Part shown: one piece after another, positions 1-64,000 of the stretch
Layout of the letters: each line of letters starts with the position of its first letter
Position numbering within the stretch: position 1 is the stretch's first letter
Source of the DNA: Candidatus Omnitrophota bacterium
GTDB lineage: Bacteria > Omnitrophota > Gorgyraeia > Gygaellales > Profunditerraquicolaceae
DNA length: 64,000 bases
Assembly: GCA_026387405.1 (NCBI GenBank)
Contig: JAPLLV010000025.1
Span: forward strand, 44,009 to 108,008
Direction of reading: 5' to 3'
Position numbers and translations under genes: made by a program
The notes under the pieces: generated by a model
Databases searched by the model: none
Told to the model about the DNA's origin: nothing
What the model saw: the letters and a program-made list of their open reading frames with translations, nothing else

Positions 1-384
1 TTAGTAGATTTTATCGAAAAGCATAAGCTTCCTCTTAGGGCCGAATATGTTTTTTTGGCAAGAACAAGAATACACGAACAACTTAGAAAGTTGTATGTTC
101 TAACACATGAAATATCCAGCCGGGTTCTTGTTGTTATCTTCCCTTATCTTGAAGAAGCGCCTGACAGGAATAGATTTTTGATGACACATCTCATAAAATC
201 GTGGGATGAGGCGTTCCACTTTCTTACTCTTGATTTATCGTTTGAGTTTAATAAGTATCCTTACCGGCAGCTGCAATGTACGGCGACGGATCCCGTTCAC
301 CCTAACGCATTGGGGCATTCTATTGCGGCGAGAGAAATTATGTCGGTATTAGAGCAAAATTATAAAAATAATATTTCACGATAG
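1..384 (+). CDS. SGNH/GDSL-family hydrolase, C-terminal fragment (5' end lies outside window)
   Basis: Frame is open from position 1 with no stop. The C-terminus carries SGNH block V, D-x-x-H (TDPVHPNALGHSIAAREI). It is a paralogue of the SGNH genes at 4259 and 46349. Confidence 0.5.
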   Translation, partial: LVDFIEKHKLPLRAEYVFLARTRIHEQLRKLYVLTHEISSRVLVVIFPYLEEAPDRNRFLMTHLIKSWDEAFHFLTLDLSFEFNKYPYRQLQCTATDPVHPNALGHSIAAREIMSVLEQNYKNNISR

Positions 385-462
385 AAAATTGACAGAAAGG
401 AGGTATGTAGTTAAGTAGTAACGCAGGATAAATATGTTTAGTAAATAAAAGGAGGAGATAAG

Positions 463-891
463 ATGAGGAACCATAAGTATTTTATGTTGTTAGCTGTGGT
501 CACGGCGTGCATAGCAGGTATATTGTTATTGGCTAAAGGTGTCTCTCCGGCAGCCAGCCAGTCGAAACAAAAGGCCGATATGGCCAGGACATCCAACACC
601 AATAATAGCAAAACGAATATAGCAAGCCTGTCTGGTAGCGTGTCTGCCGATTGGAAAACAGAGAAGACGGCGATTTATAAGGAATCGGATAAAGTAATGG
701 AAGAGCTGAAAAAATTACCCGAATTTAAAGATATAGCCGCAAAAAATGCCCCTCAGGCACTGCTAAATCGGTTTGGAGCAAAGGTGAACGAAAAAGTCGC
801 TAATAATTTAGGCATTCCCGTGAAGGATGTCATTAAGGCAATCGACGAATTAATCGCGGAAAACAATAAAACCAGCGCTAAAAGAAAATAG
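463..891 (+). CDS. hypothetical secreted/membrane-anchored protein
   Basis: Strong SD (AAAGGAGGAG) 8 nt upstream of ATG. N-terminal hydrophobic signal/anchor (FMLLAVVTACIAGILLLA), then a low-complexity Ser/Asn/Lys-rich region. No recognisable family. Confidence 0.45.
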   Translation: MRNHKYFMLLAVVTACIAGILLLAKGVSPAASQSKQKADMARTSNTNNSKTNIASLSGSVSADWKTEKTAIYKESDKVMEELKKLPEFKDIAAKNAPQALLNRFGAKVNEKVANNLGIPVKDVIKAIDELIAENNKTSAKRK

Positions 892-909
892 TTTTACCGC
901 GTCTATATT

Positions 910-2847
910 ATGAAGAATAAAGCACGGGCTTTTTTTTGGCTATGCCTCGTGTTGTTGGTGCTAATTAAAATCGCGGTTATTATTAATTTCTTCGGCTTTG
1001 TCGATATCTCGGCTAAATATAACCTTTTTATCAGCACCAATATTGCTCGAGGCTTAGCGCCCAATCCGCTTATTTTCCAGCAAAGTCTTCCTTATGCCGG
1101 AGGTGGCCATTTTGTCTTCAGCCTTGTTGCAGTTCCCTTTGTTTGGTTGTTAGGACCCTCATATTTTTCCCTGAGATTAGCCAGTTTAGTATTCCTCATT
1201 GCGACTTACATTATGTTGTTCATGCTATGCAAGCGTTACTTTGGTTTAAGGACAGCTATTTTTGCCTCTTTAATGTTTATTATAACACCCGGATTGTTAT
1301 CTCTATTTTCCGTGGAAGGGGAAGGAAGGCATTTCCATTTAAACCTTTTATTTCTCTTTTGCCTTGCTTTATTTGCCAAGATACATGAATCCAGGCGTCC
1401 GCTATATTATACGCTTTTTGGGTTGGCCTGCGGCTTGGGTGTATATTTTTACCCTGCTTTCTTGATCAGCGTTTTTGTGTTTTTTCTATTTTTATTAATA
1501 GATGCGGATTTAAGCAGGCCTGACTTTATCTTTCATTTCGCGCTTACAACTGTAGGCATAGTTTTATTCGCTGAACTAATTGAATTTGGCGTGCCATGGT
1601 ATAGAACCGTCTATGCTGTAATTTTCGATAACCCTGTCAAAAACATTAGTAACGTAGATAATATCGCTGCCATAATTAATCGTTTTGTTATGATTTGGGT
1701 TAAGAACTTACCAAATATATTCTCATCTTCTATTGAGCATTTTAACTATTTAAGCAACCAGCCAATCGCCGCATATTTTAATTTCTTGTCAGGCCCGCCC
1801 CAGATTGTCTTACTGACGAAGATATCTTTGGAGGTTTTCCGGGCATCTTTGATTACGATCTTAGTTTTGTCGTCTTGGTCTGCAATTAAAATTGGAAAGC
1901 GGGTATTCAATAATTTACTGAATTTGCGGGGAAGAAAAATTGTCCCCACCAATGAATTCATATATCTTTTTCTTTTCACCCATCTTTTTATCTACATTTT
2001 TATCTATAGCTTTAATAATGAAGGAATCGGCAATTATAAGTATTTTCTTCCTCTCTTTTCTAACATCATAATTTTTATTGCATATTTTTTGAATAAAGCT
2101 TGGGGGAAAAGTAAATATTTTTTCATAGGTTTAGCTGTCGTTATATTCTTCCCCGGGGTTTCTTATACATATTCTGTTTTCGCCCGGACACCCGAATCAT
2201 TAAAAAATCTGTATAAACATGGTATCTATTTTTATGAGCATCAGTGCGGAGAGATTGCCACAAATAAATCTCTCTTAATCCATAAGTTTATGTGCCAGAA
2301 GCTAAATATCAATATGTGTCACCAGCTGGGTATATATTATGCGGAACGTTTTACTTTGGATTCGGCAAGCCAAGATTTCGAATATATCAGCAACGGTGAT
2401 TTTAAAAAATTAAGATATCTATATCAGGGATACATAGATAAAACCACGGCAAATTTGAAAGGGGATGTTAATGGAGTTATCGTCGAAATCAATAAGTTGG
2501 ATATTAACTACAGAAGATTCGGTTATCTGGGCCTAGGAGAAGGGATTATCCCAGTGTATGAGTCAGGCAATTTCTATGACGTCAATAACAATTTTGAAGA
2601 ATGGAGGGTGGTTATTAAAAATTGCGTTCTTCATATCCCCGAGGAATATAAAGAATATTTTTTCGAAGGCGCAGGAGAGGGGCTTGCGAGATTATTTGCG
2701 CAAGCGTATAGTCCAACCATTATAAATGACGGCAGTTTATATGACGCCGGTATGTTGGATAAGTTTCTTAATATCGTTGAGGCGCCTGCTTATAAGAAGG
2801 CATTCCTGGCAGGTTTTTTTAACAAAGATATCTGGGCACCTTTTTAG
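910..2847 (+). CDS. GT-C-fold polytopic membrane glycosyltransferase (ArnT/PMT_2-like) with C-terminal soluble domain
   Basis: About 11 N-terminal TM helices with loop motifs paralogous to the ORFs at 7335, 10520, 15599, 17107 and 35014. A roughly 250 aa non-membrane C-terminal domain follows. Confidence 0.6.
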   Translation: MKNKARAFFWLCLVLLVLIKIAVIINFFGFVDISAKYNLFISTNIARGLAPNPLIFQQSLPYAGGGHFVFSLVAVPFVWLLGPSYFSLRLASLVFLIATYIMLFMLCKRYFGLRTAIFASLMFIITPGLLSLFSVEGEGRHFHLNLLFLFCLALFAKIHESRRPLYYTLFGLACGLGVYFYPAFLISVFVFFLFLLIDADLSRPDFIFHFALTTVGIVLFAELIEFGVPWYRTVYAVIFDNPVKNISNVDNIAAIINRFVMIWVKNLPNIFSSSIEHFNYLSNQPIAAYFNFLSGPPQIVLLTKISLEVFRASLITILVLSSWSAIKIGKRVFNNLLNLRGRKIVPTNEFIYLFLFTHLFIYIFIYSFNNEGIGNYKYFLPLFSNIIIFIAYFLNKAWGKSKYFFIGLAVVIFFPGVSYTYSVFARTPESLKNLYKHGIYFYEHQCGEIATNKSLLIHKFMCQKLNINMCHQLGIYYAERFTLDSASQDFEYISNGDFKKLRYLYQGYIDKTTANLKGDVNGVIVEINKLDINYRRFGYLGLGEGIIPVYESGNFYDVNNNFEEWRVVIKNCVLHIPEEYKEYFFEGAGEGLARLFAQAYSPTIINDGSLYDAGMLDKFLNIVEAPAYKKAFLAGFFNKDIWAPF

Positions 2848-2848
2848 T

Positions 2849-4231
2849 ATGATCAAAAGCATATGTTTAGTTTTTCCGCGCTTTAAATATCCATCAGGGG
2901 ATCCGCCCTTAGGGCTCTGTTCTTTAGCCGCTTATCTGAGGGACAGATTAAAGGTGGAGGTTTCCATCTTGGATGCGACATTCCATCCTTCGCTTGATTA
3001 CGTATCGCAATATCTGAAATCCAAGAAACCAGAGCTGGTAGGAATTTATTTTTCTACCCTGATGTATGAAAAAGCAAGGCTTATCGCGCAGATTGCCAAA
3101 AAAACAGGAGCTATCGTGGTCGGGGGAGGCCCCCACGCTACCATAAGCCCTGAATCTGTTATTGATGACGTTGATATAACAGTGCTGGGTGAAGGGGAGG
3201 AGACCCTGCGCGAACTAGCCATGATTCTTCCCTCGTTAGACCTATCCCAGATCAAGGGGATCTGGTATAAAGACGGACAAGGCAATGTCCGCAAAACTCC
3301 CCCCAGGGATGTCATGGTAAATCTGGATTATATAGGTTTTCCCGCTCTGGACCTTGTTGAGATGGAGAGATATTTTTTGTACTGGCATTATCTTGATATC
3401 ATGACATTTAGTGCGCGAGGAATAAATATAATGTCCTCAAGAGGCTGTCCCTTTAGCTGCACCTTTTGTCAGCCCACCCTAAAAAAGCTTTTCGGTGATA
3501 AAGTGAGATACAAAAGTCCCGATTATTTGGCCGAAGAAATAACGTACTATATGCATACTTTTAATGTCAATATGTTCTTTTTCCATGATGATACTTTTGC
3601 CGCGGATAAAACCTGGGCGAATAGTTTTTTCGATATGCTGGAAAAAAGAAGACTAAATATCGTTTGGGGATGCAATACCCGGGTTAACAATATGGACGAG
3701 TCCATGATGCGCCGGATGTACGAAGTTGGCTGCCGTGTTATTCACTTTGGCATAGAGTCCGGCTCCCAGCGGGTCTTAGATGAGATTTACGCAAAAAGAA
3801 TTACTTTGGACCACGTAAACAAAGTAATTGAAATAGCCAAGAGAGTGGGAATGTATTCCTCGGGATTTTTTATACTAGGCGCTCCCGGAGAGACCAAGAT
3901 GGAGATGAACAAGACCATAAAACTCGCCCTTTCTTCAGGGCTCAATGAAGCCGCTTTTTCAATTGCCACCCCCCTCCCCGGAACGATGCTGTACGATATG
4001 ATTAAAAATGACAGAAATTTTACCATCAGCAAGGATTATTCCGACTTCGATTATTATAGAGGATTGTCCTATGCTGACCATAATTCTAGAAACAGACAAT
4101 TGATCCTTGCCCAACGCAAGGCCTTGTTTTTATTTTATCTCCATCCCCTGAGATTGCAATATATCCTCAGGCATTTTTTTAGCTTTAGAGGAATGGTTAA
4201 GCTTTATATTAAAATAAGAAGGTTTTTTTAG
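2849..4231 (+). CDS. cobalamin-binding (class B) radical SAM enzyme
   Basis: N-terminal B12-binding-like region (VVGGGPHATISPE), then CxxxCxxC (SSRGCPFSCTFCQP). Start placed at ATG 2849, directly after the upstream stop; the longer ORF in the track overlaps the previous gene. Confidence 0.8.
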   Translation: MIKSICLVFPRFKYPSGDPPLGLCSLAAYLRDRLKVEVSILDATFHPSLDYVSQYLKSKKPELVGIYFSTLMYEKARLIAQIAKKTGAIVVGGGPHATISPESVIDDVDITVLGEGEETLRELAMILPSLDLSQIKGIWYKDGQGNVRKTPPRDVMVNLDYIGFPALDLVEMERYFLYWHYLDIMTFSARGINIMSSRGCPFSCTFCQPTLKKLFGDKVRYKSPDYLAEEITYYMHTFNVNMFFFHDDTFAADKTWANSFFDMLEKRRLNIVWGCNTRVNNMDESMMRRMYEVGCRVIHFGIESGSQRVLDEIYAKRITLDHVNKVIEIAKRVGMYSSGFFILGAPGETKMEMNKTIKLALSSGLNEAAFSIATPLPGTMLYDMIKNDRNFTISKDYSDFDYYRGLSYADHNSRNRQLILAQRKALFLFYLHPLRLQYILRHFFSFRGMVKLYIKIRRFF

Positions 4232-4258
4232 TTGTCAGCATAACGTCGTTACATTTAT

Positions 4259-5833
4259 ATGAACATAGAATATTCACGCAATGCCCCGACTCCGCTGAAA
4301 CAAAAAATAGCGTTAATCTTCGGGGGAATTCTACTTTTTTTGGTTCTAATAGAAGCGATATTGCGTTTGGGCGGGTATGTCGTGTTGCGCATGCGAGACC
4401 GCAGCAATGCCCTGGCGCTAAAAAATAAGGGCAACTATGTGATTTTATGCATCGGAGAATCTACTACTTTTTGCGGAGGGACTAAAGACGCATATCCTAC
4501 CCAATTAGAAGAGATATTAAATCAGCATAATTTAGGGATTCGTTTTAGCGTGGTGAACCTGGGTGTACCGACGGATACTTCCCATCTGGTGGGACAATTA
4601 GGAAGCAACATAGATAAGTATAATCCGCAAATGGTTATTGCGATGTTGGGGATTAACGATGGCGCGGGGTATTTGCGCAATATTGATAATAAGGGAATAT
4701 CTCCAATCAGCAGATTCATTAATTCTTTAAGGGTGTATAAGCTATTGAAGCTTATTCGGTTACATCAAGAGGCAAATAAACCGATAAAAGCCAATATCAG
4801 CAACGAAGCATTATTGGCGCAGTCATACATCAAGAATGGTTTGCGTTTTTCAGAAGCGACCAAGGTTTTAGAGACCGCCCTCTCGCTCGATAATAACAGA
4901 GACGATTTGCACTGCGCGTTGGGAGAAGTGTTTAGCCTGCAAGGTAAATCTACAGAGGCCAAAGAAGAATTCAGAAAGGCTATTAATCTGAACCATTATA
5001 ATGATAAGGCGTTCTGTAACTTGGCAGCTATTGCGGAGAAAGAAGTAAATCTGCAAGAAGCAGAAATCCAACTTAGGAGCGCGTTCGCCTTTAACCCCGG
5101 CAGTGCAAAAATTGCGTTTGAGCTAGGTTTGATTTGTATGAAGCAAAACAAATTTCAAGAAGGAGAAGGCTTTTTGCGTAAGGCCGCTAGTCTGAATACC
5201 AAAGATTACTCAAGCATATATTCGCGTTGCGGATGGGAATTATGCAATAGGGGGCAGATTGAGGCCGGCGAGAAGGTCTTCCAAGAGTGTATCGCGAATC
5301 AGCCCAAAAACACATCTTGTTATATAGATTTAGGGAAATTTTATCTCGAGAAGTCAAGATTCACCGATGCAGAGGCGTTATTTAAAAAAGCGCTCGAGCT
5401 CGATTCCCCTAATGAATTGATCTACGGGGCATTAGCCGCAATCTACATGAATATGAATCAAAAAGAACTTGCGGAAATATATTATAGAAGAGCAAACCTG
5501 ACCAGGTTGGAGTATTATAATCCTCTGACGGTAAGTAATTATTTAAAGCTCAGGCAGATTGTACAGGAGCGAGGAATACGGTTAGTATGTGTCCAGTATC
5601 CTGTGCGCAGCATTGAGCCGCTAAAGAAGATATTTGCCGACGACAAAGACATCATTTTCGTGGATAACGAAAAAATATTTAGAGAAGCTTTGTATCGCGA
5701 GGGCTATAGTTCTTATTTCAGCGATATGTTCGGTGGAGATTTCGGTCACTGCACGCGCAAAGGATACCGTCTCCTCGCCGGAAATATTGCCAATATACTG
5801 ATAAAAGAATTATTCAAGAAGAACAAAAGTTAG
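4259..5833 (+). CDS. membrane-anchored SGNH-hydrolase-like protein with inserted TPR repeats
   Basis: N-terminal TM anchor. SGNH block I variant (LCIGESTTFCGG), block III (GINDG), C-terminal block V (DFGHCTRKGY). About 250 aa of TPR-like repeats lie between them. Confidence 0.6.
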   Translation: MNIEYSRNAPTPLKQKIALIFGGILLFLVLIEAILRLGGYVVLRMRDRSNALALKNKGNYVILCIGESTTFCGGTKDAYPTQLEEILNQHNLGIRFSVVNLGVPTDTSHLVGQLGSNIDKYNPQMVIAMLGINDGAGYLRNIDNKGISPISRFINSLRVYKLLKLIRLHQEANKPIKANISNEALLAQSYIKNGLRFSEATKVLETALSLDNNRDDLHCALGEVFSLQGKSTEAKEEFRKAINLNHYNDKAFCNLAAIAEKEVNLQEAEIQLRSAFAFNPGSAKIAFELGLICMKQNKFQEGEGFLRKAASLNTKDYSSIYSRCGWELCNRGQIEAGEKVFQECIANQPKNTSCYIDLGKFYLEKSRFTDAEALFKKALELDSPNELIYGALAAIYMNMNQKELAEIYYRRANLTRLEYYNPLTVSNYLKLRQIVQERGIRLVCVQYPVRSIEPLKKIFADDKDIIFVDNEKIFREALYREGYSSYFSDMFGGDFGHCTRKGYRLLAGNIANILIKELFKKNKS

Positions 5834-5839
5834 ACTAAA

Positions 5840-7285
5840 ATGCGGATAGCCTTTATAAATTCTTGTTTAGGAGGAGACTTTAGTGCTATGGATATAGGTA
5901 TCACGTCCTTAGCCACGTACTTAAATGAAAGAACGGACCATAAAGCCGGTATCATAGATTTAACTTTTCATAGGAAGTCATGGAAAGAAGAACTAAGAAA
6001 AGAAATAGGAGAGAAAAAACCAGATATAATCGGGATTTCCTGTAACACGATGTATATGCAATATGTGAAAGCGATCATGGCGGAAGTGAAATCTAATTAC
6101 AGATTGCCTGTTATTCTGGGAGGACACCATGTTTCAATATACCCCGGAGAAACCATCGCCTTGCCTGAAGTTGACGCGGTATGCATAGGAGATGGAGAGG
6201 ATGCGCTTTGTGAATTTCTAGATCGTTTGTCTGCCGGGAAAAGTATCTCCGGTATCGCAGGCATCTGGGCAAAAGAGGATCGCAAAATCATAAAGAATGC
6301 GGTAGGTTGTTTTCGCCAGAATATCGATGATTTACCGATCCCGAATTGGGACCTCTGGAAAGACCTGGATAAATATTTTTATCATCTTGGGATGCTTTAT
6401 ATAATAGGAAGCAGGGGTTGTCCTTATAAATGCACCTTTTGCGATGCCCACGGAATTGCCGAGGTAGTCCGGGGTCGTTATTTTCGTAACCGGGACCCGG
6501 TAAAGTATGCGCAGGAGATCGGATACCAGTGGGAGAAATATAAGAATAGAGATTTGCGGCTCTTCCAGTTATTCGACCCGGTTTTCACGATGTCCCATGA
6601 TTGGGTGGCGGCATTTTGCGATGAATATAGAAGGCAAGGCTTACATAAGAAGATCAAATTCAGCGTATTTTCAAGGATAGACCATCTGGACGCGCAGAAA
6701 ATAAAAATATTGGCCCAATCAGGTTGCGGAATAGTCAGGGTTGGGGTCGAAGCCGGAGATGAATTTATCAGGCAGGAGATCTATCAAAAGAGAGTTTCTG
6801 ACGAGGATATCCGGAAGATATTCAGGTTATTGCACGATGCGAGGATTTGCATCACTGCTTATTACATATTAGGGGGGCCTTCCGAGTCACCCGGGACACT
6901 TCAGAAGACAATTGATTTGGCGCTGGAGCTTGACGCTGGACGGTCAGCCTTCTTTATATACAAACCTTTGACCAAAGAAGGTGTCAAACAGGTCTACGAT
7001 CTGGGCGGCTGGATTGACGGGTATAGATGGGGTAAGGCCGACAATATCACTTTTGACGCAGTTATTAATAATAAAGAGTTGACGCCGAAACAAGTCGAAT
7101 GGTATCAATTTAAGGCTTATTTTTTTACCTTTGTACGTAGGCTATTGCGGATTTTAAAAAGGCAGAAGCTGAGATATCTGATTTATCTCATTGTTTATCT
7201 GTATCGAGGGTTTAAATATGGCTTAAGTTTACCTTATATGGTTATTTATTACCACATCTACGGATATGATAATATAGATAAATAG
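5840..7285 (+). CDS. cobalamin-binding (class B) radical SAM enzyme
   Basis: B12-binding-like N-terminus (ILGGHHVSIYPGE); radical SAM cluster motif IGSRGCPYKCTFCDAHG. Confidence 0.8.
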   Translation: MRIAFINSCLGGDFSAMDIGITSLATYLNERTDHKAGIIDLTFHRKSWKEELRKEIGEKKPDIIGISCNTMYMQYVKAIMAEVKSNYRLPVILGGHHVSIYPGETIALPEVDAVCIGDGEDALCEFLDRLSAGKSISGIAGIWAKEDRKIIKNAVGCFRQNIDDLPIPNWDLWKDLDKYFYHLGMLYIIGSRGCPYKCTFCDAHGIAEVVRGRYFRNRDPVKYAQEIGYQWEKYKNRDLRLFQLFDPVFTMSHDWVAAFCDEYRRQGLHKKIKFSVFSRIDHLDAQKIKILAQSGCGIVRVGVEAGDEFIRQEIYQKRVSDEDIRKIFRLLHDARICITAYYILGGPSESPGTLQKTIDLALELDAGRSAFFIYKPLTKEGVKQVYDLGGWIDGYRWGKADNITFDAVINNKELTPKQVEWYQFKAYFFTFVRRLLRILKRQKLRYLIYLIVYLYRGFKYGLSLPYMVIYYHIYGYDNIDK

Positions 7286-7334
7286 GTTACTTTGGGTTTG
7301 TGCGCATAGAACTGAATAGAAATTTATTTTATAA

Positions 7335-9059
7335 ATGAGAAGAGTTTTGTTAGAGATTAATAAACGGAAGGCATGGTTTTTATTGCTATTCCTGTTTTTA
7401 TTTTACTTAACCAATAACTATGTTTGGTTAAACAGTAAAGGTAGTTTTGGCGATGGTCCAGATATGATATCTCATTTAAAAACTACTATTAGTATTTATC
7501 CAAAATTGTTATCATTAATAAACCCCGGTATAGGCGAATCGCGTTTAGATAATCTGATAAAAATACTTCAGTTTAGCCAATGGTGGCCACCCATGATATA
7601 TATAAATGCAGCTATTTTTTATTTGTTCTTTGGTTTATCAAATCTTGTCGTACAAATGTCCAATATTGTATTCTTTTTGATCTTGATTGTTTCCACCTAT
7701 CTGATAGGCAGAGAATTGAAAGATGATAATAACGGCATGTTGGCAGCTTTTCTAATTTCTTTTTACCCCGTAACATTCGGGCTAAGTAGGAATTTTGGTA
7801 TTGATTTTCCATTGACTGCTATGGTATCACTGGGGATATTTTTTCTTATTAAGACCGACGGTTTTACAAGCAGAAAATATTCTTTACTGTTTGGGATTGT
7901 TTCTGGGTTGGGAATTTTGACAAAATGGGCTTATCTTTTATTTATTCTTGGCCCCCTTTTTTACACGCTCTTTGCTTTCCCGCCTGAGATAGAGAATGTT
8001 AAAATTAAAAGAGGTAAAATATATAATTTACTCTTCGTATTTCTGTTGGTATTTTCAATTTCGTATATATGGGCATCTTCTCATTGGAGATTTATTTTTG
8101 AATTTGGGTGGCCCAGGCTTACCGCGAATTATTTACCAAAAGATGCTTTAAGCAAATATGATAATGAACATTTAATGACATCTTTAATTAATGAACCCAT
8201 AGGCATAAAAATTTTTTCTCGCGAATGGTTTTTATTTTATATTTTTCACATACTTAATAATATAAGTATATTTTTTTCTATTGTTTTTATAATAAGTTCG
8301 ATCGTTTTTGTTAGATTCGCTGGGGATCGGAAAAAGAAACTCATTTTAATTTGGATAATTTTCTCGTATTTGTTTTTCACTTTTTGTTCTCTTAAAGTTG
8401 GGCGTTACTATGTTCCTGTTCTGCCAGCAATAGCCGTAATTTCTGCCTTTGGCATACAAGAGATAAAAACCAATCTCTTAAGAAAAGGGTTAATTATAGT
8501 GATAGTCTTGGTAGGGATATTTCAGTTTTATCGCTTATCTTTTGATTTTATGAGTAGGTTTCCATTAAGGTTTATTTATATACATAACGTGGTCCACCCG
8601 TTATTTAAATCACCATCTTCAGATATCATTGGAACATATGCCTTCCCGCCTCGTGTTACTAATTTTGAAGATACCGCTGTTAGTTTAGGCAAGGAGATGA
8701 TAGCTGATTATCAAGGTGTAACGCCAATGAGCGTAATGATCAAAAGTGGCTACGGAGAGCGTGAAAATATTTATTATTTCCTTTGTCTCCATTATCCAAG
8801 CGCTAGGATTGTAATATGGAATAATGATTATAACCCAGACGAAGCCGGGAGCTTCGATTATCTTATTACTATACAAGCTATTGATTCCGGTAGGCCTGAG
8901 TATGGTTTATTCGATTTATGTAGTTCGAAAGGGAATTTTAGTAATGAGAAAAATATAAAGCCAAAAAATATCTTTGAGAAGGAGTACACAAGAATTTTGG
9001 CAAAACATCAGATTTTCCCAGGCGGCACGCATGTATACTTAGTCGGGCATAAATCATAG
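7335..9059 (+). CDS. GT-C-fold membrane glycosyltransferase (ArnT/PMT_2-like)
   Basis: Polytopic membrane protein. Clear paralogue of the 15599 ORF (…RKYSLLFGIVSGLGILTKW… vs …RRYSLLFGIVTGIGALIKG…). Confidence 0.65.
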   Translation: MRRVLLEINKRKAWFLLLFLFLFYLTNNYVWLNSKGSFGDGPDMISHLKTTISIYPKLLSLINPGIGESRLDNLIKILQFSQWWPPMIYINAAIFYLFFGLSNLVVQMSNIVFFLILIVSTYLIGRELKDDNNGMLAAFLISFYPVTFGLSRNFGIDFPLTAMVSLGIFFLIKTDGFTSRKYSLLFGIVSGLGILTKWAYLLFILGPLFYTLFAFPPEIENVKIKRGKIYNLLFVFLLVFSISYIWASSHWRFIFEFGWPRLTANYLPKDALSKYDNEHLMTSLINEPIGIKIFSREWFLFYIFHILNNISIFFSIVFIISSIVFVRFAGDRKKKLILIWIIFSYLFFTFCSLKVGRYYVPVLPAIAVISAFGIQEIKTNLLRKGLIIVIVLVGIFQFYRLSFDFMSRFPLRFIYIHNVVHPLFKSPSSDIIGTYAFPPRVTNFEDTAVSLGKEMIADYQGVTPMSVMIKSGYGERENIYYFLCLHYPSARIVIWNNDYNPDEAGSFDYLITIQAIDSGRPEYGLFDLCSSKGNFSNEKNIKPKNIFEKEYTRILAKHQIFPGGTHVYLVGHKS

Positions 9060-9205
9060 TTATGATTATAACGCGCGTCATTATTAAATTTATTGAAGCT
9101 ATACAACAACTAATACTGAAATGATTATTCCGTTATTTTTGATGATTTCAGACGCCTTTAGCGGAAGATAGCGAAAAAGCATCAACATCGCGAATTATTT
9201 AGCAA

Positions 9206-9958
9206 ATGACAAAGGAAAAGATCATTGTAGTAATGCCGGCGTATAATGCCGAATTGACTTTAGAAAAGACCGTAAAAGATATACCCCCCGGTAGCGTGGA
9301 TGAGATTATTTTGGTGGATGATGGTAGCGAGGATAATACTGCGGGAATTGCTCGGCGATTGGGGCTTTGTGTATTTACACATCCCAAAAATCTCGGCTAT
9401 GGCGCAAACCAGAAGACCTGTTATAAGCTGGCATTAGAAAGCGGGGCTGAATATGTAATAATGATCCATCCCGATTATCAATATGATGCGCGCCTTATTC
9501 CCTCCGCTATTAAGATATTAAAGATTGGGGTTTGCGATATCATTCTTGGTAACCGGATTAGGACGAGAGAAGAATGTTTATCTCACGGAATGCCCCACTA
9601 CAAGTATTTCGCAAATCGGACCCTTACAATTATTGCAAATGTCTGTCTTGGACAAAACTTAGGAGAATTCCATTCTGGTTTTCGCGCTTACCGTAGAACG
9701 GTATTAGAAACAATCCCTTTTGAGCGTAATTCAAACGGTTTTGTTTTTGACGCACAGTTTTTGGTACAAGCTGTTCATTTTAATTTTACCTTAGGAGATA
9801 TTCCTATGCCAGTGCGTTATTTTAAAGAAGCATCTTCGATTAATTTACATAGGGGCACTATTTATGGATTGCAATTTCTATGGGTATTGATAAGTTACTA
9901 TCTCTATCGGCTAAAGTTAATGAAATCTACTCTTTTTATCCCGAAGAGTAGTATTTAG
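9206..9958 (+). CDS. GT2 polyprenyl-phosphate sugar synthase (Dpm1/ArnC/GtrB-like)
   Basis: VVMPAYNAE…VDDGSEDNT, DxD-type GT2 core, C-terminal TM helix ([15 protein letters not shown]). Classic lipid-linked donor-synthase partner for GT-C enzymes. Confidence 0.8.
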
Positions 9959-10142
9959 ACTATACAAAAACATTATGGGAACATATTCATAAATGGTTCT
10001 AGAAAGCCATAAGTACCTTATATATTTTAAAAAAACATATTCGACATCTTGACAAATTAACAAGAATGTTTTGAAAACCGCGTTCAGCGAGCCCGATAAC
10101 CGCAGAATGTCTAACATATACACACTGAAAGGAGGTAATCCA

Positions 10143-10523
10143 ATGAAGAAAGAAAAATTCATCTCTAAAATAATTTTTATTTCAGCTTTGTTAATTCCGT
10201 TTGCCCAAACTTTGTTATCCGGATGCCTTAAAGATAAAGCAGAAAAAAACATAAAGGTCATTAAGGCTAACGCCGAAACGATAATACCGGTAATTAAAGA
10301 GAAGCCATTAGCAGTTAAGGAATGGGAGTTGGTGTGGGGGGACCTGTGGAATAATGAGGCGGCAGAGTTCAAGAGAGAAGGAATCAGCGATGCCAAAATT
10401 GTCGAACAGCTGAACCCCATCGCCGCCGAACGAGTTTCCAAAAGGCTTAACATGGGTAAAGACAAAGTAAGGCAAATTGTGGATGATTATTATACTGCTT
10501 TAAATCAACCAAAAGCTAAATGA
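10143..10523 (+). CDS. small lipoprotein, unknown function
   Basis: SD AAAGGAGGT 6 nt upstream of ATG 10143. Signal peptide with lipobox LLSGC. Confidence 0.5.
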   Translation: MKKEKFISKIIFISALLIPFAQTLLSGCLKDKAEKNIKVIKANAETIIPVIKEKPLAVKEWELVWGDLWNNEAAEFKREGISDAKIVEQLNPIAAERVSKRLNMGKDKVRQIVDDYYTALNQPKAK

Positions 10524-11929
10524 AATTTTCGCATTTTAAGATATTTTCGCGAAGGAATCTGTTGATTCTGATCGTGGGTTTTTTTGTTCTGAATAATCTC
10601 ATATGGTGGAACTATAATAAGTTCATCCAGGGGCCTGACGAAGGCAAGCATCTCTTTCTCAGCGTCCTTAATCTGAAGAGGTACCCGGAGCAGATTTTCT
10701 TTAACTTCGCACCTTTTGAGACACCCCTTTATTATCTCACCGCAGATATTTTCTACAAGATCCTGCACAGTACCTCCTACCATGTTTCTATGTTGAATAA
10801 TATCTTCTATATGATACTGCTTTTAGCGGGTGTAAGCAGGTTGGAGCGGATTTTTCTGGGTACCTCAGGGTTGTTATCCCCAATCTTCTTAATGTTTATT
10901 CCCCAATTGGCGGTCCATTCAAGGTTCTTTAACCCGGATATCGCTTTATGCGCGATAATTGCCTGGTTAGCGTATTCTTTAAAAAAATTGTATGATGAAC
11001 CCAGGCTGCTATATTTTTTCATGAGTTTGTTATTCATATCTTTAGGCTCATATACAAAAATTTCATTTTTAGCCTTTTGCGTTCCGCTCATATTGTATTA
11101 CCTATTCCTTTCCCTTAAGAATAAGCAACTCATTAAGGTGCGCTATATCTTTATCTTGGCAGCTATGCAATTTATTGTATTCTATGCGTTTTATCCAGGG
11201 ATAGTAAATCACCTGAGCTGGTACGGCAAAGCAAAGGTATTTGGCACCCAATATGGAGGGGGCGCATCGCCATTTGTCATCCCCTTTAAATATTATGAGA
11301 AAGGTCTTTCTGGAAAGATCCAGGAAGAGTTGTTCTTGATCCTTAACTCCCGCCTCGGTTTAGTAATGTTTGTTTTCTTTATCTTCTCTATCATAGCGCT
11401 AATGGTTTCTCGAATGAAAAGACAGGATAAGGGGTGCATAATTACTTTTTTTATCGGGAGCCTGCTGGTTTTTACTCTCGGCACTTACTTGTACCTTGAG
11501 GATCGCTATCTTATACCCCTGGCTGTCTTTGAGTCTATTGTTATCGCCTACGGAGTCAACTTCTTGTTTAGAAAAAGAATTGTTTATAAATCAATCGCCA
11601 TAGTTTTCCTGTGTCTTTGTCTGGCGCAATATTACGGAATATCTTATTCGAAACGGTTCATAGAGCATTTTTCAAAGTTTAGGATTTTTAACACAGTGGT
11701 AAATCTAACTTATTATCCGTATACTTCTCAGAATAGAATTATTTGGGGCTTGCCCTATCCCGATAATCCCGCCGAGAGGATAGTTTCTATAATGCAAGAT
11801 AATTTTAAAAAAGGCATAGATTATAAAGTTTATTTTCTGGATACGTACATTTCGGATGACTATACGAAGAGTTCTTTCGCCTTTTTCCTTTCCAACAGGG
11901 TTAATTACTCTCCTGCGTGCAGAAAATAG
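10520..11929 (+). CDS. GT-C-fold membrane glycosyltransferase (ArnT/PMT_2-like)
   Basis: Polytopic membrane protein with an acidic DE-containing first periplasmic loop (GPDEGKHL), as in ArnT/PMT. Confidence 0.6.
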   Translation: MKFSHFKIFSRRNLLILIVGFFVLNNLIWWNYNKFIQGPDEGKHLFLSVLNLKRYPEQIFFNFAPFETPLYYLTADIFYKILHSTSYHVSMLNNIFYMILLLAGVSRLERIFLGTSGLLSPIFLMFIPQLAVHSRFFNPDIALCAIIAWLAYSLKKLYDEPRLLYFFMSLLFISLGSYTKISFLAFCVPLILYYLFLSLKNKQLIKVRYIFILAAMQFIVFYAFYPGIVNHLSWYGKAKVFGTQYGGGASPFVIPFKYYEKGLSGKIQEELFLILNSRLGLVMFVFFIFSIIALMVSRMKRQDKGCIITFFIGSLLVFTLGTYLYLEDRYLIPLAVFESIVIAYGVNFLFRKRIVYKSIAIVFLCLCLAQYYGISYSKRFIEHFSKFRIFNTVVNLTYYPYTSQNRIIWGLPYPDNPAERIVSIMQDNFKKGIDYKVYFLDTYISDDYTKSSFAFFLSNRVNYSPACRK

Positions 11930-12692
11930 CGATTGTTGCTCTGCATTTAAAGAAGCAAAGCTAATCCCCCTAGAGGATAAAGAGCTTTTTAGCGAATTCT
12001 GTGAGAATGCCAAGTTCCAATTCTTTAAGAAATTATCTATTTATAATCCTGTTGCCGAAAAAGAAGAGAGCTTTATCCTTTATATCAGGAAAAACAGGAA
12101 TTTCTTTAGCGAGGAGACTCGTAAGTTGGCGAAGATCTTTAAGGGTTTTAAGCTTTTTGTAGTGCTTAAGGATAATACCATATTGGATATAAACAGGTCC
12201 TGCGAATTCAGGCGTAACGGAGAAGATTTCTCTATCGAATGGCCGGGGAGCAGGTTTTCAATTAAGGGTAGAATTGAATCCGGTGGTGATAGGGGCCTAG
12301 GATTTATTTTCTACTCCGATAGGATAAATGATATTAAGTTGATCCAGATGGCCGTGTCCGTATTCTCCGACCGGAATTTTTATTTCAATGAGAACGGGAG
12401 CTTCAGGCTGCTGGAAGGGAAGCTTGAGGTGCCTACCCTTATGAGTAATAACAGGTTTTCCGAGGGATTAAGAACCTCAGGCATAACTAAATACTTTACA
12501 TATGAACCGCGTATTCCTTACGATGACTATTTCTCGCAGATTGAATTCGTAAACAAAGAGGAGATAGACCTGGTATATGGCTTGAGGCCTTCTGTTGCCG
12601 CCAAGAGCCCGGGGGAGTTGTTTTCGATACGCATCAGTGACACCCTAAGCGATAAAGGCGTCTCTAAACCATGGGGGACTGTCAAACCGTGA
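11856..12692 (+). CDS. hypothetical soluble protein (start uncertain)
   Basis: 278 aa ORF with ATG at 11856 that overlaps the upstream gene by 74 nt. No alternative start lies just after the upstream stop. No family recognised. Confidence 0.35.
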   Translation: MTIRRVLSPFSFPTGLITLLRAENSDCCSAFKEAKLIPLEDKELFSEFCENAKFQFFKKLSIYNPVAEKEESFILYIRKNRNFFSEETRKLAKIFKGFKLFVVLKDNTILDINRSCEFRRNGEDFSIEWPGSRFSIKGRIESGGDRGLGFIFYSDRINDIKLIQMAVSVFSDRNFYFNENGSFRLLEGKLEVPTLMSNNRFSEGLRTSGITKYFTYEPRIPYDDYFSQIEFVNKEEIDLVYGLRPSVAAKSPGELFSIRISDTLSDKGVSKPWGTVKP

Positions 12693-13789
12693 AGGTGATT
12701 TTTATTACCCGCGAAGGGTATCAGTTACCGGGTGCCAGGGTTAGGTGTTATAATTTTTCCAGGCAGCTTTCCCAGCGTGGATTGACTACGGAGGTGTTGT
12801 CATTCGCAGATACCCTGGGTGCAAAAGACGGTGCCTGGGAATCTCAGATGAGGGTGCGAGAAAAGATAAAATATAATTGGATAGCGTTTAAGAAGCTCGC
12901 ACGCGAAAAAAAATCAATTTTTTGCATACAACGTTTTAATTACCATGCTTTTGCGCCATATTTCGCGCATCTTTTAAATAATAATAGAATCATCCTTGAT
13001 CTGGATGATTGGGAGATGAGAGAGAGGCCTTGTTATTATTTAGGTTTTTACCCCAGTTCCAAGGCGCATTTTTTTACCAGGCATATAGCCAGAAGAAGCG
13101 TTTTCTGTATTGCCGCAAGCAGTTTCTTAAAGGATTTCCTTCTGCAGTTTAACAAGCGCGTATATTATATTCCTTCGGGAGTAGATACGGCATTGTTCAA
13201 ACCGTCTTTAAATGGCCTGGACAAGGAAAGAATAATCTTTTCCTGGATCGGCACATTTCATAAATTGGAGTATATCGAGAATATAAGGTTATCCCTCGAT
13301 TGCTTTATCAGGCTTAGGAAGAAATACGGTGAAATATATTTTGATATCGTCGGGGATGGGATCTACCGCGATTTGCTCGTTAGGGATATCGAAAAGATAA
13401 ACGATGCGCATGTCCAGCTTAAGGGTTGGATCGCGCCTGAAAAAATTCCCCAATATCTGGCCGGTGTCCATGTCGGGCTCCTGCCGGTTGCCCGGGACAC
13501 GAAATTTAATCGGGCTAAAAGTCCCACCAAGCTCTTTGAATACATGTCGATGTCCAAACCGATAATTGCCAGCAGGGTCGGCGAGGCAGCCCTGGTTATC
13601 AAAGACGGCTATAACGGATATTTAGCCGATGATAAAGAGCAGTTCATGGCCAGGATGCAGGAGTTGATTGATGACGAGTCCTCGCGTCAAAGAATGGGCG
13701 TTATGGCGCGCCAGAGCGTGGCGCAGGATTATTCTCTTGATGTATTAGGGGGGAAGCTGCGCGAAATATTTATGAAGATAAGTGTTTGA
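12671..13789 (+). CDS. GT4 (GT-B fold) glycosyltransferase
   Basis: C-terminal EX7E-type motif region (KLFEYMSMSKPIIASRVGEAALVIKDGYNGYL). Confidence 0.8.
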   Translation: MGDCQTVKVIFITREGYQLPGARVRCYNFSRQLSQRGLTTEVLSFADTLGAKDGAWESQMRVREKIKYNWIAFKKLAREKKSIFCIQRFNYHAFAPYFAHLLNNNRIILDLDDWEMRERPCYYLGFYPSSKAHFFTRHIARRSVFCIAASSFLKDFLLQFNKRVYYIPSGVDTALFKPSLNGLDKERIIFSWIGTFHKLEYIENIRLSLDCFIRLRKKYGEIYFDIVGDGIYRDLLVRDIEKINDAHVQLKGWIAPEKIPQYLAGVHVGLLPVARDTKFNRAKSPTKLFEYMSMSKPIIASRVGEAALVIKDGYNGYLADDKEQFMARMQELIDDESSRQRMGVMARQSVAQDYSLDVLGGKLREIFMKISV

Positions 13790-14642
13790 TATCTCAATAG
13801 TTGTAGTAACCTTTAATAGCGAGGAGTTCATTATCCCCTGCCTGGATTCACTCTTTATGCGGGAAGGCCTGGGGCTTGAAGTCATAGTAGTAGACAATGG
13901 TTCCCGGGATAACACCTTAAGTTTGATCAGGGATAAATATCCCCAAACCAAAGTCATTGTCAACGAGCAAAATTTAGGCCCCTGCAAGGCAAGGAATCAG
14001 GGTATTGAGATCAGCTCAGGGAAGTGGGTATTAGTTTTAGACAGCGATGTCGTGCTGGATGAGTCTTTTTTCCAGAATATAAAACGGATACTGACTGAGA
14101 TCCCTCTAGATGTGGGGATGATCCAACCGAAGATATTGAACGTCGATAAAACGACCATATATTCCACGGGTATTTTTTTGTCATTTTTGAGAAGATTTCA
14201 TGATGTGGGGCAAGGCCAGGCGGATTCCGGGAAATTTAACAATGCCGGATATATTTTTGGAGCCTGTTCGGCTGCGGCGCTTTACCGCCGAGTGATGCTC
14301 CAGCAATTGAAGGAAAAAACAGGTTATTTTGATGAGAGATTCTTCTTTTTGGTGGAAGACGTAGACCTTGCCTGGAGGGCGCGCATGCTGGGCTGGAAGG
14401 CTTTTTTTTCACCGCAGGCAACCTGTTTCCATAAGGGGAACAGTTCATCCACCGGGAAAAAATTAAGACAATACCTATGCCTTCGTAATCGCTACTACAC
14501 GATAATAAAAAATGAAGGCTTTGCGCGTTATGCAATAAAGATTCTCCCATTACTATGTTACGATATACCCAGATTCTTTTATTTAGTGGTTACCAATCCA
14601 TATTTATTTCTATATGCCAGGCCTTTCCGTCATCGTTCCTAG
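13782..14642 (+). CDS. GT2 glycosyltransferase
   Basis: ISIVVVTFNSEEFI…VVDNGSRDNT…DSDV. Paralogue of the 33951 ORF. Confidence 0.75.
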   Translation: MFDISIVVVTFNSEEFIIPCLDSLFMREGLGLEVIVVDNGSRDNTLSLIRDKYPQTKVIVNEQNLGPCKARNQGIEISSGKWVLVLDSDVVLDESFFQNIKRILTEIPLDVGMIQPKILNVDKTTIYSTGIFLSFLRRFHDVGQGQADSGKFNNAGYIFGACSAAALYRRVMLQQLKEKTGYFDERFFFLVEDVDLAWRARMLGWKAFFSPQATCFHKGNSSSTGKKLRQYLCLRNRYYTIIKNEGFARYAIKILPLLCYDIPRFFYLVVTNPYLFLYARPFRHRS

Positions 14643-15612
14643 CTATAACAGTGAAAAGTCCATTGGTAGAACCCTTGCGGCGATAAGAGGGTCTTCGTAT
14701 GGCCAATATGAATTAATCGTCGTAGACGACGGCAGCAGCGACCAGACTGCCCTGATTGCAGAGAAATACGCGGATAAACTTATCAGGCTTCCCTGTAATT
14801 CGGGGAAGAACAACGCGCGCAGAAAGGGCCTCGGGGCCGCCAGTGCAGAGATAATAGTCAACATAGATTCCGATGTTGTTGTTAGGCCCGATACCTTGGC
14901 TAATATATCTAATTACTTTAGCGAACACCCCGAGACCGGCGCTATAACGGGGCTGTTTTCTAAGCATCATCCCAACGATGATTTCTTCAGCCAGTACAAA
15001 AATCTTTACATGCATTACATTTTCAAAAGATTGCCGGAAAAGGTTACCTTTTTATTCGGATCGATCTACGCCATACGCAAGGAGTCGGCAGTTATTTGCA
15101 ATAATCATTACAAGTTCGGCGAAGATACTGCCTATGGGCAGCAGCTGGTTTCTTGCGGAAGACAGATAGCTTTTTTAAACGACCTGGAAGTGACCCACCT
15201 TAAGAAATATAATTTTTTCTCATTGTTAAAAAATGATTTCCGGATTGCTTTTTATTGGGCAAATATTCTTATAAAATATAAAGGATGGGAACAATTGGGA
15301 AAAAATAAGATAGGTTTTGCCCATTCTCCCGTTGAGCAATTGATAAGCGTTGTCCTGGCATTTTTAATATCCTTGTGCGTCTTTGTGCCTTTATTGAGAA
15401 ACCTCAAATTTTTAGCGGCTTCTTTTTGCCTGGTTATCTTATGGCTCGTCCTTAATTTAAGGTTCTTTTGGTTTTTGTTTAGGGAAAAAGGCTTGCTGTT
15501 TATTCTGGGTTCCATTTTTTTAACTTTTTTGGATAACATTGTCATGGCATCAGGGATAATATTGGGTCTGGTGTTCGGATTAACTTCTTTTTTCCGCGAT
15601 GATAAAGAATAA
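14614..15612 (+). CDS. GT2 glycosyltransferase with C-terminal TM helices
   Basis: LSVIVPSYNSEKSI…VVDDGSSDQT…DSDV, followed by four hydrophobic helices. Confidence 0.75.
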   Translation: MPGLSVIVPSYNSEKSIGRTLAAIRGSSYGQYELIVVDDGSSDQTALIAEKYADKLIRLPCNSGKNNARRKGLGAASAEIIVNIDSDVVVRPDTLANISNYFSEHPETGAITGLFSKHHPNDDFFSQYKNLYMHYIFKRLPEKVTFLFGSIYAIRKESAVICNNHYKFGEDTAYGQQLVSCGRQIAFLNDLEVTHLKKYNFFSLLKNDFRIAFYWANILIKYKGWEQLGKNKIGFAHSPVEQLISVVLAFLISLCVFVPLLRNLKFLAASFCLVILWLVLNLRFFWFLFREKGLLFILGSIFLTFLDNIVMASGIILGLVFGLTSFFRDDKE

Positions 15613-17105
15613 GTATTATCTGGCCCTTTTTTTGCTTATAGCATTTCACTTAGTGAATAACTATATCTGGATAAAAAAAGATGCCGAAAGCCTGGGGTGG
15701 GATGTCTGTCATCACGTAGATATCACTGTCTCTGTGCACCATGAATTAAAGGAGGTTATTCTTGCGAAGATGCCATTATACCAGAAGGCATCTCAGATAG
15801 CCCGCATCTTTACATCAGGCAGGTTAGAGTGGCCAAGGTTTGTGCATTTTTTTGCCGCAGCGATCTCTCTGCCGGCGCAAGACATGCTTTTTTCTTTCCG
15901 CTTTACGAATATATTCTACCTTTTAATCATGATCATAAGTGTTTATCTAATAGGCACGCTTATCAGCGGCCCTCAGGCCGGGGTACTTTCCGCGGCGTTG
16001 GTTTCATTTTACCCGGGCCTGTTTCAAAATTCACGTAAATTCGGCCTGGATTTTCCTTTGGCGGCCGTAGTATGCCTATCTATTTATTTACTTTTGGCCT
16101 CAAATCAATTCAGGGAACGAAGATACAGCTTATTATTTGGCATAGTAACCGGTATAGGGGCATTGATTAAGGGGCAGATCCTTGTCTATGTATCAGCGCC
16201 CGTGCTTTATTCGTTCTTCCTCATATTCAAAGAGAGGCGCGCCCTCCCCTCCGGCACGCTAAAGAATATTTTAATGTCCGCAATAAGTTTCACGGCGATA
16301 GCGCTTATCTGGTGGCACAGGGTATTTTCTCATGAGATGGTATTTGCCCTCGATAAGCATATGGCGTGGGGGTCTTTTCCTGAACCAATACCCAGTCCAT
16401 TGCTCGAAAGATTTCAAGGGTTTATAACAGATACTTATCTGAATATTTCTCCTGCCCTTTTCTGGGTGTTTATCGCCCTATAACTACAGATATACCTATC
16501 CTATCTTTGGGTCTATTGCGTTGATTTCAGTTATCGGGCTGTCGGAATTGCCGCTAAAAAAATCAGTTCGGTTTTCCATGTTCTGGTTGATTATATGCTT
16601 TTCGTGTTTTCAATTTTTTCATATAAGCTATTTCAGGATTATAAGGCGATCCCAGGCAGCTACAGAGTGGTCGCACCCTCCGAGAAATAATAATCACAGG
16701 CAGATTGTCAGGATGTTTAATGAAGAGATAGAGAAATCTTCGGTCTCCCTGCGGAATGTCGGGATTATCGAAGAGAGATACATGAACGGCGACCGCTGCG
16801 TAAGATTGGGTTATTTTTTGAAGGTCCTGGATAGACATAATCTTGTGTCTTTGAGCGCGGGTGGGATTTACCCCTCAATGACAAAAGACGAATTTTTAAG
16901 AAGCGCACAGGACCTGCAGTTTCTGATTGCTTTTTCTCAATCTGCGGCCGGCCCGGACCTCGCGGGACTTATGGATTTTTCTGAAGGAGGGCAGAGAGAT
17001 AAAGCCGCCAAGGCTGTAGCGTTATTTCGGGGATTTAAGATCGTAAGATCCGCTTTGCTTTTTCCTGAAGGGTTGCGCGTCTTCCTTCTAAAACGGGAGC
17101 AGTGA
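15599..17105 (+). pseudogene. GT-C membrane glycosyltransferase paralogue interrupted by a frameshift (15599-16483 in one frame; continues in another frame from about 16443 to 17105)
   Basis: The first ORF aligns with the N-terminal half of the 7335 protein. The downstream ORF aligns with the following part of that paralogue (LSELPLKKSVRFSMFWLIICFSCFQF vs FAGDRKKKLILIWIIFSYLFFTFCSLKV). The two frames overlap over 16443-16483. Confidence 0.5.
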
Positions 17106-17106
17106 A

Positions 17107-18669
17107 ATGAGCTATTCCGGCTCGATGAACAAAGGTTGGAGTGAAGAACCCGGGAAATCACGTTTGATTATACTGTTGATTTTTCTGCTGGCTTTATTCT
17201 TGAGGCTTTATGATCTGGGGGGAGAGAGCATTTGGCTTGATGAAGCCGCAAGTATCAGTTTTTCGAAAGGCACGTTATTTCAGGTAATCAACCGCATAAG
17301 CGGATTAACCTACAATATCTGCTTGTACTTTTGGATTAGGCTGTTCGGCTCTTCTGAAGTTTCTGCGCGTTTGCCTTCCGCGATATTCGGGTCTCTGGTA
17401 GTTTTTATGATTTATAAAGTAGGAAGGTCTCTTTTTAATAAAAAGACGGGAATGGCCAGTTCTTTATTGGCGGGCCTGTCTATTTTTTATATCCAATATT
17501 CACAGGAAGCCCGTTCCTATATTCTTACAACGCTATTGACATTAGTTTCGATGTATTTTTTTATCAGGTTGTTGGAAAAACGCAAACTCTGTATTTCAAT
17601 AGGCTATATGGTATCCAATATCCTCTTGTTATATGCACACCCCTTTGCTATTTTGATCCCTCTTGTACAGAACCTGTATTTTTTTACTTTATCACCAAGA
17701 TCAAACGGAAGAAAAGGGAATTCTCTTAAGATCTGGCTTTTTCTCCAGCTCCCGTTATTTATATACTTTTTCCAGGGTATCAGCAGTTACGTCGCGGTTT
17801 TTTATCGAGTAAAGGAAACCATGGTTGATTTATGGATACCCAGGCCCGCGCCCATATCTATCCTTGTTTCTTTTCTAGAATTTTCTGGGTCGCTGTCCCT
17901 GATGGTTTGTTTTTTTATTTCTTCGTTATTTTCATTGTTAATTTTTGAGAAAATAAGGGGAAAACTAAATTTTAAGATTATTCTCGGCTCATTAGCGGAT
18001 TTTAGATGGAACATGTACTTTTCCGATATCCAGAGTAATTATTTTCTGATTTTATGGCTATTTTTCCCCATACTTGCGCTCTTTATTTTCTCTGTTTTTT
18101 TTATACCATCATATTGGACGCGGTATCTAATAATCTCTTCGCCGGCTTTTTATTTACTTGCCGGGCATGGGATAAGTAATCTTAAGGACTTCTTTACTAA
18201 ACTGATCTTACTTACCGCTATTGTTGTTTTTTCATTAATAAATATCCATAGTTACTGGCGTGATGTCAATAAAGAGCCATGGAGGGATGCCGCCGGGTAT
18301 GTCCAAAGAAAAGCACTTCCTAAAGACTCCTTAATTTTTATCGCGCCTTACGCGAGATGCCCGTTTGATTATTATTTTACCAGGAAGGATGTGCAGGAAA
18401 TTGCTACTACTCCGGATCCGGGTTTTATTGCAATTACCGGAGAAAAAATAAGGCTTCTGAATGAGATTATAGGGGCAAAAGAAAGGGTTTGGGTGATACT
18501 GTACCATTATAGGGACCCCCGGGGGTTATTAAAAGAATACTTTAGCAGCCATTTTCAAATATCGGTTAAAAAAGATTATAGTCGCGCGCGGTTTCTAAAT
18601 CTTAAATTCCAGAATTTTATTAACACTCAAGAGATCGCCATAGAGGTCTATTTGTTGAAGAAAAAGTGA
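17107..18669 (+). CDS. GT-C-fold membrane glycosyltransferase (ArnT/PMT_2-like)
   Basis: N-terminus LRLYDLGGESIWLDEAASISF matches the ArnT/PMT_2 loop-1 DE motif. About 12 TM helices and a C-terminal soluble domain. Confidence 0.7.
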   Translation: MSYSGSMNKGWSEEPGKSRLIILLIFLLALFLRLYDLGGESIWLDEAASISFSKGTLFQVINRISGLTYNICLYFWIRLFGSSEVSARLPSAIFGSLVVFMIYKVGRSLFNKKTGMASSLLAGLSIFYIQYSQEARSYILTTLLTLVSMYFFIRLLEKRKLCISIGYMVSNILLLYAHPFAILIPLVQNLYFFTLSPRSNGRKGNSLKIWLFLQLPLFIYFFQGISSYVAVFYRVKETMVDLWIPRPAPISILVSFLEFSGSLSLMVCFFISSLFSLLIFEKIRGKLNFKIILGSLADFRWNMYFSDIQSNYFLILWLFFPILALFIFSVFFIPSYWTRYLIISSPAFYLLAGHGISNLKDFFTKLILLTAIVVFSLINIHSYWRDVNKEPWRDAAGYVQRKALPKDSLIFIAPYARCPFDYYFTRKDVQEIATTPDPGFIAITGEKIRLLNEIIGAKERVWVILYHYRDPRGLLKEYFSSHFQISVKKDYSRARFLNLKFQNFINTQEIAIEVYLLKKK

Positions 18670-18681
18670 TATAAATATCGC

Positions 18682-20091
18682 ATGCCTAAAGAAAAAATAA
18701 TTATTATTGGATCGGGCCCGGCGGGGATGGCTTGCGCTTTTACTCTTTCAAAATCAGCCCGCCCATGCGTTATCATAGAAAGGGATGATGCCCCCGGAGG
18801 ATTCTGCCAAACAGTCGATTTTTATAATTATCTTTTTGATATCGGGGGACACCGCTTTATATCTAAATCAGAAGAGATCAAACGATTATGGCAAGATGTC
18901 ATGGGCGATGACTTGCTGAAGGTAAAAAGGGTATCCAGGATATATTACAGGAAACGCTATTTTAATTACCCGTTGTCATTCGGCAATACGTTTTATAATC
19001 TGAATCCTTTAGAGGGTTTTTATTGCGTTATCAGCTATTTAAAATCAAAGTACTTCAATAATAACAAGGAAAATACGGTGGAAGAATGGATTGTCAGCCG
19101 TTTTGGTAAACGGCTATTCCAAATCTTTTTTAAGACTTACACGGAGAAAGTATGGGGCGTGGCATGCCAGAATATCTCTGCTGATTGGGCAAAACAAAGG
19201 ATACGCGGTTTATCTCTGAGAGTGGCAATGCAAAAGGCGATCTTCAGGATGGCGAAAAATACCCCAAAGACGCTCAGCGAAGAATTTTATTATCCCAAGC
19301 GGGGACCGGGAGAATTCTATCGCAGATTAAAGGATTTTTCCTCGGGCAAGGGATCGCAGTTTATTTTTGGCAAAGAGGTGGTAAGTATCGCCCATGCCTC
19401 CGGGAAAATCACCGCAGTTTTTTGGGAAGATAAAAGCCATGGGCAGCGATTAGAAATGCCCGTAGATTACTTATTTTCCAGCATGCCCTTGCCCCTCCTT
19501 GTTAAATCATTGCAACCTGCCGCTCCGGATTATGTTTTACAGGCAGCGGGTAAGCTGAAATTCAGGAGTTTTATCGCTGTGAATATCATCCTAGATAGGG
19601 CAGAAATTTTTTCTGACCAGTGGTTGTATATACATTCTCCAGAAGTAAAATTAGCCCGCGTTCAGAATTATAAAAATTGGAGCCCTCATATGGTGGAAGA
19701 TCCAAATAAAACTACTCTGGGGCTTGAGTATTTTTGTGATGAAGAAGACCGGATCTGGAAGATGAATGACGTTGATTTGATCGGATATGCGGTGGAGGAG
19801 CTTGAAAGGATCGGGATCACCTCTCGCCGGCATCTCATTAATGCCTTCGTGGTGCGCCGAACGTACGCTTATCCTATTTACTATCTGGATTATCAAGAGA
19901 ATGTCAAAATATTGAGAGATTATCTGTCGCAATTCTCGAATATGCAGACTATGGGTAGAAGCGGATTATTCTGTTACGACAATTCCGACCACGCATTATT
20001 GACCGGTATTTACGCCGCAAGAAATTTTTTGGGGGATGGATATTTTGACGTATGGTCGGTTAATACTGACGAGCGTTATCTTGAGTCTTAA
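18682..20091 (+). CDS. FAD/NAD(P)-binding oxidoreductase (amine-oxidase / UDP-galactopyranose-mutase-like fold)
   Basis: N-terminal Rossmann dinucleotide motif IIIGSGPAGMACAF…ERDDAPGG. Confidence 0.6.
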   Translation: MPKEKIIIIGSGPAGMACAFTLSKSARPCVIIERDDAPGGFCQTVDFYNYLFDIGGHRFISKSEEIKRLWQDVMGDDLLKVKRVSRIYYRKRYFNYPLSFGNTFYNLNPLEGFYCVISYLKSKYFNNNKENTVEEWIVSRFGKRLFQIFFKTYTEKVWGVACQNISADWAKQRIRGLSLRVAMQKAIFRMAKNTPKTLSEEFYYPKRGPGEFYRRLKDFSSGKGSQFIFGKEVVSIAHASGKITAVFWEDKSHGQRLEMPVDYLFSSMPLPLLVKSLQPAAPDYVLQAAGKLKFRSFIAVNIILDRAEIFSDQWLYIHSPEVKLARVQNYKNWSPHMVEDPNKTTLGLEYFCDEEDRIWKMNDVDLIGYAVEELERIGITSRRHLINAFVVRRTYAYPIYYLDYQENVKILRDYLSQFSNMQTMGRSGLFCYDNSDHALLTGIYAARNFLGDGYFDVWSVNTDERYLES

Positions 20092-20102
20092 GGGGTGAAA
20101 AA

Positions 20103-20978
20103 ATGGTTTTTTCCGTAATCGTGCCGTTCTTAAATGAGGCATTATACATCAGAGACTGTGCGGATTCTTTGTTGAGGCAGGATTTCGATAAGAGCCAGTA
20201 TGAGATCATTTTTATCGATAACGGCTCAACGGATAGGTCGCTTGAGATATTACGCGCCTTCTCCGGAATAACGGTCCTCCGGGAAAACAAGAAATATGAG
20301 TTTGCTGCGCGCAATACAGGCATGCGTGCGGCCAAAGGCAAAATTTTCGCCTGCACCAATGCCGATTGCGTGGCTTCTTGCGACTGGCTCAGCCAGATTT
20401 ATCGCGGGATTACGGAGGAAGATGTATCCATTGTATTAGGAAGGATAGAGTTTGCATCAAAGGATAAATTTCTATTGGGGATGTTCGAAGATTACGAAGC
20501 CATAAAGCTGCAATACGTTTTTAATAATTGCGGAAGAAGGTATCTATTTGCCAATGCGAATAATATGGCCGTTAAAGCCGAGGTATTCAAAAAGGTAGGG
20601 CCTTTTGTTGATTGGCATAGAGGAGGAGACACGGAATTGTTGCATCGATATCTCTCGTTTGATCCCGGGGCAAAGGTGAAATACTTACCCAATATGAACA
20701 TAGAGCATAGGGAGATAACGACTACGTTCATGTGGCTTAAGAAAATAAGCGTCAACGCCGAAAACAATAAAATAGTTGAAGTGCAGAATGATTATAGGGC
20801 TCTTGGTAGCAGGGTTAAGCTCGAGGTATATAAATGTTGTTCCAGAATTAATAATTACGGATTATTTAAGAGAACCGTTTTATTTATTTTGTTGATAGTC
20901 GGAAATTTGTTTTATAAGTTGGGGGAGCTAAGGGGATACTATAAAGCCCATTTTTTATATAAGATTAACAACCGTTAA
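20103..20978 (+). CDS. GT2 glycosyltransferase
   Basis: FSVIVPFLNEALYI…IFIDNGSTDRS. Confidence 0.75.
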   Translation: MVFSVIVPFLNEALYIRDCADSLLRQDFDKSQYEIIFIDNGSTDRSLEILRAFSGITVLRENKKYEFAARNTGMRAAKGKIFACTNADCVASCDWLSQIYRGITEEDVSIVLGRIEFASKDKFLLGMFEDYEAIKLQYVFNNCGRRYLFANANNMAVKAEVFKKVGPFVDWHRGGDTELLHRYLSFDPGAKVKYLPNMNIEHREITTTFMWLKKISVNAENNKIVEVQNDYRALGSRVKLEVYKCCSRINNYGLFKRTVLFILLIVGNLFYKLGELRGYYKAHFLYKINNR

Positions 20979-20982
20979 GAAT

Positions 20983-22110
20983 ATGGCTCGCTTGATAAAG
21001 CCCGCAAGTATAAGGTTAGAAGCCTCAAGTTTTTGCCAGTTACGATGCCCATGTTGTCCTCAGGCAGAAGGGATCATCAGCGGCGCTTCTGCCTGTTACG
21101 ATACCGCACCCGAAACCCATCGGCAAGAAGATTTTTTAAATCCCTGGTCTATGCACGCCCATCTCGTAAAGAATAAAATAGGCTCAGGGTATCTGACTTT
21201 TTCAAGTTTCGTCAGGTTAGTGGATAAAAACCCATGGATACGGCATATCGAATTATCCAACTGGGGAGAGGCGTTTTTGAATCCTCATCTAATTGACATC
21301 ATGGCATACGCACATAAGCACGGGATTGCGTTAACTGCCGATAACGGGGTAAATTTCAATACTGTATCAGAAGAAGCACTGGAAGCACTAGTGAAATATG
21401 GGTTTTTAAGCCTTTCTTGCTCGATAAACGGGGTAACTGACAAAACATATAAAATGTACAGCGTTGGCGGCGATCTCGAAGTAGTTTTGCGCAATATAGA
21501 AAAAATTAACACTTATAAGAAAAAATATAAAATGCTGTTGCCGTTACTTCATTGGCAGTTTGTTATATTCGGCCACAATGAACAAGAGCTGCTTCCCGCA
21601 AAAAGGCTGGCAGGAACAATGGGGATGTATTTTATCCCCAGGTTTAATGTGAGCGACGCGTATTCCCCGGTAATTCAAAAGTCTTTTATAAAGAGGCAAA
21701 CGCTCGGGGGATATTCTTCCCGGAGGGAATATTTTGAAAGGAGGGGGATCGCTAATAGGCAGAAAATGATTTGCGCGCAGCTTTGGAATGCCCCCCAGAT
21801 TAATTGGGATGGGAGGCTGTTGGGTTGCTGTGTGAATTACTGGGATGATTTCGGGAATGTTTTTGACAACGAACTTGTCGATATGCTGCAGAGTGATAAG
21901 ATCGCGTATGCCCGCCAGATGCTTTTAGGAAAAAGGCCTCCCCGCGATGATATATTATGCACCCATTGTATATACTATAAGATCATGAGAGACAAGGGTA
22001 AATGGTTAAATATGGCCGAAATCATTCTATACAAGAGCGGATATGATCTAAAATACAGGTGTATCCGTTTATTCAATGGGTATCCACTTCCGGTTAAGTA
22101 CTGTATATAA
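20983..22110 (+). CDS. radical SAM enzyme with Cys-rich SPASM/twitch-like C-terminal domain
   Basis: CX3CX2C (SSFCQLRCPCC) near the N-terminus. Cys-rich C-terminus (CAQLWN…GCCVNYWDD…CTHCIYY). Confidence 0.7.
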   Translation: MARLIKPASIRLEASSFCQLRCPCCPQAEGIISGASACYDTAPETHRQEDFLNPWSMHAHLVKNKIGSGYLTFSSFVRLVDKNPWIRHIELSNWGEAFLNPHLIDIMAYAHKHGIALTADNGVNFNTVSEEALEALVKYGFLSLSCSINGVTDKTYKMYSVGGDLEVVLRNIEKINTYKKKYKMLLPLLHWQFVIFGHNEQELLPAKRLAGTMGMYFIPRFNVSDAYSPVIQKSFIKRQTLGGYSSRREYFERRGIANRQKMICAQLWNAPQINWDGRLLGCCVNYWDDFGNVFDNELVDMLQSDKIAYARQMLLGKRPPRDDILCTHCIYYKIMRDKGKWLNMAEIILYKSGYDLKYRCIRLFNGYPLPVKYCI

Positions 22111-22142
22111 GATATGATTGTTGCGTATCTCTTGATAGCTCC

Positions 22143-23639
22143 ATGGAAAGAATCTTACTGATAAATCCCGGGCAGGTGTATTATAAAAAAACATTTCGGA
22201 CATGTTGGCCGGGATCTATAGGCTTGCCATTGGGGATGCTTTATGCGGCTGCTGCCTTAGAAAGAGAAAGGTGCCGCGTCAAAGTGCTGGATTGTCTCGT
22301 TTCCGATCACACCATCCTGGAGAAACGCGGTGATCATTTTTTCTATGGTATCCCCGACAATAAACTGCGGACTTTGGTAAAAGAATATAAACCGGATATC
22401 GTGGCTATAGGCAGCCAATTCATGACACAGGAGGAAAATGTTTCCAGGACCGCTAAATTGGTCAAAGATATCGATACTTCTATTCAGGTAATCGTTGGCG
22501 GAGCAAATACAGGTTGCAGATACAAATATCTCCTTGAGCAGGGAGATATCGACATCGCCATAAAAGGAGAGAGCGAACAGGCTATTAGCAATCTTATTAA
22601 GTACTTTAGAGGAAATATAAAACTAGAGTCTATCTCTGGTATCGCGTATCGCAGAGAAAACCAAGTTTGCGAAACCGTTGGTCCCGAATATATCGATAAT
22701 TTGGATGGTTTGCCTCTTCCCGCCTATCATTTAGTCGATATGGAAGCTTACTTTAACCTATATAAAAAAGGAGTCTATGCGCGCGATCGTAATGTTAAAC
22801 GAGTTATACCAATGGTCACAAGCAGAGGGTGCCCGTATAGATGTATTTTTTGTTCCGTTTCGCATAGTATGGGAAAGCGTTGGCGGGCTCATTCAGCTGA
22901 ATATACCTCGCGTCACATCATAGCTGTTTCAAAACGATACAACGTAAGGCACATACATTTTGAAGACGACAATCTCTTAATGGACATAAAACGGTTCATG
23001 GCTATACTGGATACCCTAAATAAAGAAAGTATAACTTGGGATACCCCTAATGGTATCCGAGTTGATCCGCGCATAGATGAGGATATTCTAAAGAGGTTCA
23101 AGCAATGCGGATGCAAGTACCTCACGATAGGCATTGAATCCGGCGATCAGGAAGTCTTGGATAGGGTAATAAAAAAAGACATAACATTAGAAGACGTAAC
23201 GGCCTTTGCCAAGAAATGTAAAAGGATCGGCTTGCCCTTACGCGCATTTTTTATACTGGGGTTTCCCGGGGAAACGATAGAATCGATGTATAAGACCGTA
23301 GCATTTGCCTGCTTTATTCTCAAGAAGTATAATGTGGAGATAATAAATCACATCGCGACACCAATTTTTGGCACAGAACTGTACGATATCTGCCGCGATA
23401 ATGATTATTTTGCAAGCGAGGTTTCGCCGCGAACTCTCTCTGAATCGACGGTCCCGGACGGGCATTGCCTGATACGCACCGAAACGTTTACGGCAAAAGA
23501 CGTAGAATCTTTAAGTAATTCGCTTACAAGAAAAGTATACAGAAGACTATTCATCAGAGGGTTACGGTATCCGCTTAGTTCCCTGAGGAGAATAGGCAAC
23601 ACATACATGTTTATTAGGGCCCTGCGATGGTTGGTGTAA
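22143..23639 (+). CDS. cobalamin-binding (class B) radical SAM enzyme
   Basis: B12-binding-like N-terminus (IVGGANTG); VTSRGCPYRCIFCSVS. Confidence 0.8.
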   Translation: MERILLINPGQVYYKKTFRTCWPGSIGLPLGMLYAAAALERERCRVKVLDCLVSDHTILEKRGDHFFYGIPDNKLRTLVKEYKPDIVAIGSQFMTQEENVSRTAKLVKDIDTSIQVIVGGANTGCRYKYLLEQGDIDIAIKGESEQAISNLIKYFRGNIKLESISGIAYRRENQVCETVGPEYIDNLDGLPLPAYHLVDMEAYFNLYKKGVYARDRNVKRVIPMVTSRGCPYRCIFCSVSHSMGKRWRAHSAEYTSRHIIAVSKRYNVRHIHFEDDNLLMDIKRFMAILDTLNKESITWDTPNGIRVDPRIDEDILKRFKQCGCKYLTIGIESGDQEVLDRVIKKDITLEDVTAFAKKCKRIGLPLRAFFILGFPGETIESMYKTVAFACFILKKYNVEIINHIATPIFGTELYDICRDNDYFASEVSPRTLSESTVPDGHCLIRTETFTAKDVESLSNSLTRKVYRRLFIRGLRYPLSSLRRIGNTYMFIRALRWLV

Positions 23640-24544
23640 TTAGCAAAAATTGTTACGATACGAATCCAATATTTTCTATTGTTATTCCTACTTATAACCG
23701 CCGCGAACAATTAAAAGAATGCCTCGCATCATTATTCAGCCAGATTCCCGGGCGAGGTTTATTTGAGATTATCGTTATCGAAGATGGCAGCGATTGTGTT
23801 TTATGCGAAGATAAGGATTTTGGCTCCGACACGGGAAAGATACGGTATATAACTACGAGGCATCAAGGTCCGGCCGCGGCCCGGAATCTCGGCATAAAAG
23901 AAGCGCGCGGGGAGATCGTTATCTTCCTTGACGATGATGTAATAGCGGCTAGCGGGTGGGCTAAATCGGTAATAGAGAGTTGGAAAAGTTATCCAGGCAT
24001 AGATGGCATTGGCGGATATATCGTAAGTGACCCCAAAGACACTATATGCGCAAGAGTGAGTTGTGTTTTTTTTAACTGGTTCCTGGATAAGGCCGTGACG
24101 AAAGCCGATTACGCCTGTTTTATGAGCACGTGCAATGCAGGATATACTAAAAAAGCTCTCATAAGAGTCAATGGGTTTGATGAGCAGTTTAGGGGAGCGT
24201 ACGGTGAGGACCGGGATTTGAACGCGAGGATCCTACAGAGCGGCGGGAAAATGCGCTTGACTAAAGATATGATAGTTTATCACGATAGATACTTGAGTTT
24301 TTCCCGCTTCCTGACGCGAAATTTTAATTACGGGAAAGCCTCTTTTCACATATATAACAAGCACCCTAAATTCGCGCGTTCACAATTTTGCAGTTATCTG
24401 TATTTATCCAACTCGATGTTCTATGCGTTCGAAAAACATAGGGAAAAGATCCTGGCGTGTCTATTGTTAGCCGTCTCGCAAATAGCCACTCTTTGCGGAT
24501 ATTTTGTCGCTTCTTTTACCTGGCGTAGAGGAAATTCCCGATGA
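23627..24544 (+). CDS. GT2 glycosyltransferase
   Basis: FSIVIPTYNRREQL…VIEDGSD…DDDV. Confidence 0.75.
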   Translation: MVGVISKNCYDTNPIFSIVIPTYNRREQLKECLASLFSQIPGRGLFEIIVIEDGSDCVLCEDKDFGSDTGKIRYITTRHQGPAAARNLGIKEARGEIVIFLDDDVIAASGWAKSVIESWKSYPGIDGIGGYIVSDPKDTICARVSCVFFNWFLDKAVTKADYACFMSTCNAGYTKKALIRVNGFDEQFRGAYGEDRDLNARILQSGGKMRLTKDMIVYHDRYLSFSRFLTRNFNYGKASFHIYNKHPKFARSQFCSYLYLSNSMFYAFEKHREKILACLLLAVSQIATLCGYFVASFTWRRGNSR

Positions 24545-25641
24545 GCATCCTTCCGCTCACCACGAGAATTGACGCAAACCTGGGGTACGCATGCAACAAT
24601 GACTGTCTTTTCTGTTATTTTAAAGAGCGCAAAAGAACCAGGAATAGCATCTCGACTCAACAGGCGAAGAGGCTTTTTAGCCGTATCAAACGGTTGGGTA
24701 TCGAGACGCTTGAGATAACCGGCGGAGAAGTAACGATCCGAGATGATATCATTGAACTCATCGCTTTTGCCAAAAGAGACCTGCGGTTCAAGAAAATCAC
24801 AGTAATTACAAACGGGAGCAGATTCTGCGATGAGGAATTCACGGCAAGCGCTTCTGCCGCCGGGGTGGACGATGTCTTGATTTCTCTTCATGGTTCTTCT
24901 GCCAGGCTGCACGATAAACTTGTGGGAAGGGGGGGTGCTTATGATAATGCGGTTGAAGCGATAAACAACGTTATCCGGGCAGGCATATCTTGCCGGACGA
25001 ATACCGTAGTTACGGCTTATAATTACCGTGAGGCTTCAAATATCGCAGCGCTAATTTATAGCCTCGGCGTTCGTAAGGTCAATTATATTTATTTTTCTCC
25101 CTTAGATGATGCCGCTAATGTGGAAACGGATTTATGGGTAAGATATTCGGATACCGCATCGCATATCAGGGCCATGCTTAGTTTATATAAGGATAAGTTT
25201 AAGGCCATCTCTATTAAAGTATTCCCATTTTGTTTACTCGGAGGTTACGAAGAATACATAACCAATTTCTTTCAAAACATATACGATCCATATGAGTGGG
25301 ATTTTTATAATCGTGTGCGCATACGCAGGAATATGCTTCAGCGAGATTTGGCGGTAGCAGCCGGATTACTATTGTTTATGGACATAAGAAGGATCCTGCA
25401 AATAGGTTTTCGGAAGAGTTGTTACGAAAGCATCGTGCGCGTGCAGTCCTTCCGGGAGTGCGTCAAGGCGCATGTATGCAGGCGTTGCAAATATGATTAT
25501 ATATGTCCCGGTATTTGGAAATCGTATGCGCAACGTTTCGGCATGAACGAGCTTAATCCGGTACTCGGGAAAAAGATAAAAGATTTAGACTTTTGTCTTC
25601 GCAAAAGATTTTCCGATTACCCTATCGAACCTTATGCATAG
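24541..25641 (+). CDS. radical SAM/SPASM-domain enzyme
   Basis: LGYACNNDCLFCYF cluster motif; ITGGEVTI; C-terminal Cys cluster (CRRCKYDYICPG). Confidence 0.75.
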   Translation: MSILPLTTRIDANLGYACNNDCLFCYFKERKRTRNSISTQQAKRLFSRIKRLGIETLEITGGEVTIRDDIIELIAFAKRDLRFKKITVITNGSRFCDEEFTASASAAGVDDVLISLHGSSARLHDKLVGRGGAYDNAVEAINNVIRAGISCRTNTVVTAYNYREASNIAALIYSLGVRKVNYIYFSPLDDAANVETDLWVRYSDTASHIRAMLSLYKDKFKAISIKVFPFCLLGGYEEYITNFFQNIYDPYEWDFYNRVRIRRNMLQRDLAVAAGLLLFMDIRRILQIGFRKSCYESIVRVQSFRECVKAHVCRRCKYDYICPGIWKSYAQRFGMNELNPVLGKKIKDLDFCLRKRFSDYPIEPYA

Positions 25642-25665
25642 GCTATTCGTAACGATTCAGGATTG

Positions 25666-26709
25666 TTAATTACGGAATATGTGGCAGCAGTTTATGCATC
25701 TGGGGGGCAGGGTTTTATTGTCTAAGAAAGATTTTCTCGCCGCCAGGGCTTTTTGATTGTTCCACAATGTCTTAACGCATTCATTTTTGATATTTCCAAT
25801 AATTGTATCGCAAATTTTTGCGCTTCCATCGGGTAAAATATAAAGGTAAGTCCAAGGGACATAACAGCTGAATTCATTCATATCAAAACTTGCGAGACCA
25901 GACGCCTCATTTACATAAAGCTTCATTATATCATCGATCAGGAAATTATTTTTCAGGCGAAAATGCAATTTAAATTTTTTAGCTAAAGATGCCGATTTTT
26001 CTATCTGCGAACGAAGGTATTGTTTATCCAGCTCTCTATACTCTTCTAATAGATCGGAGCCCGTTAGCCTGCAGTCAGGAGTAAGGCAGATCCCATCAGC
26101 CCCTAGATCGTAAGCAAATTCAATCATCTCTGGTAAGAGGGGTATGGTTTCTTTCAAGATAATGGTATTAATGATCACTTTTGGGAGGAAACGCCTCCCG
26201 CGGCGCTTTATCTTTGATATCTCGCGCATTGCCGCGGTGGCCTTTTGTAATATACCGTCAAGTCCCCTGATTTTATCGTGGACATATCCTATTGGAGCGT
26301 CAATGCTTAGATTGATCAGCCACACGCCATTCGTAATTAAGTCCTGGACGACATCTTTGTTTAACATCGAACCATTAGTCAGCACTTGCACACGGTGACG
26401 CCGCGAGCTGATCCTTATAATATCCATAAAATCTTTTGTCAATGTCGGCTCGCCTCCGGTAAAGGTAATGATAGACCATCCGGGCAGCCGTTCGATAAGC
26501 GGAGCCAGCTCGGCAAGGGTCAATTCTCCCTGATGATGCCTTAATATATTTTGGATATCACACATATAACACGCAGCGTTGCATCGATGCGTTAGACATA
26601 TTCCTACACGTAGAGGCAGGGGGGCGCGAATCCCGTACGTTCTTCTTAATAGCAGGGTATATTTTCGTAATAAGAAATTATATGTTGAAAAAGCCAGCGT
26701 ATTCGCCAT
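25666..26709 (-). CDS. radical SAM/SPASM-domain enzyme (paralogue family A)
   Basis: CLTHRCNAACYMCDI, FTGGEPTL, C-terminal Cys cluster (CDTIIGN…PRCINCCH). Paralogous to the 28297 and 31501 ORFs. Confidence 0.75.
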   Translation of the reverse strand: MANTLAFSTYNFLLRKYTLLLRRTYGIRAPLPLRVGICLTHRCNAACYMCDIQNILRHHQGELTLAELAPLIERLPGWSIITFTGGEPTLTKDFMDIIRISSRRHRVQVLTNGSMLNKDVVQDLITNGVWLINLSIDAPIGYVHDKIRGLDGILQKATAAMREISKIKRRGRRFLPKVIINTIILKETIPLLPEMIEFAYDLGADGICLTPDCRLTGSDLLEEYRELDKQYLRSQIEKSASLAKKFKLHFRLKNNFLIDDIMKLYVNEASGLASFDMNEFSCYVPWTYLYILPDGSAKICDTIIGNIKNECVKTLWNNQKALAARKSFLDNKTLPPRCINCCHIFRN

Positions 26710-26856
26710 AACTATTTCCTTTTTGATAACCGCGCAGGTTGATTTAAAAAGTATAGCATAGAGGTATAAAAAAGGTAAATAAATTTTGATAGTTTTTATG
26801 TACCCCCCGGGTATAATATATGCGGTTTTTTGATGTTTGAAAGAAAGGGTTGTGGG

Positions 26857-28305
26857 ATGAAGGTATTATTGATTACGACTCCGTATAAGAGTAAGGCGTA
26901 CAGGGTATTGAACAAAAGAATTCCTGCGACGCTTCCTTTTTTAGGCATCGCATATGTGGCGGCGGTCCTCGAGCGGGAAGGTATCCCCGTTCGGTTGTTA
27001 GACGCATGGGGTAGAAATCTAGGTTTTGAAGATATCCGCAAAGAGATTGCCGCCTTTCGTCCGGATATAATCGGCATCACCTGTACGGCAAGTGCATTTG
27101 GGGTCAGCGTAGAGTTGGCAAGGAAAATCAAGGATTGTGCAAAGGATATCACTATAGTCTTGGGAGGGCCGTATGTTTCGGCCATTCCCGAAGAAACTCT
27201 GCGTGAAATACCCTGGGTCGATGTGGTAGTGATAGGCGAGGGCGAACATACCATGCTGGAGTTGGCGCAAGCCAATCCTTTACATGCAATCAAAGGGATT
27301 GCCTATCGTTCAGGAGGCCGCATCTTGGTTAATGAGCCCCGGCCCCTCATATACAACCTCGATGCGTTGCCTTTTCCTGCCAGGAATTTTTATCGCATGG
27401 CTGATTACCGCCGCCCTTTTTACGAATTCCACGGAACACCGTTTGCATCCATCGTCACAAGCAGGGGATGCCCTTTTAAATGCCGATTCTGCGCGTCGCA
27501 TACCGTGGCCGGCAGGGAAATACGCCTGAGGAGTATCCCAAATATTATTAAAGAGATTGATATGCTCCTTGAGCGATATAAAGTCAGGTTTATCAGCATA
27601 GCTGATGACGCGCCGGTATTTACCATGGACGAAGCGCGCCTGAGTGAATTTTGCCGGGCGATCAAGGGGAAAGGATTTCTTTGGGGAGCCAAGGCGAGGG
27701 CTGATTCAATCAATGAAAATAACCTTAGGATGCTTAGGGATGCGGGATGCAGAATACTTGAGATCGGCTGTGAGTCGGGCAATCCGGGCATATTGGAGGG
27801 ATGGGAAAAGGGAGTTTCCGTTACTCAGATCAAAAATGCCTTCAGGCTCATGAACAAATTCGGGATAAATTCCGTGGCGATGTTTATGCTGGGTGCTCCT
27901 GCCGAAACAAAAGAGACGGTGCTTGGTACGATACGGTTTGCCAAAGAACTCGGAGCAACGTATTGCATTGCCAGAATACTCTATCCTTATCCTGGCACGG
28001 AAGCCTATGCTGATCTCAAAGCGCAAAAGATGCTGCATTCGAAAAGCTGGGATGAGATCAGGTATCCGCAAAGCGGAGATTCTATCCTTGTGCATCCGAA
28101 TTCAACCACCAGCGAGCTATGCCTGCCAAATCTGACCTTTAACCAGTTGCTTAGACTGCAAAGGCGCATGCACAGGGATTTTTATTTGAATAAACGGTAT
28201 ATATTCTCTACGTTATCAAGATTAAAAGATTGGCATGCCGTTAAGGTATATGGCAGGCTCTTGATTGGTGTGGTGCGTTTTTGGTTCAGGTGGGGTTTAC
28301 AGTAA
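26857..28305 (+). CDS. cobalamin-binding (class B) radical SAM enzyme
   Basis: VLGGPYVSAIPEE; VTSRGCPFKCRFCASH. Start chosen at ATG 26857 (MKVLLITTPY); TTG 26830 and ATG 26833 are alternatives. Confidence 0.8.
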   Translation: MKVLLITTPYKSKAYRVLNKRIPATLPFLGIAYVAAVLEREGIPVRLLDAWGRNLGFEDIRKEIAAFRPDIIGITCTASAFGVSVELARKIKDCAKDITIVLGGPYVSAIPEETLREIPWVDVVVIGEGEHTMLELAQANPLHAIKGIAYRSGGRILVNEPRPLIYNLDALPFPARNFYRMADYRRPFYEFHGTPFASIVTSRGCPFKCRFCASHTVAGREIRLRSIPNIIKEIDMLLERYKVRFISIADDAPVFTMDEARLSEFCRAIKGKGFLWGAKARADSINENNLRMLRDAGCRILEIGCESGNPGILEGWEKGVSVTQIKNAFRLMNKFGINSVAMFMLGAPAETKETVLGTIRFAKELGATYCIARILYPYPGTEAYADLKAQKMLHSKSWDEIRYPQSGDSILVHPNSTTSELCLPNLTFNQLLRLQRRMHRDFYLNKRYIFSTLSRLKDWHAVKVYGRLLIGVVRFWFRWGLQ

Positions 28306-29373
28306 CCTTGCCCGCATTAAGAAGATAGAGATCTTATCCCTAAGAGCGTATTCCCGTAGCGCCGAGCATATGCATGGCCGGGAACATCGAAATAATTCCT
28401 GCCTTTGTGCCTGAGCGGTTTTCCCAAACCAGATTTCTTTTAGGGATTGTGCGCGTACATTACCAATGGCAGGGAAGTAATAACATAGCTTAACGTCGCC
28501 ATTGGACAAGATGTACATATTCTTTAGCCCAATATAACAGTGTTTTCTTGGCGGTACGCTCGCAGGATCCCTGTAGTACAGCTTCATCTTCTCAAGATAA
28601 TATATCGGAGTGACAATGGGGAATCCTATCTTTTTTTTATGAATGAGCAGATCGATTTGTCTGTCCAGCTCTTTTAAGTCCTCTATTTTGAACAAGGGGT
28701 CTTGAGCCCATGCAAAGGCCGGCCCTACAACGCGCACGTTATGCCCGAAACTGGAAAGTATTGGGATGAAATCTACGATATCCGCTCCGGTTTCTCGCGC
28801 CCACAAGACGAAATCGTTCAAGGTTTTATAATTATCCCTGGTAATTACCGGAGAATAGCATATTCGTACCCTATTATTCCTGGATCGAATGTACTTCGTA
28901 GCTTCGACAATTCGCGCGTGAAGGCCTTTGATGCCTTTGTATGAATCATGGATATCTGGGTCGATACTGTTTATTGAGAAGTTGAGATAGTTGACTCCGG
29001 TGGCGAGAATACTGTCAATGTGCTTCGCGTCAAATACGATACCATTGGTGATGGCCGTAGTGTAAAATCCCAGATTGTTTGCCCGCGTCAGTATTTCAGA
29101 AAAGTCCGATCTCACAAAGGGTTCTCCCCCGGTAAAATTAATGACACTATAAGGCGACCATGCGCGTAATTGGGAAAGCAGCGAAAGGCATTCGCGCGCA
29201 GAGAGTTCCTCTTTTTCACAAGGTTTCCATAAATCGCAGGTTGTGCACCGGGCATTGCATCTTTCCGTGACAGCGAAAGAGATTATCTGCGGCGGCTGTA
29301 CGCGCTTTTTTGAAGACATCGCGCACTTATTCAGGAGTTCTTTTTTGAGAGCAGAGATGGCATGCTTTAGCAT
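28297..29373 (-). CDS. radical SAM/SPASM-domain enzyme (paralogue family A)
   Basis: VTERCNARCTTCDLW, FTGGEPFV, C-terminal LCYYFPAIGNV…CSRPCIC. Confidence 0.75.
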   Translation of the reverse strand: MLKHAISALKKELLNKCAMSSKKRVQPPQIISFAVTERCNARCTTCDLWKPCEKEELSARECLSLLSQLRAWSPYSVINFTGGEPFVRSDFSEILTRANNLGFYTTAITNGIVFDAKHIDSILATGVNYLNFSINSIDPDIHDSYKGIKGLHARIVEATKYIRSRNNRVRICYSPVITRDNYKTLNDFVLWARETGADIVDFIPILSSFGHNVRVVGPAFAWAQDPLFKIEDLKELDRQIDLLIHKKKIGFPIVTPIYYLEKMKLYYRDPASVPPRKHCYIGLKNMYILSNGDVKLCYYFPAIGNVRAQSLKEIWFGKTAQAQRQELFRCSRPCICSALREYALRDKISIFLMRARLL

Positions 29374-29385
29374 ATTCGGTGTTTT

Positions 29386-30339
29386 TTATGCGTAAAGAGA
29401 TTTTTTGGTTTTGTGCGCATTTCGCCAAAAGCGTAAATATGTTATAAGGATAGCAAGGGTGCGCTTTACCTTCTCAATATCGAAATAAGCGTAAGTTCTA
29501 TAACCTGAGAAATATGTCTTTTGAAGGAATTGTTTGAAAGCAGGATAACTTGCATGAATGAGTTCCGCACCTATATCCCAAGGTTTGGGAGAGTCCAGGA
29601 AATGGCATAATATATCGTGGTGGAAGCGTAAATCTAGTACGGGTTCCCGGGTAAAGAAAGGCACATTGAATTTTTCCGGCAGAAAAGCGACACGGTTATA
29701 GAGTATTATATTGAGAATAGCTTGATCAGCGCTGGGGAATTGAGAGGGGTGTTTGTCCATAAGCGCAACGCATTTTTCCGTGTAGTTATTTTCTCTCCAT
29801 CTGCGCGCGTCAATAAGCATGACGCCGGCGTTGAAATATCGCGCATTATCCGGCATGCCGCATTTAAGCAGGGCGTCGCGCTCTAAGTGCCAGACGTTCT
29901 TAATGATAGTGTTTGAGACAACCGCTGCGACATTATTGTTTAGCGGGAAAGAAAATAATGCGCGTAAATCAGTTAATACAAGTAAATCCGCGTCAAGATA
30001 GATAAATCGCTCTACCTTAAGGGAGTCCGGGATATGAATCCGCACCAGGGTCATTTTATTGCCATAAATCCCCCTTGATTTACCCAAATTTATAGCTGTT
30101 GTATCATAGAGATGCAATGCGTATTTTCCCGTGAATTCATGTAGTGTCATGTGCAGCCGTTTGACCCTCTCCAGATCATAATCCTTAAGAAATAAATGGA
30201 GATTAACAAAACTACCAGACAAGGCAAGTGAGGCCAGTGCGGAATATAATGTTACGTGCAGGCCGATTTCCATATTTCTGTCAGCGGCTAGGGCAATTTC
30301 TAATCGTTTCTGGTTCTGTGAACCTTTATAATTATCCAT
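29386..30339 (-). CDS. GT8 glycosyltransferase (LPS-type retaining glycosyltransferase family)
   Basis: DxD YLDADLLV and the NAGVMLIDARRW motif typical of GT8. Confidence 0.75.
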   Translation of the reverse strand: MDNYKGSQNQKRLEIALAADRNMEIGLHVTLYSALASLALSGSFVNLHLFLKDYDLERVKRLHMTLHEFTGKYALHLYDTTAINLGKSRGIYGNKMTLVRIHIPDSLKVERFIYLDADLLVLTDLRALFSFPLNNNVAAVVSNTIIKNVWHLERDALLKCGMPDNARYFNAGVMLIDARRWRENNYTEKCVALMDKHPSQFPSADQAILNIILYNRVAFLPEKFNVPFFTREPVLDLRFHHDILCHFLDSPKPWDIGAELIHASYPAFKQFLQKTYFSGYRTYAYFDIEKVKRTLAILITYLRFWRNAHKTKKSLYA

Positions 30340-31504
30340 GGCCGTTGGTATTATTAATAAGGTTCGGACGCAGATATGAGCAGGATAGTTGCTTTATCAG
30401 CAGAATAATCATCAAGAGTATGAGAACGGATACATATTTTAATGGTATCGGAGGGCCTAGGTTAGAAAGATAGGGATAATAACTAAGAAATGAAGAGAGG
30501 GCTAATATTATAGGAATAAAGAAAAATCGTGGATGATAAAAAACAAAGACAATGCTAAGAATATCCGCCAGAAAAAAATACCGCTCATGCATCATTGGCG
30601 AGATGAAGGGGATAAGTAAGGAGCTGAACATCGCGATATCGATATAGGCTTGCGCTTTCCGTCCTTCTTCATATTTAATATAGGAGAATGCGAGTGTCAT
30701 AAGAAGCATTATCAATAAAACAGAGAGCCCGCCGGATAATAAGATCCCCGGATTATTAGGGATCCATTGGTAGATATTAGGGGCATTAAAGGTTAAGCTG
30801 TAATGCCTCTGGATCGATACTATTTTCCAATCGTAAAATAATAAATCAGTAAACGGCTTCCCGGCCAACCAGCATGGAATGATCGAAAGGATGTAGATGA
30901 GGGGAGTATAGATAAGCAACTTCCATATCCTGCCCTTATTTTGTAAGGCCCAGGTAGCGTAGAGAGGAAGCAGGATCAGCGGTGCCACGGGTTTACAGGT
31001 TAAAGAAGCCGCAAATAATATAACTATCTTCCAGTCGTTAGTTGAGTTGTCGAGCAATAGATAATAAAGAGAGGCCATGATGAGGGCGATGTGTACTGTA
31101 TCCCACTGCCCCCAATAACTACTGTTGATGATTACGGAAGGGTAGAAAAGGAAACACCAGCATGCCAAAACAGCGGGGAATGTATTATCTTTATAGCGAA
31201 GTTTAACAATCTTGTATACGAATAAACATATTACCGCTTCAAAAAAAAGCGAAATAAACTTAATTGCATACAATGCTTTTATAGGTATAAGGGTAACTAA
31301 TAATAAAAAGTACAGGAATATATGTGATACATGGAAAAAGTAACTCAGGCCGCTTATCCCATGCGTACGCAAATACTCATAATAGGCAAGGTGCATATTT
31401 GTATCGTAGCTGACGAAATAAAATAAGGGCACCCGGATGCTTATGGCCAGACAAATTCCTAAGAGGAGGAGAAATCGCGCTTGTTTTATCCGCCAAAGTT
31501 TCAC
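30332..31504 (-). CDS. polytopic integral membrane protein, possibly a GT-C/DUF2029-like glycosyltransferase
   Basis: Ten or more TM helices and no soluble domains. Only the context suggests a membrane glycosyltransferase or flippase-like role. Confidence 0.45.
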   Translation of the reverse strand: MKLWRIKQARFLLLLGICLAISIRVPLFYFVSYDTNMHLAYYEYLRTHGISGLSYFFHVSHIFLYFLLLVTLIPIKALYAIKFISLFFEAVICLFVYKIVKLRYKDNTFPAVLACWCFLFYPSVIINSSYWGQWDTVHIALIMASLYYLLLDNSTNDWKIVILFAASLTCKPVAPLILLPLYATWALQNKGRIWKLLIYTPLIYILSIIPCWLAGKPFTDLLFYDWKIVSIQRHYSLTFNAPNIYQWIPNNPGILLSGGLSVLLIMLLMTLAFSYIKYEEGRKAQAYIDIAMFSSLLIPFISPMMHERYFFLADILSIVFVFYHPRFFFIPIILALSSFLSYYPYLSNLGPPIPLKYVSVLILLMIILLIKQLSCSYLRPNLINNTNGHG

Positions 31505-32634
31505 GCAGGACTCCCTGCTAATCTGTGTTCATGGTGTTGCCAAGCCATTTTGTTTAGGATTAAAAAATGCAGTAATTTCTCAGCGTACCCATATTTGCGC
31601 ATACATCCGGCTAGGCATGGTTTTGTGCACTCCAGTATCTGGATACGCTGCCGCTGGGCAGTTTTTGAGAACCAGAGTGTTTGTAGAGAATCACCGCGGA
31701 CATTTCCTATAGGGGGGAACCAAGGGCATAATTGCACCTCTCCGGTGTGTGAAATATAAAGATTGCGAAAGCCAACGGTGCAGGCATGCCGGGTTCGTAA
31801 TAGATCGGTATTTCTGAAGAACGCCTTTATTAAGGCTAAATTATTTTTGGGGGTAATTATAGGAAATCCCTTACGTTTCATCTCAATCAGCGTTTCTACT
31901 TCTTTGTCTAAAGCGTCAAGGTGATCAAGGCGGGCCAATGGCAGCGCCAGGGTTTTTTCGGATAATGGTGTCGAGAACGCGGGTAGTTTGGGATGTATGC
32001 CTAGAATAGGTTGGAAATCCACGCTGTCAACGCCCAGTTCTGTTGCCCAGCGGGCAAAATGGCTTAACTCTTTATAGGTATCGCGCGTAACAAGGCAGAG
32101 TACTCCTATGCGCGGACGCGGATTTTTCGTTCGGATATAACGTATGGCCGATACAATACGTTGATGTAGCTGCGTATCCCCCTTGTAATGATTATGTAGT
32201 TCAGGTCTAACACTGTTTAGAGAGAATACTATAGAATCTACGCCGGTACGAAGTAGGGTATCATACATATCAGGAGTAAATACAATACCGTTTGTGCTTA
32301 CGTTCGTGCAAACTCTAACTTTATTTGCATAAGTTAATAAATCCAGGAAACCATTTTTTACAAAAGGTTCTCCTCCGGTAAAAGACATATAACAAGATCC
32401 GAGCCACCTGTAGAGTTGCGTGACAATATCTTTGCACTCATCGAGCGATAGTTCGTGAGGGTCGGGTTCATTTTGCCACCTCAGGCAGGTAACGCAGCGG
32501 GCATTGCATTGGTAGGTCACCGAGAAGTATATTACCTGCGGGGTATTTAAGCACCGGCGGACCCGCGTGCCTATATTCAATAGCGCATCATTTCTGACAA
32601 CGCTCAAGGCGTATCTGAAGAATTTCTGTTTCAT
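31501..32634 (-). CDS. radical SAM/SPASM-domain enzyme (paralogue family A)
   Basis: VTYQCNARCVTCLRW, FTGGEPFV, C-terminal LCPWFPPIGNV…CTKPCLAGC. Confidence 0.75.
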   Translation of the reverse strand: MKQKFFRYALSVVRNDALLNIGTRVRRCLNTPQVIYFSVTYQCNARCVTCLRWQNEPDPHELSLDECKDIVTQLYRWLGSCYMSFTGGEPFVKNGFLDLLTYANKVRVCTNVSTNGIVFTPDMYDTLLRTGVDSIVFSLNSVRPELHNHYKGDTQLHQRIVSAIRYIRTKNPRPRIGVLCLVTRDTYKELSHFARWATELGVDSVDFQPILGIHPKLPAFSTPLSEKTLALPLARLDHLDALDKEVETLIEMKRKGFPIITPKNNLALIKAFFRNTDLLRTRHACTVGFRNLYISHTGEVQLCPWFPPIGNVRGDSLQTLWFSKTAQRQRIQILECTKPCLAGCMRKYGYAEKLLHFLILNKMAWQHHEHRLAGSPA

Positions 32635-32803
32635 CTTTTGTCCGCTACTTTCTTATCCATTATTACAATGATGCCGTTACCCGGCTTTCCTGCATGATCC
32701 CCGGAGGCAGGCAAACGTGTCGTCCATATGATGAAGGGATTCATGCAGATTATCCAGACATAGCTCGATTGGATAAGGCATGGGCGAGTTTGTGCCGAAA
32801 TGC

Positions 32804-33931
32804 CTATTCTTTTCTCTCTTTTGTAGCCAGGCAAGTTCCATAGAGCATCCACCAGATAAGACTTACTTCGGGGAGAAAGAAGCTAAAGTCGATAAAATTA
32901 TGGGCCAGGAATGCCGAACAAGCAGCTAAGAGCGCGGCATTTTGTTTTATTTCGGAGGAATTTTTTAGCCGTAAAATAGCGCCTTTAAAAATTACAAAAA
33001 TCAGCCACAGGAATGATGTTATCCCCAAGACCCCCGTTTCCGCCCAGAGCTGTAAATAAGAGTTATGGGCGTAGCGTGCCTGCGGCAGATTAAAATTTCC
33101 CAGTCCTACCCCGGTTAATGGATAGGAGCCGATGATTTTTAACGTATCCTGCCAATAGCCAAGCCGCATGGTTGCGGAGAATATAGGATGGATATGCTGT
33201 TTTCCCGTTATCCACCTTAAGCCAAACACTATTCCAATTATCAATAATAAGCTGGTCAGTAAAATAATCCCTCTTTTCTCTATTTTTCCTTTCAGATAAA
33301 AATAGGCCGATAGAGCCAGAAAAGCGCTTAGCAGGCCACCTAATGATTTTGTCAGGAATAAAGCCAAAAAAAGCGGCAAAAGAGCGAAAGTTTTATATCT
33401 ATTTAAGAGGGCAAGCGGGATTGTCATGGCCAGGTAGCCCGCTAAAATATTCGGCGTTACAAAAGGAAAGAATACGCGCCTGCGCTGGATATAATCTAAA
33501 GTGAAATCGGAAGTAATATTATGGCGGGTCAGATACTCTGACACATGCCTGAAGCCAAAAAAATACTGGTAGATAGCCAGTAGGGCTATGATTATTCCGG
33601 AGTAGACTACGATATTAACGATTTGTTTTTTATTTTTTTCCGCAAGGGTTGCACCGAAGATTAACAGCAGCATACCGGTCACATATTTGTAGAGTTCGCT
33701 AAGGCTGTTAAGCCTGTTTTGCGAGAAGGAGACTGAGATTATAAGAGCAAGGGAGAATAAAAGAAGGGGGTAGACGACAGTTTTTAAGTTTTTAAAAGAG
33801 GGCTTTTTGAAGATGACCCAACCGGCTAAACAAGTCGCCAGAAGAATGGAATAGAAATAATTGGCATAAGGGAATGCCAGGGAAGAGATAAAAGGGCGGA
33901 TGAAGATTAGAATTAGAAGAACGCTTAACAT
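32804..33931 (-). CDS. O-antigen ligase / polymerase family membrane protein (Wzy_C-like)
   Basis: Polytopic protein with the periplasmic-loop motif RLGYWQ…GVGLGNF…AHNSYLQLWAETG, characteristic of WaaL/Wzy_C. Confidence 0.75.
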   Translation of the reverse strand: MLSVLLILIFIRPFISSLAFPYANYFYSILLATCLAGWVIFKKPSFKNLKTVVYPLLLFSLALIISVSFSQNRLNSLSELYKYVTGMLLLIFGATLAEKNKKQIVNIVVYSGIIIALLAIYQYFFGFRHVSEYLTRHNITSDFTLDYIQRRRVFFPFVTPNILAGYLAMTIPLALLNRYKTFALLPLFLALFLTKSLGGLLSAFLALSAYFYLKGKIEKRGIILLTSLLLIIGIVFGLRWITGKQHIHPIFSATMRLGYWQDTLKIIGSYPLTGVGLGNFNLPQARYAHNSYLQLWAETGVLGITSFLWLIFVIFKGAILRLKNSSEIKQNAALLAACSAFLAHNFIDFSFFLPEVSLIWWMLYGTCLATKERKE

Positions 33932-33950
33932 TATGCTATAATTTTAGCTT

Positions 33951-34913
33951 ATGAGGCAAGTATTGTCAAAGGAATTGGTAAGCGTCGTTGTGGTAAGCGC
34001 TAAAGACAGCGATTACCTTAAGGCGTGCCTGGATTCGATCAAGGGGCAAGACTATCCTCGCGTAGAAGTTTTTCTTATCGACACGTCGGATGCGCATGAT
34101 CTAGGTCAAGGCCTGGCCGGCGATTATCCCTTTATGACATTGTGTCATAGTTCCGGCGCCTCCTACTGTCAGGCATTAAATATGGGCATAGAAATTTCCA
34201 GGGGTAAGTTTATCCTTTGCCTGAACGACGACGTAATCTTGGACAAAAGTTTTATCCAGGAGGCGCTTAAGGGGTTCGCCGTCAGTAAGAACATAGGGAT
34301 GGTTAGCGCAAAGGTGCTGCGTTTTGATAAAAGAACCATAGACAGCGCCGGACTACGGTTGAGTATCTGGTGTACTGCCAAAGAGCGTGGTTACGGCAGA
34401 CAAGACAAGGGGCAGTTTGAAAAACAGGGGTTTGTGTTTGGGGTAGGGGGGGCAGTTGCTTTTTACCGCAGAGAGATGCTTGAACGGATTAAGCTAGAGG
34501 GAGAATATTTCGATAATGATTTTGGGTTTTTCTATGAAGACCTGGATGTTGCTTGGCGTGCCGAGCGCCACAGATTCCGCGGATACTATATTCCTACGGC
34601 GGTTGCCTATCACCTGCGCGGTTTAACGACACGCAAGGGCCGGGGTATCGATAAACCCTTTGCCCGCAGATTTTTGGATGACGAATTGCACGCCGGCCTT
34701 ATTAAAAACCGTTACCTGACTGTGATCAAGAATGAACGCCTATTCAACTTTATCCTGCATCTTCCTTTTATTTTTTTATATGATTGCGTAAGCTGGGGTT
34801 ATATTTTTTTGTGTAAAAGAGCCGTAATCGGGTATTTTTTGCGCAATTCCGGATGTTTTAAGCGCGCTTTTAGAAAAAGAAAAGAAAAGCAAGGCTCATT
34901 TTTATATTCCTAG
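33951..34913 (+). CDS. GT2 glycosyltransferase
   Basis: VSVVVVSAKDSDYLKACLDSI…NDDV. C-terminal region paralogous to the 13782 ORF. Confidence 0.75.
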   Translation: MRQVLSKELVSVVVVSAKDSDYLKACLDSIKGQDYPRVEVFLIDTSDAHDLGQGLAGDYPFMTLCHSSGASYCQALNMGIEISRGKFILCLNDDVILDKSFIQEALKGFAVSKNIGMVSAKVLRFDKRTIDSAGLRLSIWCTAKERGYGRQDKGQFEKQGFVFGVGGAVAFYRREMLERIKLEGEYFDNDFGFFYEDLDVAWRAERHRFRGYYIPTAVAYHLRGLTTRKGRGIDKPFARRFLDDELHAGLIKNRYLTVIKNERLFNFILHLPFIFLYDCVSWGYIFLCKRAVIGYFLRNSGCFKRAFRKRKEKQGSFLYS

Positions 34914-35013
34914 TAGTGTATCTGTAAGAAAATAATATGGTTGTAATGGCTAACTTGAAGTCTGGGCTAATCTTTTTCAAGAATTACCGTTTGTCTTCAA
35001 GGCTATCTTCCCG

Positions 35014-36786
35014 ATGAATATTTTCTGCCAGCGAATTTTTAAAAATATATCAGGAATACATAAGGTTATTTTTGTCTTAGTTTTAATAGCCCTGTTGGTG
35101 CGAATCCCTCTTTCGTTGATTAGATATTTTGACCCGGATGAATTTGAACATTTGCATGCCGCGCGTAACATTTATCATGGGATGGTTCCATACAAGGATT
35201 ACTTTGACCATCACACGCCTTTTTTCCACGCCTTTCTTTCTGCATTTTATATTTTCTTAGCAGATAAAATACAATTGATCTTCTTGGCGCGCTTCTTCAT
35301 GATTTTATTTACTGGCGGCATATTATATATGACCTATCGCATTGCGAAATTATTATATGGCGTAAACATCGCTTTATATTCAGTAGTATTTCTTAGTTAC
35401 GTCGTAATGTTTCAGGAAAAAACCTTAGAGATCAGAACTGACTTGCCGGCAGTTATTTTCTTACTTTTGAGTATCTATTTGTTTATGTTGGGAATGCAAG
35501 ATCAAGATAAACACGAGAGAAAAAGACAAAGGGATCACTTCCTGATGTCCGGTGTTACAATCTCTTGCGCGCTTCTTACGAATCAAAAGATGTTTTTTGC
35601 CATTTTTGCGCTACTTCTTATGTGGATTTGGGTTCTTTTTAATGGACATAGAAAGTTGTCTTTAAAAGAATGGTCTGGTCCGATATTATGGTTTATATTT
35701 GGTTTTTTTATTCCTTTCGGTATAACATGCCTATACTTTTCATTAAGCAACGCGCTGAAAGAATTTATCTATAGGTGCTTCGTAATGAATATATTGTGGA
35801 AAACCCGGTTTTTACCTTATCAATATGTTGGACAACTAATAATACAAAATCCATTCTTCAGCGTGTTAAGTGCGTTGGGTTTGTTATTTTCTACCTTCGC
35901 AGTATTTAAGAAAAAAAAGATACCCGATTATTATTTTGTGCCGGTATTCGTTACCTATGCATTTATAATCGGACTTTTTATTATTCGTGTTCCGCAGCGT
36001 CAATATTACTTATTTTTTATCCCTTTGTTGGCAGTTTATTGTGGTTTTGCTTTCCAGACGTTTATTGGATATTTTTCTTTTCACAATATTAAGGAACAAT
36101 GGAATAAGCAAAATTACTTGTATTTTGGTTTGATGCCCGTATTTTTGATAATAGTTTTATTGATCCCCTCTATGGTTACTTCCATTAGAATATATGGCGT
36201 TTTTTCAACTCCAGACAATAAACCTTACTTGATTTATGTTTTGCTGGGTCTGGTATCCGTATTATTTCTTTCTGGTTTTGCATTTTTTAGAGGCAAAAAA
36301 CAATTCTTTGCATTAATGCTAATGGTTTGTTTTTTATACCTCCCCTTTATAGAAACGTGTACAGAATTTTTAAAAAAGGATTGGAGGTTAAAATGTTCCA
36401 ATGTAGATCAATTGGATGAAATCAGATTCATTCTTCGGAATACGAATCCACAGGATACTATTTTTGATGGATTTAGGGGGACCGGGGTTTTCCGTAACCA
36501 AGCGTATTACTATTTCTTTTTGCATGCTGAAATTCAGAAGATGTTAACGCCCAGGGAGTCTTCGACAGATATCGTGGCGGCGCTACGCAATATGAAGCCA
36601 AAATTTGTAATTTATGATTGGTGCGTGGGAAGTCTACCGGGAGAAGTGAGGGCTTATATTAATGATAATTATACGCCGGTTCGTAAGGGAGAGATTTATC
36701 TGTCTTCTGATGAGACTACGGTTGTGGAATGGCGTAAATTTAGAAGACCGATATTGTTTCGGCTGAATCCTCGGCCAGCGCAATAA
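35014..36786 (+). CDS. GT-C-fold membrane glycosyltransferase (ArnT/PMT_2-like)
   Basis: Polytopic protein; first-loop motif FDPDEFEHLHAARNIYHG, DE-type. Confidence 0.65.
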   Translation: MNIFCQRIFKNISGIHKVIFVLVLIALLVRIPLSLIRYFDPDEFEHLHAARNIYHGMVPYKDYFDHHTPFFHAFLSAFYIFLADKIQLIFLARFFMILFTGGILYMTYRIAKLLYGVNIALYSVVFLSYVVMFQEKTLEIRTDLPAVIFLLLSIYLFMLGMQDQDKHERKRQRDHFLMSGVTISCALLTNQKMFFAIFALLLMWIWVLFNGHRKLSLKEWSGPILWFIFGFFIPFGITCLYFSLSNALKEFIYRCFVMNILWKTRFLPYQYVGQLIIQNPFFSVLSALGLLFSTFAVFKKKKIPDYYFVPVFVTYAFIIGLFIIRVPQRQYYLFFIPLLAVYCGFAFQTFIGYFSFHNIKEQWNKQNYLYFGLMPVFLIIVLLIPSMVTSIRIYGVFSTPDNKPYLIYVLLGLVSVLFLSGFAFFRGKKQFFALMLMVCFLYLPFIETCTEFLKKDWRLKCSNVDQLDEIRFILRNTNPQDTIFDGFRGTGVFRNQAYYYFFLHAEIQKMLTPRESSTDIVAALRNMKPKFVIYDWCVGSLPGEVRAYINDNYTPVRKGEIYLSSDETTVVEWRKFRRPILFRLNPRPAQ

Positions 36787-36893
36787 AATACTTTTCTCTA
36801 GCTAGGTAATTGTTGTCATAATTTTGCCCCCGCGATTTTTTGGCTTGGGATAGAGAGTATCTCAAGCGTTCGCGCGCTTTTAGAAAAAGATAC

Positions 36894-36923
36894 TTGACAA
36901 CCCCAATTTATTGTGATAAAAGA
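36894..36923 (+). promoter_or_regulatory. putative sigma70-like promoter in front of the ATP-grasp/KamA operon leader
   Basis: TTGACA at 36894-36899 with an A/T-rich -10-like ATAAAA about 16-17 nt downstream. The -10 is weak. Confidence 0.3.
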
Positions 36924-36998
36924 AGAGCATAGGCACAATATTTAGGAGAAAACTTTAGGAGGAAGAACAAAAAATTGGCAAATTAAAGGATAGTTTTT

Positions 36999-37032
36999 AA
37001 GGGCTCTTGGAACAAATGAGCCCTTATTTTTT
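36999..37032 (+). terminator. intrinsic terminator / attenuator hairpin 19 nt upstream of the first ATP-grasp gene
   Basis: AAGGGCTC-ttggaacaaat-GAGCCCTT followed by ATTTTTT. Confidence 0.5.
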
Positions 37033-37050
37033 AGATGAGGCCGCAACTTT

Positions 37051-38040
37051 ATGAAAACCGTTGGATTAACCTACGATTTAAAGACAGATTACAAATTTAA
37101 AGAAGGCGATCCGCAGGATGCCAACGCGGAGTTCGACCATCCTTCGACTATCGGCGTTATTGCCAAGGCCATAGAGTCGCAGGGGTACAAGGTAAAGAAG
37201 ATCGGCAATGTCACGGATGTACTGGAAAAATTAGATAACCTGGGAGTGGATATCGTTTTCAATATTTCCGAGGGCCTCTCGGGCAGGAACCGCGAATCCC
37301 AGGTGCCGATCTTGCTAGAGATGGCCGGTGTTCCTTTTGTGGGCGCCGACGCGCTTACCCTTGGCCTTACGCTCGATAAGATCATGGCCAAAAAAATATT
37401 TATCGCCGAAAAACTACCTACCCCGAAATTCTTTACGGTCAATACCGTGGAAGAACTGAATAACGCCGACCATTGTAAATTCCCCCTTATTGTTAAACCG
37501 CGATTCGAGGGTTCTTCCAAGGGCTTAAGCGACAGCTCGCGCGTGGAGAATATGGAAGAGTTAAAGATACAGGTAGAGCATACAATCTCCACCTATAAAC
37601 AGCCTGCCCTGATAGAAGAGTTTATCTCCGGCCAGGAATTTACCGTGGCCGTGGTTGGTAATGATCCCCCCGAAGCCCTGCCCGTGGTCCAGATAAAGAT
37701 CGACGGCAAGTTACAGTTGAACGATAAATTCTATACCTTTGCCAGAATAAAATCAGACAGGCTGGAATATATCTGTCCTGCTAAGATCCCCACGGAACTG
37801 AAGAACAAGCTTCAGGATCTAGCCGTCAGGACATATAACGCGGTTGAGTGCCGTGATTTCGGGAGGGTGGATTTCAGGGTGGATAGCGACGGTAAACCTT
37901 TTGTCTTGGAGATCAACCCTTTGCCCTCGCTCTCTACCGAAGACGTGTTTATGCTCTTGGCCAAGACAATAGGGATCACCTACGAAGAGATGCTTGACAA
38001 GATCCTGAAGGCAGCCTTAAAAAGGCACAATCTTAATTAA
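37051..38040 (+). CDS. D-alanine-D-alanine ligase-family ATP-grasp enzyme (copy 1)
   Basis: Ddl-like layout: N-terminal domain, then LIVKPRFEGSSKGL, the ATP-grasp lysine/Gly-rich loop, and C-terminal LEINPLPSL. Confidence 0.7.
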   Translation: MKTVGLTYDLKTDYKFKEGDPQDANAEFDHPSTIGVIAKAIESQGYKVKKIGNVTDVLEKLDNLGVDIVFNISEGLSGRNRESQVPILLEMAGVPFVGADALTLGLTLDKIMAKKIFIAEKLPTPKFFTVNTVEELNNADHCKFPLIVKPRFEGSSKGLSDSSRVENMEELKIQVEHTISTYKQPALIEEFISGQEFTVAVVGNDPPEALPVVQIKIDGKLQLNDKFYTFARIKSDRLEYICPAKIPTELKNKLQDLAVRTYNAVECRDFGRVDFRVDSDGKPFVLEINPLPSLSTEDVFMLLAKTIGITYEEMLDKILKAALKRHNLN

Positions 38041-38049
38041 AGGTATTAA

Positions 38050-39057
38050 ATGAAGATCGCGCTTACCTTTAACCTTAAAAAGAAAGACTCAACCAAACCG
38101 GCGGATTATTTTTCCGAGTTTGATTCCGAAGAGACCGTTGATGCGATCCGGGGCGCCCTGTACAAAAAAGGCCACAGCGTGGACCTGGTCGAGGCGCATC
38201 AGCAAAACCTGTTTTCTTATTTCCGGGATAACCGCGTGGATATGGTTTTTAACATTGCCGAAGGCACTTGCGGCAGGTTCCGCGAATCGGAGATCCCGGC
38301 CATACTGGATTATCTGGAAGTGCCTTACACCGGCTCAGACACATTTTCCCTGGCCCTGGCCTTAAATAAGGCCCTGACCAAAAAGATACTGCAGGCGGAA
38401 AATATTCCCACCCCGCGTTTCCAACTTTTCACTAAAGGTAACGAAGAGTTAAACCCTGACTTGATCTTTCCTTTGATCGTCAAGCCTAATTGCGAAGGCT
38501 CGGCCAAAGGCATCAATGCCGCTAATGTGGTACGCGACGAGAGCGCGCTTTTTAGAAAAGCGCGGGAGATAATAAAGGTTTATAGACAGGAGGCGCTGGC
38601 CGAGGAGTTCATTGAAGGGAAAGAACTAACGGTGGGTATCCTGGAAAACGGCAAGACCACGATCCTGCCGATACTGGAGATCGATTTTTCAAGCTGCGAA
38701 GGGAGCGGAGAGTATTTTTATTCCTGGAGGATGAAGGAATATCAGGGTGACGAACAGCAGAGGCTCACGCCCACTTTTCACTGCCCGGCGCGCCTGGATA
38801 AGGATACTGAAAGGCGCGTAAAAGAGGTGGCACTCAAGACCCATCACGCGGTGGGATGTCTAGATATCTCCCGTACCGATATACGTTTAAGCCGCGATAA
38901 CATCCCGTATGTCCTTGAGATAAATCCTTTGCCCGGGCTCGATCCCAAGGAATCTAATCTTCCCCTCATGGCCTATGCCGCGGGCATGAAATACGAAGAC
39001 CTTATTGAAGCGATCCTTATAAGCGCTGCTAAGCGTAAGAAAGCGGGGCTCAATTGA
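38050..39057 (+). CDS. D-alanine-D-alanine ligase-family ATP-grasp enzyme (copy 2)
   Basis: Paralogue of the upstream gene (LIVKPNCEGSAKGI; LEINPLPGL). Separated from it by 9 nt. Confidence 0.7.
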   Translation: MKIALTFNLKKKDSTKPADYFSEFDSEETVDAIRGALYKKGHSVDLVEAHQQNLFSYFRDNRVDMVFNIAEGTCGRFRESEIPAILDYLEVPYTGSDTFSLALALNKALTKKILQAENIPTPRFQLFTKGNEELNPDLIFPLIVKPNCEGSAKGINAANVVRDESALFRKAREIIKVYRQEALAEEFIEGKELTVGILENGKTTILPILEIDFSSCEGSGEYFYSWRMKEYQGDEQQRLTPTFHCPARLDKDTERRVKEVALKTHHAVGCLDISRTDIRLSRDNIPYVLEINPLPGLDPKESNLPLMAYAAGMKYEDLIEAILISAAKRKKAGLN

Positions 39058-40232
39058 CGAACGCGACCATAACCGAGGTTCAAAAGCTCCAGCCTGATGC
39101 GCCTGTCCGTAGATCCCAGCGGGCTCGCGATTACCAGCAGATAAGCCTGTATAAAGACGTTAATCCCCTGGATTGGGAGGATTGGCACTGGCAGCTCAAA
39201 AATAGGATCTGCACCAAGGAAGACCTTGCCCAGGTGATAGTTTTGAGCCCCGAAGAGGAAGAGGGCTTAAAAAAGGCAAGCGGAAAACTTTCTTTGGCCA
39301 TTACCCCATATTGGGCGACTTTAATGGACCCCGAAGATCCCAATTGTCCTATCCGGCGCCAGGCCGTGCCTACGGTGTACGAAACGCTTGTCGGTCCCCA
39401 CGAAATGGTTGATCCTTGCGCCGAAGACAGGGATTCTCCCGCCCCGCACCTGGTGCACCGTTATCCGGACAGGGTCTTGCTCCTAGCTACCGAACATTGC
39501 GCGATGTATTGCCGCCACTGCACCAGAAGGCGCCTTGTGGGGGAGACCAATAAAGAGGATAACTCGCCTTCCCGTTTTGATGCGGCTTTAGAATATTTAA
39601 AAGCGAACAAAAAGGTGCGGGATGTTTTGATCTCCGGGGGCGACCCGCTTACCCTGGAAGATGACGTAATCGAGGATCTGCTGCGCAAGATCCGCGACAT
39701 ATCGCATATTGAGTTCTTAAGGCTGGGTACGCGCGTGCCGGTGACATTGCCGCAGCGCATCAATGAGAAATTGGTTACCATGCTTAAGAAATATAACCCG
39801 CTCTGGATGAGTATCCATTTTAACCACCCCAAGGAGATAACCAAACGTTCTAAGATCGCCTGCGAAATGCTGGCAGATGCCGGTATCCCGCTGGGGAGCC
39901 AGAGTGTGCTCTTAAAAGGCATTAATGACCGTCCTTATATTATGAAGAAGCTGGTGCATGATTTATTGCAGATAAGGGTGCGGCCGTATTATATTTATCA
40001 GTGCGATCCCGTCCGGGGCACGCAGCATTTCCGCACCCCGGTTGCCGTAGGCATCAACATTATGGAGAAGCTGCGCGGCCATACCTCGGGCTACGCCGTG
40101 CCTACCTATGTCATTGACGGCCCCGGCGGCGGCGGAAAAATCCCCGTAGGCCCCAATTATATCCTTTCGCAGGCCAAAGGTAAGTACGTGCTCCGCAATT
40201 ACAAGGGTAAGATCTACACTTATCTGGAATAA
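39054..40232 (+). CDS. kamA: lysine 2,3-aminomutase (KamA-family radical SAM)
   Basis: HRYPDRVLLLATEHCAMYCRHCTRRR matches the KamA CX3CX2C region. The C-terminal half is KamA-like. TTG start overlaps the upstream stop (TTGA). Confidence 0.8.
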   Translation: MTNATITEVQKLQPDAPVRRSQRARDYQQISLYKDVNPLDWEDWHWQLKNRICTKEDLAQVIVLSPEEEEGLKKASGKLSLAITPYWATLMDPEDPNCPIRRQAVPTVYETLVGPHEMVDPCAEDRDSPAPHLVHRYPDRVLLLATEHCAMYCRHCTRRRLVGETNKEDNSPSRFDAALEYLKANKKVRDVLISGGDPLTLEDDVIEDLLRKIRDISHIEFLRLGTRVPVTLPQRINEKLVTMLKKYNPLWMSIHFNHPKEITKRSKIACEMLADAGIPLGSQSVLLKGINDRPYIMKKLVHDLLQIRVRPYYIYQCDPVRGTQHFRTPVAVGINIMEKLRGHTSGYAVPTYVIDGPGGGGKIPVGPNYILSQAKGKYVLRNYKGKIYTYLE

Positions 40233-40242
40233 GTTTTTCCGC

Positions 40243-40271
40243 TTGACCCTCCCCAATGGTTGGTATATAAT
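40243..40271 (+). promoter_or_regulatory. sigma70-like promoter
   Basis: TTGACC at 40243-48, 17 nt spacer, TATAAT at 40266-71. About 115 nt upstream of the EF-G-like ATG, which has an AAGGAG SD. Confidence 0.5.
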
Positions 40272-40387
40272 CAAGAAAATCGCTTTCAGCGATCTTCGCG
40301 GTAGTATAGAAAGCTATATATTTTCCATACTATAATAATTTTAATACCCTTACCTATATATAGCCGCAAGAAAAGGAGCTAGCCGCT

Positions 40388-42346
40388 ATGGAGCCTAAAG
40401 ATAAACGTAATTTTATCCTCTTGGGCCATGCCCAGTCCGGTAAAACCACGCTTTCTGAAAGTATCCTCTATTTAGCTAAGGCAACCAGCCGTAAAGGCAC
40501 TACCGCAGATGGTAATACGGTAAGCGATTACAATTTTGACGAGATTGAAAAAAAGAGCTCCATAAACGCCAGCCTGCTCTATTGTGATTATAAAGGCACG
40601 AGGATCCAGATGATCGATGCCCCCGGTTACGCGGATTTTTTAGGCGAGGTTATTTCCGGCTTACGCGCGGTAGATAGCGCGGTAGTGATAGTAGACGCGA
40701 CCGCGGGAGTTGAGGTAGGGACAGAGCGCGCCTGGCAGTTCCTGGAGGAATTCTCCCTACCCTGTATTATTTTCATTAATAAGACGGATAAACCCGAAGC
40801 CGATGTAAATAAGACCTTGTCGGATATCAAGTCGCGCTTTTCAAAGAGCGCGATGGTGGTCGATAAGCTTGACGCCCCGGAGTTAGTAGAGGCTATTGCC
40901 GAAAGCAATGATTCACTGCTGGAAAAATATTTAGAGGGTAAGGCCTTAACACCCGAAGAATTAGTTTCAGGGTTGCGTAAGGCGGTATTCGGCCGCAAGG
41001 TCTTTCCCGTAGTGATAGGTTCGGCCTCAACCGATAAAGGGGTAGCGGAGTTACTCGACCATGTTATAAAATATCTGCCGAATCCCCTGGAGCGCCAGCC
41101 TATCAAGGCGCGGCAGGCGGATAAACCGGATAGCGAGCAGGAATTAGCCTGTAGCGCAGACGGTCATCTAGCCGCCTTTGTCTTTAAGAATATTTCTGAC
41201 CCCTATGTGGGGCAGTTGACATTTTTACGTATTTTTTCCGGCACCCTGGCTTCGAACACCGCCTTTCACAATGTTAATAAAGAAACCAAAGAGCGCATCG
41301 GCACTATCTACATTATGCAGGGCAGAGAGCAAAAAGCCGTGGATACCGCCAGCTGCGGTGATATCGTGGCCCTGGCAAAATTAAAAGGGACCGCTGCTTC
41401 GGATTCCATCGGTAATGATAAGGGCCGCGTTATTTTTGAACCGATGGTATTCCCTGAACCGGCTATCTCGGCTTCGGTAAAGCCAAAATCGCGCGAAGAC
41501 GAAGAGAGGATTTCCGAGGCCCTACATAAATTAGCTGCGGAGGATCCTACTTTCAAGGTCACCCATGACCCCCAGACCAAGGAATTGATCATTTCAGGGC
41601 TAGGCGATCAGCACCTGGCGGTTATGGTAGGCAGGCTGCAAAAGCGTTTCAAGGTTGAAGTCGAACTTGGCAAGCCCAAGGTTTCCTATAAAGAGACGAT
41701 TACTAAGAGCGTCAAGGTGCAGGGAAAATTCAAACGTCAGTCAGGGGGCAGGGGCCAATACGGGGATGTCTGGATCGAGATCGAGCCTTTAGGACGGAGT
41801 GAGGGTTTTGAGTTCGTGGATAAGATTTTCGGCGGGGCTATCCCCAGGAATTTTATCCCCTCGGTTGAAAAGGGCGTGGTCAATGCCTTGGTTCAAGGGG
41901 CAGTTGCCGGTTATCCGATAGTTGATGTGCGGGTGAGGCTGGTAGACGGCTCATACCATGAGGTGGATTCCTCGGATATGGCTTTTCAGATCGCGGGGGG
42001 CATGGCTCTAAGAAAAGCCGTGCTTGCCGCCGGGCCCGTATTATTGGAGCCGATCATGGATGTAGAGATAACCATCCCGGAGGAGTGTTTGGGCGCAATA
42101 TCCGGAGATGTTAATTCCCGGCGCGGACGGATCATGGGTATGGATGTTAAAGCCAAATCCCAGATTATCAAGGCCACCGTTCCATTGTCGGAGATGTTTA
42201 CCTATGCCAATGATCTACGTTCCCTTACCGGGGGAAGAGGGACTTATATCATGCGTTTTTCGCATTACGAAGAGGTGCCGCACAAACAAGCCTCGACCAT
42301 TATCAGCCAGTATCAGGCCTCCAGGAAGCCCGAAGAAGAACAATAA
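40388..42346 (+). CDS. EF-G-family translational GTPase paralogue (divergent; switch-II His replaced)
   Basis: All EF-G domains are recognisable: G domain, domain II, and domains IV/V with SGGRGQYGDVWIE. G1 is GHAQSGKTT, switch I lacks RGITI, and switch II reads DAPGYADF instead of DTPGHxDF. G4 is NKTD. Confidence 0.75.
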   Translation: MEPKDKRNFILLGHAQSGKTTLSESILYLAKATSRKGTTADGNTVSDYNFDEIEKKSSINASLLYCDYKGTRIQMIDAPGYADFLGEVISGLRAVDSAVVIVDATAGVEVGTERAWQFLEEFSLPCIIFINKTDKPEADVNKTLSDIKSRFSKSAMVVDKLDAPELVEAIAESNDSLLEKYLEGKALTPEELVSGLRKAVFGRKVFPVVIGSASTDKGVAELLDHVIKYLPNPLERQPIKARQADKPDSEQELACSADGHLAAFVFKNISDPYVGQLTFLRIFSGTLASNTAFHNVNKETKERIGTIYIMQGREQKAVDTASCGDIVALAKLKGTAASDSIGNDKGRVIFEPMVFPEPAISASVKPKSREDEERISEALHKLAAEDPTFKVTHDPQTKELIISGLGDQHLAVMVGRLQKRFKVEVELGKPKVSYKETITKSVKVQGKFKRQSGGRGQYGDVWIEIEPLGRSEGFEFVDKIFGGAIPRNFIPSVEKGVVNALVQGAVAGYPIVDVRVRLVDGSYHEVDSSDMAFQIAGGMALRKAVLAAGPVLLEPIMDVEITIPEECLGAISGDVNSRRGRIMGMDVKAKSQIIKATVPLSEMFTYANDLRSLTGGRGTYIMRFSHYEEVPHKQASTIISQYQASRKPEEEQ

Positions 42347-42379
42347 CCAAAAGCTTTATTATAATAAGGATAAAACAAA

Positions 42380-43081
42380 ATGAAGATAAGCGTATTTTCT
42401 ATCTCTACTCTTACGCCGGGGAAATATAATATCAAGGACCAGCGCCTTGACGCCGTGGACAAAATAGTCAAGGCCAAGAAAAAAACCTATGTGCAGGTGG
42501 AGGTGGTCGGAGCGGAAGCGGTATTCGAAGCAGACGCGCTTCTGGCGCTTGAAGATATGCGTTCGGACCTGATCCTAAGGGACCTGGAGTTCATAGAGAC
42601 GCGCCTCGGCCGTTGCGGCGATGAGAAGGAAAAAGGACTTTTGCTCAAACTTAAAGGGATCCTGGAGAAAGAGCAGTTTCTTTTTAGCGCCGGCTTGGGG
42701 GAAGAAGAAATCCAGTCCATGGCAAGCTATAGTTTGGTAACCTTAAAACCGGTTGTTATGGCCAGGCAGGAAGAGACGGATAACCCCAATGATCTATTGG
42801 CCAGGGCCCTCAGAGAAAGCGGGTATTTGAGTTTTTTTACCGCCGGGGAGAAAGAGACGCGCGCCTGGTTGATCAGAAAAGGGACTTCTGCCTGGGAGGC
42901 CGCGGGGGTAATACATTCAGATATCCAGAAAGGGTTTATCCGCGCCGAGATCATCGGTTACGATGATTATATTAATGCCGGCGGCGAGACTCCGGCCAAG
43001 CAGCAGGGGAAGATGCGCCTGGAGCAAAAAGAATATGTGATGCAGGATTGCGATCTGGCGAATTTTAGGTTTAACAAATAA
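42380..43081 (+). CDS. YchF/Ola1-like protein lacking the P-loop and most of the G domain (coiled-coil + TGS domains retained)
   Basis: C-terminus TRAWLIRKGTSAWEAAGVIHSDIQKGFIRAEII…GKMRLEQKEYVMQDCDLANFRFN aligns closely to the YchF TGS domain. The N-terminus starts after the position of the Walker A motif. About 50 aa around G3/G4 are also missing. Confidence 0.7.
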   Translation: MKISVFSISTLTPGKYNIKDQRLDAVDKIVKAKKKTYVQVEVVGAEAVFEADALLALEDMRSDLILRDLEFIETRLGRCGDEKEKGLLLKLKGILEKEQFLFSAGLGEEEIQSMASYSLVTLKPVVMARQEETDNPNDLLARALRESGYLSFFTAGEKETRAWLIRKGTSAWEAAGVIHSDIQKGFIRAEIIGYDDYINAGGETPAKQQGKMRLEQKEYVMQDCDLANFRFNK

Positions 43082-43092
43082 AGATAATTGAA

Positions 43093-43168
43093 AGTCATTG
43101 CGAGGAGGCCGAAGGCCGACGAAGCAATCCCTAAAACGTGATTGCTTCGCACTTCGTGCTCGCAATGA
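43093..43168. repeat. small palindromic repeat element, intergenic copy (TIRs GTCATTGCGAG / CTCGCAATGAC, inner hairpin)
   Basis: Terminal inverted repeats plus an internal stem CGAAGCAATC-loop-GATTGCTTCG. A second copy lies in-frame inside folC at 45127-45270. Confidence 0.5.
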
Positions 43169-43190
43169 CAACAGATAATAGGGGGACAAG

Positions 43191-44783
<1,593 letters not shown>

Positions 44784-44831
44784 TGAGTATATCGCAACGA
44801 TAAGCGATTAGCGATATGCGATAAGCAAATA

Positions 44832-46361
44832 ATGACCTACCCCCAAGCCATTCAATACCTGGGAGGCTTCATCAACTATGAAAGGCTTCTTGACTGGCCG
44901 TATAAAGAATCTCTCCAGTTAGACCGATTCAAGATTTTCCTGGAAACAATAGGTAATCCTCAACTTTCCTTGCGTTGTATCCACGTCGCCGGCTCAAAAG
45001 GCAAGGGTTCTACCTGTGCTTTTATTGCCTATATATTGCGCCAGGCAGGTTTTAAAGTCGGTCTCTATACCTCGCCGCACCTTTCGGATTTCAGGGAGAG
45101 GATCAGGATATTGGCTCCTTCAAGGTTGTCATTGCGAGGAGCGATAGCGGTTGCGAGGCGAAGCCGAAGCAAACCAGCAGCCTGCGATAGATGGGATTCC
45201 TCGCTGCGCTCGGAACAGGCTGCGCAATCTCTAAAACGTGATTGTTTCGCCCCTTCGGGGCTCGCAATGACAGAGAGAATGGTTTGTGAGTTTGAAGGAA
45301 TGATCTCCAAGAGAGGCCTGGCAGCATTGGTAGCCAGATTAAAACCAGCCATAGATGTTTATAACAAGAGTTCGGAATACGGGCCGCTCTCATCTTTTGA
45401 GGTTTATACCGCCGCGGCGTTCGTTCATTTCAAGGAAAAAAAAGTAGATTTCGCGGTCCTGGAAACGGGCTTAGGCGGGAGATTTGACGCTACAAATACG
45501 CAAGACGCCATGGTTGTGGTTATAACCCCTATTAGCTATGAGCATACCGATAGGCTCGGTAATACATTGGCCAAGATCGCAGGCGAGAAGGCCGGGATTA
45601 TTAAAAAAAGTTGTCAGTTGCCAGTTGTTAGTTGTCAGAGAATAGTTATTTCGGCGCCACAGGATAAGGAAGCGAGGGAAGTCATCAGAAATAGGTGTAA
45701 GGCAGCAAGGGCAAAGTTATTTGAAGTGGGAAGGGATTTATTGTATAAAAAAATTCAAGGTTCAAAATTCAAGGTTCAAGGCATATTTGGAGAATATGGA
45801 AATTTAAAAACCAGGCTGCTCGGCGAGCACCAGTGGGTCAATGCCGCTACTGCCATAGGGGCGATAGAGGCCTTGCGCAATTACGATATTAAAGTAAGGG
45901 CCGGTGCAATAAAAAAAGGACTTTATGATACCTTATGGCCGGGAAGATGCGAGGTTGTTTCCAGGAAACCCATTATTGTTTTAGACGGGGCCCAGAATGC
46001 AGCATCCAGTCTGGTGTTAAAAAAAGCCATATCGCAGAATTTCAAATATAAGAGATTAATCCTGGTTCTGGGAATTTCCAGTGACAAGGATATTCTAGGG
46101 ATCTGTAGGCAGATATGTCCTAAGGCAAGCGAGATAATCCTGACGCAGGCCGATAATCCCAGGGCAGCCAGCGTTAATACAATAGAAGAGGTTATCAGGC
46201 GTCAGGCGTTTGGTGCCAGGTGTTGGATTCATAAGACTAAAGATGTGCGGGAGGCGTTAAGATTAGCCAAACTGAAGGCAGCCCCTGAGGGCCTAATTTT
46301 AGTCACGGGTTCGCTGTTTGTAGTGGGAGAGGCAAGGAAACTAAGTTTATGCTTAAATTAA
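44832..46361 (+). CDS. folC: folylpolyglutamate synthase / dihydrofolate synthase (Mur-ligase family)
   Basis: HVAGSKGKGSTCAFIAYIL…YTSPHL P-loop region and the Mur-ligase C-terminal domain. Carries three repeat-derived in-frame insertions. Confidence 0.85.
   Translation: MTYPQAIQYLGGFINYERLLDWPYKESLQLDRFKIFLETIGNPQLSLRCIHVAGSKGKGSTCAFIAYILRQAGFKVGLYTSPHLSDFRERIRILAPSRLSLRGAIAVARRSRSKPAACDRWDSSLRSEQAAQSLKRDCFAPSGLAMTERMVCEFEGMISKRGLAALVARLKPAIDVYNKSSEYGPLSSFEVYTAAAFVHFKEKKVDFAVLETGLGGRFDATNTQDAMVVVITPISYEHTDRLGNTLAKIAGEKAGIIKKSCQLPVVSCQRIVISAPQDKEAREVIRNRCKAARAKLFEVGRDLLYKKIQGSKFKVQGIFGEYGNLKTRLLGEHQWVNAATAIGAIEALRNYDIKVRAGAIKKGLYDTLWPGRCEVVSRKPIIVLDGAQNAASSLVLKKAISQNFKYKRLILVLGISSDKDILGICRQICPKASEIILTQADNPRAASVNTIEEVIRRQAFGARCWIHKTKDVREALRLAKLKAAPEGLILVTGSLFVVGEARKLSLCLN
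45127..45270. repeat. palindromic repeat element, 144 bp (48 codons) copy inserted in-frame in folC
   Basis: Same terminal inverted repeats and …CTAAAACGTGATTG(C/T)TTCGC… core as the 43093 copy. Length is an exact multiple of 3. Translated as …SRLSLRGAIAVARRSRSKPAACDRWDSSLRSEQAAQSLKRDCFAPSGLAMTE…. Confidence 0.55.
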
Positions 46362-47404
46362 GTCGGTGCTTATTAGTGTTAGGAGCAAATATTCTAAGCA
46401 TCGCTTTACTCTTTTTAATAGTAGAAATTGCATACCGATTTTACAAGGATGGTTTTTGGGGGGCTATTAAAAATATAAGGGAATATTACAACGTTCCGTA
46501 CTCGAATTTAGGAACGAAAGATTGGGTTGTCTATGACAAAATCCTGGGATACAAGTTGAACTCAAAGGCTTCTTCAGACAATAAGTTGTATATAGTAGAT
46601 CAAGAGGTAATGCTGCCTAAGCCGAAGGGGGCTTACAGGATAATCTTCTTGGGCGACTCCATTCCATTTGATAACCCGAGCTTTGTTGATTATATAAAGG
46701 AAGCAACTGCTAAAAATACAAGCATAGAGATCATAAAAGCTTGCGTGCCAGGTTATACCGCTTATCAGGAACTGATGTTTATGCAGAGAGACTTAATTCA
46801 TGCTACTCCCAATCTGGTGGTATGGTGTTATTGTTTAAATGATAACCATAGATTTCTTCATAAATTTAATGTGGACGGAAAAATGCTGAGGACTCAAGAG
46901 GCAGAGGATAGTTTAAAGATTAATTCGCTTTTTGACAAAATAATAAGCAGGAGCTATGTGCTTAGTTTGATTAAAGTGCACTTAGTCGCTAAAAAGCTTG
47001 CCAGAAAAACCAGCGATTTTCCCTGGGAAGACCTCCCCGACTTTAATATCGCATGGAAAGACTATTCTTGGATAAATTATGAGGAGAATTTAAGAAAGAT
47101 GGAGCAGATTTTAGATAAAAACGGCAGTAAATTATGCATACTCATTTTTCCATTCGGACCTCAGTTAAATCCAGGGACCCTAGCATTAAATCGAGATTTC
47201 GTTTTAAAGCCCCAAGCGAAATTAAAAGAATTGTGTATGAGATATCACGTTCCTGTGCTCGACCTATTTTCTCTCTTTTATTCACTTGAGAATAAGCACG
47301 AGAAAATATTTAAAGATGATGGAATCCATCTAACAAAGCTAGGACATGAGGTTGTCTCCCAAGAGGTCATAGAATTTTTAAAAAAACAAGGTTTATTGTA
47401 TTAA
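46349..47404 (+). CDS. membrane-anchored SGNH/GDSL-family hydrolase
   Basis: N-terminal TM helix; block I RIIFLGDSIPF, block III CLNDNHR, block V DDGIHLTKLGHEVV. Confidence 0.6.
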   Translation: MLKLSRCLLVLGANILSIALLFLIVEIAYRFYKDGFWGAIKNIREYYNVPYSNLGTKDWVVYDKILGYKLNSKASSDNKLYIVDQEVMLPKPKGAYRIIFLGDSIPFDNPSFVDYIKEATAKNTSIEIIKACVPGYTAYQELMFMQRDLIHATPNLVVWCYCLNDNHRFLHKFNVDGKMLRTQEAEDSLKINSLFDKIISRSYVLSLIKVHLVAKKLARKTSDFPWEDLPDFNIAWKDYSWINYEENLRKMEQILDKNGSKLCILIFPFGPQLNPGTLALNRDFVLKPQAKLKELCMRYHVPVLDLFSLFYSLENKHEKIFKDDGIHLTKLGHEVVSQEVIEFLKKQGLLY

Positions 47405-47472
47405 TACTCCATTACGTTGAGAGAATTCGTATGCGTGTTTTACAATTTATCCCGAAGCAATAGGTAATTTTT

Positions 47473-48924
47473 ATGAGAGACGTCCTTAAGGTTATAAATT
47501 CAACCGATACCATCGCTGCAGTCGCTTCATCTTTGGGCGAATCCGGGATCGGCATCGTACGTATAAGCGGCCGGGAAGCGCTGTCTATCGCAGATAAAAT
47601 TTTTCTTTCCAAGGATAATAAAAAGCCTTCTGAATTCAGGGCCTACACCGTGCATTACGGTTGGATTATTGACCAACGACCAACGACCAACCCCGCCTGC
47701 CTAGTGATACCCGGGGCGGGCAGGGACCAACGACAAAACATAGTTGACGAAGTAATCTTGACCGTGATGCGCGCGCCGCGTTCCTATACCAAAGAGGACG
47801 TAGCAGAGATTAACTGCCACGGAGGCATCGTTGGTCTCCGTAGGGTGTTAGGTTTAGTTTTGGAGAACGGTTGCCGCCTGGCTGAGCCGGGTGAATTTAC
47901 CAAGCGCGCCTTTTTAAACGGGAGGATCGACCTTACGCAGGCAGAGGCAGTCTTAGATATAATCCGCGCCAAGACTGATTCCGCTTTGAGCTTGGGCGTT
48001 GAGCAGCTGAAAGGCGGGCTATCCAGGAAGATTAATAAATGGAGAGAAGGCTTATTGGATGCCCTTGCGACCCTGGAGGCGAGCATAGATTTTCCTGAGG
48101 AAGAACTGAACGCCGCAGGCCTTGAGGTAATTTCCGCAAGGATCGCCAAGATAAATAGCGAGATGAAGTCTATGCTGGAAAATGCAAGGTTCGGCAGGGT
48201 AATGCGCGAGGGGGTGCATACGGTTATCTGCGGCCGGCCGAATGTAGGAAAGTCTTCGCTTTTAAACGCGCTTTTAAGACAGGAGCGCTCAATTGTTACG
48301 GCAGTGCCCGGGACCACCCGCGACACTATCGAAGAGATCATAGATATAAAAGGTATTCCTGTAAGGATCGTGGATACGGCCGGGATCCTGGAGCCGCGTG
48401 ACCTGGTTGAAAGACACGCGGTCCTGCGCTCAAAAAAGCAGATTGACCTGGCGGATCTGGTGATCCTGTTGTTTGACGGCGCTCATCAGCTGACCAAGGA
48501 TGACAGGGCGTTGATAAGCAGGCTTAAGAGAAGGACGACCTTGGCGGTGATTAATAAGATAGACAAATCTCAGAAAATAGAGCGTCCATATATTGCCAAG
48601 AATTTTAAGCAGGTAGTAGAGATTTCGGCAAAGAACGGCAAGAATATCGATTTACTCGAAGATTCTATAGCCGGTATGGTCTTTAGCGGCAGGGCCGGTT
48701 CGCCGGGTGCGCTTTTTGTCGCAAATATGCGGCATCTTGAATCTATCAAAGAAGCGCAAAAACTTATTGCAGAAGCACTTAATTCGGTAGATAATGGTCT
48801 GTCCTTGGAATTCATTAGCCAGGATCTTAAGGAGGCGGTCGCCAACCTGGATAAGCTTTTAGGCAGGAGTTTTTCCGAAGATCTCCTGGATAAGATCTTT
48901 AGCGATTTCTGCATAGGGAAATAA
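47473..48924 (+). CDS. mnmE: tRNA modification GTPase MnmE
   Basis: INCHGG, G1 [15 protein letters not shown]3 DTAG, C-terminal FCIGK. A repeat-encoded insertion sits in the N-terminal domain loop. Confidence 0.9.
47671..47737. repeat. about 65 bp GC-rich imperfect-palindromic repeat element, copy in-frame within mnmE
   Basis: GACCAACGACCAACCCCGCCTGCC-(t/c)(a/g)GTGATAC-(c/a)(c/a)GGGGCGGGCAGGGAC(C/T)AACGAC. A second copy lies at 61766-61830. Encodes [21 protein letters not shown]. Confidence 0.5.
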
Positions 48925-48935
48925 GCGAGGTAAGC

Positions 48936-49493
48936 GTGGATAAGAAAAAAATAGAACATGCGGTCAAGGATATATTAGAGGCGATAGGCGAGAATCCTAA
49001 GCGCAAAGACCTGCAAGATACCCCCAGACGGGTGGCTGAAATGTATGAAGAGATTTTCGCCGGTATCGGCAAGGATCCCAAAAAAGAACTGGAGGTAATT
49101 CTTGACCAGAAGCATAACGAGATAATCCTTTTAAAGAATATTCCTTTGTATTCGATCTGTGAACACCACTTAACCCCTTTTGTGGGCAAGGCAAGCATTG
49201 CTTATATACCCAAACAGGGCCGGGTGACAGGGTTAAGTAAGCTGGCGCGCGTGGTTGATACTCTGGCAAAGCGGCCGCAGGTACAAGAACGCCTGACTAC
49301 GCAGATCGCCGAGATAGTTATGGAGAAACTCAAGCCCAAAGGTTGTATGGTGGTGTTGGAGGCCGAGCACCTTTGCATGTCTATGCGCGGAGTCAGGAAA
49401 CCCGGCACCACTACCGTGACCTCGGCGGTAAGAGGGATATTCCAGGACAATGAAAAGACGCGCGCAGAAACCCTGGCGCTATTAAAGATGTAA
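48936..49493 (+). CDS. folE: GTP cyclohydrolase I
   Basis: CEHHLTPF…GKASIAYIP and the C-terminal region typical of FolE. GTG start. Confidence 0.9.
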
Positions 49494-49515
49494 TAAAAGA
49501 GGAGGAACAGGAAGG

Positions 49516-50511
49516 GTGAAAAAAATAACTCTATTGGCGTTTTTAGTTTTAGTATTGTCCGGTTGCGCCGCATACAGATTTGGCTACGGTAAACCGCCGC
49601 ATAACAAAGGTTACCTTGCCTCGCGAGACGGATATACTATCTTGGAATATACCGTAGGCCAGGATAACTCTGTTCCCGAAAACCTTAAGTTTGCCAAGGA
49701 GCGTTTTAAAAGGCGGCGCCATACCGTCGAGCGCTATTATAAAAAGATGGGTTATATCGAAAACCGTTTTAAAGAGTGGTTCTGGGATCCGCCGGTATAT
49801 TTCGTAAAATTAATAACCGGGGTTTTTCGTGTCCCCGCCCTGGCTATATCGGATTACAGGTACAGGCATAATCCAAAATACCGGGATAGGGTCAAGAGAA
49901 AAGAGGAGGAGCAGGATTTAAAAGAGGAGACGATTAACAAAAAATTACGGGAAGCCCTGGGTGTTTATATACAAAAAGACCTGGCAAAAGAGGGTCCGGT
50001 TACGGCCAAAACGGAAGAACCCAAACCCGTAGAACCCAAGCCGGAAGAACCCAAACCAGAAGCCGTCCAACAAGCGAAGCCTGTCCAGCCGGTTGAGGCC
50101 GAAGTTGCGCAGGAAGTTAAGGAAGGAACAAAGAGCGTAAGCCTCGGCGTAGTTACAGAAGTGCCCGGAAAAAAGGCGCGTAAGGCTCCCGCAAGAAAAC
50201 CAAAATCCCGCCCCAAGAAAGAAACGCAGGTTATCGGAGAACCCGTGGCATTGATTATGGCCAAGCCCGTTACCGGCTATTCGCCGTTAAAAGTGCAGTT
50301 TTACGGAGGCAGGTCTTATTCTCCCCACGGCAGGATAATCGCTTATTCGTGGGATTTCGGCGACGGTGATACCTCTACAAAGAAGAATCCCGCCAATACA
50401 TATTTGAGCATGACATACGAACCGCGAGAGTTTACCGTTACTCTTACTGTCACCGACAATAAGGGTAACAGCGCTTCCGCCAATCAGGTGATCGAGGTGC
50501 TTAATAAATAG
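49516..50511 (+). CDS. lipoprotein with Pro/Glu/Lys-rich linker and C-terminal PKD domain
   Basis: SD GAGGAGG. Lipobox LSGC. EPKPVEPKPEEPKPE repeats. PKD-like YSWDFGDGDTS…VTLTVTDNKGNSA. Confidence 0.6.
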   Translation: MKKITLLAFLVLVLSGCAAYRFGYGKPPHNKGYLASRDGYTILEYTVGQDNSVPENLKFAKERFKRRRHTVERYYKKMGYIENRFKEWFWDPPVYFVKLITGVFRVPALAISDYRYRHNPKYRDRVKRKEEEQDLKEETINKKLREALGVYIQKDLAKEGPVTAKTEEPKPVEPKPEEPKPEAVQQAKPVQPVEAEVAQEVKEGTKSVSLGVVTEVPGKKARKAPARKPKSRPKKETQVIGEPVALIMAKPVTGYSPLKVQFYGGRSYSPHGRIIAYSWDFGDGDTSTKKNPANTYLSMTYEPREFTVTLTVTDNKGNSASANQVIEVLNK

Positions 50512-50723
50512 GCATCTTTCAAAGTCCCCCCCCATCTAGATCCCCATAAATCCGCTTTTAGTCATTGCCATCTTAAGCAGCCTGTTTTTCTTCCCTGTCC
50601 GGGCTGCAGATTTTGCCTGCTTGCTTATGGCTCATTTACGATCACGTTGAATAATTCTATTGAAATTTTATTTAAAATGTAGTAACATAACAAGTTAGGT
50701 ATATAGAACGATACTATAATATA

Positions 50724-52205
50724 ATGCAAAAAAATAAAAAAAGAGCAATAGCAAAAGGTGTTCTATATTTTGTTATTTGTTTCTTTGGTTTTGTAATCCC
50801 TGCTTCAGCAGAGGTTGCGGTAGCGGATAATAAAAATCTCACCTTCAATATCCTGCCATATCTTAGAACAGACGTAGTCACCTTAAAGAATAACATTGGC
50901 CTGGATAGCAGAAATAAAGACGACTCTTCGACTTATTTCGGTGTTGACTACAGTTTAGGATTCGACCTTAAATTTAAAGACAGCGGTCCCGAGGCATACC
51001 TGAAGTTAGAGAGAAACGGCCCCTATGACTACGATGCGCCGCTATTTATCCGTAATACATTAAGGACATCCACCGCGCAGGCAGAGAGGTACCGCGGAAA
51101 CGAACTATTACCTCACGTAGAGGAATTCTGGTATGACACTCCTTTATTTGAACTTCCTTTAAGGCTCAAGAGCGGACTTTTTGCTTACCATGCGGCTAAT
51201 GACCTCGCCGTACCCGCCAGCTACGAGAATTATTCACTTAGCTTATATAGAGAAAATGAAAATTTAAAGTGGCACTTTTATTATTGTAAACCAGATTTGG
51301 TTAATAAAAGTTACCTGGGGCCGCGCATTAAACAAGAGAGAGAGCAGGGTATCCATTATACGCCTAATAAGGCCAACTTTTTTGCTACAGACGCAGTTTT
51401 CACTTTCAAAAATAATTCCTTGCAACCCTATGTAGAGGTTCTTTCCGATGGTTCCGGAGATAGTCGCGCAAATCTTTTTTCTACGCCCACGCATAATGAT
51501 TTATTGGGCACTCTCGGCCTTGCCTGGAATTCCACTTTTGATAAATTATCTATAGCGATAGAAACAGCCAGGAATTTCGGAAAGGTACAGAGCAGCGATG
51601 AGAATTTCAAGGACGTAGAGCATTGCGGGTATCTTTTATACGCGGATGCCGCGTATAATTTTGAACGGATAATCCCGCATTCCAGGTTTGTCCTTGCTTC
51701 AGGCAACAAAGTTACTACGGATATGGTAGATAATGGAGATGAGGTGTTGACCAGCGGCAAAAATCGTGCTTTTAGCGCCTACTCGCCGTTCAATACCAAT
51801 TTATTAGATTCGATATATCCTGACGCGAATAATCTGCCTTTAGTGGCTATGGGCGCAGGCAATGGGTTGAATTACGGCATCAACCGTCCCACCACCTTTG
51901 GAGACCCCCGGTTATTTGTTCTTGACTGGTGGTATTTAAGGGCAATGGAAAGAGGGGTAGGCACCTTTGAAGGATCAAGTAAGATGCTCTCACCCGATTT
52001 AGGCAACGAATTGGATCTATCTTTTAATTACGAACTTAATAAAAATATTACTCTTGGCCTGTTGAGCGGTTGTTTTTTACCGGGGAGATATTACAAGGAA
52101 GACAGGGATGATACAGAAGGTAGTCTTTTCACCCCCTTTGTGCGGGGCGATGGCGAGGCCGACCCTGCCTATCAGATCGAATTAAGCTGTACTTTAACTT
52201 TTTAA
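50724..52205 (+). CDS. secreted protein, probable outer-membrane beta-barrel
   Basis: N-terminal signal peptide, alternating amphipathic beta-strand pattern, C-terminal …LSCTLTF ending in Phe. Confidence 0.5.
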   Translation: MQKNKKRAIAKGVLYFVICFFGFVIPASAEVAVADNKNLTFNILPYLRTDVVTLKNNIGLDSRNKDDSSTYFGVDYSLGFDLKFKDSGPEAYLKLERNGPYDYDAPLFIRNTLRTSTAQAERYRGNELLPHVEEFWYDTPLFELPLRLKSGLFAYHAANDLAVPASYENYSLSLYRENENLKWHFYYCKPDLVNKSYLGPRIKQEREQGIHYTPNKANFFATDAVFTFKNNSLQPYVEVLSDGSGDSRANLFSTPTHNDLLGTLGLAWNSTFDKLSIAIETARNFGKVQSSDENFKDVEHCGYLLYADAAYNFERIIPHSRFVLASGNKVTTDMVDNGDEVLTSGKNRAFSAYSPFNTNLLDSIYPDANNLPLVAMGAGNGLNYGINRPTTFGDPRLFVLDWWYLRAMERGVGTFEGSSKMLSPDLGNELDLSFNYELNKNITLGLLSGCFLPGRYYKEDRDDTEGSLFTPFVRGDGEADPAYQIELSCTLTF

Positions 52206-52239
52206 TAAACCGGGCTCTAAATACGGGAAGGATATCTTT

Positions 52240-53808
52240 ATGCGGGTGCAGGCAAAATTAATCTCCTTATTGCTATTCTTCAGCGCTATATTTATCGCGG
52301 GTAGATACTGGTATCAGGCATTCGAGAATAAAAGAATGTACCTGCTGTTCCAAAGTGATAACAAAGAAAAAACTATCTACTTTGATAAGATCGTCAAGTT
52401 GGAAGGGGTAAACCTGGAAGTGTTTGCCATCGATTATACCTACTGGGATGAGATGGCGGATGCTATCCGTAAAAATGATCTAGAATGGGCTAAGAAAATG
52501 ATGGACGAGACCGTCCTCAAGACTTATAAAGCGGATGCGGTATGGGTATACAATACAAATTTTTCCCTGTTTTATTCCATAAATAGCCAATATGCCTCTG
52601 TGATAAAAGAATCCCCCATCCCCAAAGAAGCTATCAATGAGATATTCTTAAAAAAACGCCTTTGCCATTTTTTTGTAAATACCAGCGCAGGTATAATCGA
52701 AATTCGCGGCGCCACAGTGCATCTTACCTCGGATCCGGAAAGAAAGACCCCTCCGCAGGGTTATTTTTTCGTCGGCCGGCTATGGAAGAGCGGGTATGTC
52801 AGTGAACTAGGGGAGCTGATGGGAGGAGAGATTAAGGTTGGCACAAAAAAAGAAACAATCCCCGGTCTTGAAGCCCTGGCAGCCGCTAATTCCATTATTT
52901 TCTCCAGAGAACTTGCAGACTGGAGAGGGAATCCGATAGCCTATGTTTACGTTACCATACAATCCCAGGAGTTACAAACTTACAAACTTTTTTCCAGAAA
53001 TGCGTCGGCAGTATTTATCGTTTTTCTTGTCTGCGTTATAATTTTTATGGCCTTATTCATTACCACAACAGTAAATATACCCTTAGGAATAATCTCCGGC
53101 GTTTTAAAAAAAGATGATCCCGCCGGCCTGCGCAGTCTGGAAAAAGATACCAGCGAGTTCGGCGATATCTCACGGTTAATACGCAGATTCTTCAAGCAGA
53201 AACAAGAACTGATCCAAGAGATCGCCGAACGTAAGAAGGTAGAGGATGCGCTGAAAGAGAACGAGGCTTATTTCACGGTAATATTAAATTCATTACCGGT
53301 AGGAATGGTGGTCATCGATTCTGAAACACACATTATCGCTGAAGCCAATCCCGCGGCTGCTAGAATGATTGGCGCGGATAAAAGTCAAATAGTAGGGAAG
53401 CTTTGCTATCAATACATCTGTCCGGCAGAGAAAGGAAAATGCCCGGTTAGCGGCTTAGGTCAGAACATCGAAGGTTCCGAGCGCGTGCTGCTGAGGGCTA
53501 ATGGCGACAGGGTACCGATTCTTAAAACTGTGATCTCAGTTACATTGAAAGGCCGTAAATACCTCTTAGAGAGTTTTATGGATATCGCGGACCGTAAAAA
53601 AACAGAGGAACAACAGAAGGTCCTTTTGAAAGATTTAGAGGATATGAATAAGATCATGGTGGGTCGCGAACTCAAGATGATCGAGTTAAAACAGGAGATC
53701 AACAGATTGAGCCGGGAACTGGGAAGACAGTCGCCTTATAATGAAGAGGATAAAGGGGTTGGAGGAGAGAATAAAGACAACAATATCGCTGATTCCGATG
53801 GAGCCTAG
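52240..53808 (+). CDS. membrane sensor protein: periplasmic domain, PAS domain, coiled coil (no kinase domain)
   Basis: Two TM helices flank a roughly 230 aa periplasmic region. PAS (FTVILNSLPVGMVVID…AEANPAAARMIG). Cys motif CYQYICPAEKGKC. C-terminal coiled coil. Confidence 0.6.
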   Translation: MRVQAKLISLLLFFSAIFIAGRYWYQAFENKRMYLLFQSDNKEKTIYFDKIVKLEGVNLEVFAIDYTYWDEMADAIRKNDLEWAKKMMDETVLKTYKADAVWVYNTNFSLFYSINSQYASVIKESPIPKEAINEIFLKKRLCHFFVNTSAGIIEIRGATVHLTSDPERKTPPQGYFFVGRLWKSGYVSELGELMGGEIKVGTKKETIPGLEALAAANSIIFSRELADWRGNPIAYVYVTIQSQELQTYKLFSRNASAVFIVFLVCVIIFMALFITTTVNIPLGIISGVLKKDDPAGLRSLEKDTSEFGDISRLIRRFFKQKQELIQEIAERKKVEDALKENEAYFTVILNSLPVGMVVIDSETHIIAEANPAAARMIGADKSQIVGKLCYQYICPAEKGKCPVSGLGQNIEGSERVLLRANGDRVPILKTVISVTLKGRKYLLESFMDIADRKKTEEQQKVLLKDLEDMNKIMVGRELKMIELKQEINRLSRELGRQSPYNEEDKGVGGENKDNNIADSDGA

Positions 53809-53827
53809 AAAGGTTATTAATTAACAA

Positions 53828-55855
53828 ATGAGCGTCCTTGCGAATTATTATTTCAATTTCTATGCTATCCCCGTAGGCGTTGCCGCCATATCAGTTCTGA
53901 TAATGGGGATAATTGTGTTCTTGCAGAATACAAGATCAGTTATTAACCTGTTCTTCGCGTTAACTTGTTTGAGTGTCTTCTTATGGCTTTCCGGTTTTTC
54001 CATGATTTATTTAAGCAAAGAGTCCCCAGTAGCGTTATCTTGGTTTAGGTATTATTCCCTGATCGGCATAGTTACTATTGCGCCAAATATCTATTTCTTT
54101 GTAAGGGCGCTGGCAAAATCATTAAAGAATCAAAAGCGCTTAGTCATATCCGTTTATTCCCTCGCGCTTATTTCTTATCTGTCAGGATTTAACTCTCATT
54201 TTGCTACCGGTGCAATGTATTTTTGGGGGTGGTATCCCTTATTCGGCCCCTTTTCTTACCCTTTTCTTACCTTCTTTTTAGTATTGATGTTTGTAAGTTT
54301 TCGCGAGCTTTGGTTGTCACAAGGGAAGATGGCGACAAAGATCGAGAATAAAAGAATAAAAATTGTATTTATCGGCGTCCTGGTGGGATACACTGCTGCG
54401 TTGGATTTTCTCCCCGCCCTTCAAATAGGGTTATATCCCTTTGGCTACTTCTATATCTTTGTGTGGATCTCGTTTATGGGCTACGCTGTCTTCAGATATA
54501 AGTTGATGAAACTCACGCCGGCGATTGTTGCCGAACAGGTTATTTCCATTATCCCCAATTTTTTGATTTTGGTTGATAGGGAGGGTAAAATAATCAGGGC
54601 CAACCGCGCCATTGAAGAAGCGCTCGGGTATGATAAAGAAGAGCTGATCAAAAAGCCGGTAGAGGCGATTATTCCGCAAAAGGATACGGTTAAATTATTG
54701 TTTAGTGATTTAGAGAAAAAAGAGACTATTGCTAATTTAGAAACTACTTACCAGTCAAAAGGCGGAAAGGCAATATCGGTTATTTTTTCCGGGGCAGCAA
54801 TACATAATGATGCCGGAGATATCGTGGGGTTCGTAGTTACGGCGCTAGACAACACAGGGCGCAAAAAGGCCGAGGAAGAAAGAGAGAGGTTGATCAAAGA
54901 ACTTAAAGAGCACCAGGAGTTACTTGAGGAGCAGAAGCAAGGGGCAGAGGATTCCGGCAGGGCAGTAAAGAATGTAGCCGAAGATCTTATGGAGTCAAAG
55001 AAGATATTGGAGTATCAAAAAAAGTCTCTCGAAGGTGTTAATAAAGAATTAGACGACTTTACCTATATAGTTTCGCATGATTTAAAAGAACCCTTAAGAA
55101 GCATAGACGCCTACTCAAAATTCATAGCAGATGATTACAAGGATAAATTAGGCGAAGAGGGGAGGCATTATCTGGAACGGGTAAGAGCAAATACAGAAAG
55201 GATGAAAAGGCTTATTGAAGACCTCCTTGAGATATCCAGGCTCAAAAAGAGAGGGAGCACCATTGTAGAGGTCGCAACAGAGGATATCATAGGCGAAGTA
55301 GAGATGAGGCTTGAATACGCTATAAAGCAAAAGGCCGTAGAGATCATAATAAAAGATAAGCTTCCAAGGATGTTTTGCGACCGGGTTAGATTAACCGAGG
55401 CCTTTTTGAATCTGGTCTCCAACGCCATTAAGTTTAATGATAAACAAAAACCCGTAATAGAAATCGGATGCAGTGAAAAAGGGGATTTTTATGAATTTTA
55501 CGTAAGGGATAACGGCATTGGTATACAAGAGGAATATTTTGACAAGATATTTGAGATATTCCAGAGGTTAGGTAAGAGGGAGGACGCTGAAGGGACCGGC
55601 GCAGGCCTTACCATAGTAAAGAAGATAATCCAGCTGCATAGGGGGAAGATCTGGCTTGAATCTAAAATAGGAGAGGGTTCCACGTTCTATTTTAATATCC
55701 CCAAGGAAAAGAGCGTTATTTTAGGAAATAAATTGATAGGCGAGATACTGGTAGAGAAAAAGCTTGTAACAGAGGATGAGATTAAAAAGGCGTTAGACGA
55801 ACAGGAGAGGACGGGCAGGATAGACAAAGGAGGGCAGGATGGCGGAAGAACATAG
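53828..55855 (+). CDS. sensor histidine kinase with N-terminal 7TM domain, PAS, HisKA and HATPase_c
   Basis: Seven N-terminal helices; H-box FTYIVSHDLKEPLRSI; N/G boxes VRDNGIGI…GTGAGLTIVKKI. Confidence 0.8.
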   Translation: MSVLANYYFNFYAIPVGVAAISVLIMGIIVFLQNTRSVINLFFALTCLSVFLWLSGFSMIYLSKESPVALSWFRYYSLIGIVTIAPNIYFFVRALAKSLKNQKRLVISVYSLALISYLSGFNSHFATGAMYFWGWYPLFGPFSYPFLTFFLVLMFVSFRELWLSQGKMATKIENKRIKIVFIGVLVGYTAALDFLPALQIGLYPFGYFYIFVWISFMGYAVFRYKLMKLTPAIVAEQVISIIPNFLILVDREGKIIRANRAIEEALGYDKEELIKKPVEAIIPQKDTVKLLFSDLEKKETIANLETTYQSKGGKAISVIFSGAAIHNDAGDIVGFVVTALDNTGRKKAEEERERLIKELKEHQELLEEQKQGAEDSGRAVKNVAEDLMESKKILEYQKKSLEGVNKELDDFTYIVSHDLKEPLRSIDAYSKFIADDYKDKLGEEGRHYLERVRANTERMKRLIEDLLEISRLKKRGSTIVEVATEDIIGEVEMRLEYAIKQKAVEIIIKDKLPRMFCDRVRLTEAFLNLVSNAIKFNDKQKPVIEIGCSEKGDFYEFYVRDNGIGIQEEYFDKIFEIFQRLGKREDAEGTGAGLTIVKKIIQLHRGKIWLESKIGEGSTFYFNIPKEKSVILGNKLIGEILVEKKLVTEDEIKKALDEQERTGRIDKGGQDGGRT

Positions 55856-56315
55856 GATCATAAAAATACTTTTGGTAGAAGATAACCCCGATGATATTGA
55901 TATAACAGAAAGGGCGCTTAAAGAAGCAAAGGTAGTTAATAAGCTCTGGATTGTAAGAGACGGGCAGGAGGCGCTGGATTTTTTGCAGCATAAAGGACAG
56001 TACCTTGACCATTCTGCCAGCGCAAAGCCCGGCTTGATACTCTTAGACATAAATCTCCCAAAGCTTAACGGGATAGATGTCCTTAAGGCCATAAAAGAAG
56101 ACGCTGATTTAAAGAGGATACCCATTGTGATGCTTACTGTTTCCAAGAGAGATGAGGATATAATCAAGAGTTATAGCTACGGCTGCAATAGTTTCATCCA
56201 GAAGCCGGTTAACTTTGAGAGATTTGTAGAGGTAGTTAAGGAGATAAGTCTGTACTGGGGGTTGTTGAATATCTATCCGCCTAATGGTCAGGAAGCGCAA
56301 GACAGCATCCGCTAA
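55839..56315 (+). CDS. stand-alone response-regulator receiver (CheY-like)
   Basis: ILLVEDNPDDIDI…LDINLPKLNG…MLTVS. Confidence 0.8.
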   Translation: MAEEHRIIKILLVEDNPDDIDITERALKEAKVVNKLWIVRDGQEALDFLQHKGQYLDHSASAKPGLILLDINLPKLNGIDVLKAIKEDADLKRIPIVMLTVSKRDEDIIKSYSYGCNSFIQKPVNFERFVEVVKEISLYWGLLNIYPPNGQEAQDSIR

Positions 56316-56324
56316 TTATTTTTT

Positions 56325-57542
56325 ATGCCTATAAGAATTTTGCTGATAGAGGATAACCAGGATCACGCAGAGATTACAAAGAGGATCCTGCAAAAATCAG
56401 ACGCAGGCTATCAGGTGGATTCTGCCATGGATGCGCAAGAGGGTTTGAAAAAAATATTTGAAAATCCTTACGATGCAGTGCTCTGTGACTATCGCCTTCC
56501 GGGTTTAACGGCGCTTGATATATTAAAAGAGATGAATAATAAAAAAAAGGACACCCCTTTTGTTGTAGTTACCGCTCTGGGAAACGAAAAGGTTGCGGTG
56601 GACATAATGAAGGAAGGCGCGTATGATTATATAGTCAAAGACGTTTTGTATAACGATACATTGGATATAGTTATTAAAAAGGTCATCGATAGATACAAAG
56701 CAAAGAAAGAAAAAGAGGGGCTGGAAGAAGAGATAAGAAAGGCATATGTGGAACTAAGAGAAACACAGGATCAACTTATCCAGTCTGAGAAATTAAGCGC
56801 TATAGGTCAGTTAGCCAGCGGAGTGGCGCATGAAGTAAGGAACCCTTTAGCGATAATAATGCAAGGGCTCAATTATCTGGAAGATAAGATACCCGCCACA
56901 GAAAGGGAAGCCTCTGAAATCTTGATCATGCTTAAAGATAACATAAAAAGAGCGGATAAGATCATAAACACTCTTCTTGATTTTTCCAGAGCTGGAAGTT
57001 TGAATTTACAGCCGGAAGATATAAACTCTATTTTGGAAATTTCTTTAAATTTGGTAAGGGCCAGACTTAAATTCGAGAATATCGATGTTATATTAGAGAC
57101 AAAAGAAGATATACCCTTTGTTTTGGGAGATAAGAACAAATTAGAACAGGTGTTCATTAATATATTTTTGAATGCGGTCCAGGCTATGCCCAAAGGCGGC
57201 AGGATTATTATCCGCAGTTTTGATAAAAAATTAGAAGAAATAAAAAACGGCATAGGTAAAAGAGCGGATGATCATTTTCAGGTTGGAGAAAAGACTGTAA
57301 TAGTTGAAATTGAAGACACGGGCATCGGTATTACTGAAAAAAACCTGAAGAGAATCTTTGATCCATTCTTTACTACTAAAACCACAATGGGTGGTGCCGG
57401 TTTAGGATTATCTGTGGGTAGAAATATAATCCATATGCATAAAGGCCTGATATTCGCAGAAAGCAAACCCGGGGAGGGGACTAAAATAACCATCCTTTTA
57501 AAGGTGGCCAAAGGTGATAGAGTGAGCAAGAAAAAGGAATAA
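56325..57542 (+). CDS. hybrid receiver-histidine kinase (REC + HisKA + HATPase_c)
   Basis: REC (ILLIEDNQDHAEI…DYRLPGL); H-box VAHEVRNPLAII; EDTGIGI…GGAGLGLSV. Confidence 0.8.
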   Translation: MPIRILLIEDNQDHAEITKRILQKSDAGYQVDSAMDAQEGLKKIFENPYDAVLCDYRLPGLTALDILKEMNNKKKDTPFVVVTALGNEKVAVDIMKEGAYDYIVKDVLYNDTLDIVIKKVIDRYKAKKEKEGLEEEIRKAYVELRETQDQLIQSEKLSAIGQLASGVAHEVRNPLAIIMQGLNYLEDKIPATEREASEILIMLKDNIKRADKIINTLLDFSRAGSLNLQPEDINSILEISLNLVRARLKFENIDVILETKEDIPFVLGDKNKLEQVFINIFLNAVQAMPKGGRIIIRSFDKKLEEIKNGIGKRADDHFQVGEKTVIVEIEDTGIGITEKNLKRIFDPFFTTKTTMGGAGLGLSVGRNIIHMHKGLIFAESKPGEGTKITILLKVAKGDRVSKKKE

Positions 57543-57572
57543 TGGGCTTATTGTAAAAAATGGAGGGGGGAT

Positions 57573-57959
57573 ATGTGGGAGAAAAAAGGGGGAAAAAAGA
57601 TATTGATCGTTGATGACGAAGAGGATTTCACGAAATTGATAAAATTAAACCTTGAGCGAACCGGAAAGTATGAAGTTAAAACAGAGAACCAGGGCGCATT
57701 CGGCTTTACCACCGCCAAGGCCTTTAAACCGGATTTAATTCTATTGGATATCTTACTGCCGGATGCAGAAGGCAGCGAAGTGGCTTCTCAGCTGAAAGAT
57801 GATGAAGCTACCAGGAATATCCCAATCGTATTTTTAACTGCAATTATAGCTAAACAGGAAGTAAAAGAGAGCGGCGGCGTTATAGGCGGCCATCCTTTTA
57901 TATCTAAACCGGTAGACATAAAGCAGCTTATCGAGGTTATTGACAAAAATATTTCCTGA
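57573..57959 (+). CDS. stand-alone response-regulator receiver
   Basis: ILIVDDEEDFTKLIKLNLE…LDILLPDAEG…FLTA. Confidence 0.8.
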   Translation: MWEKKGGKKILIVDDEEDFTKLIKLNLERTGKYEVKTENQGAFGFTTAKAFKPDLILLDILLPDAEGSEVASQLKDDEATRNIPIVFLTAIIAKQEVKESGGVIGGHPFISKPVDIKQLIEVIDKNIS

Positions 57960-58059
57960 AATTCATAGAAACTATTTCTAGGCAGTTCGAGAAGAATTTC
58001 TGTCTCTTCTTGCCGCCTTAAAAAGGCACAAAATACAACATATTTTTTTCTTTCTCTCC

Positions 58060-59634
58060 CTAAACAAAGAAATCCCTATCTAAGCTCCGGTACTGGATAG
58101 CCTCTGATAGGTGCTCTGTCTTAATGTTTTCACACCCCGCCAGGTCCGCAATCGTCCTTGATACCTTCAGTATCTTATCATACGCCCTTGCGCTGAAATT
58201 AAGCTCAGCCATTGCCATCTTGAGCAATCCGCTTTCCTCCTTGCCTAACTCGCAAAACTTTCTCACCTGTTTGTGGCTCATCTGGGCGTTACACATAATA
58301 CCTTCACCCTTTCCGCCACAAATCGTGGCGGGTCCGCCAAGCATTTTGGCGGAAAATCTTTCCTTTTGAATCGCGTGTGCCTTTTCCACCCTTTCTTTGA
58401 TTTGAGCGGAGCTTTCCGCAGGCAAGGTACTGGTCAATTCCTGGTATCTGGCAGCAGGCACTTCTATGTGTATATCTATCCTGTCAAGCAGCGGCCCGGA
58501 TATTTTTGAGCGGTATCTGGCGATCTGGGTGGTTGAGCAACGGCAGGGGTGTTTATGTTGTCCTTGTGTACCGCAGGGGCAGGGGTTCAGGGCGCAGACA
58601 AGCATGAACGCTGCAGGAAAGGTCAGGGAGCGGTTGATGCGCGATATAGATATACAGCCGTCCTCCAGAGGTTGACGCAGCGCCTCTAAGGCGTTACGGT
58701 GGAACTCCGGGAGCTCATCCAAAAATAATACGCCTTGGTGCGCCAGGCTTATCTCTCCGGGTTTGGGGATCGATCCCCCTCCTACGAGGGCAATGTCTGA
58801 GATCGAGTGATGCGGATTACGAAAAGGCCTTACGCAAACCAGGCCGCTTTTTATCAGGCAGCTTCCTGTTACCGAATGCACCTTGGTAACTTCCAGGATT
58901 TCCTCTAAGGATAGGTCAGGCATAATGGTGGGGATTCTTTTGGCGAGCATAGTTTTTCCGCTCCCGGGCGGCCCGATAATGGCAATATTATGCCTTCCGG
59001 AAACAGCGACCTCCAGCGCCCTCTTTGCCAAATATTGCCCCTTTACTTCTGAAAAATCTACTGCGTAATGCCCGTTTTCCAGGAAAAGCCTGTCTATATC
59101 CGATACCAAAGGAGGGATCGCCGCAGGATTATGCAGGAACTCAACCGTTTCTTTCAGGGTCCTTAAAGGGAAAACGCGCGCCTCCGGAACTATCGCGGCC
59201 TCCCGGGCGCTCTGCTGCGGCAGTATGATATTCTTTAGCCTGGATTTGGACAAGGCAATGGCAATAGGCAGCCCTCCCTGGATTGGCCGCAGAGAGCCAT
59301 TTAAAGACAATTCGCCCAGTATGTAGTATTCCATAAGCTTCTGGCTATCCAATTGGCCGCTTGCGGCGAGTATCCCTAAGGCAATTGCCAGGTCAAAGGC
59401 AGGCCCTTCTTTTTTTATGTCTGAAGGCGCCAGGCTTACCGTGATCCTTTCTCCAGGCCAGTTAAAGCCGGAATTCTTTATTGCGGATTTGACCCGCTCT
59501 TTGCTCTCCCTTATAGCAGTATCTGCCAGCCCCACCAGGGTTACCGCCGGCAGGCCTGAGGAGACATCCACTTCGATTTCAACAGGGTATGCCTCTATGC
59601 CGAACAAGCCGAAACAAAGAGATTTGGCAAGCAT
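58060..59634 (-). CDS. comM: YifB/ComM-family Mg-chelatase-like AAA+ ATPase
   Basis: N-terminal ChlI-like domain ([18 protein letters not shown]), Walker [12 protein letters not shown]-terminal Cys-rich Mg-chelatase C domain. Confidence 0.85.
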
Positions 59635-59838
59635 CTTTTACCTCCTTCGCAGTAGTAGACACCCGATTTTATCGGTTTATCCATCCTTACCTATATAAGA
59701 CGTTAAAAAGTGCCAAATCTAACAGGGATTTTTGTCCCGCCAGGGACTTCCTCCTCTGGCGGGGCTTGCTATCACCCCTGAAAATCCCTTGCTTTTTGTC
59801 TTTGTAATCTATATAATAATAGCCTATAACAGAATCAG

Positions 59839-60465
59839 ATGAAGAACCTTAAGGTAGTTTTAATCGCTTTTTTGGTTGGGATAACGGCAGTCTGTGTCTT
59901 TGAGTATCTGACCCTGCTTAGAGAGAAGATGATGCTGCTGGATAGCTTAAATAAGACCAAGAATGAGCTGGGGCTCCTTCAGCAAGAGAGACTAAACCTT
60001 TTGCAGGGATTAGAGAAAGAGAAAGAGCAGGAGAACCAGCTGGAGGGGCTCAAGGTTTTATATAAGAATAACCTAAGGGCGACAAGAAGAAAAGTTGCCA
60101 AACTCCGCGCAGAGCAGAAACTAAGCGAAGACCTCTCTGGCCATGTTAATATCCTTAAGCTTGAAAATTCTGTGCTGCGCAGGAGGTATGCAAGGTTGAA
60201 TCAGAAGCTGGATCAGTTAGAGCAAAGAAATCAGGATTTTCAGCAGAAGTTTAACTCCTTAAGCGAGCTTAAGAAGGCGATACAGGCCTTGCGGCGTAAG
60301 GAGCGAAAAGTAGAAGAGGGGCGCAAAGTAGAAGAGGTGATGGTACAGGAGTCACCGACCAGAAAAATAATCAAAGGCAATAAGGGGTTTCTGGTTAAAG
60401 ACGGTAAGCCCACCCTTCCGCTTAAGATCAATATCGAAGTAACCCCGGATACTAAATTGCCATGA
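59839..60465 (+). CDS. membrane-anchored coiled-coil protein, unknown function
   Basis: One N-terminal TM helix, then a long heptad-rich Leu/Glu/Lys/Gln region. Confidence 0.4.
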   Translation: MKNLKVVLIAFLVGITAVCVFEYLTLLREKMMLLDSLNKTKNELGLLQQERLNLLQGLEKEKEQENQLEGLKVLYKNNLRATRRKVAKLRAEQKLSEDLSGHVNILKLENSVLRRRYARLNQKLDQLEQRNQDFQQKFNSLSELKKAIQALRRKERKVEEGRKVEEVMVQESPTRKIIKGNKGFLVKDGKPTLPLKINIEVTPDTKLP

Positions 60466-60908
60466 ATGAAATTTTCCCGCAGATTGTGAAGAATAAGATC
60501 TTTATGACTACACTCGCCGCCTGGATAATCGCCCAGATGGTTAAGGTTACCTTAGGGGTAATGCGTGAAAAAAGGTTTGATTTCCGCTGGTTTATAGGAA
60601 CCGGCGGTATGCCTTCCAGCCATGCCGCCGGCGCCTCTTGCCTAGCCACCGCCATCGGGCTTGAATTCGGGTTCGACACGGTGTATTTTGCACTTGCCGC
60701 GGCATTCGCTCTGGTAGTGATGTTCGATGCCCAAGGGGTACGCAGGGCAACCGGAAGGCAGGCCAGGATATTGAATAAGATAACCGAGGATATCTACTGG
60801 CAGGGTAAGATTAAAGAGCACCGCCTGCGCGAACTCGTGGGGCATACTCCGATGGAAGTGATCGTGGGGTTTTTATTAGGCGTAACCATAGCTGTATTGG
60901 CTCAATAA
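60462..60908 (+). CDS. DUF212 / divergent PAP2-family membrane protein (YuiD-like)
   Basis: GMPSSHAAGASCLATAIG…FDAQGVRRATGRQARILN matches the DUF212 signature. Confidence 0.7.
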   Translation: MNEIFPQIVKNKIFMTTLAAWIIAQMVKVTLGVMREKRFDFRWFIGTGGMPSSHAAGASCLATAIGLEFGFDTVYFALAAAFALVVMFDAQGVRRATGRQARILNKITEDIYWQGKIKEHRLRELVGHTPMEVIVGFLLGVTIAVLAQ

Positions 60909-60930
60909 TATTAACAAAAGAGAGGATTTA

Positions 60931-61764
60931 ATGAATAGAAGATTGTTGGTAATCCTGATAATTATGATAGCAGCGGTAATTTCTCTTGCGGTATTCATGG
61001 GAAAGGGCCATAGAAAATCCGCAAAAGTGACTAAATCAACTAATGTAACCGCTCCGGTTTCCAGCTCTGCCGGGGCCCTGTTGGCCCGGGCAAAGGACTT
61101 TGAGGCAAAGGGCAATCTCTGGGAGGCCAAACTCGTTTATCAGCAGTTAATTGCGGCTTATGCAAATTCCCCGGAGGTGATGGATTGGCAAAAGAAGTCC
61201 GAAGAATTGAATATGGGATTGTTGTTTTCTCCCGCGATCACGCCTAAAAGCGTTTCCTACGAGATAAAGCACGGCGATACGCTTACCAAGATCGCCAAAG
61301 AGTTCAAGACTACCACCCAGCTGATCATGAAGAGTAATCATCTTTCCGACGATAAGATCGTTCCCGGGAGAAAGATCAAAGTTTGGAATACTCCTTTTAG
61401 CATACTTGTGGATAAATCCCAGAATATCCTTATGTTAAAGAGTGGAGAAGAGATATTAAAGACTTATATTGTTTCGACGGGTGTAAATAATTCTACGCCG
61501 GTGGGCACATATAAGATTAATAATAAGCTTGTCAATCCTACCTGGTTTAAGGCAGGGGCGGTGGTGGCCCCGGGAAGCGCGGATAACCTCCTGGGTACGC
61601 GCTGGCTGGGATTTGACCTCCCCGGTTATGGTATTCACGGTACCATTGATCCACAGAGCCTAGGCAAGCAGGTCACGCAGGGGTGCGTGCGCATGGCCAA
61701 TAGCGAAGTGGAAGAGTTATATTCTATCGTCCCAACCGGCATTGAAGTAACAATCGTTGATTAA
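60931..61764 (+). CDS. L,D-transpeptidase (YkuD family) with LysM domain
   Basis: Signal anchor; LysM (YEIKHGDTLTKIAKEF); catalytic GIHGT…GCVRM. Confidence 0.8.
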   Translation: MNRRLLVILIIMIAAVISLAVFMGKGHRKSAKVTKSTNVTAPVSSSAGALLARAKDFEAKGNLWEAKLVYQQLIAAYANSPEVMDWQKKSEELNMGLLFSPAITPKSVSYEIKHGDTLTKIAKEFKTTTQLIMKSNHLSDDKIVPGRKIKVWNTPFSILVDKSQNILMLKSGEEILKTYIVSTGVNNSTPVGTYKINNKLVNPTWFKAGAVVAPGSADNLLGTRWLGFDLPGYGIHGTIDPQSLGKQVTQGCVRMANSEVEELYSIVPTGIEVTIVD

Positions 61765-61765
61765 A

Positions 61766-61830
61766 ACTAACGACCAACCCCGCCTGCCCGGTGATACAGG
61801 GGCGGGCAGGGACTAACGACCAACGACTAA
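61766..61830. repeat. about 65 bp GC-rich repeat element, intergenic copy immediately upstream of the accA start
   Basis: CTAACGACCAACCCCGCCTGCCCGGTGATACAGGGGCGGGCAGGGACTAACGACCAACGAC. Homologous to the in-frame mnmE copy. Confidence 0.5.
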
Positions 61831-61831
61831 T

Positions 61832-62779
61832 ATGGCTGGCCTTGATTTTGAAAAACCGATCACCGAACTCGAAAAGAAGATCGAAGAACTAAAAGCTTTT
61901 GTCTCGGACAAAAAGATCGATCTCACTTCCGAAGTGAGGCGTCTTGAGGAGAAGCTGGAGTATTTAAAAAAGGACACTTACGGAAGCCTTACTGCCTGGC
62001 AGAGGGTGCAGCTTGCCCGGCATCCGCAGCGGCCGTACACCCTGGATTACGTAAGTATGTTTTTGACCGATTTTCTGGAGCTGCACGGCGACCGCAGTTT
62101 TGCCGACGACAAGGCCATGATCACGGGTTTAGCCAATTTCGAAGGCCAGAAGGTAGTTGTGATCGGGCACCAGAAGGGCAGGGACACCAAGGAGAATCTC
62201 AAGCGGAACTTCGGTTGTGCGCACCCGGAGGGATACCGTAAGGCCTTAAGGATGATGCAGCTTGCCGAAAAATTCGATCTACCGATTATAGTTTTTATTG
62301 ACACGCCCGGCGCCTATCCGGGCATTGACGCCGAGGAACGCGGCCAGGCCCAGGCCATTGCCTTGAATTTAAGAGAGATGTCCAGCATTGCCGTCCCCAT
62401 TGTGGCTACGGTCATCGGCGAGGGGGGCTCAGGCGGGGCCTTAGGGATAGGCGTGGCAGATAGGGTCTGTGTGCTGGAAAATGCCTATTATTCTGTGATT
62501 TCTCCCGAGGGGTGCGCGGCGATCCTTTGGAAAAGCGGGGCCAAGGCGCCTCAGGCTGCCGAGGTCTTGAAATTAACCGCCCAGGACCTATCGGCTATGG
62601 GCATCATCGATGAGGTGGTCCCGGAACCTTTAGGCGGGGCGCACCGCGACCCGCAAAGGATGGGAGAGACCCTCAAAGGAGTTATCAAGAAACATCTGGG
62701 TGAGTTAAAGCATTATGATAAAGAAAAGCTTTTGGGCTTACGTTACCAGAAGTACAGAGGCATAGGGAAATTGGCATGA
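61832..62779 (+). CDS. accA: acetyl-CoA carboxylase carboxyltransferase alpha subunit
   Basis: [20 protein letters not shown]…[11 protein letters not shown]…[10 protein letters not shown]…GEGGSGGAL. Confidence 0.9.
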
Positions 62780-63291
62780 TTGTACAGGAGTTGATCCTAT
62801 TAGGTCTGTTAAAGGAAAGCCCCAAGCACGGTTATGAGATAAAAAAGAAGATCAAGGAGATCTTTCAGCTTTTTGCCGGCGCCGAAATAAAATCCATATA
62901 TTATCCCCTATCCGTATTGGAAAAAAAAGGCCTGGTGGCAAAAAAAGCGAGAAGATACGGCAGACGCCCGGCGTGTTTTGTCTATTGTCTTACCCCCAAA
63001 GGACAGTCCCGTTTTTATGAACTTCTGAGCAAGAGCTTCCTTAATTTTAAAAGGCCGCAGTTTAGCCTGGACCTGAGCTTATATTTTCTCTCTTTTGCCA
63101 AGTCCGCCGTGGCTAAAAGAAGGTTACGCGCGCGTATGCAGGTTTTGGGCCGTTTAATTAAGTCTATGCGGCAGATGACCGATGCTACGGAAAATAAATC
63201 TTCATTATCGCTTTCGCGCATCCTTGACCATAACCTGCAGATGGTAGAGGCAGAGTCAAAGTTCCTCGCGGGGCTTATCCGCACATTATGA
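62776..63291 (+). CDS. PadR-family transcriptional regulator
   Basis: N-terminal winged helix [19 protein letters not shown]…[13 protein letters not shown]. Confidence 0.65.
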
Positions 63292-63353
63292 TAAAGTGAG
63301 TTCTTTTTTTCCTTTGCCTGCACGAAAAATATCGCACAAAAAAAGGAGGGAAA

Positions 63354-63617
63354 ATGAAACTAACGATGCTTTTGACAGGGTTCTTGGTATCGTTTGCGGG
63401 CATTGTGATCGGCCTGTTCCTGATAAAAAAACCCGGCCGCGTCATCGATCTACAAAAGGCTTTTTATCTGGGCATTAACTGGAAGATGGAGCCGGTTTCA
63501 TTATCCAGGGAAATAACCTCTACCCGCATTATGGGTTTTCTTTTAACTGTAATCTCTGTTTTATCGTTTTTAGTTTGTCTCGTCCGTTTCCCCCACGTTT
63601 TTCTTTCAAGGTGTTAA
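63354..63617 (+). CDS. small two-helix membrane protein, unknown function
   Basis: AGGAGG SD 7 nt upstream; two hydrophobic helices. Confidence 0.35.
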   Translation: MKLTMLLTGFLVSFAGIVIGLFLIKKPGRVIDLQKAFYLGINWKMEPVSLSREITSTRIMGFLLTVISVLSFLVCLVRFPHVFLSRC

Positions 63618-63734
63618 TAAGCGGAACCCGCTTGCTGCGAGGTGCTTAGGGATCCTTGAAATATGGGTAAAAATAGTGTATACTTAGAGTGATAAAAAAT
63701 TGTAAATTGCCTAGGTGGCATTATAGGCAATGGA

Positions 63735-63781
63735 TGCCACGGATTTAAGAGGTCTTAGCCTCTATCCGTGGTTTTTTATTT
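63735..63781 (+). terminator. intrinsic-terminator-like hairpin inside a larger nested-palindrome structure
   Basis: CCACGGAT-(19 nt loop with an inner AGAGG/CCTCT stem)-ATCCGTGG followed by TTTTTTATTT. The additional stems ATTGCCTA/TAGGCAAT and GTGGCAT/ATGCCAC lie upstream, outside these coordinates, in the 63697-63734 part of the structure. Confidence 0.5.
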
Positions 63782-63825
63782 GCACAGGGTGCACAGATTT
63801 GCGGAGGTGGCGTTTTAATTAGAGA

Positions 63826-63853
63826 TTGACAGGCATTGATTGAGTGATAATAT
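63826..63853 (+). promoter_or_regulatory. sigma70-like promoter reading toward the window end
   Basis: TTGACA at 63826-31, 16 nt spacer, TAATAT at 63848-53. Confidence 0.45.
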
Positions 63854-64000
63854 GAGGATAAAGAAATACGAATTTCCGGAAGCAGGGACAAAAAAGCCTG
63901 CCTACCGGCAGGCAGGGAGGTGTTGAAGTGCGGGGGCAGATTCGCCGGCGTTTTATAAGATGGCGCGTAGGCCATGAGATTAAGCTCTCGGTAGAAGATT

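Follow-up and report, generated by a model that had tools for sequence, protein, structure and literature searches.

Two tandem Ddl-family ATP-grasp ligases coupled to a KamA-type gene in Omnitrophota: a conserved cassette that may make a beta-lysine peptide

In AblA/AblB of methanogens (KamA/YodP in Bacillus), a KamA-type enzyme supplies beta-lysine to an adjoining dedicated enzyme, and in EpmB/EpmA a KamA homologue supplies it to an ATP-dependent ligase that forms an amide bond on EF-P. In PylB/PylC, a radical-SAM lysine mutase, which is not a PLP-dependent enzyme of the KamA family, provides a diamino acid and an ATP-grasp ligase joins a second amino acid. ATP-grasp enzymes also make small, sometimes N-acetylated di- and tripeptides that serve as physiological solutes: Ngg (GNAT plus ATP-grasp) makes the dipeptide osmolyte N-acetylglutaminylglutamine amide, and the NAAG and carnosine synthases act comparably, although all of these are RimK-like rather than Ddl-like, use other substrates and involve no aminomutase. 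In the negamycin cluster of Kitasatospora, beta-lysine formation is co-localised with an amide-forming ATP-grasp enzyme.

The locus considered here lies in a 64,000-nucleotide window (the whole stretch of DNA analysed) from a Candidatus Omnitrophota bacterium, and consists of two ligase genes, graspA and graspB, followed by a KamA-type gene on the same strand (Table 1). The initial annotation had described three coupled genes at 37051-40232 with a TTGA overlap, and the open reading frames are exactly as it claimed; its assignment of Ddl-family ATP-grasp ligases adjoining KamA likewise agrees with the Pfam, NCBIfam and 2A5H matches described below. The ligase genes are 9 nt apart, with AAAGG 5' of the graspB ATG, and TTGA is a 4-nt overlap of the graspB stop TGA (39055-39057) with the KamA start TTG (39054-39056). 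The overlap and the KamA product length are called identically in another locus (L004), and no in-frame ATG or GTG precedes the part of KamA that aligns to the solved lysine 2,3-aminomutase. The KamA-EF-G intergenic region holds a separate promoter-like site (11/12 matches). Given the short gap, the overlap, the promoter-like site and terminator upstream of graspA and the separate site in front of EF-G, we favor a single operon for a small biosynthetic module.

Table 1. Coordinates of the cassette, its leader and one further gene in the window
Feature	Position	Strand	Description
Candidate promoter	36894..36922	+	TTGACA, 17-nt spacer, TG-extended -10 (TGaTAAAAG); consensus match, read from sequence
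Leader core	36957..36986	+	AGGAGG (36957-36962), 12 nt, TTG mini-ORF TTG GCA AAT TAA (36975-36986)
Intrinsic-terminator-like hairpin and T-run	36999..37032	+	AAGGGCTC / GAGCCCTT stem, 11-nt loop; graspA ATG 18 nt on
graspA	37051-38040	+	329 aa, ATG start; Ddl-fold ATP-grasp ligase, type I clade
graspB	38050-39057	+	335 aa, ATG start; graspA paralogue, Ddl-fold ATP-grasp, also type I
KamA-type gene	39054-40232	+	392 aa, TTG start; radical-SAM/PLP lysine 2,3-aminomutase type
L,D-transpeptidase-like gene	60931-61764		

Both ligases belong to the ATP-grasp superfamily, with Pfam matches to ATP-grasp_3/_4 and Dala_Dala_lig_C (E 3e-40 for graspA, 7e-34 for graspB). Pfam Dala_Dala_lig_N returned no match for them; the N-domain fold is nevertheless retained in the AlphaFold model of graspA (pLDDT 80, pTM 0.83), which matches Ddl structures over its full length (TM 0.77-0.85, 22-27% identity). 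The two proteins are paralogues (37% identity, E 1e-67) in which no change is seen at the ATP, Mg and catalytic columns (K, K, E, EE, R-D-R and E-N). Judged by sequence, both look catalytically competent, and graspA is also predicted to adopt the full Ddl fold. Neither is likely to be a housekeeping Ddl. Our reasoning for this is that: (i) their best NCBIfam matches are Ddl models but below cut-off (NF002378, 196.4 bits for graspA and 189.7 for graspB vs 243; TIGR01205, 166.5 and 155.0 bits vs 245.65), the remaining Ddl equivalog cut-offs being missed by far wider margins; (ii) the Ddl motif HGxxGEDGxxQG is replaced in the ligase family by an invariant FN(I/L)xEGxxGRxRExxxP; and (iii) KamA-adjoining relatives occur in archaea without murein. 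Scored against graspA, members of this family, which forms no fewer than 1,182 clusters when grouped at 50% identity, reach at least 205 bits and solved Ddl enzymes at most 114 bits. In the sequence alignment, the equivalents of Ddl Glu15 and Ser150 are retained in both ligases, and graspA departs from Ddl at K215R (omega loop), Y216I, S281D and Leu282 (Val). We divided the family into types I and II with a neighbour-joining tree and four signature columns, a split that is not a robust phylogeny; type I retains the Glu15 and Ser150 equivalents, and both are lost in type II, the GNAT-associated type. graspB matches graspA in its type I signature, has a complete set of catalytic residues, and forms a separate Omnitrophota branch within the type I clade. 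By these signatures, both Omnitrophota ligases are of one ancient type, type I.

The third gene product matches the solved Clostridium lysine 2,3-aminomutase (2A5H) at E 6.5e-146 and falls within the KamA family (TIGR00238, 349.4 bits vs 199.2), with CxxxCxxC cluster cysteines at C150/C154/C157 and the PLP lysine. D318, D355 and K362 align with 2A5H Asp293, Asp330 and Lys337, the aspartates without gaps. The AblA-type equivalog was a near miss (515.3 bits vs a cut-off of 525.4): the match stops at model position 360 of 417, where the C-terminal segment is absent, and the protein itself extends to the equivalent of residue 367 of the 416 in 2A5H, a short C-terminal form with about 50 residues fewer than the solved enzyme. 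Scores on other models were 472 vs 650 bits (glutamate type), 401 vs 600 (arginine type) and 240.7 vs 369.3 (EpmB), and cassette-linked KamAs of other phyla gave 433-502 bits on the AblA-type model. Asp293 and Asp330 are the ligands of the lysine epsilon-ammonium; glutamate 2,3-aminomutase is reported by Ruzicka and Frey to have Lys and Asn in their place. Both aspartates are kept in the window enzyme, in two further loci (L004, L006) and in two fusion proteins (P0227, P0238), and a third fused relative (P0215) has Gln at the Asp293 position. The predicted lysine specificity of the window enzyme is drawn from these two residues together with homology.

In the 52 species-representative loci with sufficient flank, KamA was found in 48 and two ligases plus KamA in 46. 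Ligase-KamA loci span Omnitrophota, Kryptonia, Bacteroidota, Dehalococcoidales and Deltaproteobacteria and, among archaea, Bathyarchaeia, Thermoplasmatales, Methanomethylophilaceae, Hadarchaeota and Nitrososphaerales. To our knowledge Bathyarchaeia, Thermoplasmatales, Hadarchaeota and Nitrososphaerales make no murein, and we know of no cell wall in Thermoplasmatales. Since the three genes recur in unchanged order across dozens of genomes, their association is far from chance. The genes are also fused, as KamA-ligase proteins (P0227, P0238 and 738-aa proteins in L036, L038, L045 and L074), in the reverse order ligase-KamA (P0215), and as many ligase-ligase proteins of 650-720 aa. Most lineages outside Omnitrophota carry the second ligase type together with a GNAT acetyltransferase, and ligase-GNAT fusions exist in which the ligase is type II. 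Neither the window nor any Omnitrophota locus checked yielded a GNAT homologue. The cassette GNATs of other lineages match only generic models (RimI-, AAC(6')- or PseH-like), and an NCBIfam scan of them listed no beta-lysine acetyltransferase model. The ligase family as a whole is not confined to beta-lysine, because two loci (L010, L059) have members with no KamA within 7 kb and some fused double ligases are partnered with an S58 peptidase instead. Two expectations of the initial annotation were thereby borne out, in that the triad is kept in related genomes, and indeed well beyond Omnitrophota, and the ligases group apart from housekeeping Ddl; the peptidoglycan or stem-peptide role that it had entertained is disfavoured by the same cassette in the four archaeal groups named above as lacking murein.

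All 38 Omnitrophota loci with flank carry the cassette, and at a fixed position in the core genome; the organisms concerned were sampled mostly from freshwater and groundwater. Identity between Omnitrophota is 70-85% for the triad, 60-74% for EF-G, about 61-72% for PurH and 45-59% for FolC; in L003 and L004, graspA is 80-81% identical and EF-G 72-74%. The triad has a GC3 of 0.59-0.63. The cassette behaves as a core gene set in Omnitrophota because its divergence is below that of EF-G, PurH and FolC and its GC3 is similar to that of EF-G and PurH. In 10 deeper Omnitrophota loci a PF05552 membrane protein, with two mechanosensitive-channel TM-helix repeats, lies directly 5' of graspA, and in L065 one lies directly 3' of KamA; this neighbour is absent from the window.

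A promoter, mini-ORF and terminator make up a conserved, candidate attenuator-like leader 5' of graspA. The TTGACA ... TGTGATAAAAAAT block is kept in about 35 Omnitrophota loci with differing upstream genes; a generic promoter scan did not list the window site. In 30 aligned leaders, GGAGG and AA[AG]TTGGAAAAA are the only conserved sequence blocks between promoter and terminator, and the comparison gave no conserved secondary structure for this GGAGG/mini-ORF part. In most loci the leader TTG begins a reading frame of 1-7 codons (MEK, MEKIG, MKK and MKN, each followed by a stop; MAN and a stop in the window), from which we infer that the mini-ORF is translated. The terminator-like stem was recovered in a single-sequence centroid fold and is the sole consensus helix among the 30 leaders (8 pairs; at one of them 20 sequences have GC and 7 have AU). 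It was missed by a generic terminator scan because its loop exceeds 8 nt, and the leader matched no Rfam family. Read-through of the terminator would probably gate cassette expression.

A plausible scenario explaining these data is that KamA makes beta-lysine and that graspA and graspB build from it a small peptide or amide, a cytoplasmic solute whose production is gated by the leader. We give this scenario, the single operon included, a probability of about 0.55. In the first step the [4Fe-4S]/SAM/PLP enzyme would convert L-lysine to beta-lysine (3,6-diaminohexanoate), as homology and the active-site residues suggest. In the second, each ligase would use ATP to activate a carboxylate as acyl-phosphate for coupling with an amine, which is what the fusions and the mechanism of Ddl lead us to expect. 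Beta-lysine is most probably the acyl donor, because type I is the KamA-fused type and retains the Ddl residues that grip the free ammonium of the donor. graspA and graspB would work sequentially or as a heterodimer, and the product would be short and N-unblocked: a beta-lysyl-amino-acid, a tripeptide, a short beta-lysine oligomer or an amide. In the third and weakest step, this product would act as a cytoplasmic organic cation or compatible solute in the core physiology of this Omnitrophota clade; the PF05552 neighbour of the deeper loci is a hint of a small-molecule product. Beta-lysine peptide synthesis, as first proposed for this locus, gains partial support from the conserved triad, the KamA fusions in two orders and the lysine-binding residues.

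It is possible, but rather unlikely, that the ligases instead attach beta-lysine to a macromolecule, either a protein (as an ATP-grasp analogue of EpmA on EF-P, or by RimK/TTL-type tailing) or a surface glycan. Protein-modifying ATP-grasp enzymes are well known (RimK, TTL, LysX), and conservation of the triad above that of EF-G, which is odd for an osmolyte pathway in organisms mostly of freshwater and groundwater origin, could point to a macromolecular substrate, fitting a constrained partner. EF-G and YchF-like genes come next in 19 of the 38 Omnitrophota loci, the leader resembles a ribosome-sensing mini-ORF attenuator, and a large glycan-synthesis cluster lies directly upstream of the cassette in the window and L004. 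We weigh more heavily that: (i) EF-G has its own promoter-like site and is missing next to the cassette in the deeper Omnitrophota loci and in all other phyla; (ii) the glycan genes upstream vary between loci, the neighbours in L003 being different; (iii) type I ligases retain the Ddl residues for a free amino acid donor; (iv) no candidate for a carrier or target gene accompanies the cassette; and (v) KamA resembles true lysine aminomutases more than EpmB (515 vs 241 bits).

We consider a secreted, bioactive natural product improbable as the output of the cassette; it would be an antibiotic-like peptide containing beta-lysine, of the kind represented by negamycin and the streptothricins. The pairing of beta-lysine formation with an ATP-grasp enzyme in the negamycin cluster would fit, as would the specialised NusG paralogue that precedes the cassette in Kryptonia and Bacteroidota, such paralogues also preceding many secondary-metabolite and capsule operons. 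A leader of mini-ORF and terminator is the usual architecture of antibiotic-responsive attenuators, and the cassette GNATs, which weakly resemble aminoglycoside and streptothricin acetyltransferases, could confer self-resistance. However, the presence of the cassette in every Omnitrophota locus with flank, its fixed core position and its core codon usage are unlike accessory biosynthetic clusters, the window has no exporter, tailoring enzyme or resistance gene, and Omnitrophota lack the GNAT.

That KamA acts on another amino acid, the ligases joining a different beta-amino acid, is more doubtful again: the missed AblA cut-off, the substantial glutamate- and arginine-model scores and the Gln of P0215 are consistent with it, but the protein falls far short of the cut-offs of those two models, and the other enzymes compared have both lysine-binding aspartates. 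There is little to commend an EpmA-independent, ATP-grasp beta-lysylation of EF-P or another translation factor, which would explain the conservation, the EF-G and YchF-like neighbours and the mini-ORF leader. The least credible alternative, that graspA and graspB are cell-wall dipeptide ligases (housekeeping Ddl, or a variant placing beta-lysine in the stem or cross-bridge), could draw on the Ddl/Van identity of the top-scoring named families and all nearest solved structures, on the murein that the L,D-transpeptidase-like gene implies for this organism and on a published COG1181 survey that scores ddl as conserved in Omnitrophota, which these paralogues might satisfy, but it runs against every curated Ddl cut-off, the replacement of HGxxGEDG, Lys215/Tyr216 and Ser281, the bit-score gap between the family and solved Ddl, the cassette in murein-free archaea including Thermoplasmatales, and the lack of mur/dcw genes in the window.

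Recurrence of the cassette across uncultured bacteria and archaea points to an undescribed beta-lysine-containing small molecule. If the small-peptide scenario is true, dozens of uncultured bacterial and archaeal lineages would share a widespread, uncharacterised use of beta-lysine in peptides made by ATP-grasp enzymes. At least 1,182 clusters mis-annotated as "D-alanine-D-alanine ligase" would be separated from cell-wall synthesis, a distinction that bears on metabolic reconstructions in which ddl is scored by COG. The ligase types would allow substrate prediction (type I, free-amine donor; type II, N-blocked donor), and the leader is a candidate attenuator in a phylum whose regulation is almost wholly undescribed. 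With three to four genes, the cassette is small enough for heterologous expression, so that the product is directly discoverable.

How the cassette stands to the systems introduced above can now be set out. With Ddl/VanA, graspA shares the three-domain ATP-grasp fold, and both ligases share the equivalents of Arg255, Asp257, Glu270 and Asn272 (ATP/Mg, transition state) in addition to Glu15 and Ser150; the chemistry, in which the acyl-phosphate of one amino acid is attacked by the amine of another, is likely common to them. The cassette ligases differ from Ddl in their low identity and sub-cut-off scores, in the FNxxEGxxGRxRE motif and, for graspA, in the omega-loop Arg-Ile and the Asp at Ser281; they also occur as tandem or fused pairs, linked or fused to KamA or GNAT, outside mur/dcw and in archaea too. 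The initial annotation was right to set the locus apart from AblA/AblB and EpmA/EpmB, no AblB-type GNAT having been found in the window or the Omnitrophota loci and no EpmA in the window. AblAB has no counterpart of the two ATP-grasp ligases, although a GNAT is also present in the cassettes of many lineages outside Omnitrophota. The ligase partner differs from that of EpmB in being ATP-grasp rather than a lysyl-tRNA-synthetase paralogue, and KamA scores well below the EpmB cut-off (241 vs 369 bits); the window has no efp or epmA, and about 37 scanned window proteins gave no lysyl-tRNA-synthetase-like match. We found no description of a ligase-ligase-KamA cassette in the searchable literature, and within that literature the view that this is not a described pathway holds, qualified by the negamycin cluster, which also joins beta-lysine formation to an ATP-grasp enzyme. 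That accessory actinomycete cluster additionally depends on lysine hydroxylation, N-methylation and a haem N-N-forming enzyme, all three absent from the window, whereas the cassette here is core and crosses domains. When the ligase-family profile was compared with solved structures, PylC was missing from the top 60 matches, and no pylD, pylS or pylT lies near the cassette; as an analogy of mechanism, PylB/PylC would be the closest to KamA acting with the ligases. The GNAT-ATP-grasp fusion of Ngg, in turn, is echoed by the type II ligase-GNAT fusions of the cassette family.

The two ligase genes, graspA and graspB, are separated by 9 nt, and the TGA stop codon of graspB overlaps the TTG start codon of KamA to give TTGA. 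The initial annotation had placed these three genes in one operon, and its account of the layout was right in all details. In relatives KamA is also 392 aa long with an identical stop/start overlap, and a sequence identical to graspA has been deposited from a Candidatus Omnitrophica MAG. The GC content of the window is 43%. We identify the third protein, with a small reservation, as a probable lysine 2,3-aminomutase. Its alignment to the solved enzyme of Clostridium subterminale (2A5H; E 6.5e-146) is almost gap-free and shows retention of the CxxxCxxC cluster motif, the PLP lysine (Lys337) and the two residues contacting the lysine side-chain ammonium (Asp293 and Asp330). KamA also scores above the cut-off of the KamA-family model and, because it is without the last ~50 residues, narrowly misses that of the AblA-type equivalog (515.3 versus 525.4 bits). 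That KamA would produce beta-lysine is thus, as judged from sequence, well supported.

Features of the cassette and its surroundings, with protein identity to relatives
Feature	Window position	Strand	Description	Identity to relatives
Glycan cluster	about 10500-36800		large cell-surface glycan cluster	
Radical SAM protein	20983-22110		SPASM/HxsC-like	
Radical SAM protein	22143-23639		B12-binding, methyltransferase-like	
Radical SAM protein	24541-25641		SPASM/HxsC-like	
Leader	36894-37032		~100-nt unit	
Motif	37033-37050		GAGGCC(G/A)CAACTT, just before graspA start	
graspA	37051-38040	+	ORF, 329 aa	71-82%
graspB	38050-39057	+	ORF, 335 aa	70-78%
KamA	39054-40232	+	ORF, 392 aa, TTG start	72-85%
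EF-G	40388-42346		652 aa	60-74%
YchF-like	42380-43081		233 aa	
PurH				about 61-72%
FolC				45-59%
LdtE-like	60931-61764		277 aa	

The two ligases are paralogues (37% identity) that both match Pfam Dala_Dala_lig_C, and their top named models are Ddl, every one of them scoring below its curated cut-off. An AlphaFold model of graspA (pLDDT 80, pTM 0.83), which was built from a shallow alignment and was confident in one of five models, superposes over its full length on Ddl structures with TM 0.77-0.85 at 22-27% identity; no solved structure nearer than Ddl was found, family-profile search included. Both proteins have the ATP, Mg and transition-state residues unchanged. In place of the HGxxGEDG of Ddl, however, stands an invariant FNxxEGxxGRxRE, and in graspA the omega-loop Lys215-Tyr216 is replaced by Arg-Ile and Ser281 by Asp (Ddl numbering). 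When 1.84 billion cluster representatives were searched exhaustively, at least 1,182 had E <=1e-30, and the 150th-best family member scores 206 bits to graspA versus no more than 114 bits for solved Ddl enzymes. By these sequence measures the ligases form a large separate subfamily and do not group with housekeeping Ddl; firm grouping with it, in a genome that has no other ddl, is what the initial annotation had named as counting against its proposal.

The triad is conserved in related genomes. A family-motif scan (9-sequence alignment) of one genome per GTDB species gave at least 596 confirmed matches, of which the best 80 were taken on and their flanks searched with the window proteins; loci were counted where at least 1.5 kb was available on both sides of the ligase block. 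Among the 52 counted loci from these best 80, KamA is present in 48 and two ligases with KamA in 46; it accompanies the ligases in all 38 Omnitrophota loci, a set that takes in Planctomycetales-labelled MAGs with common synteny. Within the same best 80 of at least 596 matches, carriers beyond Omnitrophota include Kryptonia, Bacteroidota, Dehalococcoidales and Deltaproteobacteria, as well as the archaeal Bathyarchaeia, Thermoplasmatales, Methanomethylophilaceae, Hadarchaeota and Nitrososphaerales, and gene order varies among these lineages. Several of the genes are also found fused: (i) KamA to ligase (P0227 and P0238; 738-aa proteins in four archaeal loci); (ii) ligase to KamA (P0215); (iii) ligase to ligase (many proteins of 650-720 aa) and (iv) the second ligase to a GNAT acetyltransferase in Thermoplasmatales, Methanomethylophilaceae and Hadarchaeota. 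Chance adjacency of ligases and KamA is excluded. Some foreign-labelled contigs (L047, labelled Margulisiibacteriota; L018, L027, L064 and others, labelled Planctomycetales/Planctomycetia) carry the cassette (75-82% identity) with full Omnitrophota synteny, which suggests that they are mislabelled or mis-binned Omnitrophota.

Two ancient ligase types were separated by a neighbour-joining (distance) tree and by signature columns. Type I, the type fused to KamA, has equivalents of Ddl Glu15 and Ser150, the Arg in GRxRE and the Lys in GSSKG, whereas type II has lost all four and is either fused to a GNAT or followed by a GNAT gene; catalytic residues are retained in both. In Ddl, Glu15 and Ser150 bind the acyl-donor D-alanine by its ammonium group. 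Given that their equivalents are kept in type I and lost in type II, we infer that type I activates a free-amine donor, most simply beta-lysine, and that the donor for type II would be an acetylated (N-blocked) intermediate. Both graspA and graspB are type I, and neither the window nor any other Omnitrophota locus examined contains a GNAT; the GNATs of other lineages are of generic kinds and do not resemble AblB. The Omnitrophota cassette thus appears to be a variant of the type I/type II plus GNAT scheme, and its product should carry free amines.

We favor a scheme in which KamA makes beta-lysine and the two type I ligases, acting sequentially or as a heterodimer, would join it into a short peptide or amide that contains beta-lysine and is unblocked. 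The ligation step is one that we infer from the fusions and by analogy with the Ddl mechanism. Our guess as to physiological role is that the product would be a small molecule of the cytoplasm that matters to this Omnitrophota clade. Ten deeper-branching Omnitrophota loci offer a mild hint in favor of a solute: a membrane protein of 222-233 aa that carries two PF05552 mechanosensitive-channel TM-helix repeats adjoins the cassette, directly upstream of graspA in L011, L012, L013, L020, L024, L025, L029, L033 and L060 and directly downstream of KamA in L065 (7235-7915). No homologue of this protein was found in the window. In two loci (L008:8001-11432 and L091:2505-5310) a single-polypeptide double ligase of 697-724 aa, with no KamA nearby, is followed by a Peptidase_S58 gene, the frames overlapping in L091. 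This is the DmpA/BapA family, which cleaves off N-terminal D- or beta-amino acids, and its presence fits a ligase family that makes unusual small peptides. Behind a third fused double ligase (L090:180-2537) a GNAT gene begins whose product resembles that of the Kryptonia cassette. Of the alternatives, beta-lysylation of a macromolecule is the one we take most seriously, and we consider it unlikely. A secreted bioactive peptide appears less probable still. That KamA acts on a substrate other than lysine is quite improbable: it falls far below the cut-offs of the glutamate and arginine models, and the fusion proteins P0227 and P0238 likewise have equivalents of both Asp293 and Asp330 in their KamA parts. 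Least probable is a cell-wall role, the peptidoglycan or stem-peptide option of the initial annotation, since the same cassette occurs in archaea that are not known to make murein, and for the family as a whole such a role is therefore excluded.

The cassette holds a fixed position upstream of EF-G, YchF-like, PurH, FolC and MnmE genes. Its GC3 (0.59-0.63) is similar to that of EF-G and PurH, and that of the adjoining glycan genes is 0.37-0.50. Functional coupling to EF-G as a general feature was ruled out: EF-G has its own promoter-like site, is adjacent in 19 of the 38 Omnitrophota loci and, in the 52-locus survey, never adjoins the cassette in other phyla. The window EF-G is short: it aligns with EF-G models over two separate segments, and ~45 residues are missing from the region of the G domain. 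The YchF-like protein matches YchF over the C-terminal domain only (model positions 275-367 of 368), the P-loop N-terminal domain being absent; the synteny of both genes is kept across Omnitrophota. A link to glycan modification was likewise ruled out, as the upstream glycan genes are non-conserved neighbours and the NusG-led operon of Kryptonia is without glycan genes. The glycan cluster, with GC3 below that of the core genes, encodes several GT2/GT4 glycosyltransferases, PMT_2/Agl23-like membrane proteins, three radical SAM proteins and a Wzy_C-type protein assigned by synteny with locus L004. Farther along the window, a protein weakly resembling LdtE, an L,D-transpeptidase (E 7e-13), indicates that the organism probably makes peptidoglycan.

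We also identified a leader that is common to about 35 Omnitrophota loci, the window among them (for example L004:9875-9990, L047:1394-1529 and L083:6809-6944). Within the Omnitrophota clade whose graspA is at least ~69% identical to that of the window it always lies directly upstream of graspA, irrespective of the gene farther upstream; in deeper-branching Omnitrophota it is absent. A promoter-like site (TTGACA and a TG-extended -10) is followed by a variable stretch, GGAGG, 12-14 nt and then AA[AG]TTGGAAAAA, and the unit, which includes TTG mini-ORFs of 1-7 codons, ends in a GC hairpin and T-run resembling an intrinsic terminator, with the graspA start 2-140 nt further on. From its sequence the leader looks like a candidate translation-coupled transcription attenuator. 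RNAalifold on 30 leaders gave the terminator helix, with some compensatory change, as the sole conserved structure, and a riboswitch aptamer is therefore unlikely; across the window Rfam gave no match that reached the gathering threshold, and in 36750-37100 its matches were at chance level only (E >2). M-E-K-stop and M-K-K-stop are frequent among the mini-ORFs, but that of the window reads M-A-N-stop and some read M-stop, so a specific Lys-codon sensor is not supported. At five loci (L030, L040, L066, L077 and L084), palindromic inserts of 60-140 nt containing GAGGCC(G/A)CAACTT lie between the leader terminator and the graspA ATG and may be a small repeated element. Outside Omnitrophota, a specialised NusG/KOW paralogue precedes the ligase-ligase-GNAT-KamA operon in Kryptonia (L051:6098-6622) and in a Bacteroidota MAG (L071:37-450), which suggests processive antitermination of the cassette.

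The initial annotation had set the cassette apart from known beta-lysine systems, and our comparisons agree. It differs from AblA/AblB in that ligases are added and the window is without a GNAT; an AblB-type acetyltransferase was found neither there nor in the Omnitrophota loci, and GNATs elsewhere are not AblB. From EpmB/EpmA it differs both in aminomutase subtype, KamA falling far below the cut-off of the EpmB model, and in ligase family. The ligases would work chemically as Ddl does and the cassette is like PylB/PylC in logic, although they probably fall outside both groups. As to whether the pathway had been described, we found no account of a ligase-ligase-KamA cassette in the searchable literature. 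The only described pairing of beta-lysine formation with an ATP-grasp enzyme that we found is the negamycin cluster which, unlike the cassette, is accessory, belongs to an actinomycete and involves further chemistry.

Follow-up and report, generated by a model that had tools for sequence, protein, structure and literature searches.

The window, the 64-kb stretch of Candidatus Omnitrophota DNA that was analysed, carries a gene for an elongation factor G (EF-G) paralogue, together with a promoter-like element and leader upstream and a gene for a YchF-like protein downstream. The features of the locus are as follows.

40243..40271, + strand: sigma-70-type promoter-like element, TTGACC-17 nt-TATAAT (11 of 12 consensus matches)
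40272..40387, + strand: predicted 5′ leader, ~108–111 nt if transcription starts just past 40271
40275–40297: hairpin in the leader
40307–40336: second, weaker promoter-like site in the leader
about 40373–40379: Shine-Dalgarno sequence AAGGAG
40388..42346, + strand: EF-G paralogue, very probably of the EFG II (EF-G2) type; ATG start, 652 aa
40424..40447, + strand: G1/P-loop, GHAQSGKT, residues 13–20
40550..40564, + strand: G2/switch I, KKSSI, counterpart of RGITI, residues 55–59
40616..40630, + strand: G3/switch II, DAPGY, residues 77–81
40778..40789, + strand: G4, NKTD, intact, residues 131–134
40850..40882, + strand: site of a ~46-residue deletion in G′, residues ~155–165
41018..41029, + strand: G5, GSAS, intact, residues 211–214
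41675..42031, + strand: domain IV, with canonical EF-G tip loops KRQSGGRGQYG and DGSYHEVDSS
42380..43081, + strand: YchF-like protein, 233 aa, helical and TGS domains, no NTPase (G) domain

Architecture of the protein and its G motifs

Five Pfam domains make up the 652-residue paralogue (GTP_EFTU, residues 5–232; EF-G_D2, 262–341; EFG_III, 355–429; EFG_IV, 430–548; EFG_C, 551–636). The original statement that all EF-G domains are present thus stands, although it missed that ~46 residues are deleted from the β-sheet part of G′, past residue ~159. The acidic helix of G′ that comes next after the deletion site, AESNDSLLEKYLEG, is kept, an acidic patch here being one of the characters of EFG II. 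In domain IV, residues G453, G454, G456, Q457, Y458, G459, H524, D527, S528 and S529 are invariant in both EF-G types, and Lys449/Arg450 occupy EFG II type II positions. The AF2 model of the protein has the EF-G fold (pLDDT 86.6, pTM 0.81); Foldseek matched it about equally well to every EF-G type in the PDB and so does not tell the subfamilies apart.

HMMER alignment, with T. thermophilus EF-G as reference, pairs AHIDAGKT with GHAQSGKT of the paralogue, RGITI with KKSSI and DTPGH with DAPGY. This bears out two earlier readings of the sequence, namely that G1 is GHAQSGKTT in place of AHIDAGKTT and that the GTP-hydrolysis His of switch II is a Tyr, as Tyr81 and no His occupies the catalytic position. 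Ile and Asp of the P-loop are replaced by Ala15 and Gln16, the latter at the Asp of AHIDAGKT, and Gly13 and Leu22, in or near the P-loop, are EFG II signature residues. Switch I had been described as lacking RGITI; KKSSI stands there, with the Mg-coordinating Thr of G2 substituted by Ser58 and not merely missing. KKSSI fits the ‘r/kxxSI’ variants that are listed for EFG II (PMC3150367). Both K132 and D134 of G4 are invariant. Among the relatives listed, Omnitrophota orthologues, Tyr is found at the catalytic position in 120 of 120 (D[TASV]PGY) and the G2 region is conserved as E(R/K)(K/R)(S/N)SIN, which rules out chance or an alignment artefact.

Candidate promoter, leader and gene neighbourhood

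A promoter had been predicted at 40243, and the candidate element found there recurs as CTTGACC-17-TATAAT ahead of the gene at 18 of 20 orthologous loci; we infer that it acts as the gene’s own conserved promoter. The leader, previously put at roughly 115 nt, is close to that length in this genome (~110 nt) but not elsewhere, ~35–45 nt being predicted for most relatives. Given this unconserved length, the lack of any Rfam match to the leader and a folding energy that is nothing unusual (z = −0.24), a riboswitch or structured leader was rejected.

The gap to the YchF-like gene is 33 nt with no terminator-like site within it, and the two genes are probably co-transcribed. The ~50 Omnitrophota loci fetched show the order ATP-grasp, KamA-like, EFG II, YchF_C and purH. 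The conserved partner gene is the one unusual feature of this paralogue, and its phylum-wide linkage to EFG II, as an NTPase-less YchF, is the sole element for which no description was found in the literature.

Assignment to the EFG II subfamily

EFG II (EF-G2) factors have been known from structure since 2005, from biochemistry since 2007 and as a sequence subfamily since 2011. The subfamily was defined by Margus, Remm & Tenson (2011; PMC3150367), its hallmark being loss of the catalytic histidine, and the gene described here very probably encodes an accessory EF-G paralogue belonging to it. The oddities in G1, G2 and G3 are therefore not novel, since they are published defining signatures of EFG II (Margus et al. 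2011, PMC3150367). G1 has the form GhxxxGKT, with Gly13 aligned to Gly16 of T. thermophilus EF-G-2 (PDB 1WDT), an Ala in EFG I. Leu22 falls at 1WDT position 25, where Leu is 99% conserved in EFG II and Thr is found in EFG I (PMC3150367), and Ser58 at position 61, in a (R/K)(K/R)(S/N)SI stretch conserved in the 120 listed relatives. At the type I positions of domain II, which hold Gly333 and Lys/Arg352 in EFG II and Ala and Gly in EFG I (PMC3150367), the paralogue has Gly312 and Lys331 and the canonical Omnitrophota EF-Gs have Ala and Gly. Position 291, Thr in 81% of EFG II and Ile/Val/Leu in EFG I (PMC3150367), is Asn268 in the paralogue and N, S or T among its relatives, polar as in EFG II yet not Thr. 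Five of the six subfamily-discriminating positions are EFG II-type in the paralogue; EFG II-type residues are present at Gly16, Leu25, Ser61, Gly333, Lys352 and Lys471 (1WDT numbering), positions at which the Omnitrophota canonical EF-Gs have EFG I residues. The further motifs expected of EFG II, DAPG in G3, NKTD in G4 and GSAS in G5, are retained, and every mark of a canonical EF-G (AHIDAGKTT/RGITI/DTPGH, a full G′, a site in the str operon) is lacking.

The best PDB match to the G-domain core is T. thermophilus EF-G-2 (1WDT, 106.9 bits vs 85–89 for canonical EF-Gs). Over the full length, canonical T. thermophilus EF-G scores higher than EF-G-2 (599 vs 432 bits) because domains III–V are well conserved. 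When the nearest 150 relatives were taken as the best 50%-identity representatives from 1.84 billion proteins, 143 were non-His and without AHIDAGKT/RGITI; the catalytic position is His in 7, Tyr in 71, Phe in 30, Asp in 9 and some other residue in the remainder. The paralogue is nested among the nearest non-His representatives in a neighbour-joining tree built from distances only, without bootstrap, and over the whole length the EFG II representatives (0.88–0.95) are nearly as far from it as Dictyoglomus EF-G (0.95). Among the NCBIfam models, NF009381 (PRK12740.1-5, ‘elongation factor G’ subfamily) is passed with 829.8 bits against a cut-off of 583, whereas NF009377 (EF-G2 equivalog; 584.7 bits, cut-off 890) and NF058620 (EFG2_Bacteroid, Bacteroidota EF-G2; 516.9 bits, cut-off 1000) are not; these two models represent other EFG II sub-branches. 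The EF-G equivalog TIGR00484 is passed marginally (679.4 vs 659.4), which accounts for the database name ‘elongation factor G’.

A chimeric or gene-conversion origin, joining an EFG II-like G domain to EFG I-like domains III–V, was rejected, because domains II (Gly333, Lys352) and IV (Lys471) carry EFG II residues too and because identity to the canonical Omnitrophota EF-Gs in domains III–V is only 45–53% (32–34% in domains I–II). Within Omnitrophota the family shows 72–76% identity over the 120 clusters listed, a tightness that is unusual for EFG II, which otherwise evolves fast.

A separate canonical EF-G in Omnitrophota

The Omnitrophota-named EF-Gs of 688–705 aa that were listed have AHIDAGKTT in 119 of 119, ERGITI in 107 of 119 and DTPGH in 119 of 119. 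Canonical factors from the phylum (P0425, P0439, P0407) share with the paralogue the five-domain layout, the domain IV tip and many identical ribosome-contact residues, and differ from it in AHIDAGKTT, ERGITI, DTPGH, a full G′ (688–705 aa) and their place in the str operon. All six canonical Omnitrophota EF-Gs that were looked up lie in rpoC-rpsL-rpsG-fusA(-tuf), one of them on the 1.82-Mb chromosome CP070807.1. A further canonical-type EF-G, P0215, which comes from a deep lineage and through which the Omnitrophota canonical family was reached, is also in a str operon, its neighbours all being singleton clusters. Two other candidates for the Omnitrophota canonical fusA, likewise canonical-type representatives near to the paralogue, were discarded, P0139 being from Dictyoglomus and P0214 from Eubacterium/Lachnospiraceae.

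The EFG II gene, in contrast, lies outside the str operon in all of the ~50 Omnitrophota loci fetched, and tblastn over up to 10 kb of flanking sequence at 51 EFG II loci of Omnitrophota found no S12, S7, EF-Tu, S10 or second EF-G. The 64-kb window likewise lacks a second EF-G. Comparison of the WGS prefixes and MAG names of the listed hits, together with six contig look-ups, yielded no assembly that pairs both EF-G types; the MAG RIFCSPLOWO2_12_FULL_51_8 was not found among the canonical EF-G hits. A literature search combining Omnitrophota and EF-G returned nothing relevant. Omnitrophota as a phylum have their housekeeping translocase encoded by another gene, a canonical fusA of the str operon, and for the source genome the same would hold. 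The original suggestion of ‘another non-canonical translation factor’ was therefore right in spirit, the protein being an EFG II paralogue and not the housekeeping EF-G, as no str-operon locus was seen among ~50 and the str-operon fusA of Omnitrophota is canonical.

Comparison with characterised EF-G2 factors

T. thermophilus EF-G-2 (TTHA1498; PDB 1WDT/2DY1), the founding EFG II member, has the motifs GHAGSGKTTL, DAPGYGDF and VGTERAW, and shares with the paralogue GHA(G/Q)SGKTTL, DAPGY.DF.GE, AGV.VGTERAW and the EFG II signature residues, as well as five EF-G domains and a site outside the str operon. It differs in its full-length G′ (665 aa), TKLD in G4, a degenerate G5 and far more diverged domains II–V, whereas the Omnitrophota paralogue has intact NKTD and GSA, the ~46-aa G′ deletion and near-canonical domains III–V. 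For T. thermophilus EF-G-2, GTPase activity, both intrinsic and ribosome-dependent, and translocation have been reported. M. smegmatis EF-G2 (MsmEF-G2; PDB 9K0Z/9K10; 447 bits to the paralogue over the full length) is likewise EFG II-type, with the catalytic His replaced by Tyr and RGITI lost. It is non-essential beside a canonical EF-G1 and is described as binding ribosomes specifically under stress and lacking ribosome-dependent GTPase activity; its G1, G4 and G5 are degenerate and the C-terminus of its domain V is shortened, all of which are intact in the Omnitrophota protein. B. thetaiotaomicron EF-G2 (fusA2, BT2167), likewise an accessory EF-G paralogue, has a regulated promoter of its own, is induced by carbon limitation and has been described as a weak translocase. 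It belongs to another EFG II sub-branch, with about 717 aa and ‘YGYSV’ in G2 (PMC3150367).

Proposed function and alternatives

The paralogue retains the guanine-nucleotide binding kit (P-loop GK(T), DxPG, NKxD, SA), the elements for EF-G-like docking on the ribosome (the L7/L12-contacting acidic helix of G′ and domains III–V) and an EF-G-type domain IV tip of the kind that reaches the decoding centre. The canonical activation apparatus is lost, with His replaced by Tyr81, Ile/Asp of the P-loop by Ala/Gln, and RGITI by KKSSI. Such a protein may be an alternative translocase, slower or differently energised, that also serves as a ribosome-binding factor. It would be made, probably jointly with the G-domain-less YchF-like protein, under the control of the gene’s own conserved sigma-70-type promoter and would come into play in particular situations, for example when nutrients or energy are scarce, as reported for characterised EF-G2s. 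That this is its specific physiological role we hold about as readily as we doubt it, arguing from the characterised homologues. Whether a residual GTPase activity, ribosome-stimulated or intrinsic, persists is likewise roughly evenly balanced, since the G domain is closest to that of the GTP-hydrolysing T. thermophilus EF-G-2. The original expectation of a factor that ‘hydrolyses GTP poorly or not at all’ is not implied by the Tyr alone, as T. thermophilus EF-G-2, with matching motifs, is reported to be active.

Alternatively, the protein could be a GTPase-dead, hibernation-like ribosome trap that does not translocate but binds the non-rotated/post-translocation 70S ribosome and slows translation in stress, as MsmEF-G2 does. 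This possibility, which we consider a real but lesser one, is the closest form of the earlier idea and a mechanistic variant inside EFG II that invokes no other family. It is consistent with the MsmEF-G2 structure, in which the equivalent His is also a Tyr and Tyr98 is directed away from the γ-phosphate, with the loss of the hydrophobic-gate and SRL-contacting residues (Ala15/Gln16, KKSSI), and with the shortened G′, which could weaken L7/L12-stimulated activation. However, the nucleotide motifs are far more intact than in MsmEF-G2, which itself has GPSGG, TKLD and no G5, whereas His14, NKTD and GSA are kept here; the G domain is closer to the GTPase-active T. thermophilus EF-G-2 (149 vs 126 bits), and the domain IV tip loops for translocation are invariant.

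Readings that take the protein out of the accessory EFG II class fare far worse. That it is the main or only EF-G, so that Omnitrophota translocate with a His-less factor, would fit the high conservation and wide distribution of the family in the phylum, the marginal TIGR00484 pass (679 vs 659) and a 64-kb window without a second EF-G, but is very improbable: canonical Omnitrophota-labelled EF-Gs are plentiful and encoded in str operons, the paralogue gene is in a str operon at none of ~50 loci examined, and every genome with EFG II in the 2011 survey had another EF-G too, those with a single EF-G always having EFG I (PMC3150367). Equally hard to credit is a recycling-specialised factor of the spdEFG2/mtEF-G2 type that works alongside a translocation-specialised spdEFG1, as in Spirochaetes and Planctomycetes. 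[quoted passage not shown] The suggested ribosome-protection role, in the sense of a tetracycline-resistance protein like Tet(M), Tet(O) or Tet(Q), can practically be set aside. The paralogue is in the same superfamily and matches the tet_protect models in part, but NF012153 gives 328.9 vs 775 and every specific Tet model is far under its cut-off, PDB searches place Tet proteins well behind EF-Gs, the domain IV tip is of the EF-G type (SYHEVDSS, GGRGQYG), and the gene lies in a housekeeping context with no resistance island.

Returning to the accessory EFG II paralogue, a more speculative extension, to which we give a small chance, is that the Omnitrophota EF-G2-type factor and the G-domain-less YchF form a dedicated two-protein module under its own promoter. 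The YchF remnant could then be a ribosome-binding adaptor or regulator of the His-less EF-G, and the pair might let these small, energy-limited cells elongate at a low cost in GTP or keep elongation idling. If true, an EF-G2/YchF module would join the two protein families in a way that is new for each.

The gene is thus an ordinary addition to the already-described EFG II/EF-G2 family, and the earlier finding re-discovers that subfamily. What its analysis adds is an EFG II sub-branch that is large, unusually well conserved and spread over a candidate phylum on which little work has been done, with the ~46-residue G′ deletion, the conserved candidate promoter and the downstream NTPase-less YchF-like gene as clade-specific features. 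The combination of a shortened G′ with a fully intact nucleotide pocket offers a clean natural test case for whether a Tyr-for-His EF-G can still hydrolyse GTP, a point on which T. thermophilus EF-G-2 (active) and M. smegmatis EF-G2 (inactive) differ. The linkage of EFG II with YchF may merit separate attention.

The window protein has a tyrosine at the catalytic histidine

40388-42346 (+): EF-G paralogue, 652-aa ORF with an ATG start

The protein comprises five Pfam modules, GTP_EFTU (residues 5–232), EF-G_D2 (262–341), EFG_III (355–429), EFG_IV (430–548) and EFG_C (551–636). The original observation that all EF-G domains are present therefore holds at the level of modules but not within G′, where ~46 residues of the β-sheet part of the insert are absent, which splits the match to canonical EF-G in two; the acidic helix AESNDSLLEKYLEG after the gap is retained. 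In a HMMER alignment to T. thermophilus EF-G, the three motif changes read from the DNA are all borne out: GHAQSGKT stands opposite AHIDAGKT in G1, KKSSI opposite the missing RGITI with the Mg-coordinating Thr replaced by Ser58, and DAPGY opposite DTPGH, placing Tyr81 at the catalytic His. G4 (NKTD) and G5 (GSAS) are intact. The Tyr of D[TASV]PGY is invariant in 120 of 120 listed relatives (72–95% identity, about 650 aa) and, judged from these sequences, is no sequencing accident. The AlphaFold2 model (pLDDT 86.6, pTM 0.81) adopts the standard five-domain EF-G fold and matches EF-G structures of every kind.

Assignment to the EFG II subfamily

Margus et al. 2011 (PMC3150367) defined four EF-G subfamilies, among which EFG II is marked by the G1 form GhxxxGKT, loss of RGITI with Thr changed to Ser, the discriminating residues Gly16, Leu25, Ser61, Thr291, Gly333 and Lys352, and Lys471/Lys472 in domain IV. 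The top PDB score for the G-domain core (residues 7–151, a G-domain-only search) goes to T. thermophilus EF-G-2 (1WDT), which itself carries GHAGSGKTTL, DAPGYGDF and VGTERAW. The 1WDT sequence was confirmed over residues 8–489, and the discriminating positions were read from an alignment numbered on it.

Residues at EFG II positions (1WDT numbering): window protein; Omnitrophota canonical EF-Gs
16: Gly; Ala
25: Leu; Thr
61: Ser; Thr
291: Asn; Val/Ile
333: Gly; Ala
352: Lys; Gly
471: Lys; Ile/Val
472: Arg; Gln

In an exhaustive HMMER scan over 1.84 billion cluster representatives, the best 150 were scored for the catalytic position. Only 7 of these 150 have the His, five of them canonical EFG I, so lacking this His is characteristic of the subfamily at large; the other residues include Tyr (71), Phe (30), Asp, Ser, Ala, Asn and Leu, among others. 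Inside this non-His set, the window protein groups with its Omnitrophota relatives, joined by two sister clusters (P0121 and P0122). The protein passes NCBIfam model NF009381 (830 bits against a cut-off of 583). It clears the threshold of the EF-G equivalog TIGR00484 by a narrow margin (679 against 659), hence its database name, and scores below the cut-offs of the Tet models, the EF-G2 equivalog and the model for Bacteroidota EF-G2. The traits originally remarked upon are thus all defining traits of a known subfamily, and the His-to-Tyr change has already been described structurally in a characterised EFG II member.

Another EFG II-like subgroup of Omnitrophota (about 685 aa, 55–56% identical, P0122-like) also has Tyr at the His position, with a longer G′. 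Its genes, at two loci (L045, 285–3730; L051, 2742–8309), lie directly upstream of yebC/TACO1-ruvC-ruvA-ruvB-queH and have no YchF-like partner; L051 has two LAGLIDADG endonuclease ORFs upstream.

Omnitrophota also encode a canonical EF-G

No second EF-G lies within the 64-kb window. Scanning one genome per GTDB species yielded about 50 loci from Omnitrophota, with identities between 74% and 48% (some with the submitter label Planctomycetales), and in none of these do rpsL, rpsG or tuf occur within up to 10 kb of the EFG II gene, whereas the fusA loci of Firmicutes recovered alongside them read S12-S7-EF-G(-EF-Tu). With the canonical EF-G of a deep lineage (P0215) as bridge query, more than 200 clusters of 688–705-aa EF-Gs were reached, the named ones all but one from Candidatus Omnitrophica/Omnitrophota. 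AHIDAGKTT and DTPGH(V/I)DF each occur in 119/119 Omnitrophota-named canonical EF-Gs, and ERGITI in 107/119. The canonical genes looked up all lie in rpoC-rpsL-rpsG-fusA(-tuf-rpsJ) (6/6), one of them on a 1.82-Mb chromosome (CP070807.1). Omnitrophota as a phylum have a normal housekeeping fusA in the str operon, so the gene in the window is most likely an additional copy. Comparison of MAG names and WGS prefixes between EFG II and canonical matches found no assembly holding both types; the window's own genome presumably carries a canonical fusA as well.

Two canonical loci have features of their own. On JBMXYS010000014.1 (GCA_053996315.1; L006), fusA lies in a compact rplK-rplA-rplJ-rplL-rpoB-rpoC-rpsL-rpsG-fusA-tuf-S10-spc super-operon without an L30 gene between S5 and L15. 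Its S12, S7, EF-Tu, S10 and L2 each form a cluster of one when about 15 billion proteins are grouped at 90% identity, and the nearest named relatives of its EF-G are Omnitrophota (61–64% identity). On CP070807.1 (L088, 6227–6689), fusA is followed only by a 154-aa EF-Tu G-domain fragment and then an ALAD fragment, which suggests a tuf truncated or frameshifted at that position, or an assembly error.

A conserved predicted promoter and a YchF-like neighbour

1-37000: large envelope-glycosylation island
37051-40232 (+): two D-Ala-D-Ala-ligase-like ATP-grasp genes, then a KamA-family radical SAM aminomutase
40243-40271 (+): predicted promoter, TTGACC-17-TATAAT
40275-40297: hairpin with a 10-bp stem
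42380-43081 (+): YchF-like 233-aa ORF
50724-52205 (+): 493-aa ORF without a Pfam match at E ≤ 0.001

The order ATP-grasp, KamA-like radical SAM, EFG II, YchF_C-only, purH recurs in about 40 Omnitrophota loci. The YchF-like ORF starts 33 nt past the EFG II stop codon and aligns to YchF structures only through the helical domain and, at the C terminus, the TGS domain (YchF-GTPase_C); three deletions take out the P-loop, switch regions and G4/G5, so that the entire NTPase (G) domain is missing, and all 40 orthologues lack a Walker A motif. It adjoins EFG II in about 39 Omnitrophota species, with gaps mostly of −4 to +70 nt, even where EFG II is only 51–55% identical, and is not found in that scan beside the EFG II-like genes of any other phylum. 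A functional link between the two proteins is plausible.

The promoter, predicted originally at 40243, matches 11 of 12 consensus positions, and CTTGACC-17-TATAAT recurs in 18 of 20 orthologous loci, 67–151 nt upstream of the ATG. A leader close to the proposed ~115 nt (~110 nt) is predicted in the window's genome but is not conserved in relatives; Rfam gives no match to it, and its folding is ordinary (z = −0.24). The hairpin directly after the −10 hexamer was scored as terminator-like for the minus strand, although no minus-strand gene ends there; read on the plus strand, it would begin the EFG II mRNA at its 5′ end.

The ATP-grasp/aminomutase group directly upstream of this promoter keeps its order in about 35 Omnitrophota loci and may form a β-amino-acid ligation pathway. 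The aminomutase scores 515 against a cut-off of 525 for TIGR03820 AblA and 241 against 369 for EpmB. The glycosylation island holds PMT_2-type glycosyltransferases (at least seven), many GT2/GT4 genes, a TPR/GDSL protein and radical SAM proteins, of which four are B12-binding and one of the others has a SPASM domain. Its G+C (0.35–0.44) is below the value of about 0.50 in the housekeeping block that starts at 38 kb.

Particular to the clade are the occurrence of this EFG II in many Omnitrophota species, its high conservation, G′ deletion and near-canonical domains III–V, its own conserved predicted promoter and the NTPase-less YchF neighbour.

Implications for GTP hydrolysis and function

The nucleotide pocket is complete by sequence (GK(T), DxPG, NKxD, SA), the acidic helix is present in G′, whose negatively charged region has been linked to the L7/L12 stalk (Margus et al., PMC3150367), and both EF-G types share an invariant tip of domain IV (KRQSGGRGQYG, DGSYHEVDSS). 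What is missing is the canonical activation apparatus: His is replaced by Tyr81, the P-loop Ile/Asp by Ala15/Gln16 and the switch I Arg-Gly-Ile by Lys-Lys-Ser, positions that in mycobacterial EF-G1 are described as SRL contacts and the hydrophobic gate. The protein would be expected to bind GTP, to occupy the factor site of the ribosome and to be able to place domain IV in the A site, as would befit a translocase-like factor with non-canonical energetics.

Characterised EFG II relatives disagree on GTP hydrolysis. T. thermophilus EF-G-2, which shares the G1 and G3 motifs of the window protein, has intrinsic and ribosome-dependent GTPase as well as translocation activity. In M. smegmatis EF-G2, by contrast, His88 is replaced by Tyr98, which turns away from the γ-phosphate; that protein is without ribosome-dependent GTPase, and a role in trapping post-translocation ribosomes under stress has been proposed for it. 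In B. thetaiotaomicron, carbon limitation induces fusA2, which encodes what has been described as a weak translocase. A pure ribosome trap of the mycobacterial kind is the less favoured reading for the window protein, because the Omnitrophota G domain is nearer the Thermus protein than the mycobacterial one, and G1, G4 and G5 are better preserved than in M. smegmatis EF-G2. By analogy with these relatives, residual GTPase activity could equally well have been kept or lost, and the reading we favour is that the window protein would serve Omnitrophota as an alternative, condition-specific translocase.

Follow-up and report, generated by a model that had tools for sequence, protein, structure and literature searches.

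A gene directly downstream of an EF-G gene in the 64-kb stretch of Omnitrophota DNA analyzed here (the window) encodes a minimized YchF, designated sYchF, in which the three domains of this protein (G domain, inserted coiled coil, and C-terminal TGS domain) are all recognizable and five internal segments are lost. The lost segments hold every nucleotide-binding or catalytic element, i.e., G1 with helix α1, switch I, G3 with switch II, the His114 loop, G4, and G5, and in the remnant, a five-stranded sheet still connects the helical hairpin, now shorter, with a TGS domain that is intact and highly conserved. Because the nucleotide-binding motifs are missing, sYchF is predicted from its sequence to be incapable of binding or hydrolyzing ATP or GTP. 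The gene is real, strongly conserved, and under strong purifying selection, and its family is widespread in, and inherited across, Omnitrophota, Verrucomicrobiota, and Lentisphaerota. The protein is probably a functional pseudo-ATPase derivative of YchF whose TGS domain and helical scaffold act on the ribosome or on RNA; the specific binding site is much less certain. The features discussed below are compiled in Table 1.

Table 1. Features of the sYchF locus in the window and segments of canonical YchF that are deleted in sYchF (deletions in E. coli/H. influenzae YchF residue numbers)
Feature	Window positions	Strand	Residues	Remarks
Promoter-like site TTGACC-17-TATAAT	40243..40271	+		11/12 matches; upstream of EF-G; consensus scan only
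EF-G gene	40388..42346	+		652 aa; Pfam and NCBIfam matches; directly upstream of sYchF
Shine-Dalgarno-like AAGGA	42366..42370	+		9 nt before the sYchF ATG; read from the sequence
sYchF gene (mini-YchF, P-loop-less)	42380..43081	+		233 aa; stop codon included
G-domain sheet remnant	42380..42553	+	1-58	β1, β2, PDxRLD helix, β3, β4
Helical (coiled-coil) domain	42554..42739	+	59-120	9 aa shorter at tip
β5 and linker helix	42740..42820	+	121-147	β5 (LKPVVMA), RQEE, then linker helix
TGS domain	42821..43078	+	148-233	Best conserved part
purH	43191..44783	+		Downstream neighbor of sYchF
Deletion 1			YchF 12-36	25 aa; Walker A NVGKS, helix α1, switch I
Deletion 2			YchF 74-91	18 aa; G3 (DxxG) and switch II; 29/29 members
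Deletion 3			YchF 103-124	22 aa; includes His114 (catalytic loop); 29/29 members
Deletion 4			YchF 149-157	9 aa; lysine-rich coiled-coil tip
Deletion 5			YchF 214-266	53 aa; α6-β6-α7 block, includes G5

The open reading frame begins at the first start codon past an in-frame stop, and a gap of 33 nt separates it from the EF-G stop codon at positions 42344 to 42346, in agreement with the borders given in a first-pass annotation of this DNA. The same annotation had described the product as a YchF homologue without a P-loop, which was confirmed by several lines of evidence. Residues 151 to 232 match PF06071, the YchF C-terminal (TGS) domain, over profile positions 3 to 84 of 84 (E = 5.8e-35), and two blocks align to H. 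influenzae YchF (1JAL), one in the helical domain (residues 52 to 130 with 120 to 207) and one in the TGS domain (residues 150 to 232 with 280 to 362; 91.7 bits). The motif GxxxxGK[ST] is absent from sYchF and from every member of the short family checked. NCBIfam contains no model of its own for the short family; the sole match is the YchF equivalog TIGR00092, whose score of 131.3 bits stays far below the curated cutoff of 279.2. The TGS domain, said earlier to match that of YchF almost residue for residue, is indeed present, but its identity to H. influenzae YchF, counted from the printed alignment, is only about 60%. When the entire 64-kb window was searched by tblastn with full-length YchF as the query, no G-domain remnant was found in any frame, in keeping with the earlier statement that no trace of the missing segment lies upstream. 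The only other match, a weak one at positions 48211 to 48390, falls inside the open reading frame at 47473 to 48924, which is taken to be an MnmE homologue, judged by its place in the conserved gene order.

The lost segments were delimited in a MAFFT alignment of canonical YchFs with 29 diverse members of the short family (31 to 68% identity). Residues are numbered after E. coli YchF; the H. influenzae YchF sequence is consistent with the PDB alignment blocks and aligns without gaps to the E. coli sequence. Relative to the 363-residue proteins of these two species, 29 of 29 members have in common five internal deletions of approximately 127 residues in total. The N terminus is not truncated, as the β1 strand is kept (MKISVFSI in sYchF, MGFKCGIVG in YchF), and E. 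coli residues 12 to 36 (NVGKSTLFNALT...) are missing from all 29 members. The first-pass annotation had the protein begin after the Walker A position and lack about 50 residues spanning G3 and G4; instead, Walker A, α1, and switch I are removed by an internal 25-residue deletion, which is one of five separate losses. In the short family, the G4 motif of YchF, NVNE (NxxE), is matched by RQEE or by variable residues, and the 53-residue α6-β6-α7 block is missing between β5/RQEE and the linker helix. As noted before, the inserted coiled-coil domain is present, as seen in the alignment to 1JAL residues 120 to 207 and in the helices of the AlphaFold2 model, but its lysine-rich tip of nine residues has been lost. 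Specifically, K149, K152, and K156 (E. coli numbering) as well as α7 are deleted in the short family, Glu is the commonest residue at the position corresponding to K159, and what remains of the tip is acidic (e.g., GDEKEK), the pI of the whole protein being approximately 5.3.

The structure of sYchF was modeled with AlphaFold2 from an alignment of 42 sequences, yielding a mean pLDDT of 85.3 and a pTM of 0.73. In the model, a small sheet of five strands is combined with a helical hairpin, which is predicted less confidently, and with a TGS domain of very high confidence. Strands were assigned to residues 2 to 6, 14 to 18, 34 to 43, and 53 to 57 with pLDDT values of 81 to 95, the helices of the helical domain (residues 69 to 78, 82 to 96, and 108 to 115) reach only 55 to 80, and the TGS domain is at 93 to 97. 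In a Foldseek comparison with the PDB, the best 15 matches were all YchF/OLA1 structures. The structure prediction that had been proposed as a check of the YchF assignment thus supports it, the predicted fold superposing on 1JAL with a query-normalized TM score (TMq) of 0.75 and on chain y of 8KIE, the E. coli YchF bound to the 50S subunit, with a TMq of 0.74. Rbg1/DRG (4A9A and 7RR5) and Rel/RelA were far weaker matches, via the TGS domain only (TMq 0.25 to 0.43). Overall, sYchF resembles the YchF/OLA1 proteins (TIGR00092; 1JAL, 2DBY, 2OHF, and 8KIE), which are P-loop ATPases of the Obg family, in domain order and overall fold, with a homologous N-terminal strand, β2-helix-β3 unit, coiled-coil insertion, and TGS domain; it differs from them in its length of 233 instead of approximately 363 residues and in the absence of the motif-bearing segments and the lysine tip.

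The short form constitutes a large family. A word-indexed search with sYchF returned 7433 significant clusters at 90% identity; among the best 120 of these, nearly all are 233 residues long and 64 to 100% identical to the query, and the named clusters among the best matches belong to Candidatus Omnitrophica/Omnitrophota. An exhaustive HMMER search of representatives at 50% identity added approximately 25 clusters of 225 to 235 residues that match end to end with 31 to 51% identity, and two clusters among the most divergent short ones (37 and 31% identity) are labeled Omnitrophota as well. Canonical YchFs of 340 to 370 residues rank below the short clusters in this search and match via their C-terminal parts only. 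A profile built from non-Omnitrophota members retrieved another 7260 clusters, mostly of 233 residues and assigned to Verrucomicrobia where named. When GTDB species were scanned with one genome each and 80 loci were kept, 32 of these carried the short form. The labels of the carrier metagenome-assembled genomes (MAGs) are Omnitrophota, Verrucomicrobiota/Opitutae, Lentisphaerota (including Victivallis vadensis), and Hydrogenedentes; a few carrier MAGs have seemingly inconsistent taxon labels.

Selection on the gene was estimated against the closest relative with DNA at hand (L087; 93% amino acid identity). The dN/dS of sYchF is 0.095 overall and 0.07, 0.09, and 0.06 for the G-domain remnant, the helical domain, and the TGS domain, respectively; that of the neighboring EF-G gene is 0.08. 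Within the short family, mean pairwise identity is 0.49 in the TGS domain and 0.34 in the other domains, and most of the family-invariant residues sit in the TGS domain. A homologous scaffold has thus been kept under purifying selection with its catalytic motifs lost, as is the case in pseudoenzymes. With more than 7000 clusters of like length, five shared deletions, and this low dN/dS, the sequence data support the original view of a complete gene that would encode a nucleotide-binding-deficient YchF. PseudoGTPases, in which a G domain no longer binds nucleotides, usually have a complete G fold whose motifs are degenerate. The short family resembles them in that selection has maintained a P-loop NTPase scaffold whose catalytic motifs are gone; it differs in that the motif-bearing segments have been physically excised, and this from an NTPase that is among the most widely conserved in bacteria.

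How such a protein may act can be considered in light of the E. coli YchF-50S complex. E. coli YchF binds the 50S subunit at uL14, bL19, and H62, mainly via its helical domain; the H62 contacts are made by four lysines of the coiled-coil tip (K149, K152, K156, and K159), with a further contribution from the tip that follows α7 (PMC11814078). The ATPase-dead variant H114A stays on the 50S subunit, and the authors concluded that hydrolysis probably serves release from the 50S rather than subunit dissociation (PMC11814078). Without nucleotide binding or hydrolysis, sYchF would be stoichiometric and nucleotide independent, i.e., a ribosome- or RNA-binding factor working by occupancy and released by competition rather than by ATP turnover. 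The hydrolysis-free part of the YchF role would then probably be kept, namely, occupying a ribosomal site or modulating subunit association or stalled ribosomes. Since the lysine tip is deleted, a contact with 23S rRNA H62 of the E. coli type is probably not preserved, and the main contact or functional surface would be the TGS domain. A clue to its target may come from other TGS proteins: the TGS domains of Rbg1 and RelA contact the small subunit or tRNA, and the YchF TGS domain was suggested to contact 16S h5 on stalled ribosomes in the same manner (PMC11814078). By analogy with RelA and Rbg1/DRG, the sYchF TGS domain might thus be placed at 30S h5 in the factor-binding region. Note, however, that the similarity to DRG/Rbg1 and RelA/SpoT is confined to the TGS domain that they have in common with sYchF; these are active enzymes, and their other domains are unlike those of sYchF. 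A second analogy concerns RsfS and eIF6, as the E. coli YchF site lies close to the sites of both factors and YchF was proposed to block subunit joining (PMC11814078). An ATPase-less YchF would likewise act by occupancy alone, but it has no kinship to RsfS or eIF6 in sequence or fold, and with the E. coli contact elements partly deleted, use of the same site is not assured. Indeed, because the lysine tip and α7, the contact points of E. coli YchF on the 50S, are deleted, ribosome binding could have been weakened or lost rather than rerouted.

A related question is whether sYchF coexists with a canonical YchF. We consider it conceivable, while leaning somewhat to the opposite side, that Omnitrophota, and perhaps also large parts of Verrucomicrobiota and Lentisphaerota, possess no YchF-type protein other than sYchF. 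If so, entire phyla would have exchanged a near-universal ATPase for a version devoid of a nucleotide-binding site, the conserved core function of YchF would reside in the TGS domain and helical scaffold with ATP hydrolysis being dispensable, and marker-gene and presence/absence surveys would miscount these lineages, YchF being one of the bac120 markers (PMC12641178). If canonical YchF coexists, the short form is a paralogue, maybe with a different job, e.g., that of a competitor. In such a scenario, sYchF would occupy the same target, be it the ribosome or a protein partner, as the canonical YchF of the same genomes without turnover, serving as a dominant-negative form or a buffer. We regard this as rather doubtful, although it agrees with the persistence of H114A on the 50S, which illustrates that a nonhydrolyzing form can act as an occupant (PMC11814078), and with the survey data in the supplement of PMC12641178, where 99.4% of non-CPR genomes score positive for K06942 (YchF), a frequency that would make complete loss of YchF unusual. 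The latter figure has to be read with the naming of the short form in mind: JGI already calls it YchF, and since pipelines apply this label, presence/absence surveys may count short forms as YchF and may not separate them from canonical ones. Canonical YchF was found neither in the 64-kb window nor in 442 kb flanking 39 short-form loci, which is weak evidence either way and speaks only faintly against a coexisting paralogue. Equally weak is the observation that, of ten sampled canonical YchFs nearest to the short family, the two named by organism come from Wallbacteria and Coprothermobacter, i.e., not from the PVC group. Finally, with the elements that contact the E. coli 50S deleted, sYchF may not compete there at all.

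The gene neighborhood bears on the earlier proposal that sYchF and the adjacent EF-G form a two-gene ribosome-associated regulatory module. The Omnitrophota-type gene order comprises two ATP-grasp genes, a KamA-like radical SAM (rSAM) gene, EF-G in most cases, sYchF, purH, and folC, followed by mnmE and folE where the locus extends far enough. EF-G lies directly upstream of sYchF in 15 of the 18 distinct Omnitrophota-type genomes with enough upstream sequence, at a spacing of 7 to 115 nt, and the adjacent pair extends to a deep relative (L034) whose sYchF and EF-G are 38 and 50% identical to those of the window. A consensus scan of the window detected neither a promoter-like nor a terminator-like site in the gap separating the pair; as the only promoter-like site lies upstream of EF-G, they are probably cotranscribed in this Omnitrophota lineage. 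In the remaining three genomes (L008, L017, and L032), the order rSAM-sYchF-purH is kept and EF-G is missing between rSAM and sYchF. Adjacency to purH was seen in every Omnitrophota-type locus with downstream sequence and is therefore more constant than adjacency to EF-G. Among 15 Verrucomicrobiota/Lentisphaerota-type loci with enough upstream sequence, none has an EF-G gene within approximately 6 kb of sYchF, so that the pair is not conserved wherever sYchF occurs. Neighbors outside Omnitrophota encode UvrA, an RCC1-repeat protein, a histidine kinase, TrkH/TrkA, and HipA, and no conserved functional neighbor of the whole family was found among the loci compared.

The EF-G itself had been called hydrolysis deficient. 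It meets the NCBIfam EF-G models, and the best PDB match of its G domain is T. thermophilus EF-G-2 (1WDT). Its motifs include GHAQSGKTTL and DAPGYADF (DAPGYGDF in 1WDT), the catalytic His being replaced by Tyr. The subfamily EFG II is distinguished by specific positions at the P-loop, Gly16 and Leu25, and by a divergent G3 (PMC3150367); the stretch LLGHAQSGKTTL of the window EF-G aligns to LVGHAGSGKTTL of 1WDT and carries both residues. With EFG II (1WDT/2DY1), the window protein thus has in common GHAxSGKTTL, DAPGYxDF, and a shortened G′ region, whereas its domains II to V match canonical T. thermophilus EF-G better, with 599 bits as opposed to 432 bits for 1WDT. T. thermophilus EF-G-2 is reported to bind and hydrolyze GTP and to support poly(Phe) synthesis, and M. 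smegmatis EF-G-2 to be without ribosome-dependent GTPase activity (PMC3150367). Because DAPGY also occurs in the GTP-hydrolyzing T. thermophilus protein, the His-to-Tyr exchange is no proof of lost hydrolysis, and a deficiency of the window EF-G cannot be inferred from it.

We therefore consider it improbable that the two genes constitute a dedicated module in which sYchF cooperates with or regulates the EFG II-type EF-G next to it, e.g., by loading this EF-G onto particular ribosome states or by controlling its access to such states. The frequent adjacency and the uninterrupted intergenic region in the window argue for such a module, as does the binding of RelA and Rbg1 TGS domains near the translation-factor site (PMC11814078). 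Against it stand the three Omnitrophota-type genomes without an intervening EF-G, the Verrucomicrobiota/Lentisphaerota-type loci, the steadier adjacency to purH, and the unsupported loss of GTP hydrolysis; moreover, sYchF is equally well conserved where EF-G is not adjacent. At best, the pairing is a lineage-specific operon arrangement in one Omnitrophota lineage that does not define the family. Within that lineage, a functional link between EF-G and sYchF is possible, as the two genes are probably cotranscribed.

A role away from the ribosome, in which the TGS domain and helical scaffold bind another protein or a small molecule, similar to the interactions reported for YchF/OLA1 in the stress response, appears less probable still. 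YchF/OLA1 proteins are multifunctional with partners off the ribosome (PMC11814078), sYchF is acidic and has lost the basic tip, and its neighbors outside Omnitrophota are not translation genes, all of which would suit such a role. On the other hand, the TGS domains of RelA, DRG/Rbg1, and ThrRS are RNA or ribosome associated, and that of sYchF is under the same sequence constraints as the TGS domain of canonical YchF. That the gene is a decaying or misassembled ychF, be it a pseudogene, a frameshifted or truncated copy, or part of a split gene with its G domain elsewhere, is scarcely credible: although the protein does not reach the TIGR00092 cutoff and no canonical YchF is as short, its length of 233 residues and the five deletion borders are identical across members with 31 to 93% identity from many independent assemblies, dN/dS is 0.07 to 0.09 even in the non-TGS parts, the window holds no G-domain fragments in other frames, the predicted fold is confident, and a separate G-domain protein could not complement deletions that are internal.

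Within the literature covered, outside of which most subscription journals lie, we found no description of a P-loop-less YchF. The short form represents a natural separation-of-function variant in which the nucleotide-binding parts have been excised and the TGS domain has stayed nearly unchanged, and it thereby indicates which part of YchF has a function of its own, independent of the rest. Being only 233 residues long, it also lends itself to structural studies of the contact between the YchF TGS domain and its target. In databases, it is named DUF933 domain-containing protein by NCBI and ribosome-binding ATPase YchF by JGI/IMG, and owing to this split, comparative surveys may score it inconsistently. 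Matches of 209 to 270 residues were ruled out as intermediates between the canonical and the short form; they are N-terminally cut fragments of canonical YchFs or, in one case (P0148), a frameshifted short form.

The EF-G gene lying 33 nt 5′ of the gene for the short, P-loop-less YchF (sYchF) encodes a protein of composite appearance. Its G domain is of the EFG II type, i.e., like that of Thermus thermophilus EF-G-2, with the motif DAPGYADF and a shortened G′ region, and is paired with domains II to V that score nearer to canonical T. thermophilus EF-G (599 bits, versus 432 bits for EF-G-2). The tip of domain IV reads QYGDV, whereas T. thermophilus EF-G has QYGHV.

Directly upstream of EF-G/sYchF, a pair of genes for ATP-grasp ligases and one for a KamA/EpmB-like radical SAM protein make up a block that is kept in nearly all loci of the Omnitrophota type. 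The radical SAM protein belongs to the lysine 2,3-aminomutase family and carries a LAM_C domain. In other bacteria, EpmB produces the β-lysine used for modification of EF-P. One might speculate that the block plays a role in β-lysine synthesis or in the modification of a translation factor. On the 3′ side, sYchF is followed by a run of folate-related genes (positions 43191 to 49493) that begins with purH; the relatives display the same order (purH-folC-mnmE-folE) without the 351-residue open reading frame.

Coordinates of features in the window and in L087, the closest relative with available DNA (93% amino acid identity in sYchF)
Feature	Position	Size	Location or remark
Two ATP-grasp ligase genes and KamA/EpmB-like radical SAM gene	37051-40232		just 5′ of EF-G/sYchF
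EF-G	40388-42346
MITE/REP-like copy 1	43094-43169	76 nt	sYchF-purH spacer
folC	44832-46361	509 aa
MITE/REP-like copy 2	45128-45271	144 nt (48 codons)	in frame within folC
351-residue ORF	46349-47404	351 aa	between folC and mnmE
mnmE	47473-48924		3′ of the 351-residue ORF
GTP cyclohydrolase I	48936-49493		last in folate-related run
Direct repeat ACCAACGACCAACCCCGCCTGCC...	47679-47715 and 61766-61802	37 nt	two copies, 86% identity, 14 kb apart
EF-G/sYchF spacer region with inserted hairpin element CCCGCACCTTC...GAAGGTGCGGG	L087 9884-10000		insert directly at sYchF start codon

The scan of genome contigs also detected short YchF in five oddly labelled metagenome-assembled genomes, namely L034, L019, L020, L024, and L062, labelled as a Methanosarcinales archaeon, Candidatus Limnocylindrales, Candidatus Acidoferrum, Deltaproteobacteria, and a delta proteobacterium. 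L034 has Omnitrophota-type synteny, the upstream gene order of L019 is that of Verrucomicrobiae-labelled loci, and L020 and L024 resemble the latter in sequence only; L062 shares no synteny. Such a pattern points to errors of binning or labelling, and not to a broader distribution.

A palindromic, GC-rich element of MITE/REP-like character occurs twice in the window, both copies bearing the terminal inverted repeats GTCATTGCGAG...CTCGCAATGAC. The in-frame copy accounts for the greater length of FolC, which in relatives comprises 442 to 463 residues; folC of L087 carries a smaller insertion at the identical site. In L087, the EF-G/sYchF spacer is extended to 114 nt, and the hairpin insert leaves the old ATG context upstream, a new ATG arising 3′ of it. 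The 37-nt direct repeat has a weak third copy at position 27622.

Follow-up and report, generated by a model that had tools for sequence, protein, structure and literature searches.

A GC-rich hairpin of 32/33 nt set in phase within heptamer arrays of mnmE and the ykuD-accA spacer in an Omnitrophota genome: a REP/SDR-like micro-element as the best reading

The stretch of DNA analyzed here, hereinafter the window, is a 64-kb segment of a contig from a Candidatus Omnitrophota bacterium. It contains a GC-rich palindromic repeat at two places, one within the coding region of mnmE and the other between the gene for a LysM/YkuD L,D-transpeptidase and accA. The features of the two loci are as follows.

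47473..48924, + strand: mnmE, tRNA modification GTPase of 483 aa (Pfam TrmE_N, MnmE_helical, MMR_HSR1), host gene of copy 1
47671..47691, + strand: heptamer array in mnmE, 5' part, (GACCAAC)x3, translated as DQRPTTN (TRF period 7, 3.0 copies, 100% match)
47692..47724, + strand: hairpin copy 1, 33 nt, CCCGCCTGCCTAGTGATACCCGGGGCGGGCAGG, in frame in mnmE as 11 codons, P74-R84
47725..47739, + strand: heptamer array in mnmE, 3' part, GACCAAC and a degenerate unit, GACAAAAC, identical in the sister genome
60931..61764, + strand: LysM/YkuD L,D-transpeptidase gene (Pfam YkuD and LysM), upstream of copy 2
61765..61778, + strand: intergenic heptamer array, 5' part, AACTAAC GACCAAC
61779..61810, + strand: hairpin copy 2, 32 nt, CCCGCCTGCCCGGTGATACAGGGGCGGGCAGG, in the ykuD-accA spacer
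61811..61831, + strand: intergenic heptamer array, 3' part, GACTAAC GACCAAC GACTAAT, abutting the accA ATG
61832..62779, + strand: accA, acetyl-CoA carboxylase carboxyltransferase alpha (Pfam ACCA, E = 4e-150)

The two-copy repeat reported at these places in a preliminary description of the window is real: the two copies are exactly alike over a 20-mer, AACGACCAACCCCGCCTGCC, and over a 15-mer, GGGGCGGGCAGGGAC. By an arithmetic estimate, an exact 20-mer repeat is expected by chance about 0.002 times per 64 kb, and the pair ranks first among the direct-repeat families of the window. Both copies consist of CCCGCCTGCC, a loop and GGCGGGCAGG, and their hairpin cores agree at 29 positions and differ by 3 substitutions and 1 indel (33 vs 32 nt). 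The imperfect internal palindrome that had been noticed forms an 11-bp stem that includes one C·A mismatch and one G·U pair and has a folding energy of -20 to -23 kcal/mol (-23 kcal/mol and a z-score of -2.97 for copy 2). Both copies begin with CCCGCCTGCC directly after GACCAAC and are oriented alike relative to the heptamer strand, a shared orientation that is weak evidence at two copies (p = 0.5). The copy count within the window is 2, so that the designation of a repeat family is justified as far as two copies go, and a larger number within this genome cannot be shown. A scan of JGI metagenomes for the exact loop version (GTGATAC) yielded 0 matches beyond these two sites. Rfam gives no match in the window at the gathering score, and none over either copy at E <= 1.

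The window MnmE is 91% identical to the MnmE of the sister genome (P0001) and can be aligned over its full length with PDB 3GEH and 1XZP. Copy 1 adds 11 residues to a β-turn of this protein and leaves the mnmE reading frame intact. In the alignment with the solved MnmE structures, the insertion corresponds to a gap; in the AlphaFold model, the segment has a pLDDT <50 and is flanked by strands E59-66 and E90-99. In the Omnitrophota orthologues, the same turn holds inserts of 0-37 residues, mostly translated 7/8-mer arrays. Together, the orthologue and structure alignments and the AlphaFold model agree with the initial proposal that copy 1 is an in-frame insertion peculiar to this lineage, in an N-terminal domain loop of MnmE. 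Copy 1 yields an 11-residue extension of a surface β-turn that tolerates large inserts throughout Omnitrophota; in mnmE, only lengths divisible by three could survive, and copy 1 is 33 nt.

Copy 2 lies, as originally described, between the L,D-transpeptidase stop at 61764 and the accA ATG at 61832, in a spacer of 67 nt. The product of the window accA is 100% identical to P0121 (NCBI name: Candidatus Omnitrophica). The stem-loop lies 21 nt upstream of the accA ATG, in a CA-rich leader. An effect of this copy on the accA ribosome-binding site had been raised as a question; accA has no Shine-Dalgarno site in either the window genome or the sister genome, so none was removed, and about half of the genes in the window likewise have no such site. 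A terminator scan called no site at copy 2, the stem being followed by GACTAACGACC, which does not make an intrinsic terminator. Copy 2 places a stable stem-loop in the accA leader without disrupting a Shine-Dalgarno site or forming a terminator. Most likely, both copies are neutral or nearly neutral passengers.

Both copies are flanked by tandem arrays of GACYAAC, 4-5 units in the window and sister genomes, and these are the only two GACYAAC arrays in the window. The flanks correspond to the definition of heptanucleotide tandem repeats, that is, head-to-tail 7-nt units that are commoner than expected by chance. In the window, period-7 arrays are the main class above shuffles (three vs none in the shuffles), and one period-11 array is present as well. 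Across 79 Omnitrophota loci, 63 arrays have period 7 and 18 have period 8, with 0-3 for other periods and 0 in shuffles; the median length is 4.3 units. An identical array unit was found in 13/81 within-locus pairs vs 13/3159 between-locus pairs. Omnitrophota arrays also occur in frame inside MnmE, PurH and FolC, where orthologous slots are alike and the units are genome-specific. The earlier suggestion that small elements are placed in coding regions of conserved genes holds for the lineage, in which purH and folC also contain them.

A side observation concerns the distribution of these arrays: 7/8-nt arrays of about four units are found in the same slots of MnmE, FolC and PurH and at gene junctions in Omnitrophota, and apparently also in several other phyla and some viruses. 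The array unit is genome-specific yet common to the slots within one genome, and GC-rich palindromes are found in phase with it.

Misassembly does not account for either copy. A chimeric join at the repeat, during assembly or binning, is scarcely credible: short-read contigs do break at the hairpin, but copy 2 with its accA spacer is identical in an independent Logan assembly (L125), the mnmE array-hairpin junction recurs in contigs of at least 3 further runs, one of these contigs in 10 samples, and the mnmE frame is open through the insertion. The Logan contigs L234-L236 contain the mnmE array together with the left arm and loop of the hairpin and break off within it, as would be expected where a sequence is repeated.

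The key comparison is with the sister genome (GCA_041643015.1), which shows ~90% nucleotide identity to the window across syntenic blocks. In mnmE, the sister sequence (L001) is (GACCAAC)x4 followed by GACAAAAC, vs (GACCAAC)x3, the 33-nt hairpin, GACCAAC and GACAAAAC in the window; the units of the 5' array are thus present in the sister genome, too. At ykuD-accA, the sister spacer (L126) is an uninterrupted 35-nt array, AACTAAC GACCAAC GACTAAC GACCAAC GACTAAT. A second assembly (L127) has the same 35-nt array, also without copy 2, and the window has the same five units plus 32 nt between units 2 and 3. At both loci, the numbers of heptamer units are equal in the window and the sister genome, no base is duplicated and none is lost, and the hairpin is located exactly on the unit boundary GACCAAC^GACYAAC. 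The equal counts argue against slippage deletion, which would take one unit. The unit 3' of the hairpin is GACCAAC in mnmE vs GACTAAC at accA, each in agreement with the sister genome at its own locus, indicating that the flanking sequence was not co-converted.

The difference between the two genomes is, accordingly, a discrete, seamless gain or excision of 32/33 nt. Because the sister genome has both arrays without the palindrome, the movable part is only the hairpin, and the element of about 65 bp that was initially delineated does not hold as a unit. The direct repeats noted around the palindrome, AACGACCAAC, do exist but are tandem heptamer arrays that predate the hairpin and serve it as target or context, rather than the ends of an element. 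Judging from these alignments, the loci appear to consist of two layers, an older GACYAAC array and a younger palindrome set between its units. Gain in the window lineage explains the difference no better than precise excision in the sister lineage, since what the next outgroups have at the two sites is either a different sequence or nothing at all; in one relative, ykuD and accA are just 2 nt apart.

The same stem goes with heptamer arrays in other genomes. A scan of genome contigs for the stem pattern produced at least 128 matches across many phyla, retrieved with a pattern that fixes the stem, so that stem likeness alone does not establish common descent; such cross-phylum matches in high-GC genomes may be due to chance. 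The 7-mers flanking the hairpin match at >=5 of 7 positions in 16/126 cases vs 2.6 expected, and the joined hairpin flanks are enriched for periodicity only at period 7. Clear in-phase cases are L025 (Omnitrophota), L052, L053 (Ignavibacteria) and L055 (Planctomycetales), as well as L074, L121 and a Bacteroidetes contig (L069) with two hairpins within one array. Of the 12 sites with a hairpin of this type in 1.06 Mb of Omnitrophota loci, 6 are within 7/8-mer arrays, which make up only ~0.3% of that DNA, and 4 of these 6 are in frame in mnmE or folC. Omnitrophota relatives have a 21-nt version of the hairpin, CCTGCCTGNCCGGCAGGCAGG, and in viral contigs the same stem is flanked by GGCACAGA repeats. 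The flanking heptamers differ among genomes.

We consider it probable that the palindrome is a very small, non-autonomous REP/SDR-like mobile element that prefers heptamer arrays as its landing site; in its behaviour, the hairpin ranks with the smallest known mobile DNA elements. Its movement would proceed through a single-stranded hairpin on which a structure-specific enzyme acts in trans, with an HUH/Y1 transposase, either RAYT or IS200/IS605-like, as the candidate and the route rated most likely. With HUH/Y1 enzymes, both excision and insertion of hairpin-bearing DNA are seamless and occur in a single orientation. A tblastn search of the window with an Omnitrophota Y1_Tnp query detected no Y1 transposase homologue, and no mobilizing enzyme is linked to the hairpin there. 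In related Omnitrophota loci (L124, L130, L146), Y1_Tnp genes are flanked by their own palindromes, in L124 by a different one, GGTGACAGTCACC.

The main competing possibility, which we regard as rather unlikely, is recombination between arrays, by copy-choice or short homology, that needs no dedicated enzyme. Under this scenario, the heptamer arrays provide portable microhomology: a nascent strand whose end is GACCAAC would switch to a hairpin-holding GACYAAC array, copy the hairpin and switch back at the next unit. The location of both hairpins in the only two such arrays of the window and the in-phase insertion without duplication are compatible with this route, and the excess of unit recurrence within loci points to exchange or homogenization among arrays. 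Given that the polymorphism of the flanking units was not co-converted, however, strand switching on either side of the hairpin would have to take place within ~3-7 nt of it, and this at both loci; furthermore, the two copies differ at 4 positions, and microhomology alone does not explain the repeated seeding of the same stem in arrays of many unrelated units in different phyla. It is unlikely, too, that the 7/8-nt arrays and the hairpin together are the product of an undescribed array-writing or array-replacing machinery with a genome-specific template, for which the hairpin would be a recognition or priming module. Such a machinery, based, for example, on a reverse transcriptase, a primase or an HUH enzyme, would fit the array pattern, the alternative being passive slippage combined with selection.

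Long GC-rich palindromes are prone to deletion, and with the outgroups at hand gain and loss fit equally well, so that the array with its hairpin could be ancestral, the sister lineage having lost the palindrome twice through its instability, with no recent mobility. We consider this quite improbable: two independent deletions of exactly 32 or 33 nt would be required, slipped mispairing between GACCAAC repeats would have removed a unit as well, and the entry of the same hairpin into two arrays is left unexplained. Finally, the hairpin could be a selected cis-acting RNA structure for accA, that is, an mRNA stabilizer, a processing site or a translational control element, with the mnmE copy being incidental. 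A stable stem-loop shortly upstream of an accA start that has no Shine-Dalgarno site is in line with such a role, and start-codon heptamer arrays have been proposed as translational regulators elsewhere (PMC4679880). Nevertheless, this possibility appears highly improbable given that there is no Rfam match and no terminator features, that in the sister genome this operon junction does without the hairpin and one relative has almost no spacer at all, and that the stem also occurs within coding sequence and, in many phyla, in unrelated surroundings, which is unexpected of a gene-specific regulator.

Several known classes of small repeats resemble parts of this arrangement. Among the better characterized, the flanks resemble LSSR, cyanobacterial STRR, TAACTGA and GGGNATC arrays in being short arrays of 7-nt units. 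Heptanucleotide arrays are the commonest class of long SSRs in many bacteria, often directly upstream of start codons, with a preference for about four units (PMC4679880, PMC4692102). The published arrays are mostly intergenic or at the protein periphery, and those directly upstream of start codons are proposed translational regulators in other phyla (PMC4679880). By contrast, the arrays described here are in frame inside MnmE, PurH and FolC and host a palindrome.

The IS200/IS605 family shows seamless insertion and excision without target-site duplication, fixed orientation at a short target and recognition of imperfect hairpins; its elements carry two unlike subterminal hairpins, and 5' of their left end lies a defined target of 4-5 nt. 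The hairpin described here shares with them the seamless insertion and, in both copies, the same orientation after GACCAAC, a mechanistic analogy rather than membership, and differs in being a single 32-nt hairpin with flanking heptamers that vary between genomes. A MITE would combine terminal inverted repeats with a target-site duplication; the arms are inverted repeats, but this assignment is rejected by the empty sites, with no duplicated base and equal unit counts.

Rickettsia palindromic elements (RPE) are inserted in frame in conserved metabolic or housekeeping genes and yield a fold-compatible extra peptide (PMC10969869). Copy 1 is likewise a palindromic repeat translated as an extra peptide in a conserved gene; RPEs, however, are ~100-150 bp long with a conserved peptide, whereas the hairpin is 33 nt, represents no conserved peptide family, lies within a heptamer array and has an intergenic copy as well, so it was not assigned to this class. 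REPs are imperfect GC-rich palindromes of ~20-40 nt, non-autonomous, with the hairpin as the presumed substrate and no target duplication (PMC3116915). The hairpin is similar in its stem-loop, its dispersal and the lack of target duplication, but neither copy has the conserved 5' GT[AG]G at the foot of the stem, one copy is intragenic and there are two copies in 64 kb, compared with the extragenic location and high copy number of REPs, which argues against a classical REP. There is also no doublet (REPIN) organization and no RAYT in the window, and array-specific in-phase insertion is not a known property of REPs.

A close parallel is with the small dispersed repeats (SDR) of Nostocaceae, reportedly 21-27 nt long and described by Elhai et al. 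in 2008 (Genome Res 18:1484), whose mobility was reportedly shown by comparison of homologous regions and which reportedly also occur inside tandem heptameric repeats. The likeness extends to the tiny size, dispersal, precise insertion into a short iterated target and the comparison of filled and empty homologous sites, and the 21-nt version from Omnitrophota relatives falls in the SDR size range. The insertion point of SDR5 is precisely between nucleotides 3 and 4 of HIP1 (PMC4390886, PMC5861425), and SDRs have been reported only in Nostocaceae (PMC5861425). The hairpin is set apart by phylum and, it seems, by sequence, by its length of 32-33 nt and the heptamer unit boundary as target, and by the translation of one copy inside an essential enzyme, MnmE. 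The best reading of the hairpin is a REP/SDR-like micro-element with heptamer arrays as its target.

The repeat that the preliminary description reported in mnmE and again in front of accA is present at both positions, but the mobile unit within it is a GC-rich imperfect palindrome of 32 or 33 nt (the hairpin), whereas the flanking "direct repeats" are older arrays of tandem heptamers. The core of both copies, CCCGCCTGCC-loop-GGCGGGCAGG, forms a stem of 11 bp that includes a C·A mismatch and a G·U pair; the two cores have 29 matching positions, 3 substitutions and 1 indel. With the flanks included, the copies have two exact stretches in common, a 20-mer and a 15-mer (by our own arithmetic, the chance expectation for an exact 20-mer repeat in 64 kb is about 0.002), and rank first among the direct-repeat families of the window. 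No other GC-rich palindrome of this kind emerged from a local hairpin scan across the entire 64 kb. The AccA protein encoded downstream of copy 2 is 100% identical to a protein of an NCBI Omnitrophica MAG, and the closest proteins are also named Omnitrophota. The hairpin copies and the heptamer arrays of the window are as follows.

Hairpin copies and heptamer arrays in the window
43770-43835, double array in frame in purH, 66 nt: (AGTCACC/AGTCGCC) x ~4.7, then directly (GACAGGA) x ~4.6
44798-44826, GCGATAA-like array directly upstream of the folC ATG, conserved in the sister genome
45609-45638, (AGTTGTC)x4, in frame in folC
45750-45781, (TTCAAGG)x4, in frame in folC
46195-46209, (TCAGGCG)x2, near the folC C-terminus
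47671-47691, (GACCAAC)x3, identified by TRF, 5' of hairpin copy 1
47692-47724, hairpin copy 1, 33 nt, in frame in mnmE (483-aa MnmE)
61779-61810, hairpin copy 2, 32 nt, in the 67-nt spacer between the LysM/YkuD gene and accA

The mnmE array resumes 3' of copy 1 as GACCAAC GACAAAAC, and the accA spacer reads AACTAAC GACCAAC (hairpin) GACTAAC GACCAAC GACTAAT, directly followed by the ATG. These are the only GACYAAC arrays in the window, where period-7 arrays are the main class of short tandem repeats above shuffled sequences; there is also a single period-11 array.

Evidence on the mobile unit comes from a sister genome (GCA_041643015.1) that is syntenic with the window at about 90% DNA identity. 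The sister mnmE contains an uninterrupted (GACCAAC)x4 GACAAAAC, and the sole difference in the window is the 33 nt that separate unit 3 from unit 4 at a codon boundary and add 11 residues to MnmE. In the ykuD-accA spacer, an uninterrupted 35-nt array is found both in the sister (locus L126) and in a second assembly, which comes from a different run (L127); the five units recur unchanged in the window, where 32 nt separate unit 2 from unit 3. Neither locus shows a duplicated or a lost base, and the hairpin has the same orientation at the two. Slippage deletion between the flanking repeats is disfavoured because it would remove one unit and the unit counts are equal. A long gene-conversion tract is disfavoured as well, given that the unit 3' of the hairpin differs between the two loci (GACCAAC and GACTAAC) and in each case equals that of the sister at the same locus. 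The seamless difference between filled and empty sites, the equal unit counts and the sister-like flanks show that the hairpin is one discrete unit, which has twice been either inserted or precisely excised.

Gain in this lineage and precise excision in the sister lineage are equally compatible with the data, because the next relatives carry different content at both sites. The MnmE of the 76%-identity lineage GCA_026387515.1 is without the insert; the ykuD-accA spacer is only 2 nt long in locus L123 and in locus L128 consists of 172 nt of unrelated sequence full of other palindromes (L128 3148-3319); and in the third-lineage outgroup (protein P0218) the contig begins within accA and so does not reach the spacer. 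Several unrelated GC-rich palindromes fill the intergenic slots ykuD-accA and ychF-purH in other lineages (L128 3148-3319; L122 7046-7145). Separately, in the sister (L126 4940-7649), a large serine recombinase gene adjoins a truncated Mg-chelatase-like (comM-type) gene, 357 aa long vs 508 aa in relatives, suggesting an integrated element at the latter.

An assembly artefact is ruled out by independent data. The accA spacer is identical in an independent Logan assembly (L125), and in contigs of at least three other runs the mnmE array leads into the left arm and loop of the hairpin, where these contigs end, as expected at a repeat; one such contig is recorded in 10 samples. The mnmE copy is confirmed indirectly, via contigs that carry the neighbouring GDSL gene, and an exact-product look-up of the window MnmE returned no record. 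Runs in which the strain is present are ERR15302187, ERR15302165, SRR20698638 and SRR20698650. A SNP in the mnmE hairpin loop at the end of contig L234 (Logan SRR20698650), GATACCCGG to GATACGCGG, would make P80 an R, which fits weak constraint on the inserted peptide.

The site of this peptide is variable throughout the phylum. Among 51 aligned Omnitrophota MnmE proteins, the HYGW-DEV segment includes 0 to 37 extra residues, often exactly 23, with 7- or 8-residue periodicities, so that the segment varies among orthologues, in line with the lineage-specific insertion anticipated in the preliminary description. At the DNA level, where 56 of 84 loci were readable, the basal loop is 24 nt, and the inserts are of three types: single 7/8-mer arrays; modules of 60-72 nt, most often exactly 69; and an array with a GC hairpin, as in locus L167, where the insert encodes PACPAGRQ. 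The modules (L123 10188-10270, L124, L130, L140, L141, L162, L163, L164, L169 and L171) comprise an A-rich spacer between two blocks of about four units each, with arms that share a partly complementary core of 4-6 nt, e.g., (TGGTTCA)4...(TGAACYA)3-4; their length is conserved and their sequence is wholly different between lineages. The window insert has no counterpart in the solved MnmE structures 3GEH and 1XZP, which show a gap at its position in the alignment, residues 73-84 form a loop with pLDDT <50 between two β-strands in the AlphaFold model, and the catalytic motifs are all intact. The insertion site is a tolerant surface turn.

Comparable slots occur in the neighbouring genes. In purH, the slot is kept between the window and the sister, where the same codon position is taken by an octamer array, (AGTCACAA)x4, so the content differs, and the FolC alignment reveals at least five variable slots across relatives. 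The other repeat family of the preliminary description, GTCATTGCGAGG...GCAATCYCTAAAACGTGATTGYTTCGC...CTCGCAATGAC, is located at 45128-45270 (folC) and 43095-43170 (ychF-purH spacer). Its in-frame folC copy is missing from both the sister and more distant relatives; in the ychF-purH spacer, the sister has a GCTATCA/GCTGTCA heptamer array in its place; and Logan contigs break within this element, too. A GDSL-like lipase gene (46349-47404) lies between folC and mnmE in this strain only, and these two genes overlap by a few bases in L001 (the mnmE locus of the sister), L122, L123 and L124.

The combination of hairpin and array extends beyond the window. A scan for the stem pattern in one genome per species yielded at least 128 matches; the phyla among the matches listed are Omnitrophota, Bacteroidota, Ignavibacteriota, Planctomycetota, Chloroflexota, Patescibacteria, Thermodesulfobacteriota and others, and those in high-GC genomes may be due to chance. 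The flanking 7-mers agree at five or more of the seven positions in 16 of the 126 matches listed, vs 2.6 expected, and the joined flanks are enriched at period 7 only. In locus L069, two hairpins interrupt a single long GATTGCG array that precedes a start codon. Across 1.06 Mb of Omnitrophota loci, 7/8-mer arrays account for only about 0.3% of the DNA, and 6 of the 12 CYGCCYG...CRGGCRG hairpins reside in phase within such arrays, four of the six in frame in either mnmE or folC. With its length of 3 x 7 nt, a 21-nt version of the hairpin disturbs neither the reading frame nor the heptamer phase. Viral contigs contain the same stem between GGCACAGA repeats and also pure (GACCAAC)4-13 arrays, including one of 13 units (L231) and one of four units 16 nt upstream of a start codon (L232); in L229, the array and flanks are the same as in L232, and the sequence stretch stops before any ATG. 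A scan of JGI metagenomes for the hairpin with its exact loop, CCGCCTGCC-NN-GTGATAC-N0-4-GGGCGGGC, gave no matches.

The arrays themselves show genome-specific content. Across 79 MnmE loci (880 kb, including L123, L124, L129, L132, L133, L146, L163 and L171), the same 7/8-mer unit recurs in 13 of 81 within-locus array pairs, vs 13 of 3159 pairs between loci, and orthologous slots of different genomes hold different units. The median array has 4.3 units; in the 21-kb loci, 26 of the 29 arrays fall within the purH-folC-mnmE stretch.

The discrete, seamless, in-phase presence or absence of the hairpin and its link with the arrays are established, and it is probable that heptamer arrays host the hairpin as a discrete mobile micro-element. 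With regard to the means of movement, we infer that a single-strand hairpin would be mobilised in trans by a structure-specific HUH/Y1-type enzyme, a route favoured because its chemistry is seamless, strand-specific and hairpin-dependent; the full statement that includes this mechanism seems moderately likely. There is no Y1 transposase within the 64-kb window; Y1_Tnp (IS200/RAYT-like) genes are found in the related loci L124 (18150-18749, minus strand), L130 and L146 and in L077, and the palindrome GGTGACAGTCACC, with half-sites similar to frequent array units (GTCAC/GACAC), flanks the L124 gene. The chief rival is copy-choice among arrays with a shared unit, which accounts for the in-phase placement but leaves unexplained both the very tight switch points and the occurrence of one stem in arrays of many different units.

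A selected RNA function of the hairpin is unlikely: the sister is without it at the same ykuD-accA junction, Rfam gives no match at gathering or permissive thresholds, the hairpin lacks terminator features, and a terminator and promoter scan at accA found no site at the hairpin. A further point against such a function is that accA, like about half of the window genes, has no Shine-Dalgarno site, whether or not the hairpin is present; copy 2 removes none, which answers the question on the accA ribosome-binding site raised in the preliminary description. Several other candidates were considered. A model of 7-bp target-site duplication, with the arrays as footprints of repeated insertion, is unsupported given the equal unit counts of filled and empty sites. 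An integron attC, considered since the flanks end in AAC, was rejected, as GACCAAC departs from RYYYAAC and an R'/R'' pair is lacking; a CRISPR, a DGR and a group II intron were rejected for want of a repeat-spacer structure, a TR/VR pair and an RT in the window.

At 32-33 nt, the hairpin is among the smallest DNA units with clean filled/empty evidence of discrete gain or loss, which happened twice, once in an essential, highly conserved enzyme. It joins two features of bacterial genomes that are poorly understood, the tandem arrays of heptanucleotides and the tiny dispersed palindromes, and shows that a palindrome uses an array as a landing site, in phase and footprint-free. Such elements produce lineage-specific peptide inserts, spurious ORFs and broken short-read assemblies, and the mobilising enzyme, if found, would insert seamlessly, guided by structure and with a minimal cargo signal. 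Our literature search found no paper connecting Omnitrophota with such repeats.

Among known elements, the closest analogues of the hairpin include the SDRs of Nostocaceae, described as tiny repeats that insert precisely into iterated sequences such as HIP1 (PMC4390886, PMC5861425), along with the REP/REPIN-RAYT elements (PMC3116915). The hairpin differs from REPs in that the classical GTAG is absent from both copies and one copy is intragenic, and from MITEs in the lack of a target-site duplication. The Rickettsia palindromic elements are analogous in the in-frame aspect (PMC10969869) and differ in size. The array-palindrome pairing extends from cyanobacteria to uncultivated Omnitrophota and probably also to Bacteroidota, Ignavibacteriota, Planctomycetota and viral contigs, and the flanks of the hairpin resemble the heptamer arrays of cyanobacteria, Beggiatoaceae, Bacteroidetes and Xanthomonas (PMC4679880, PMC4692102).
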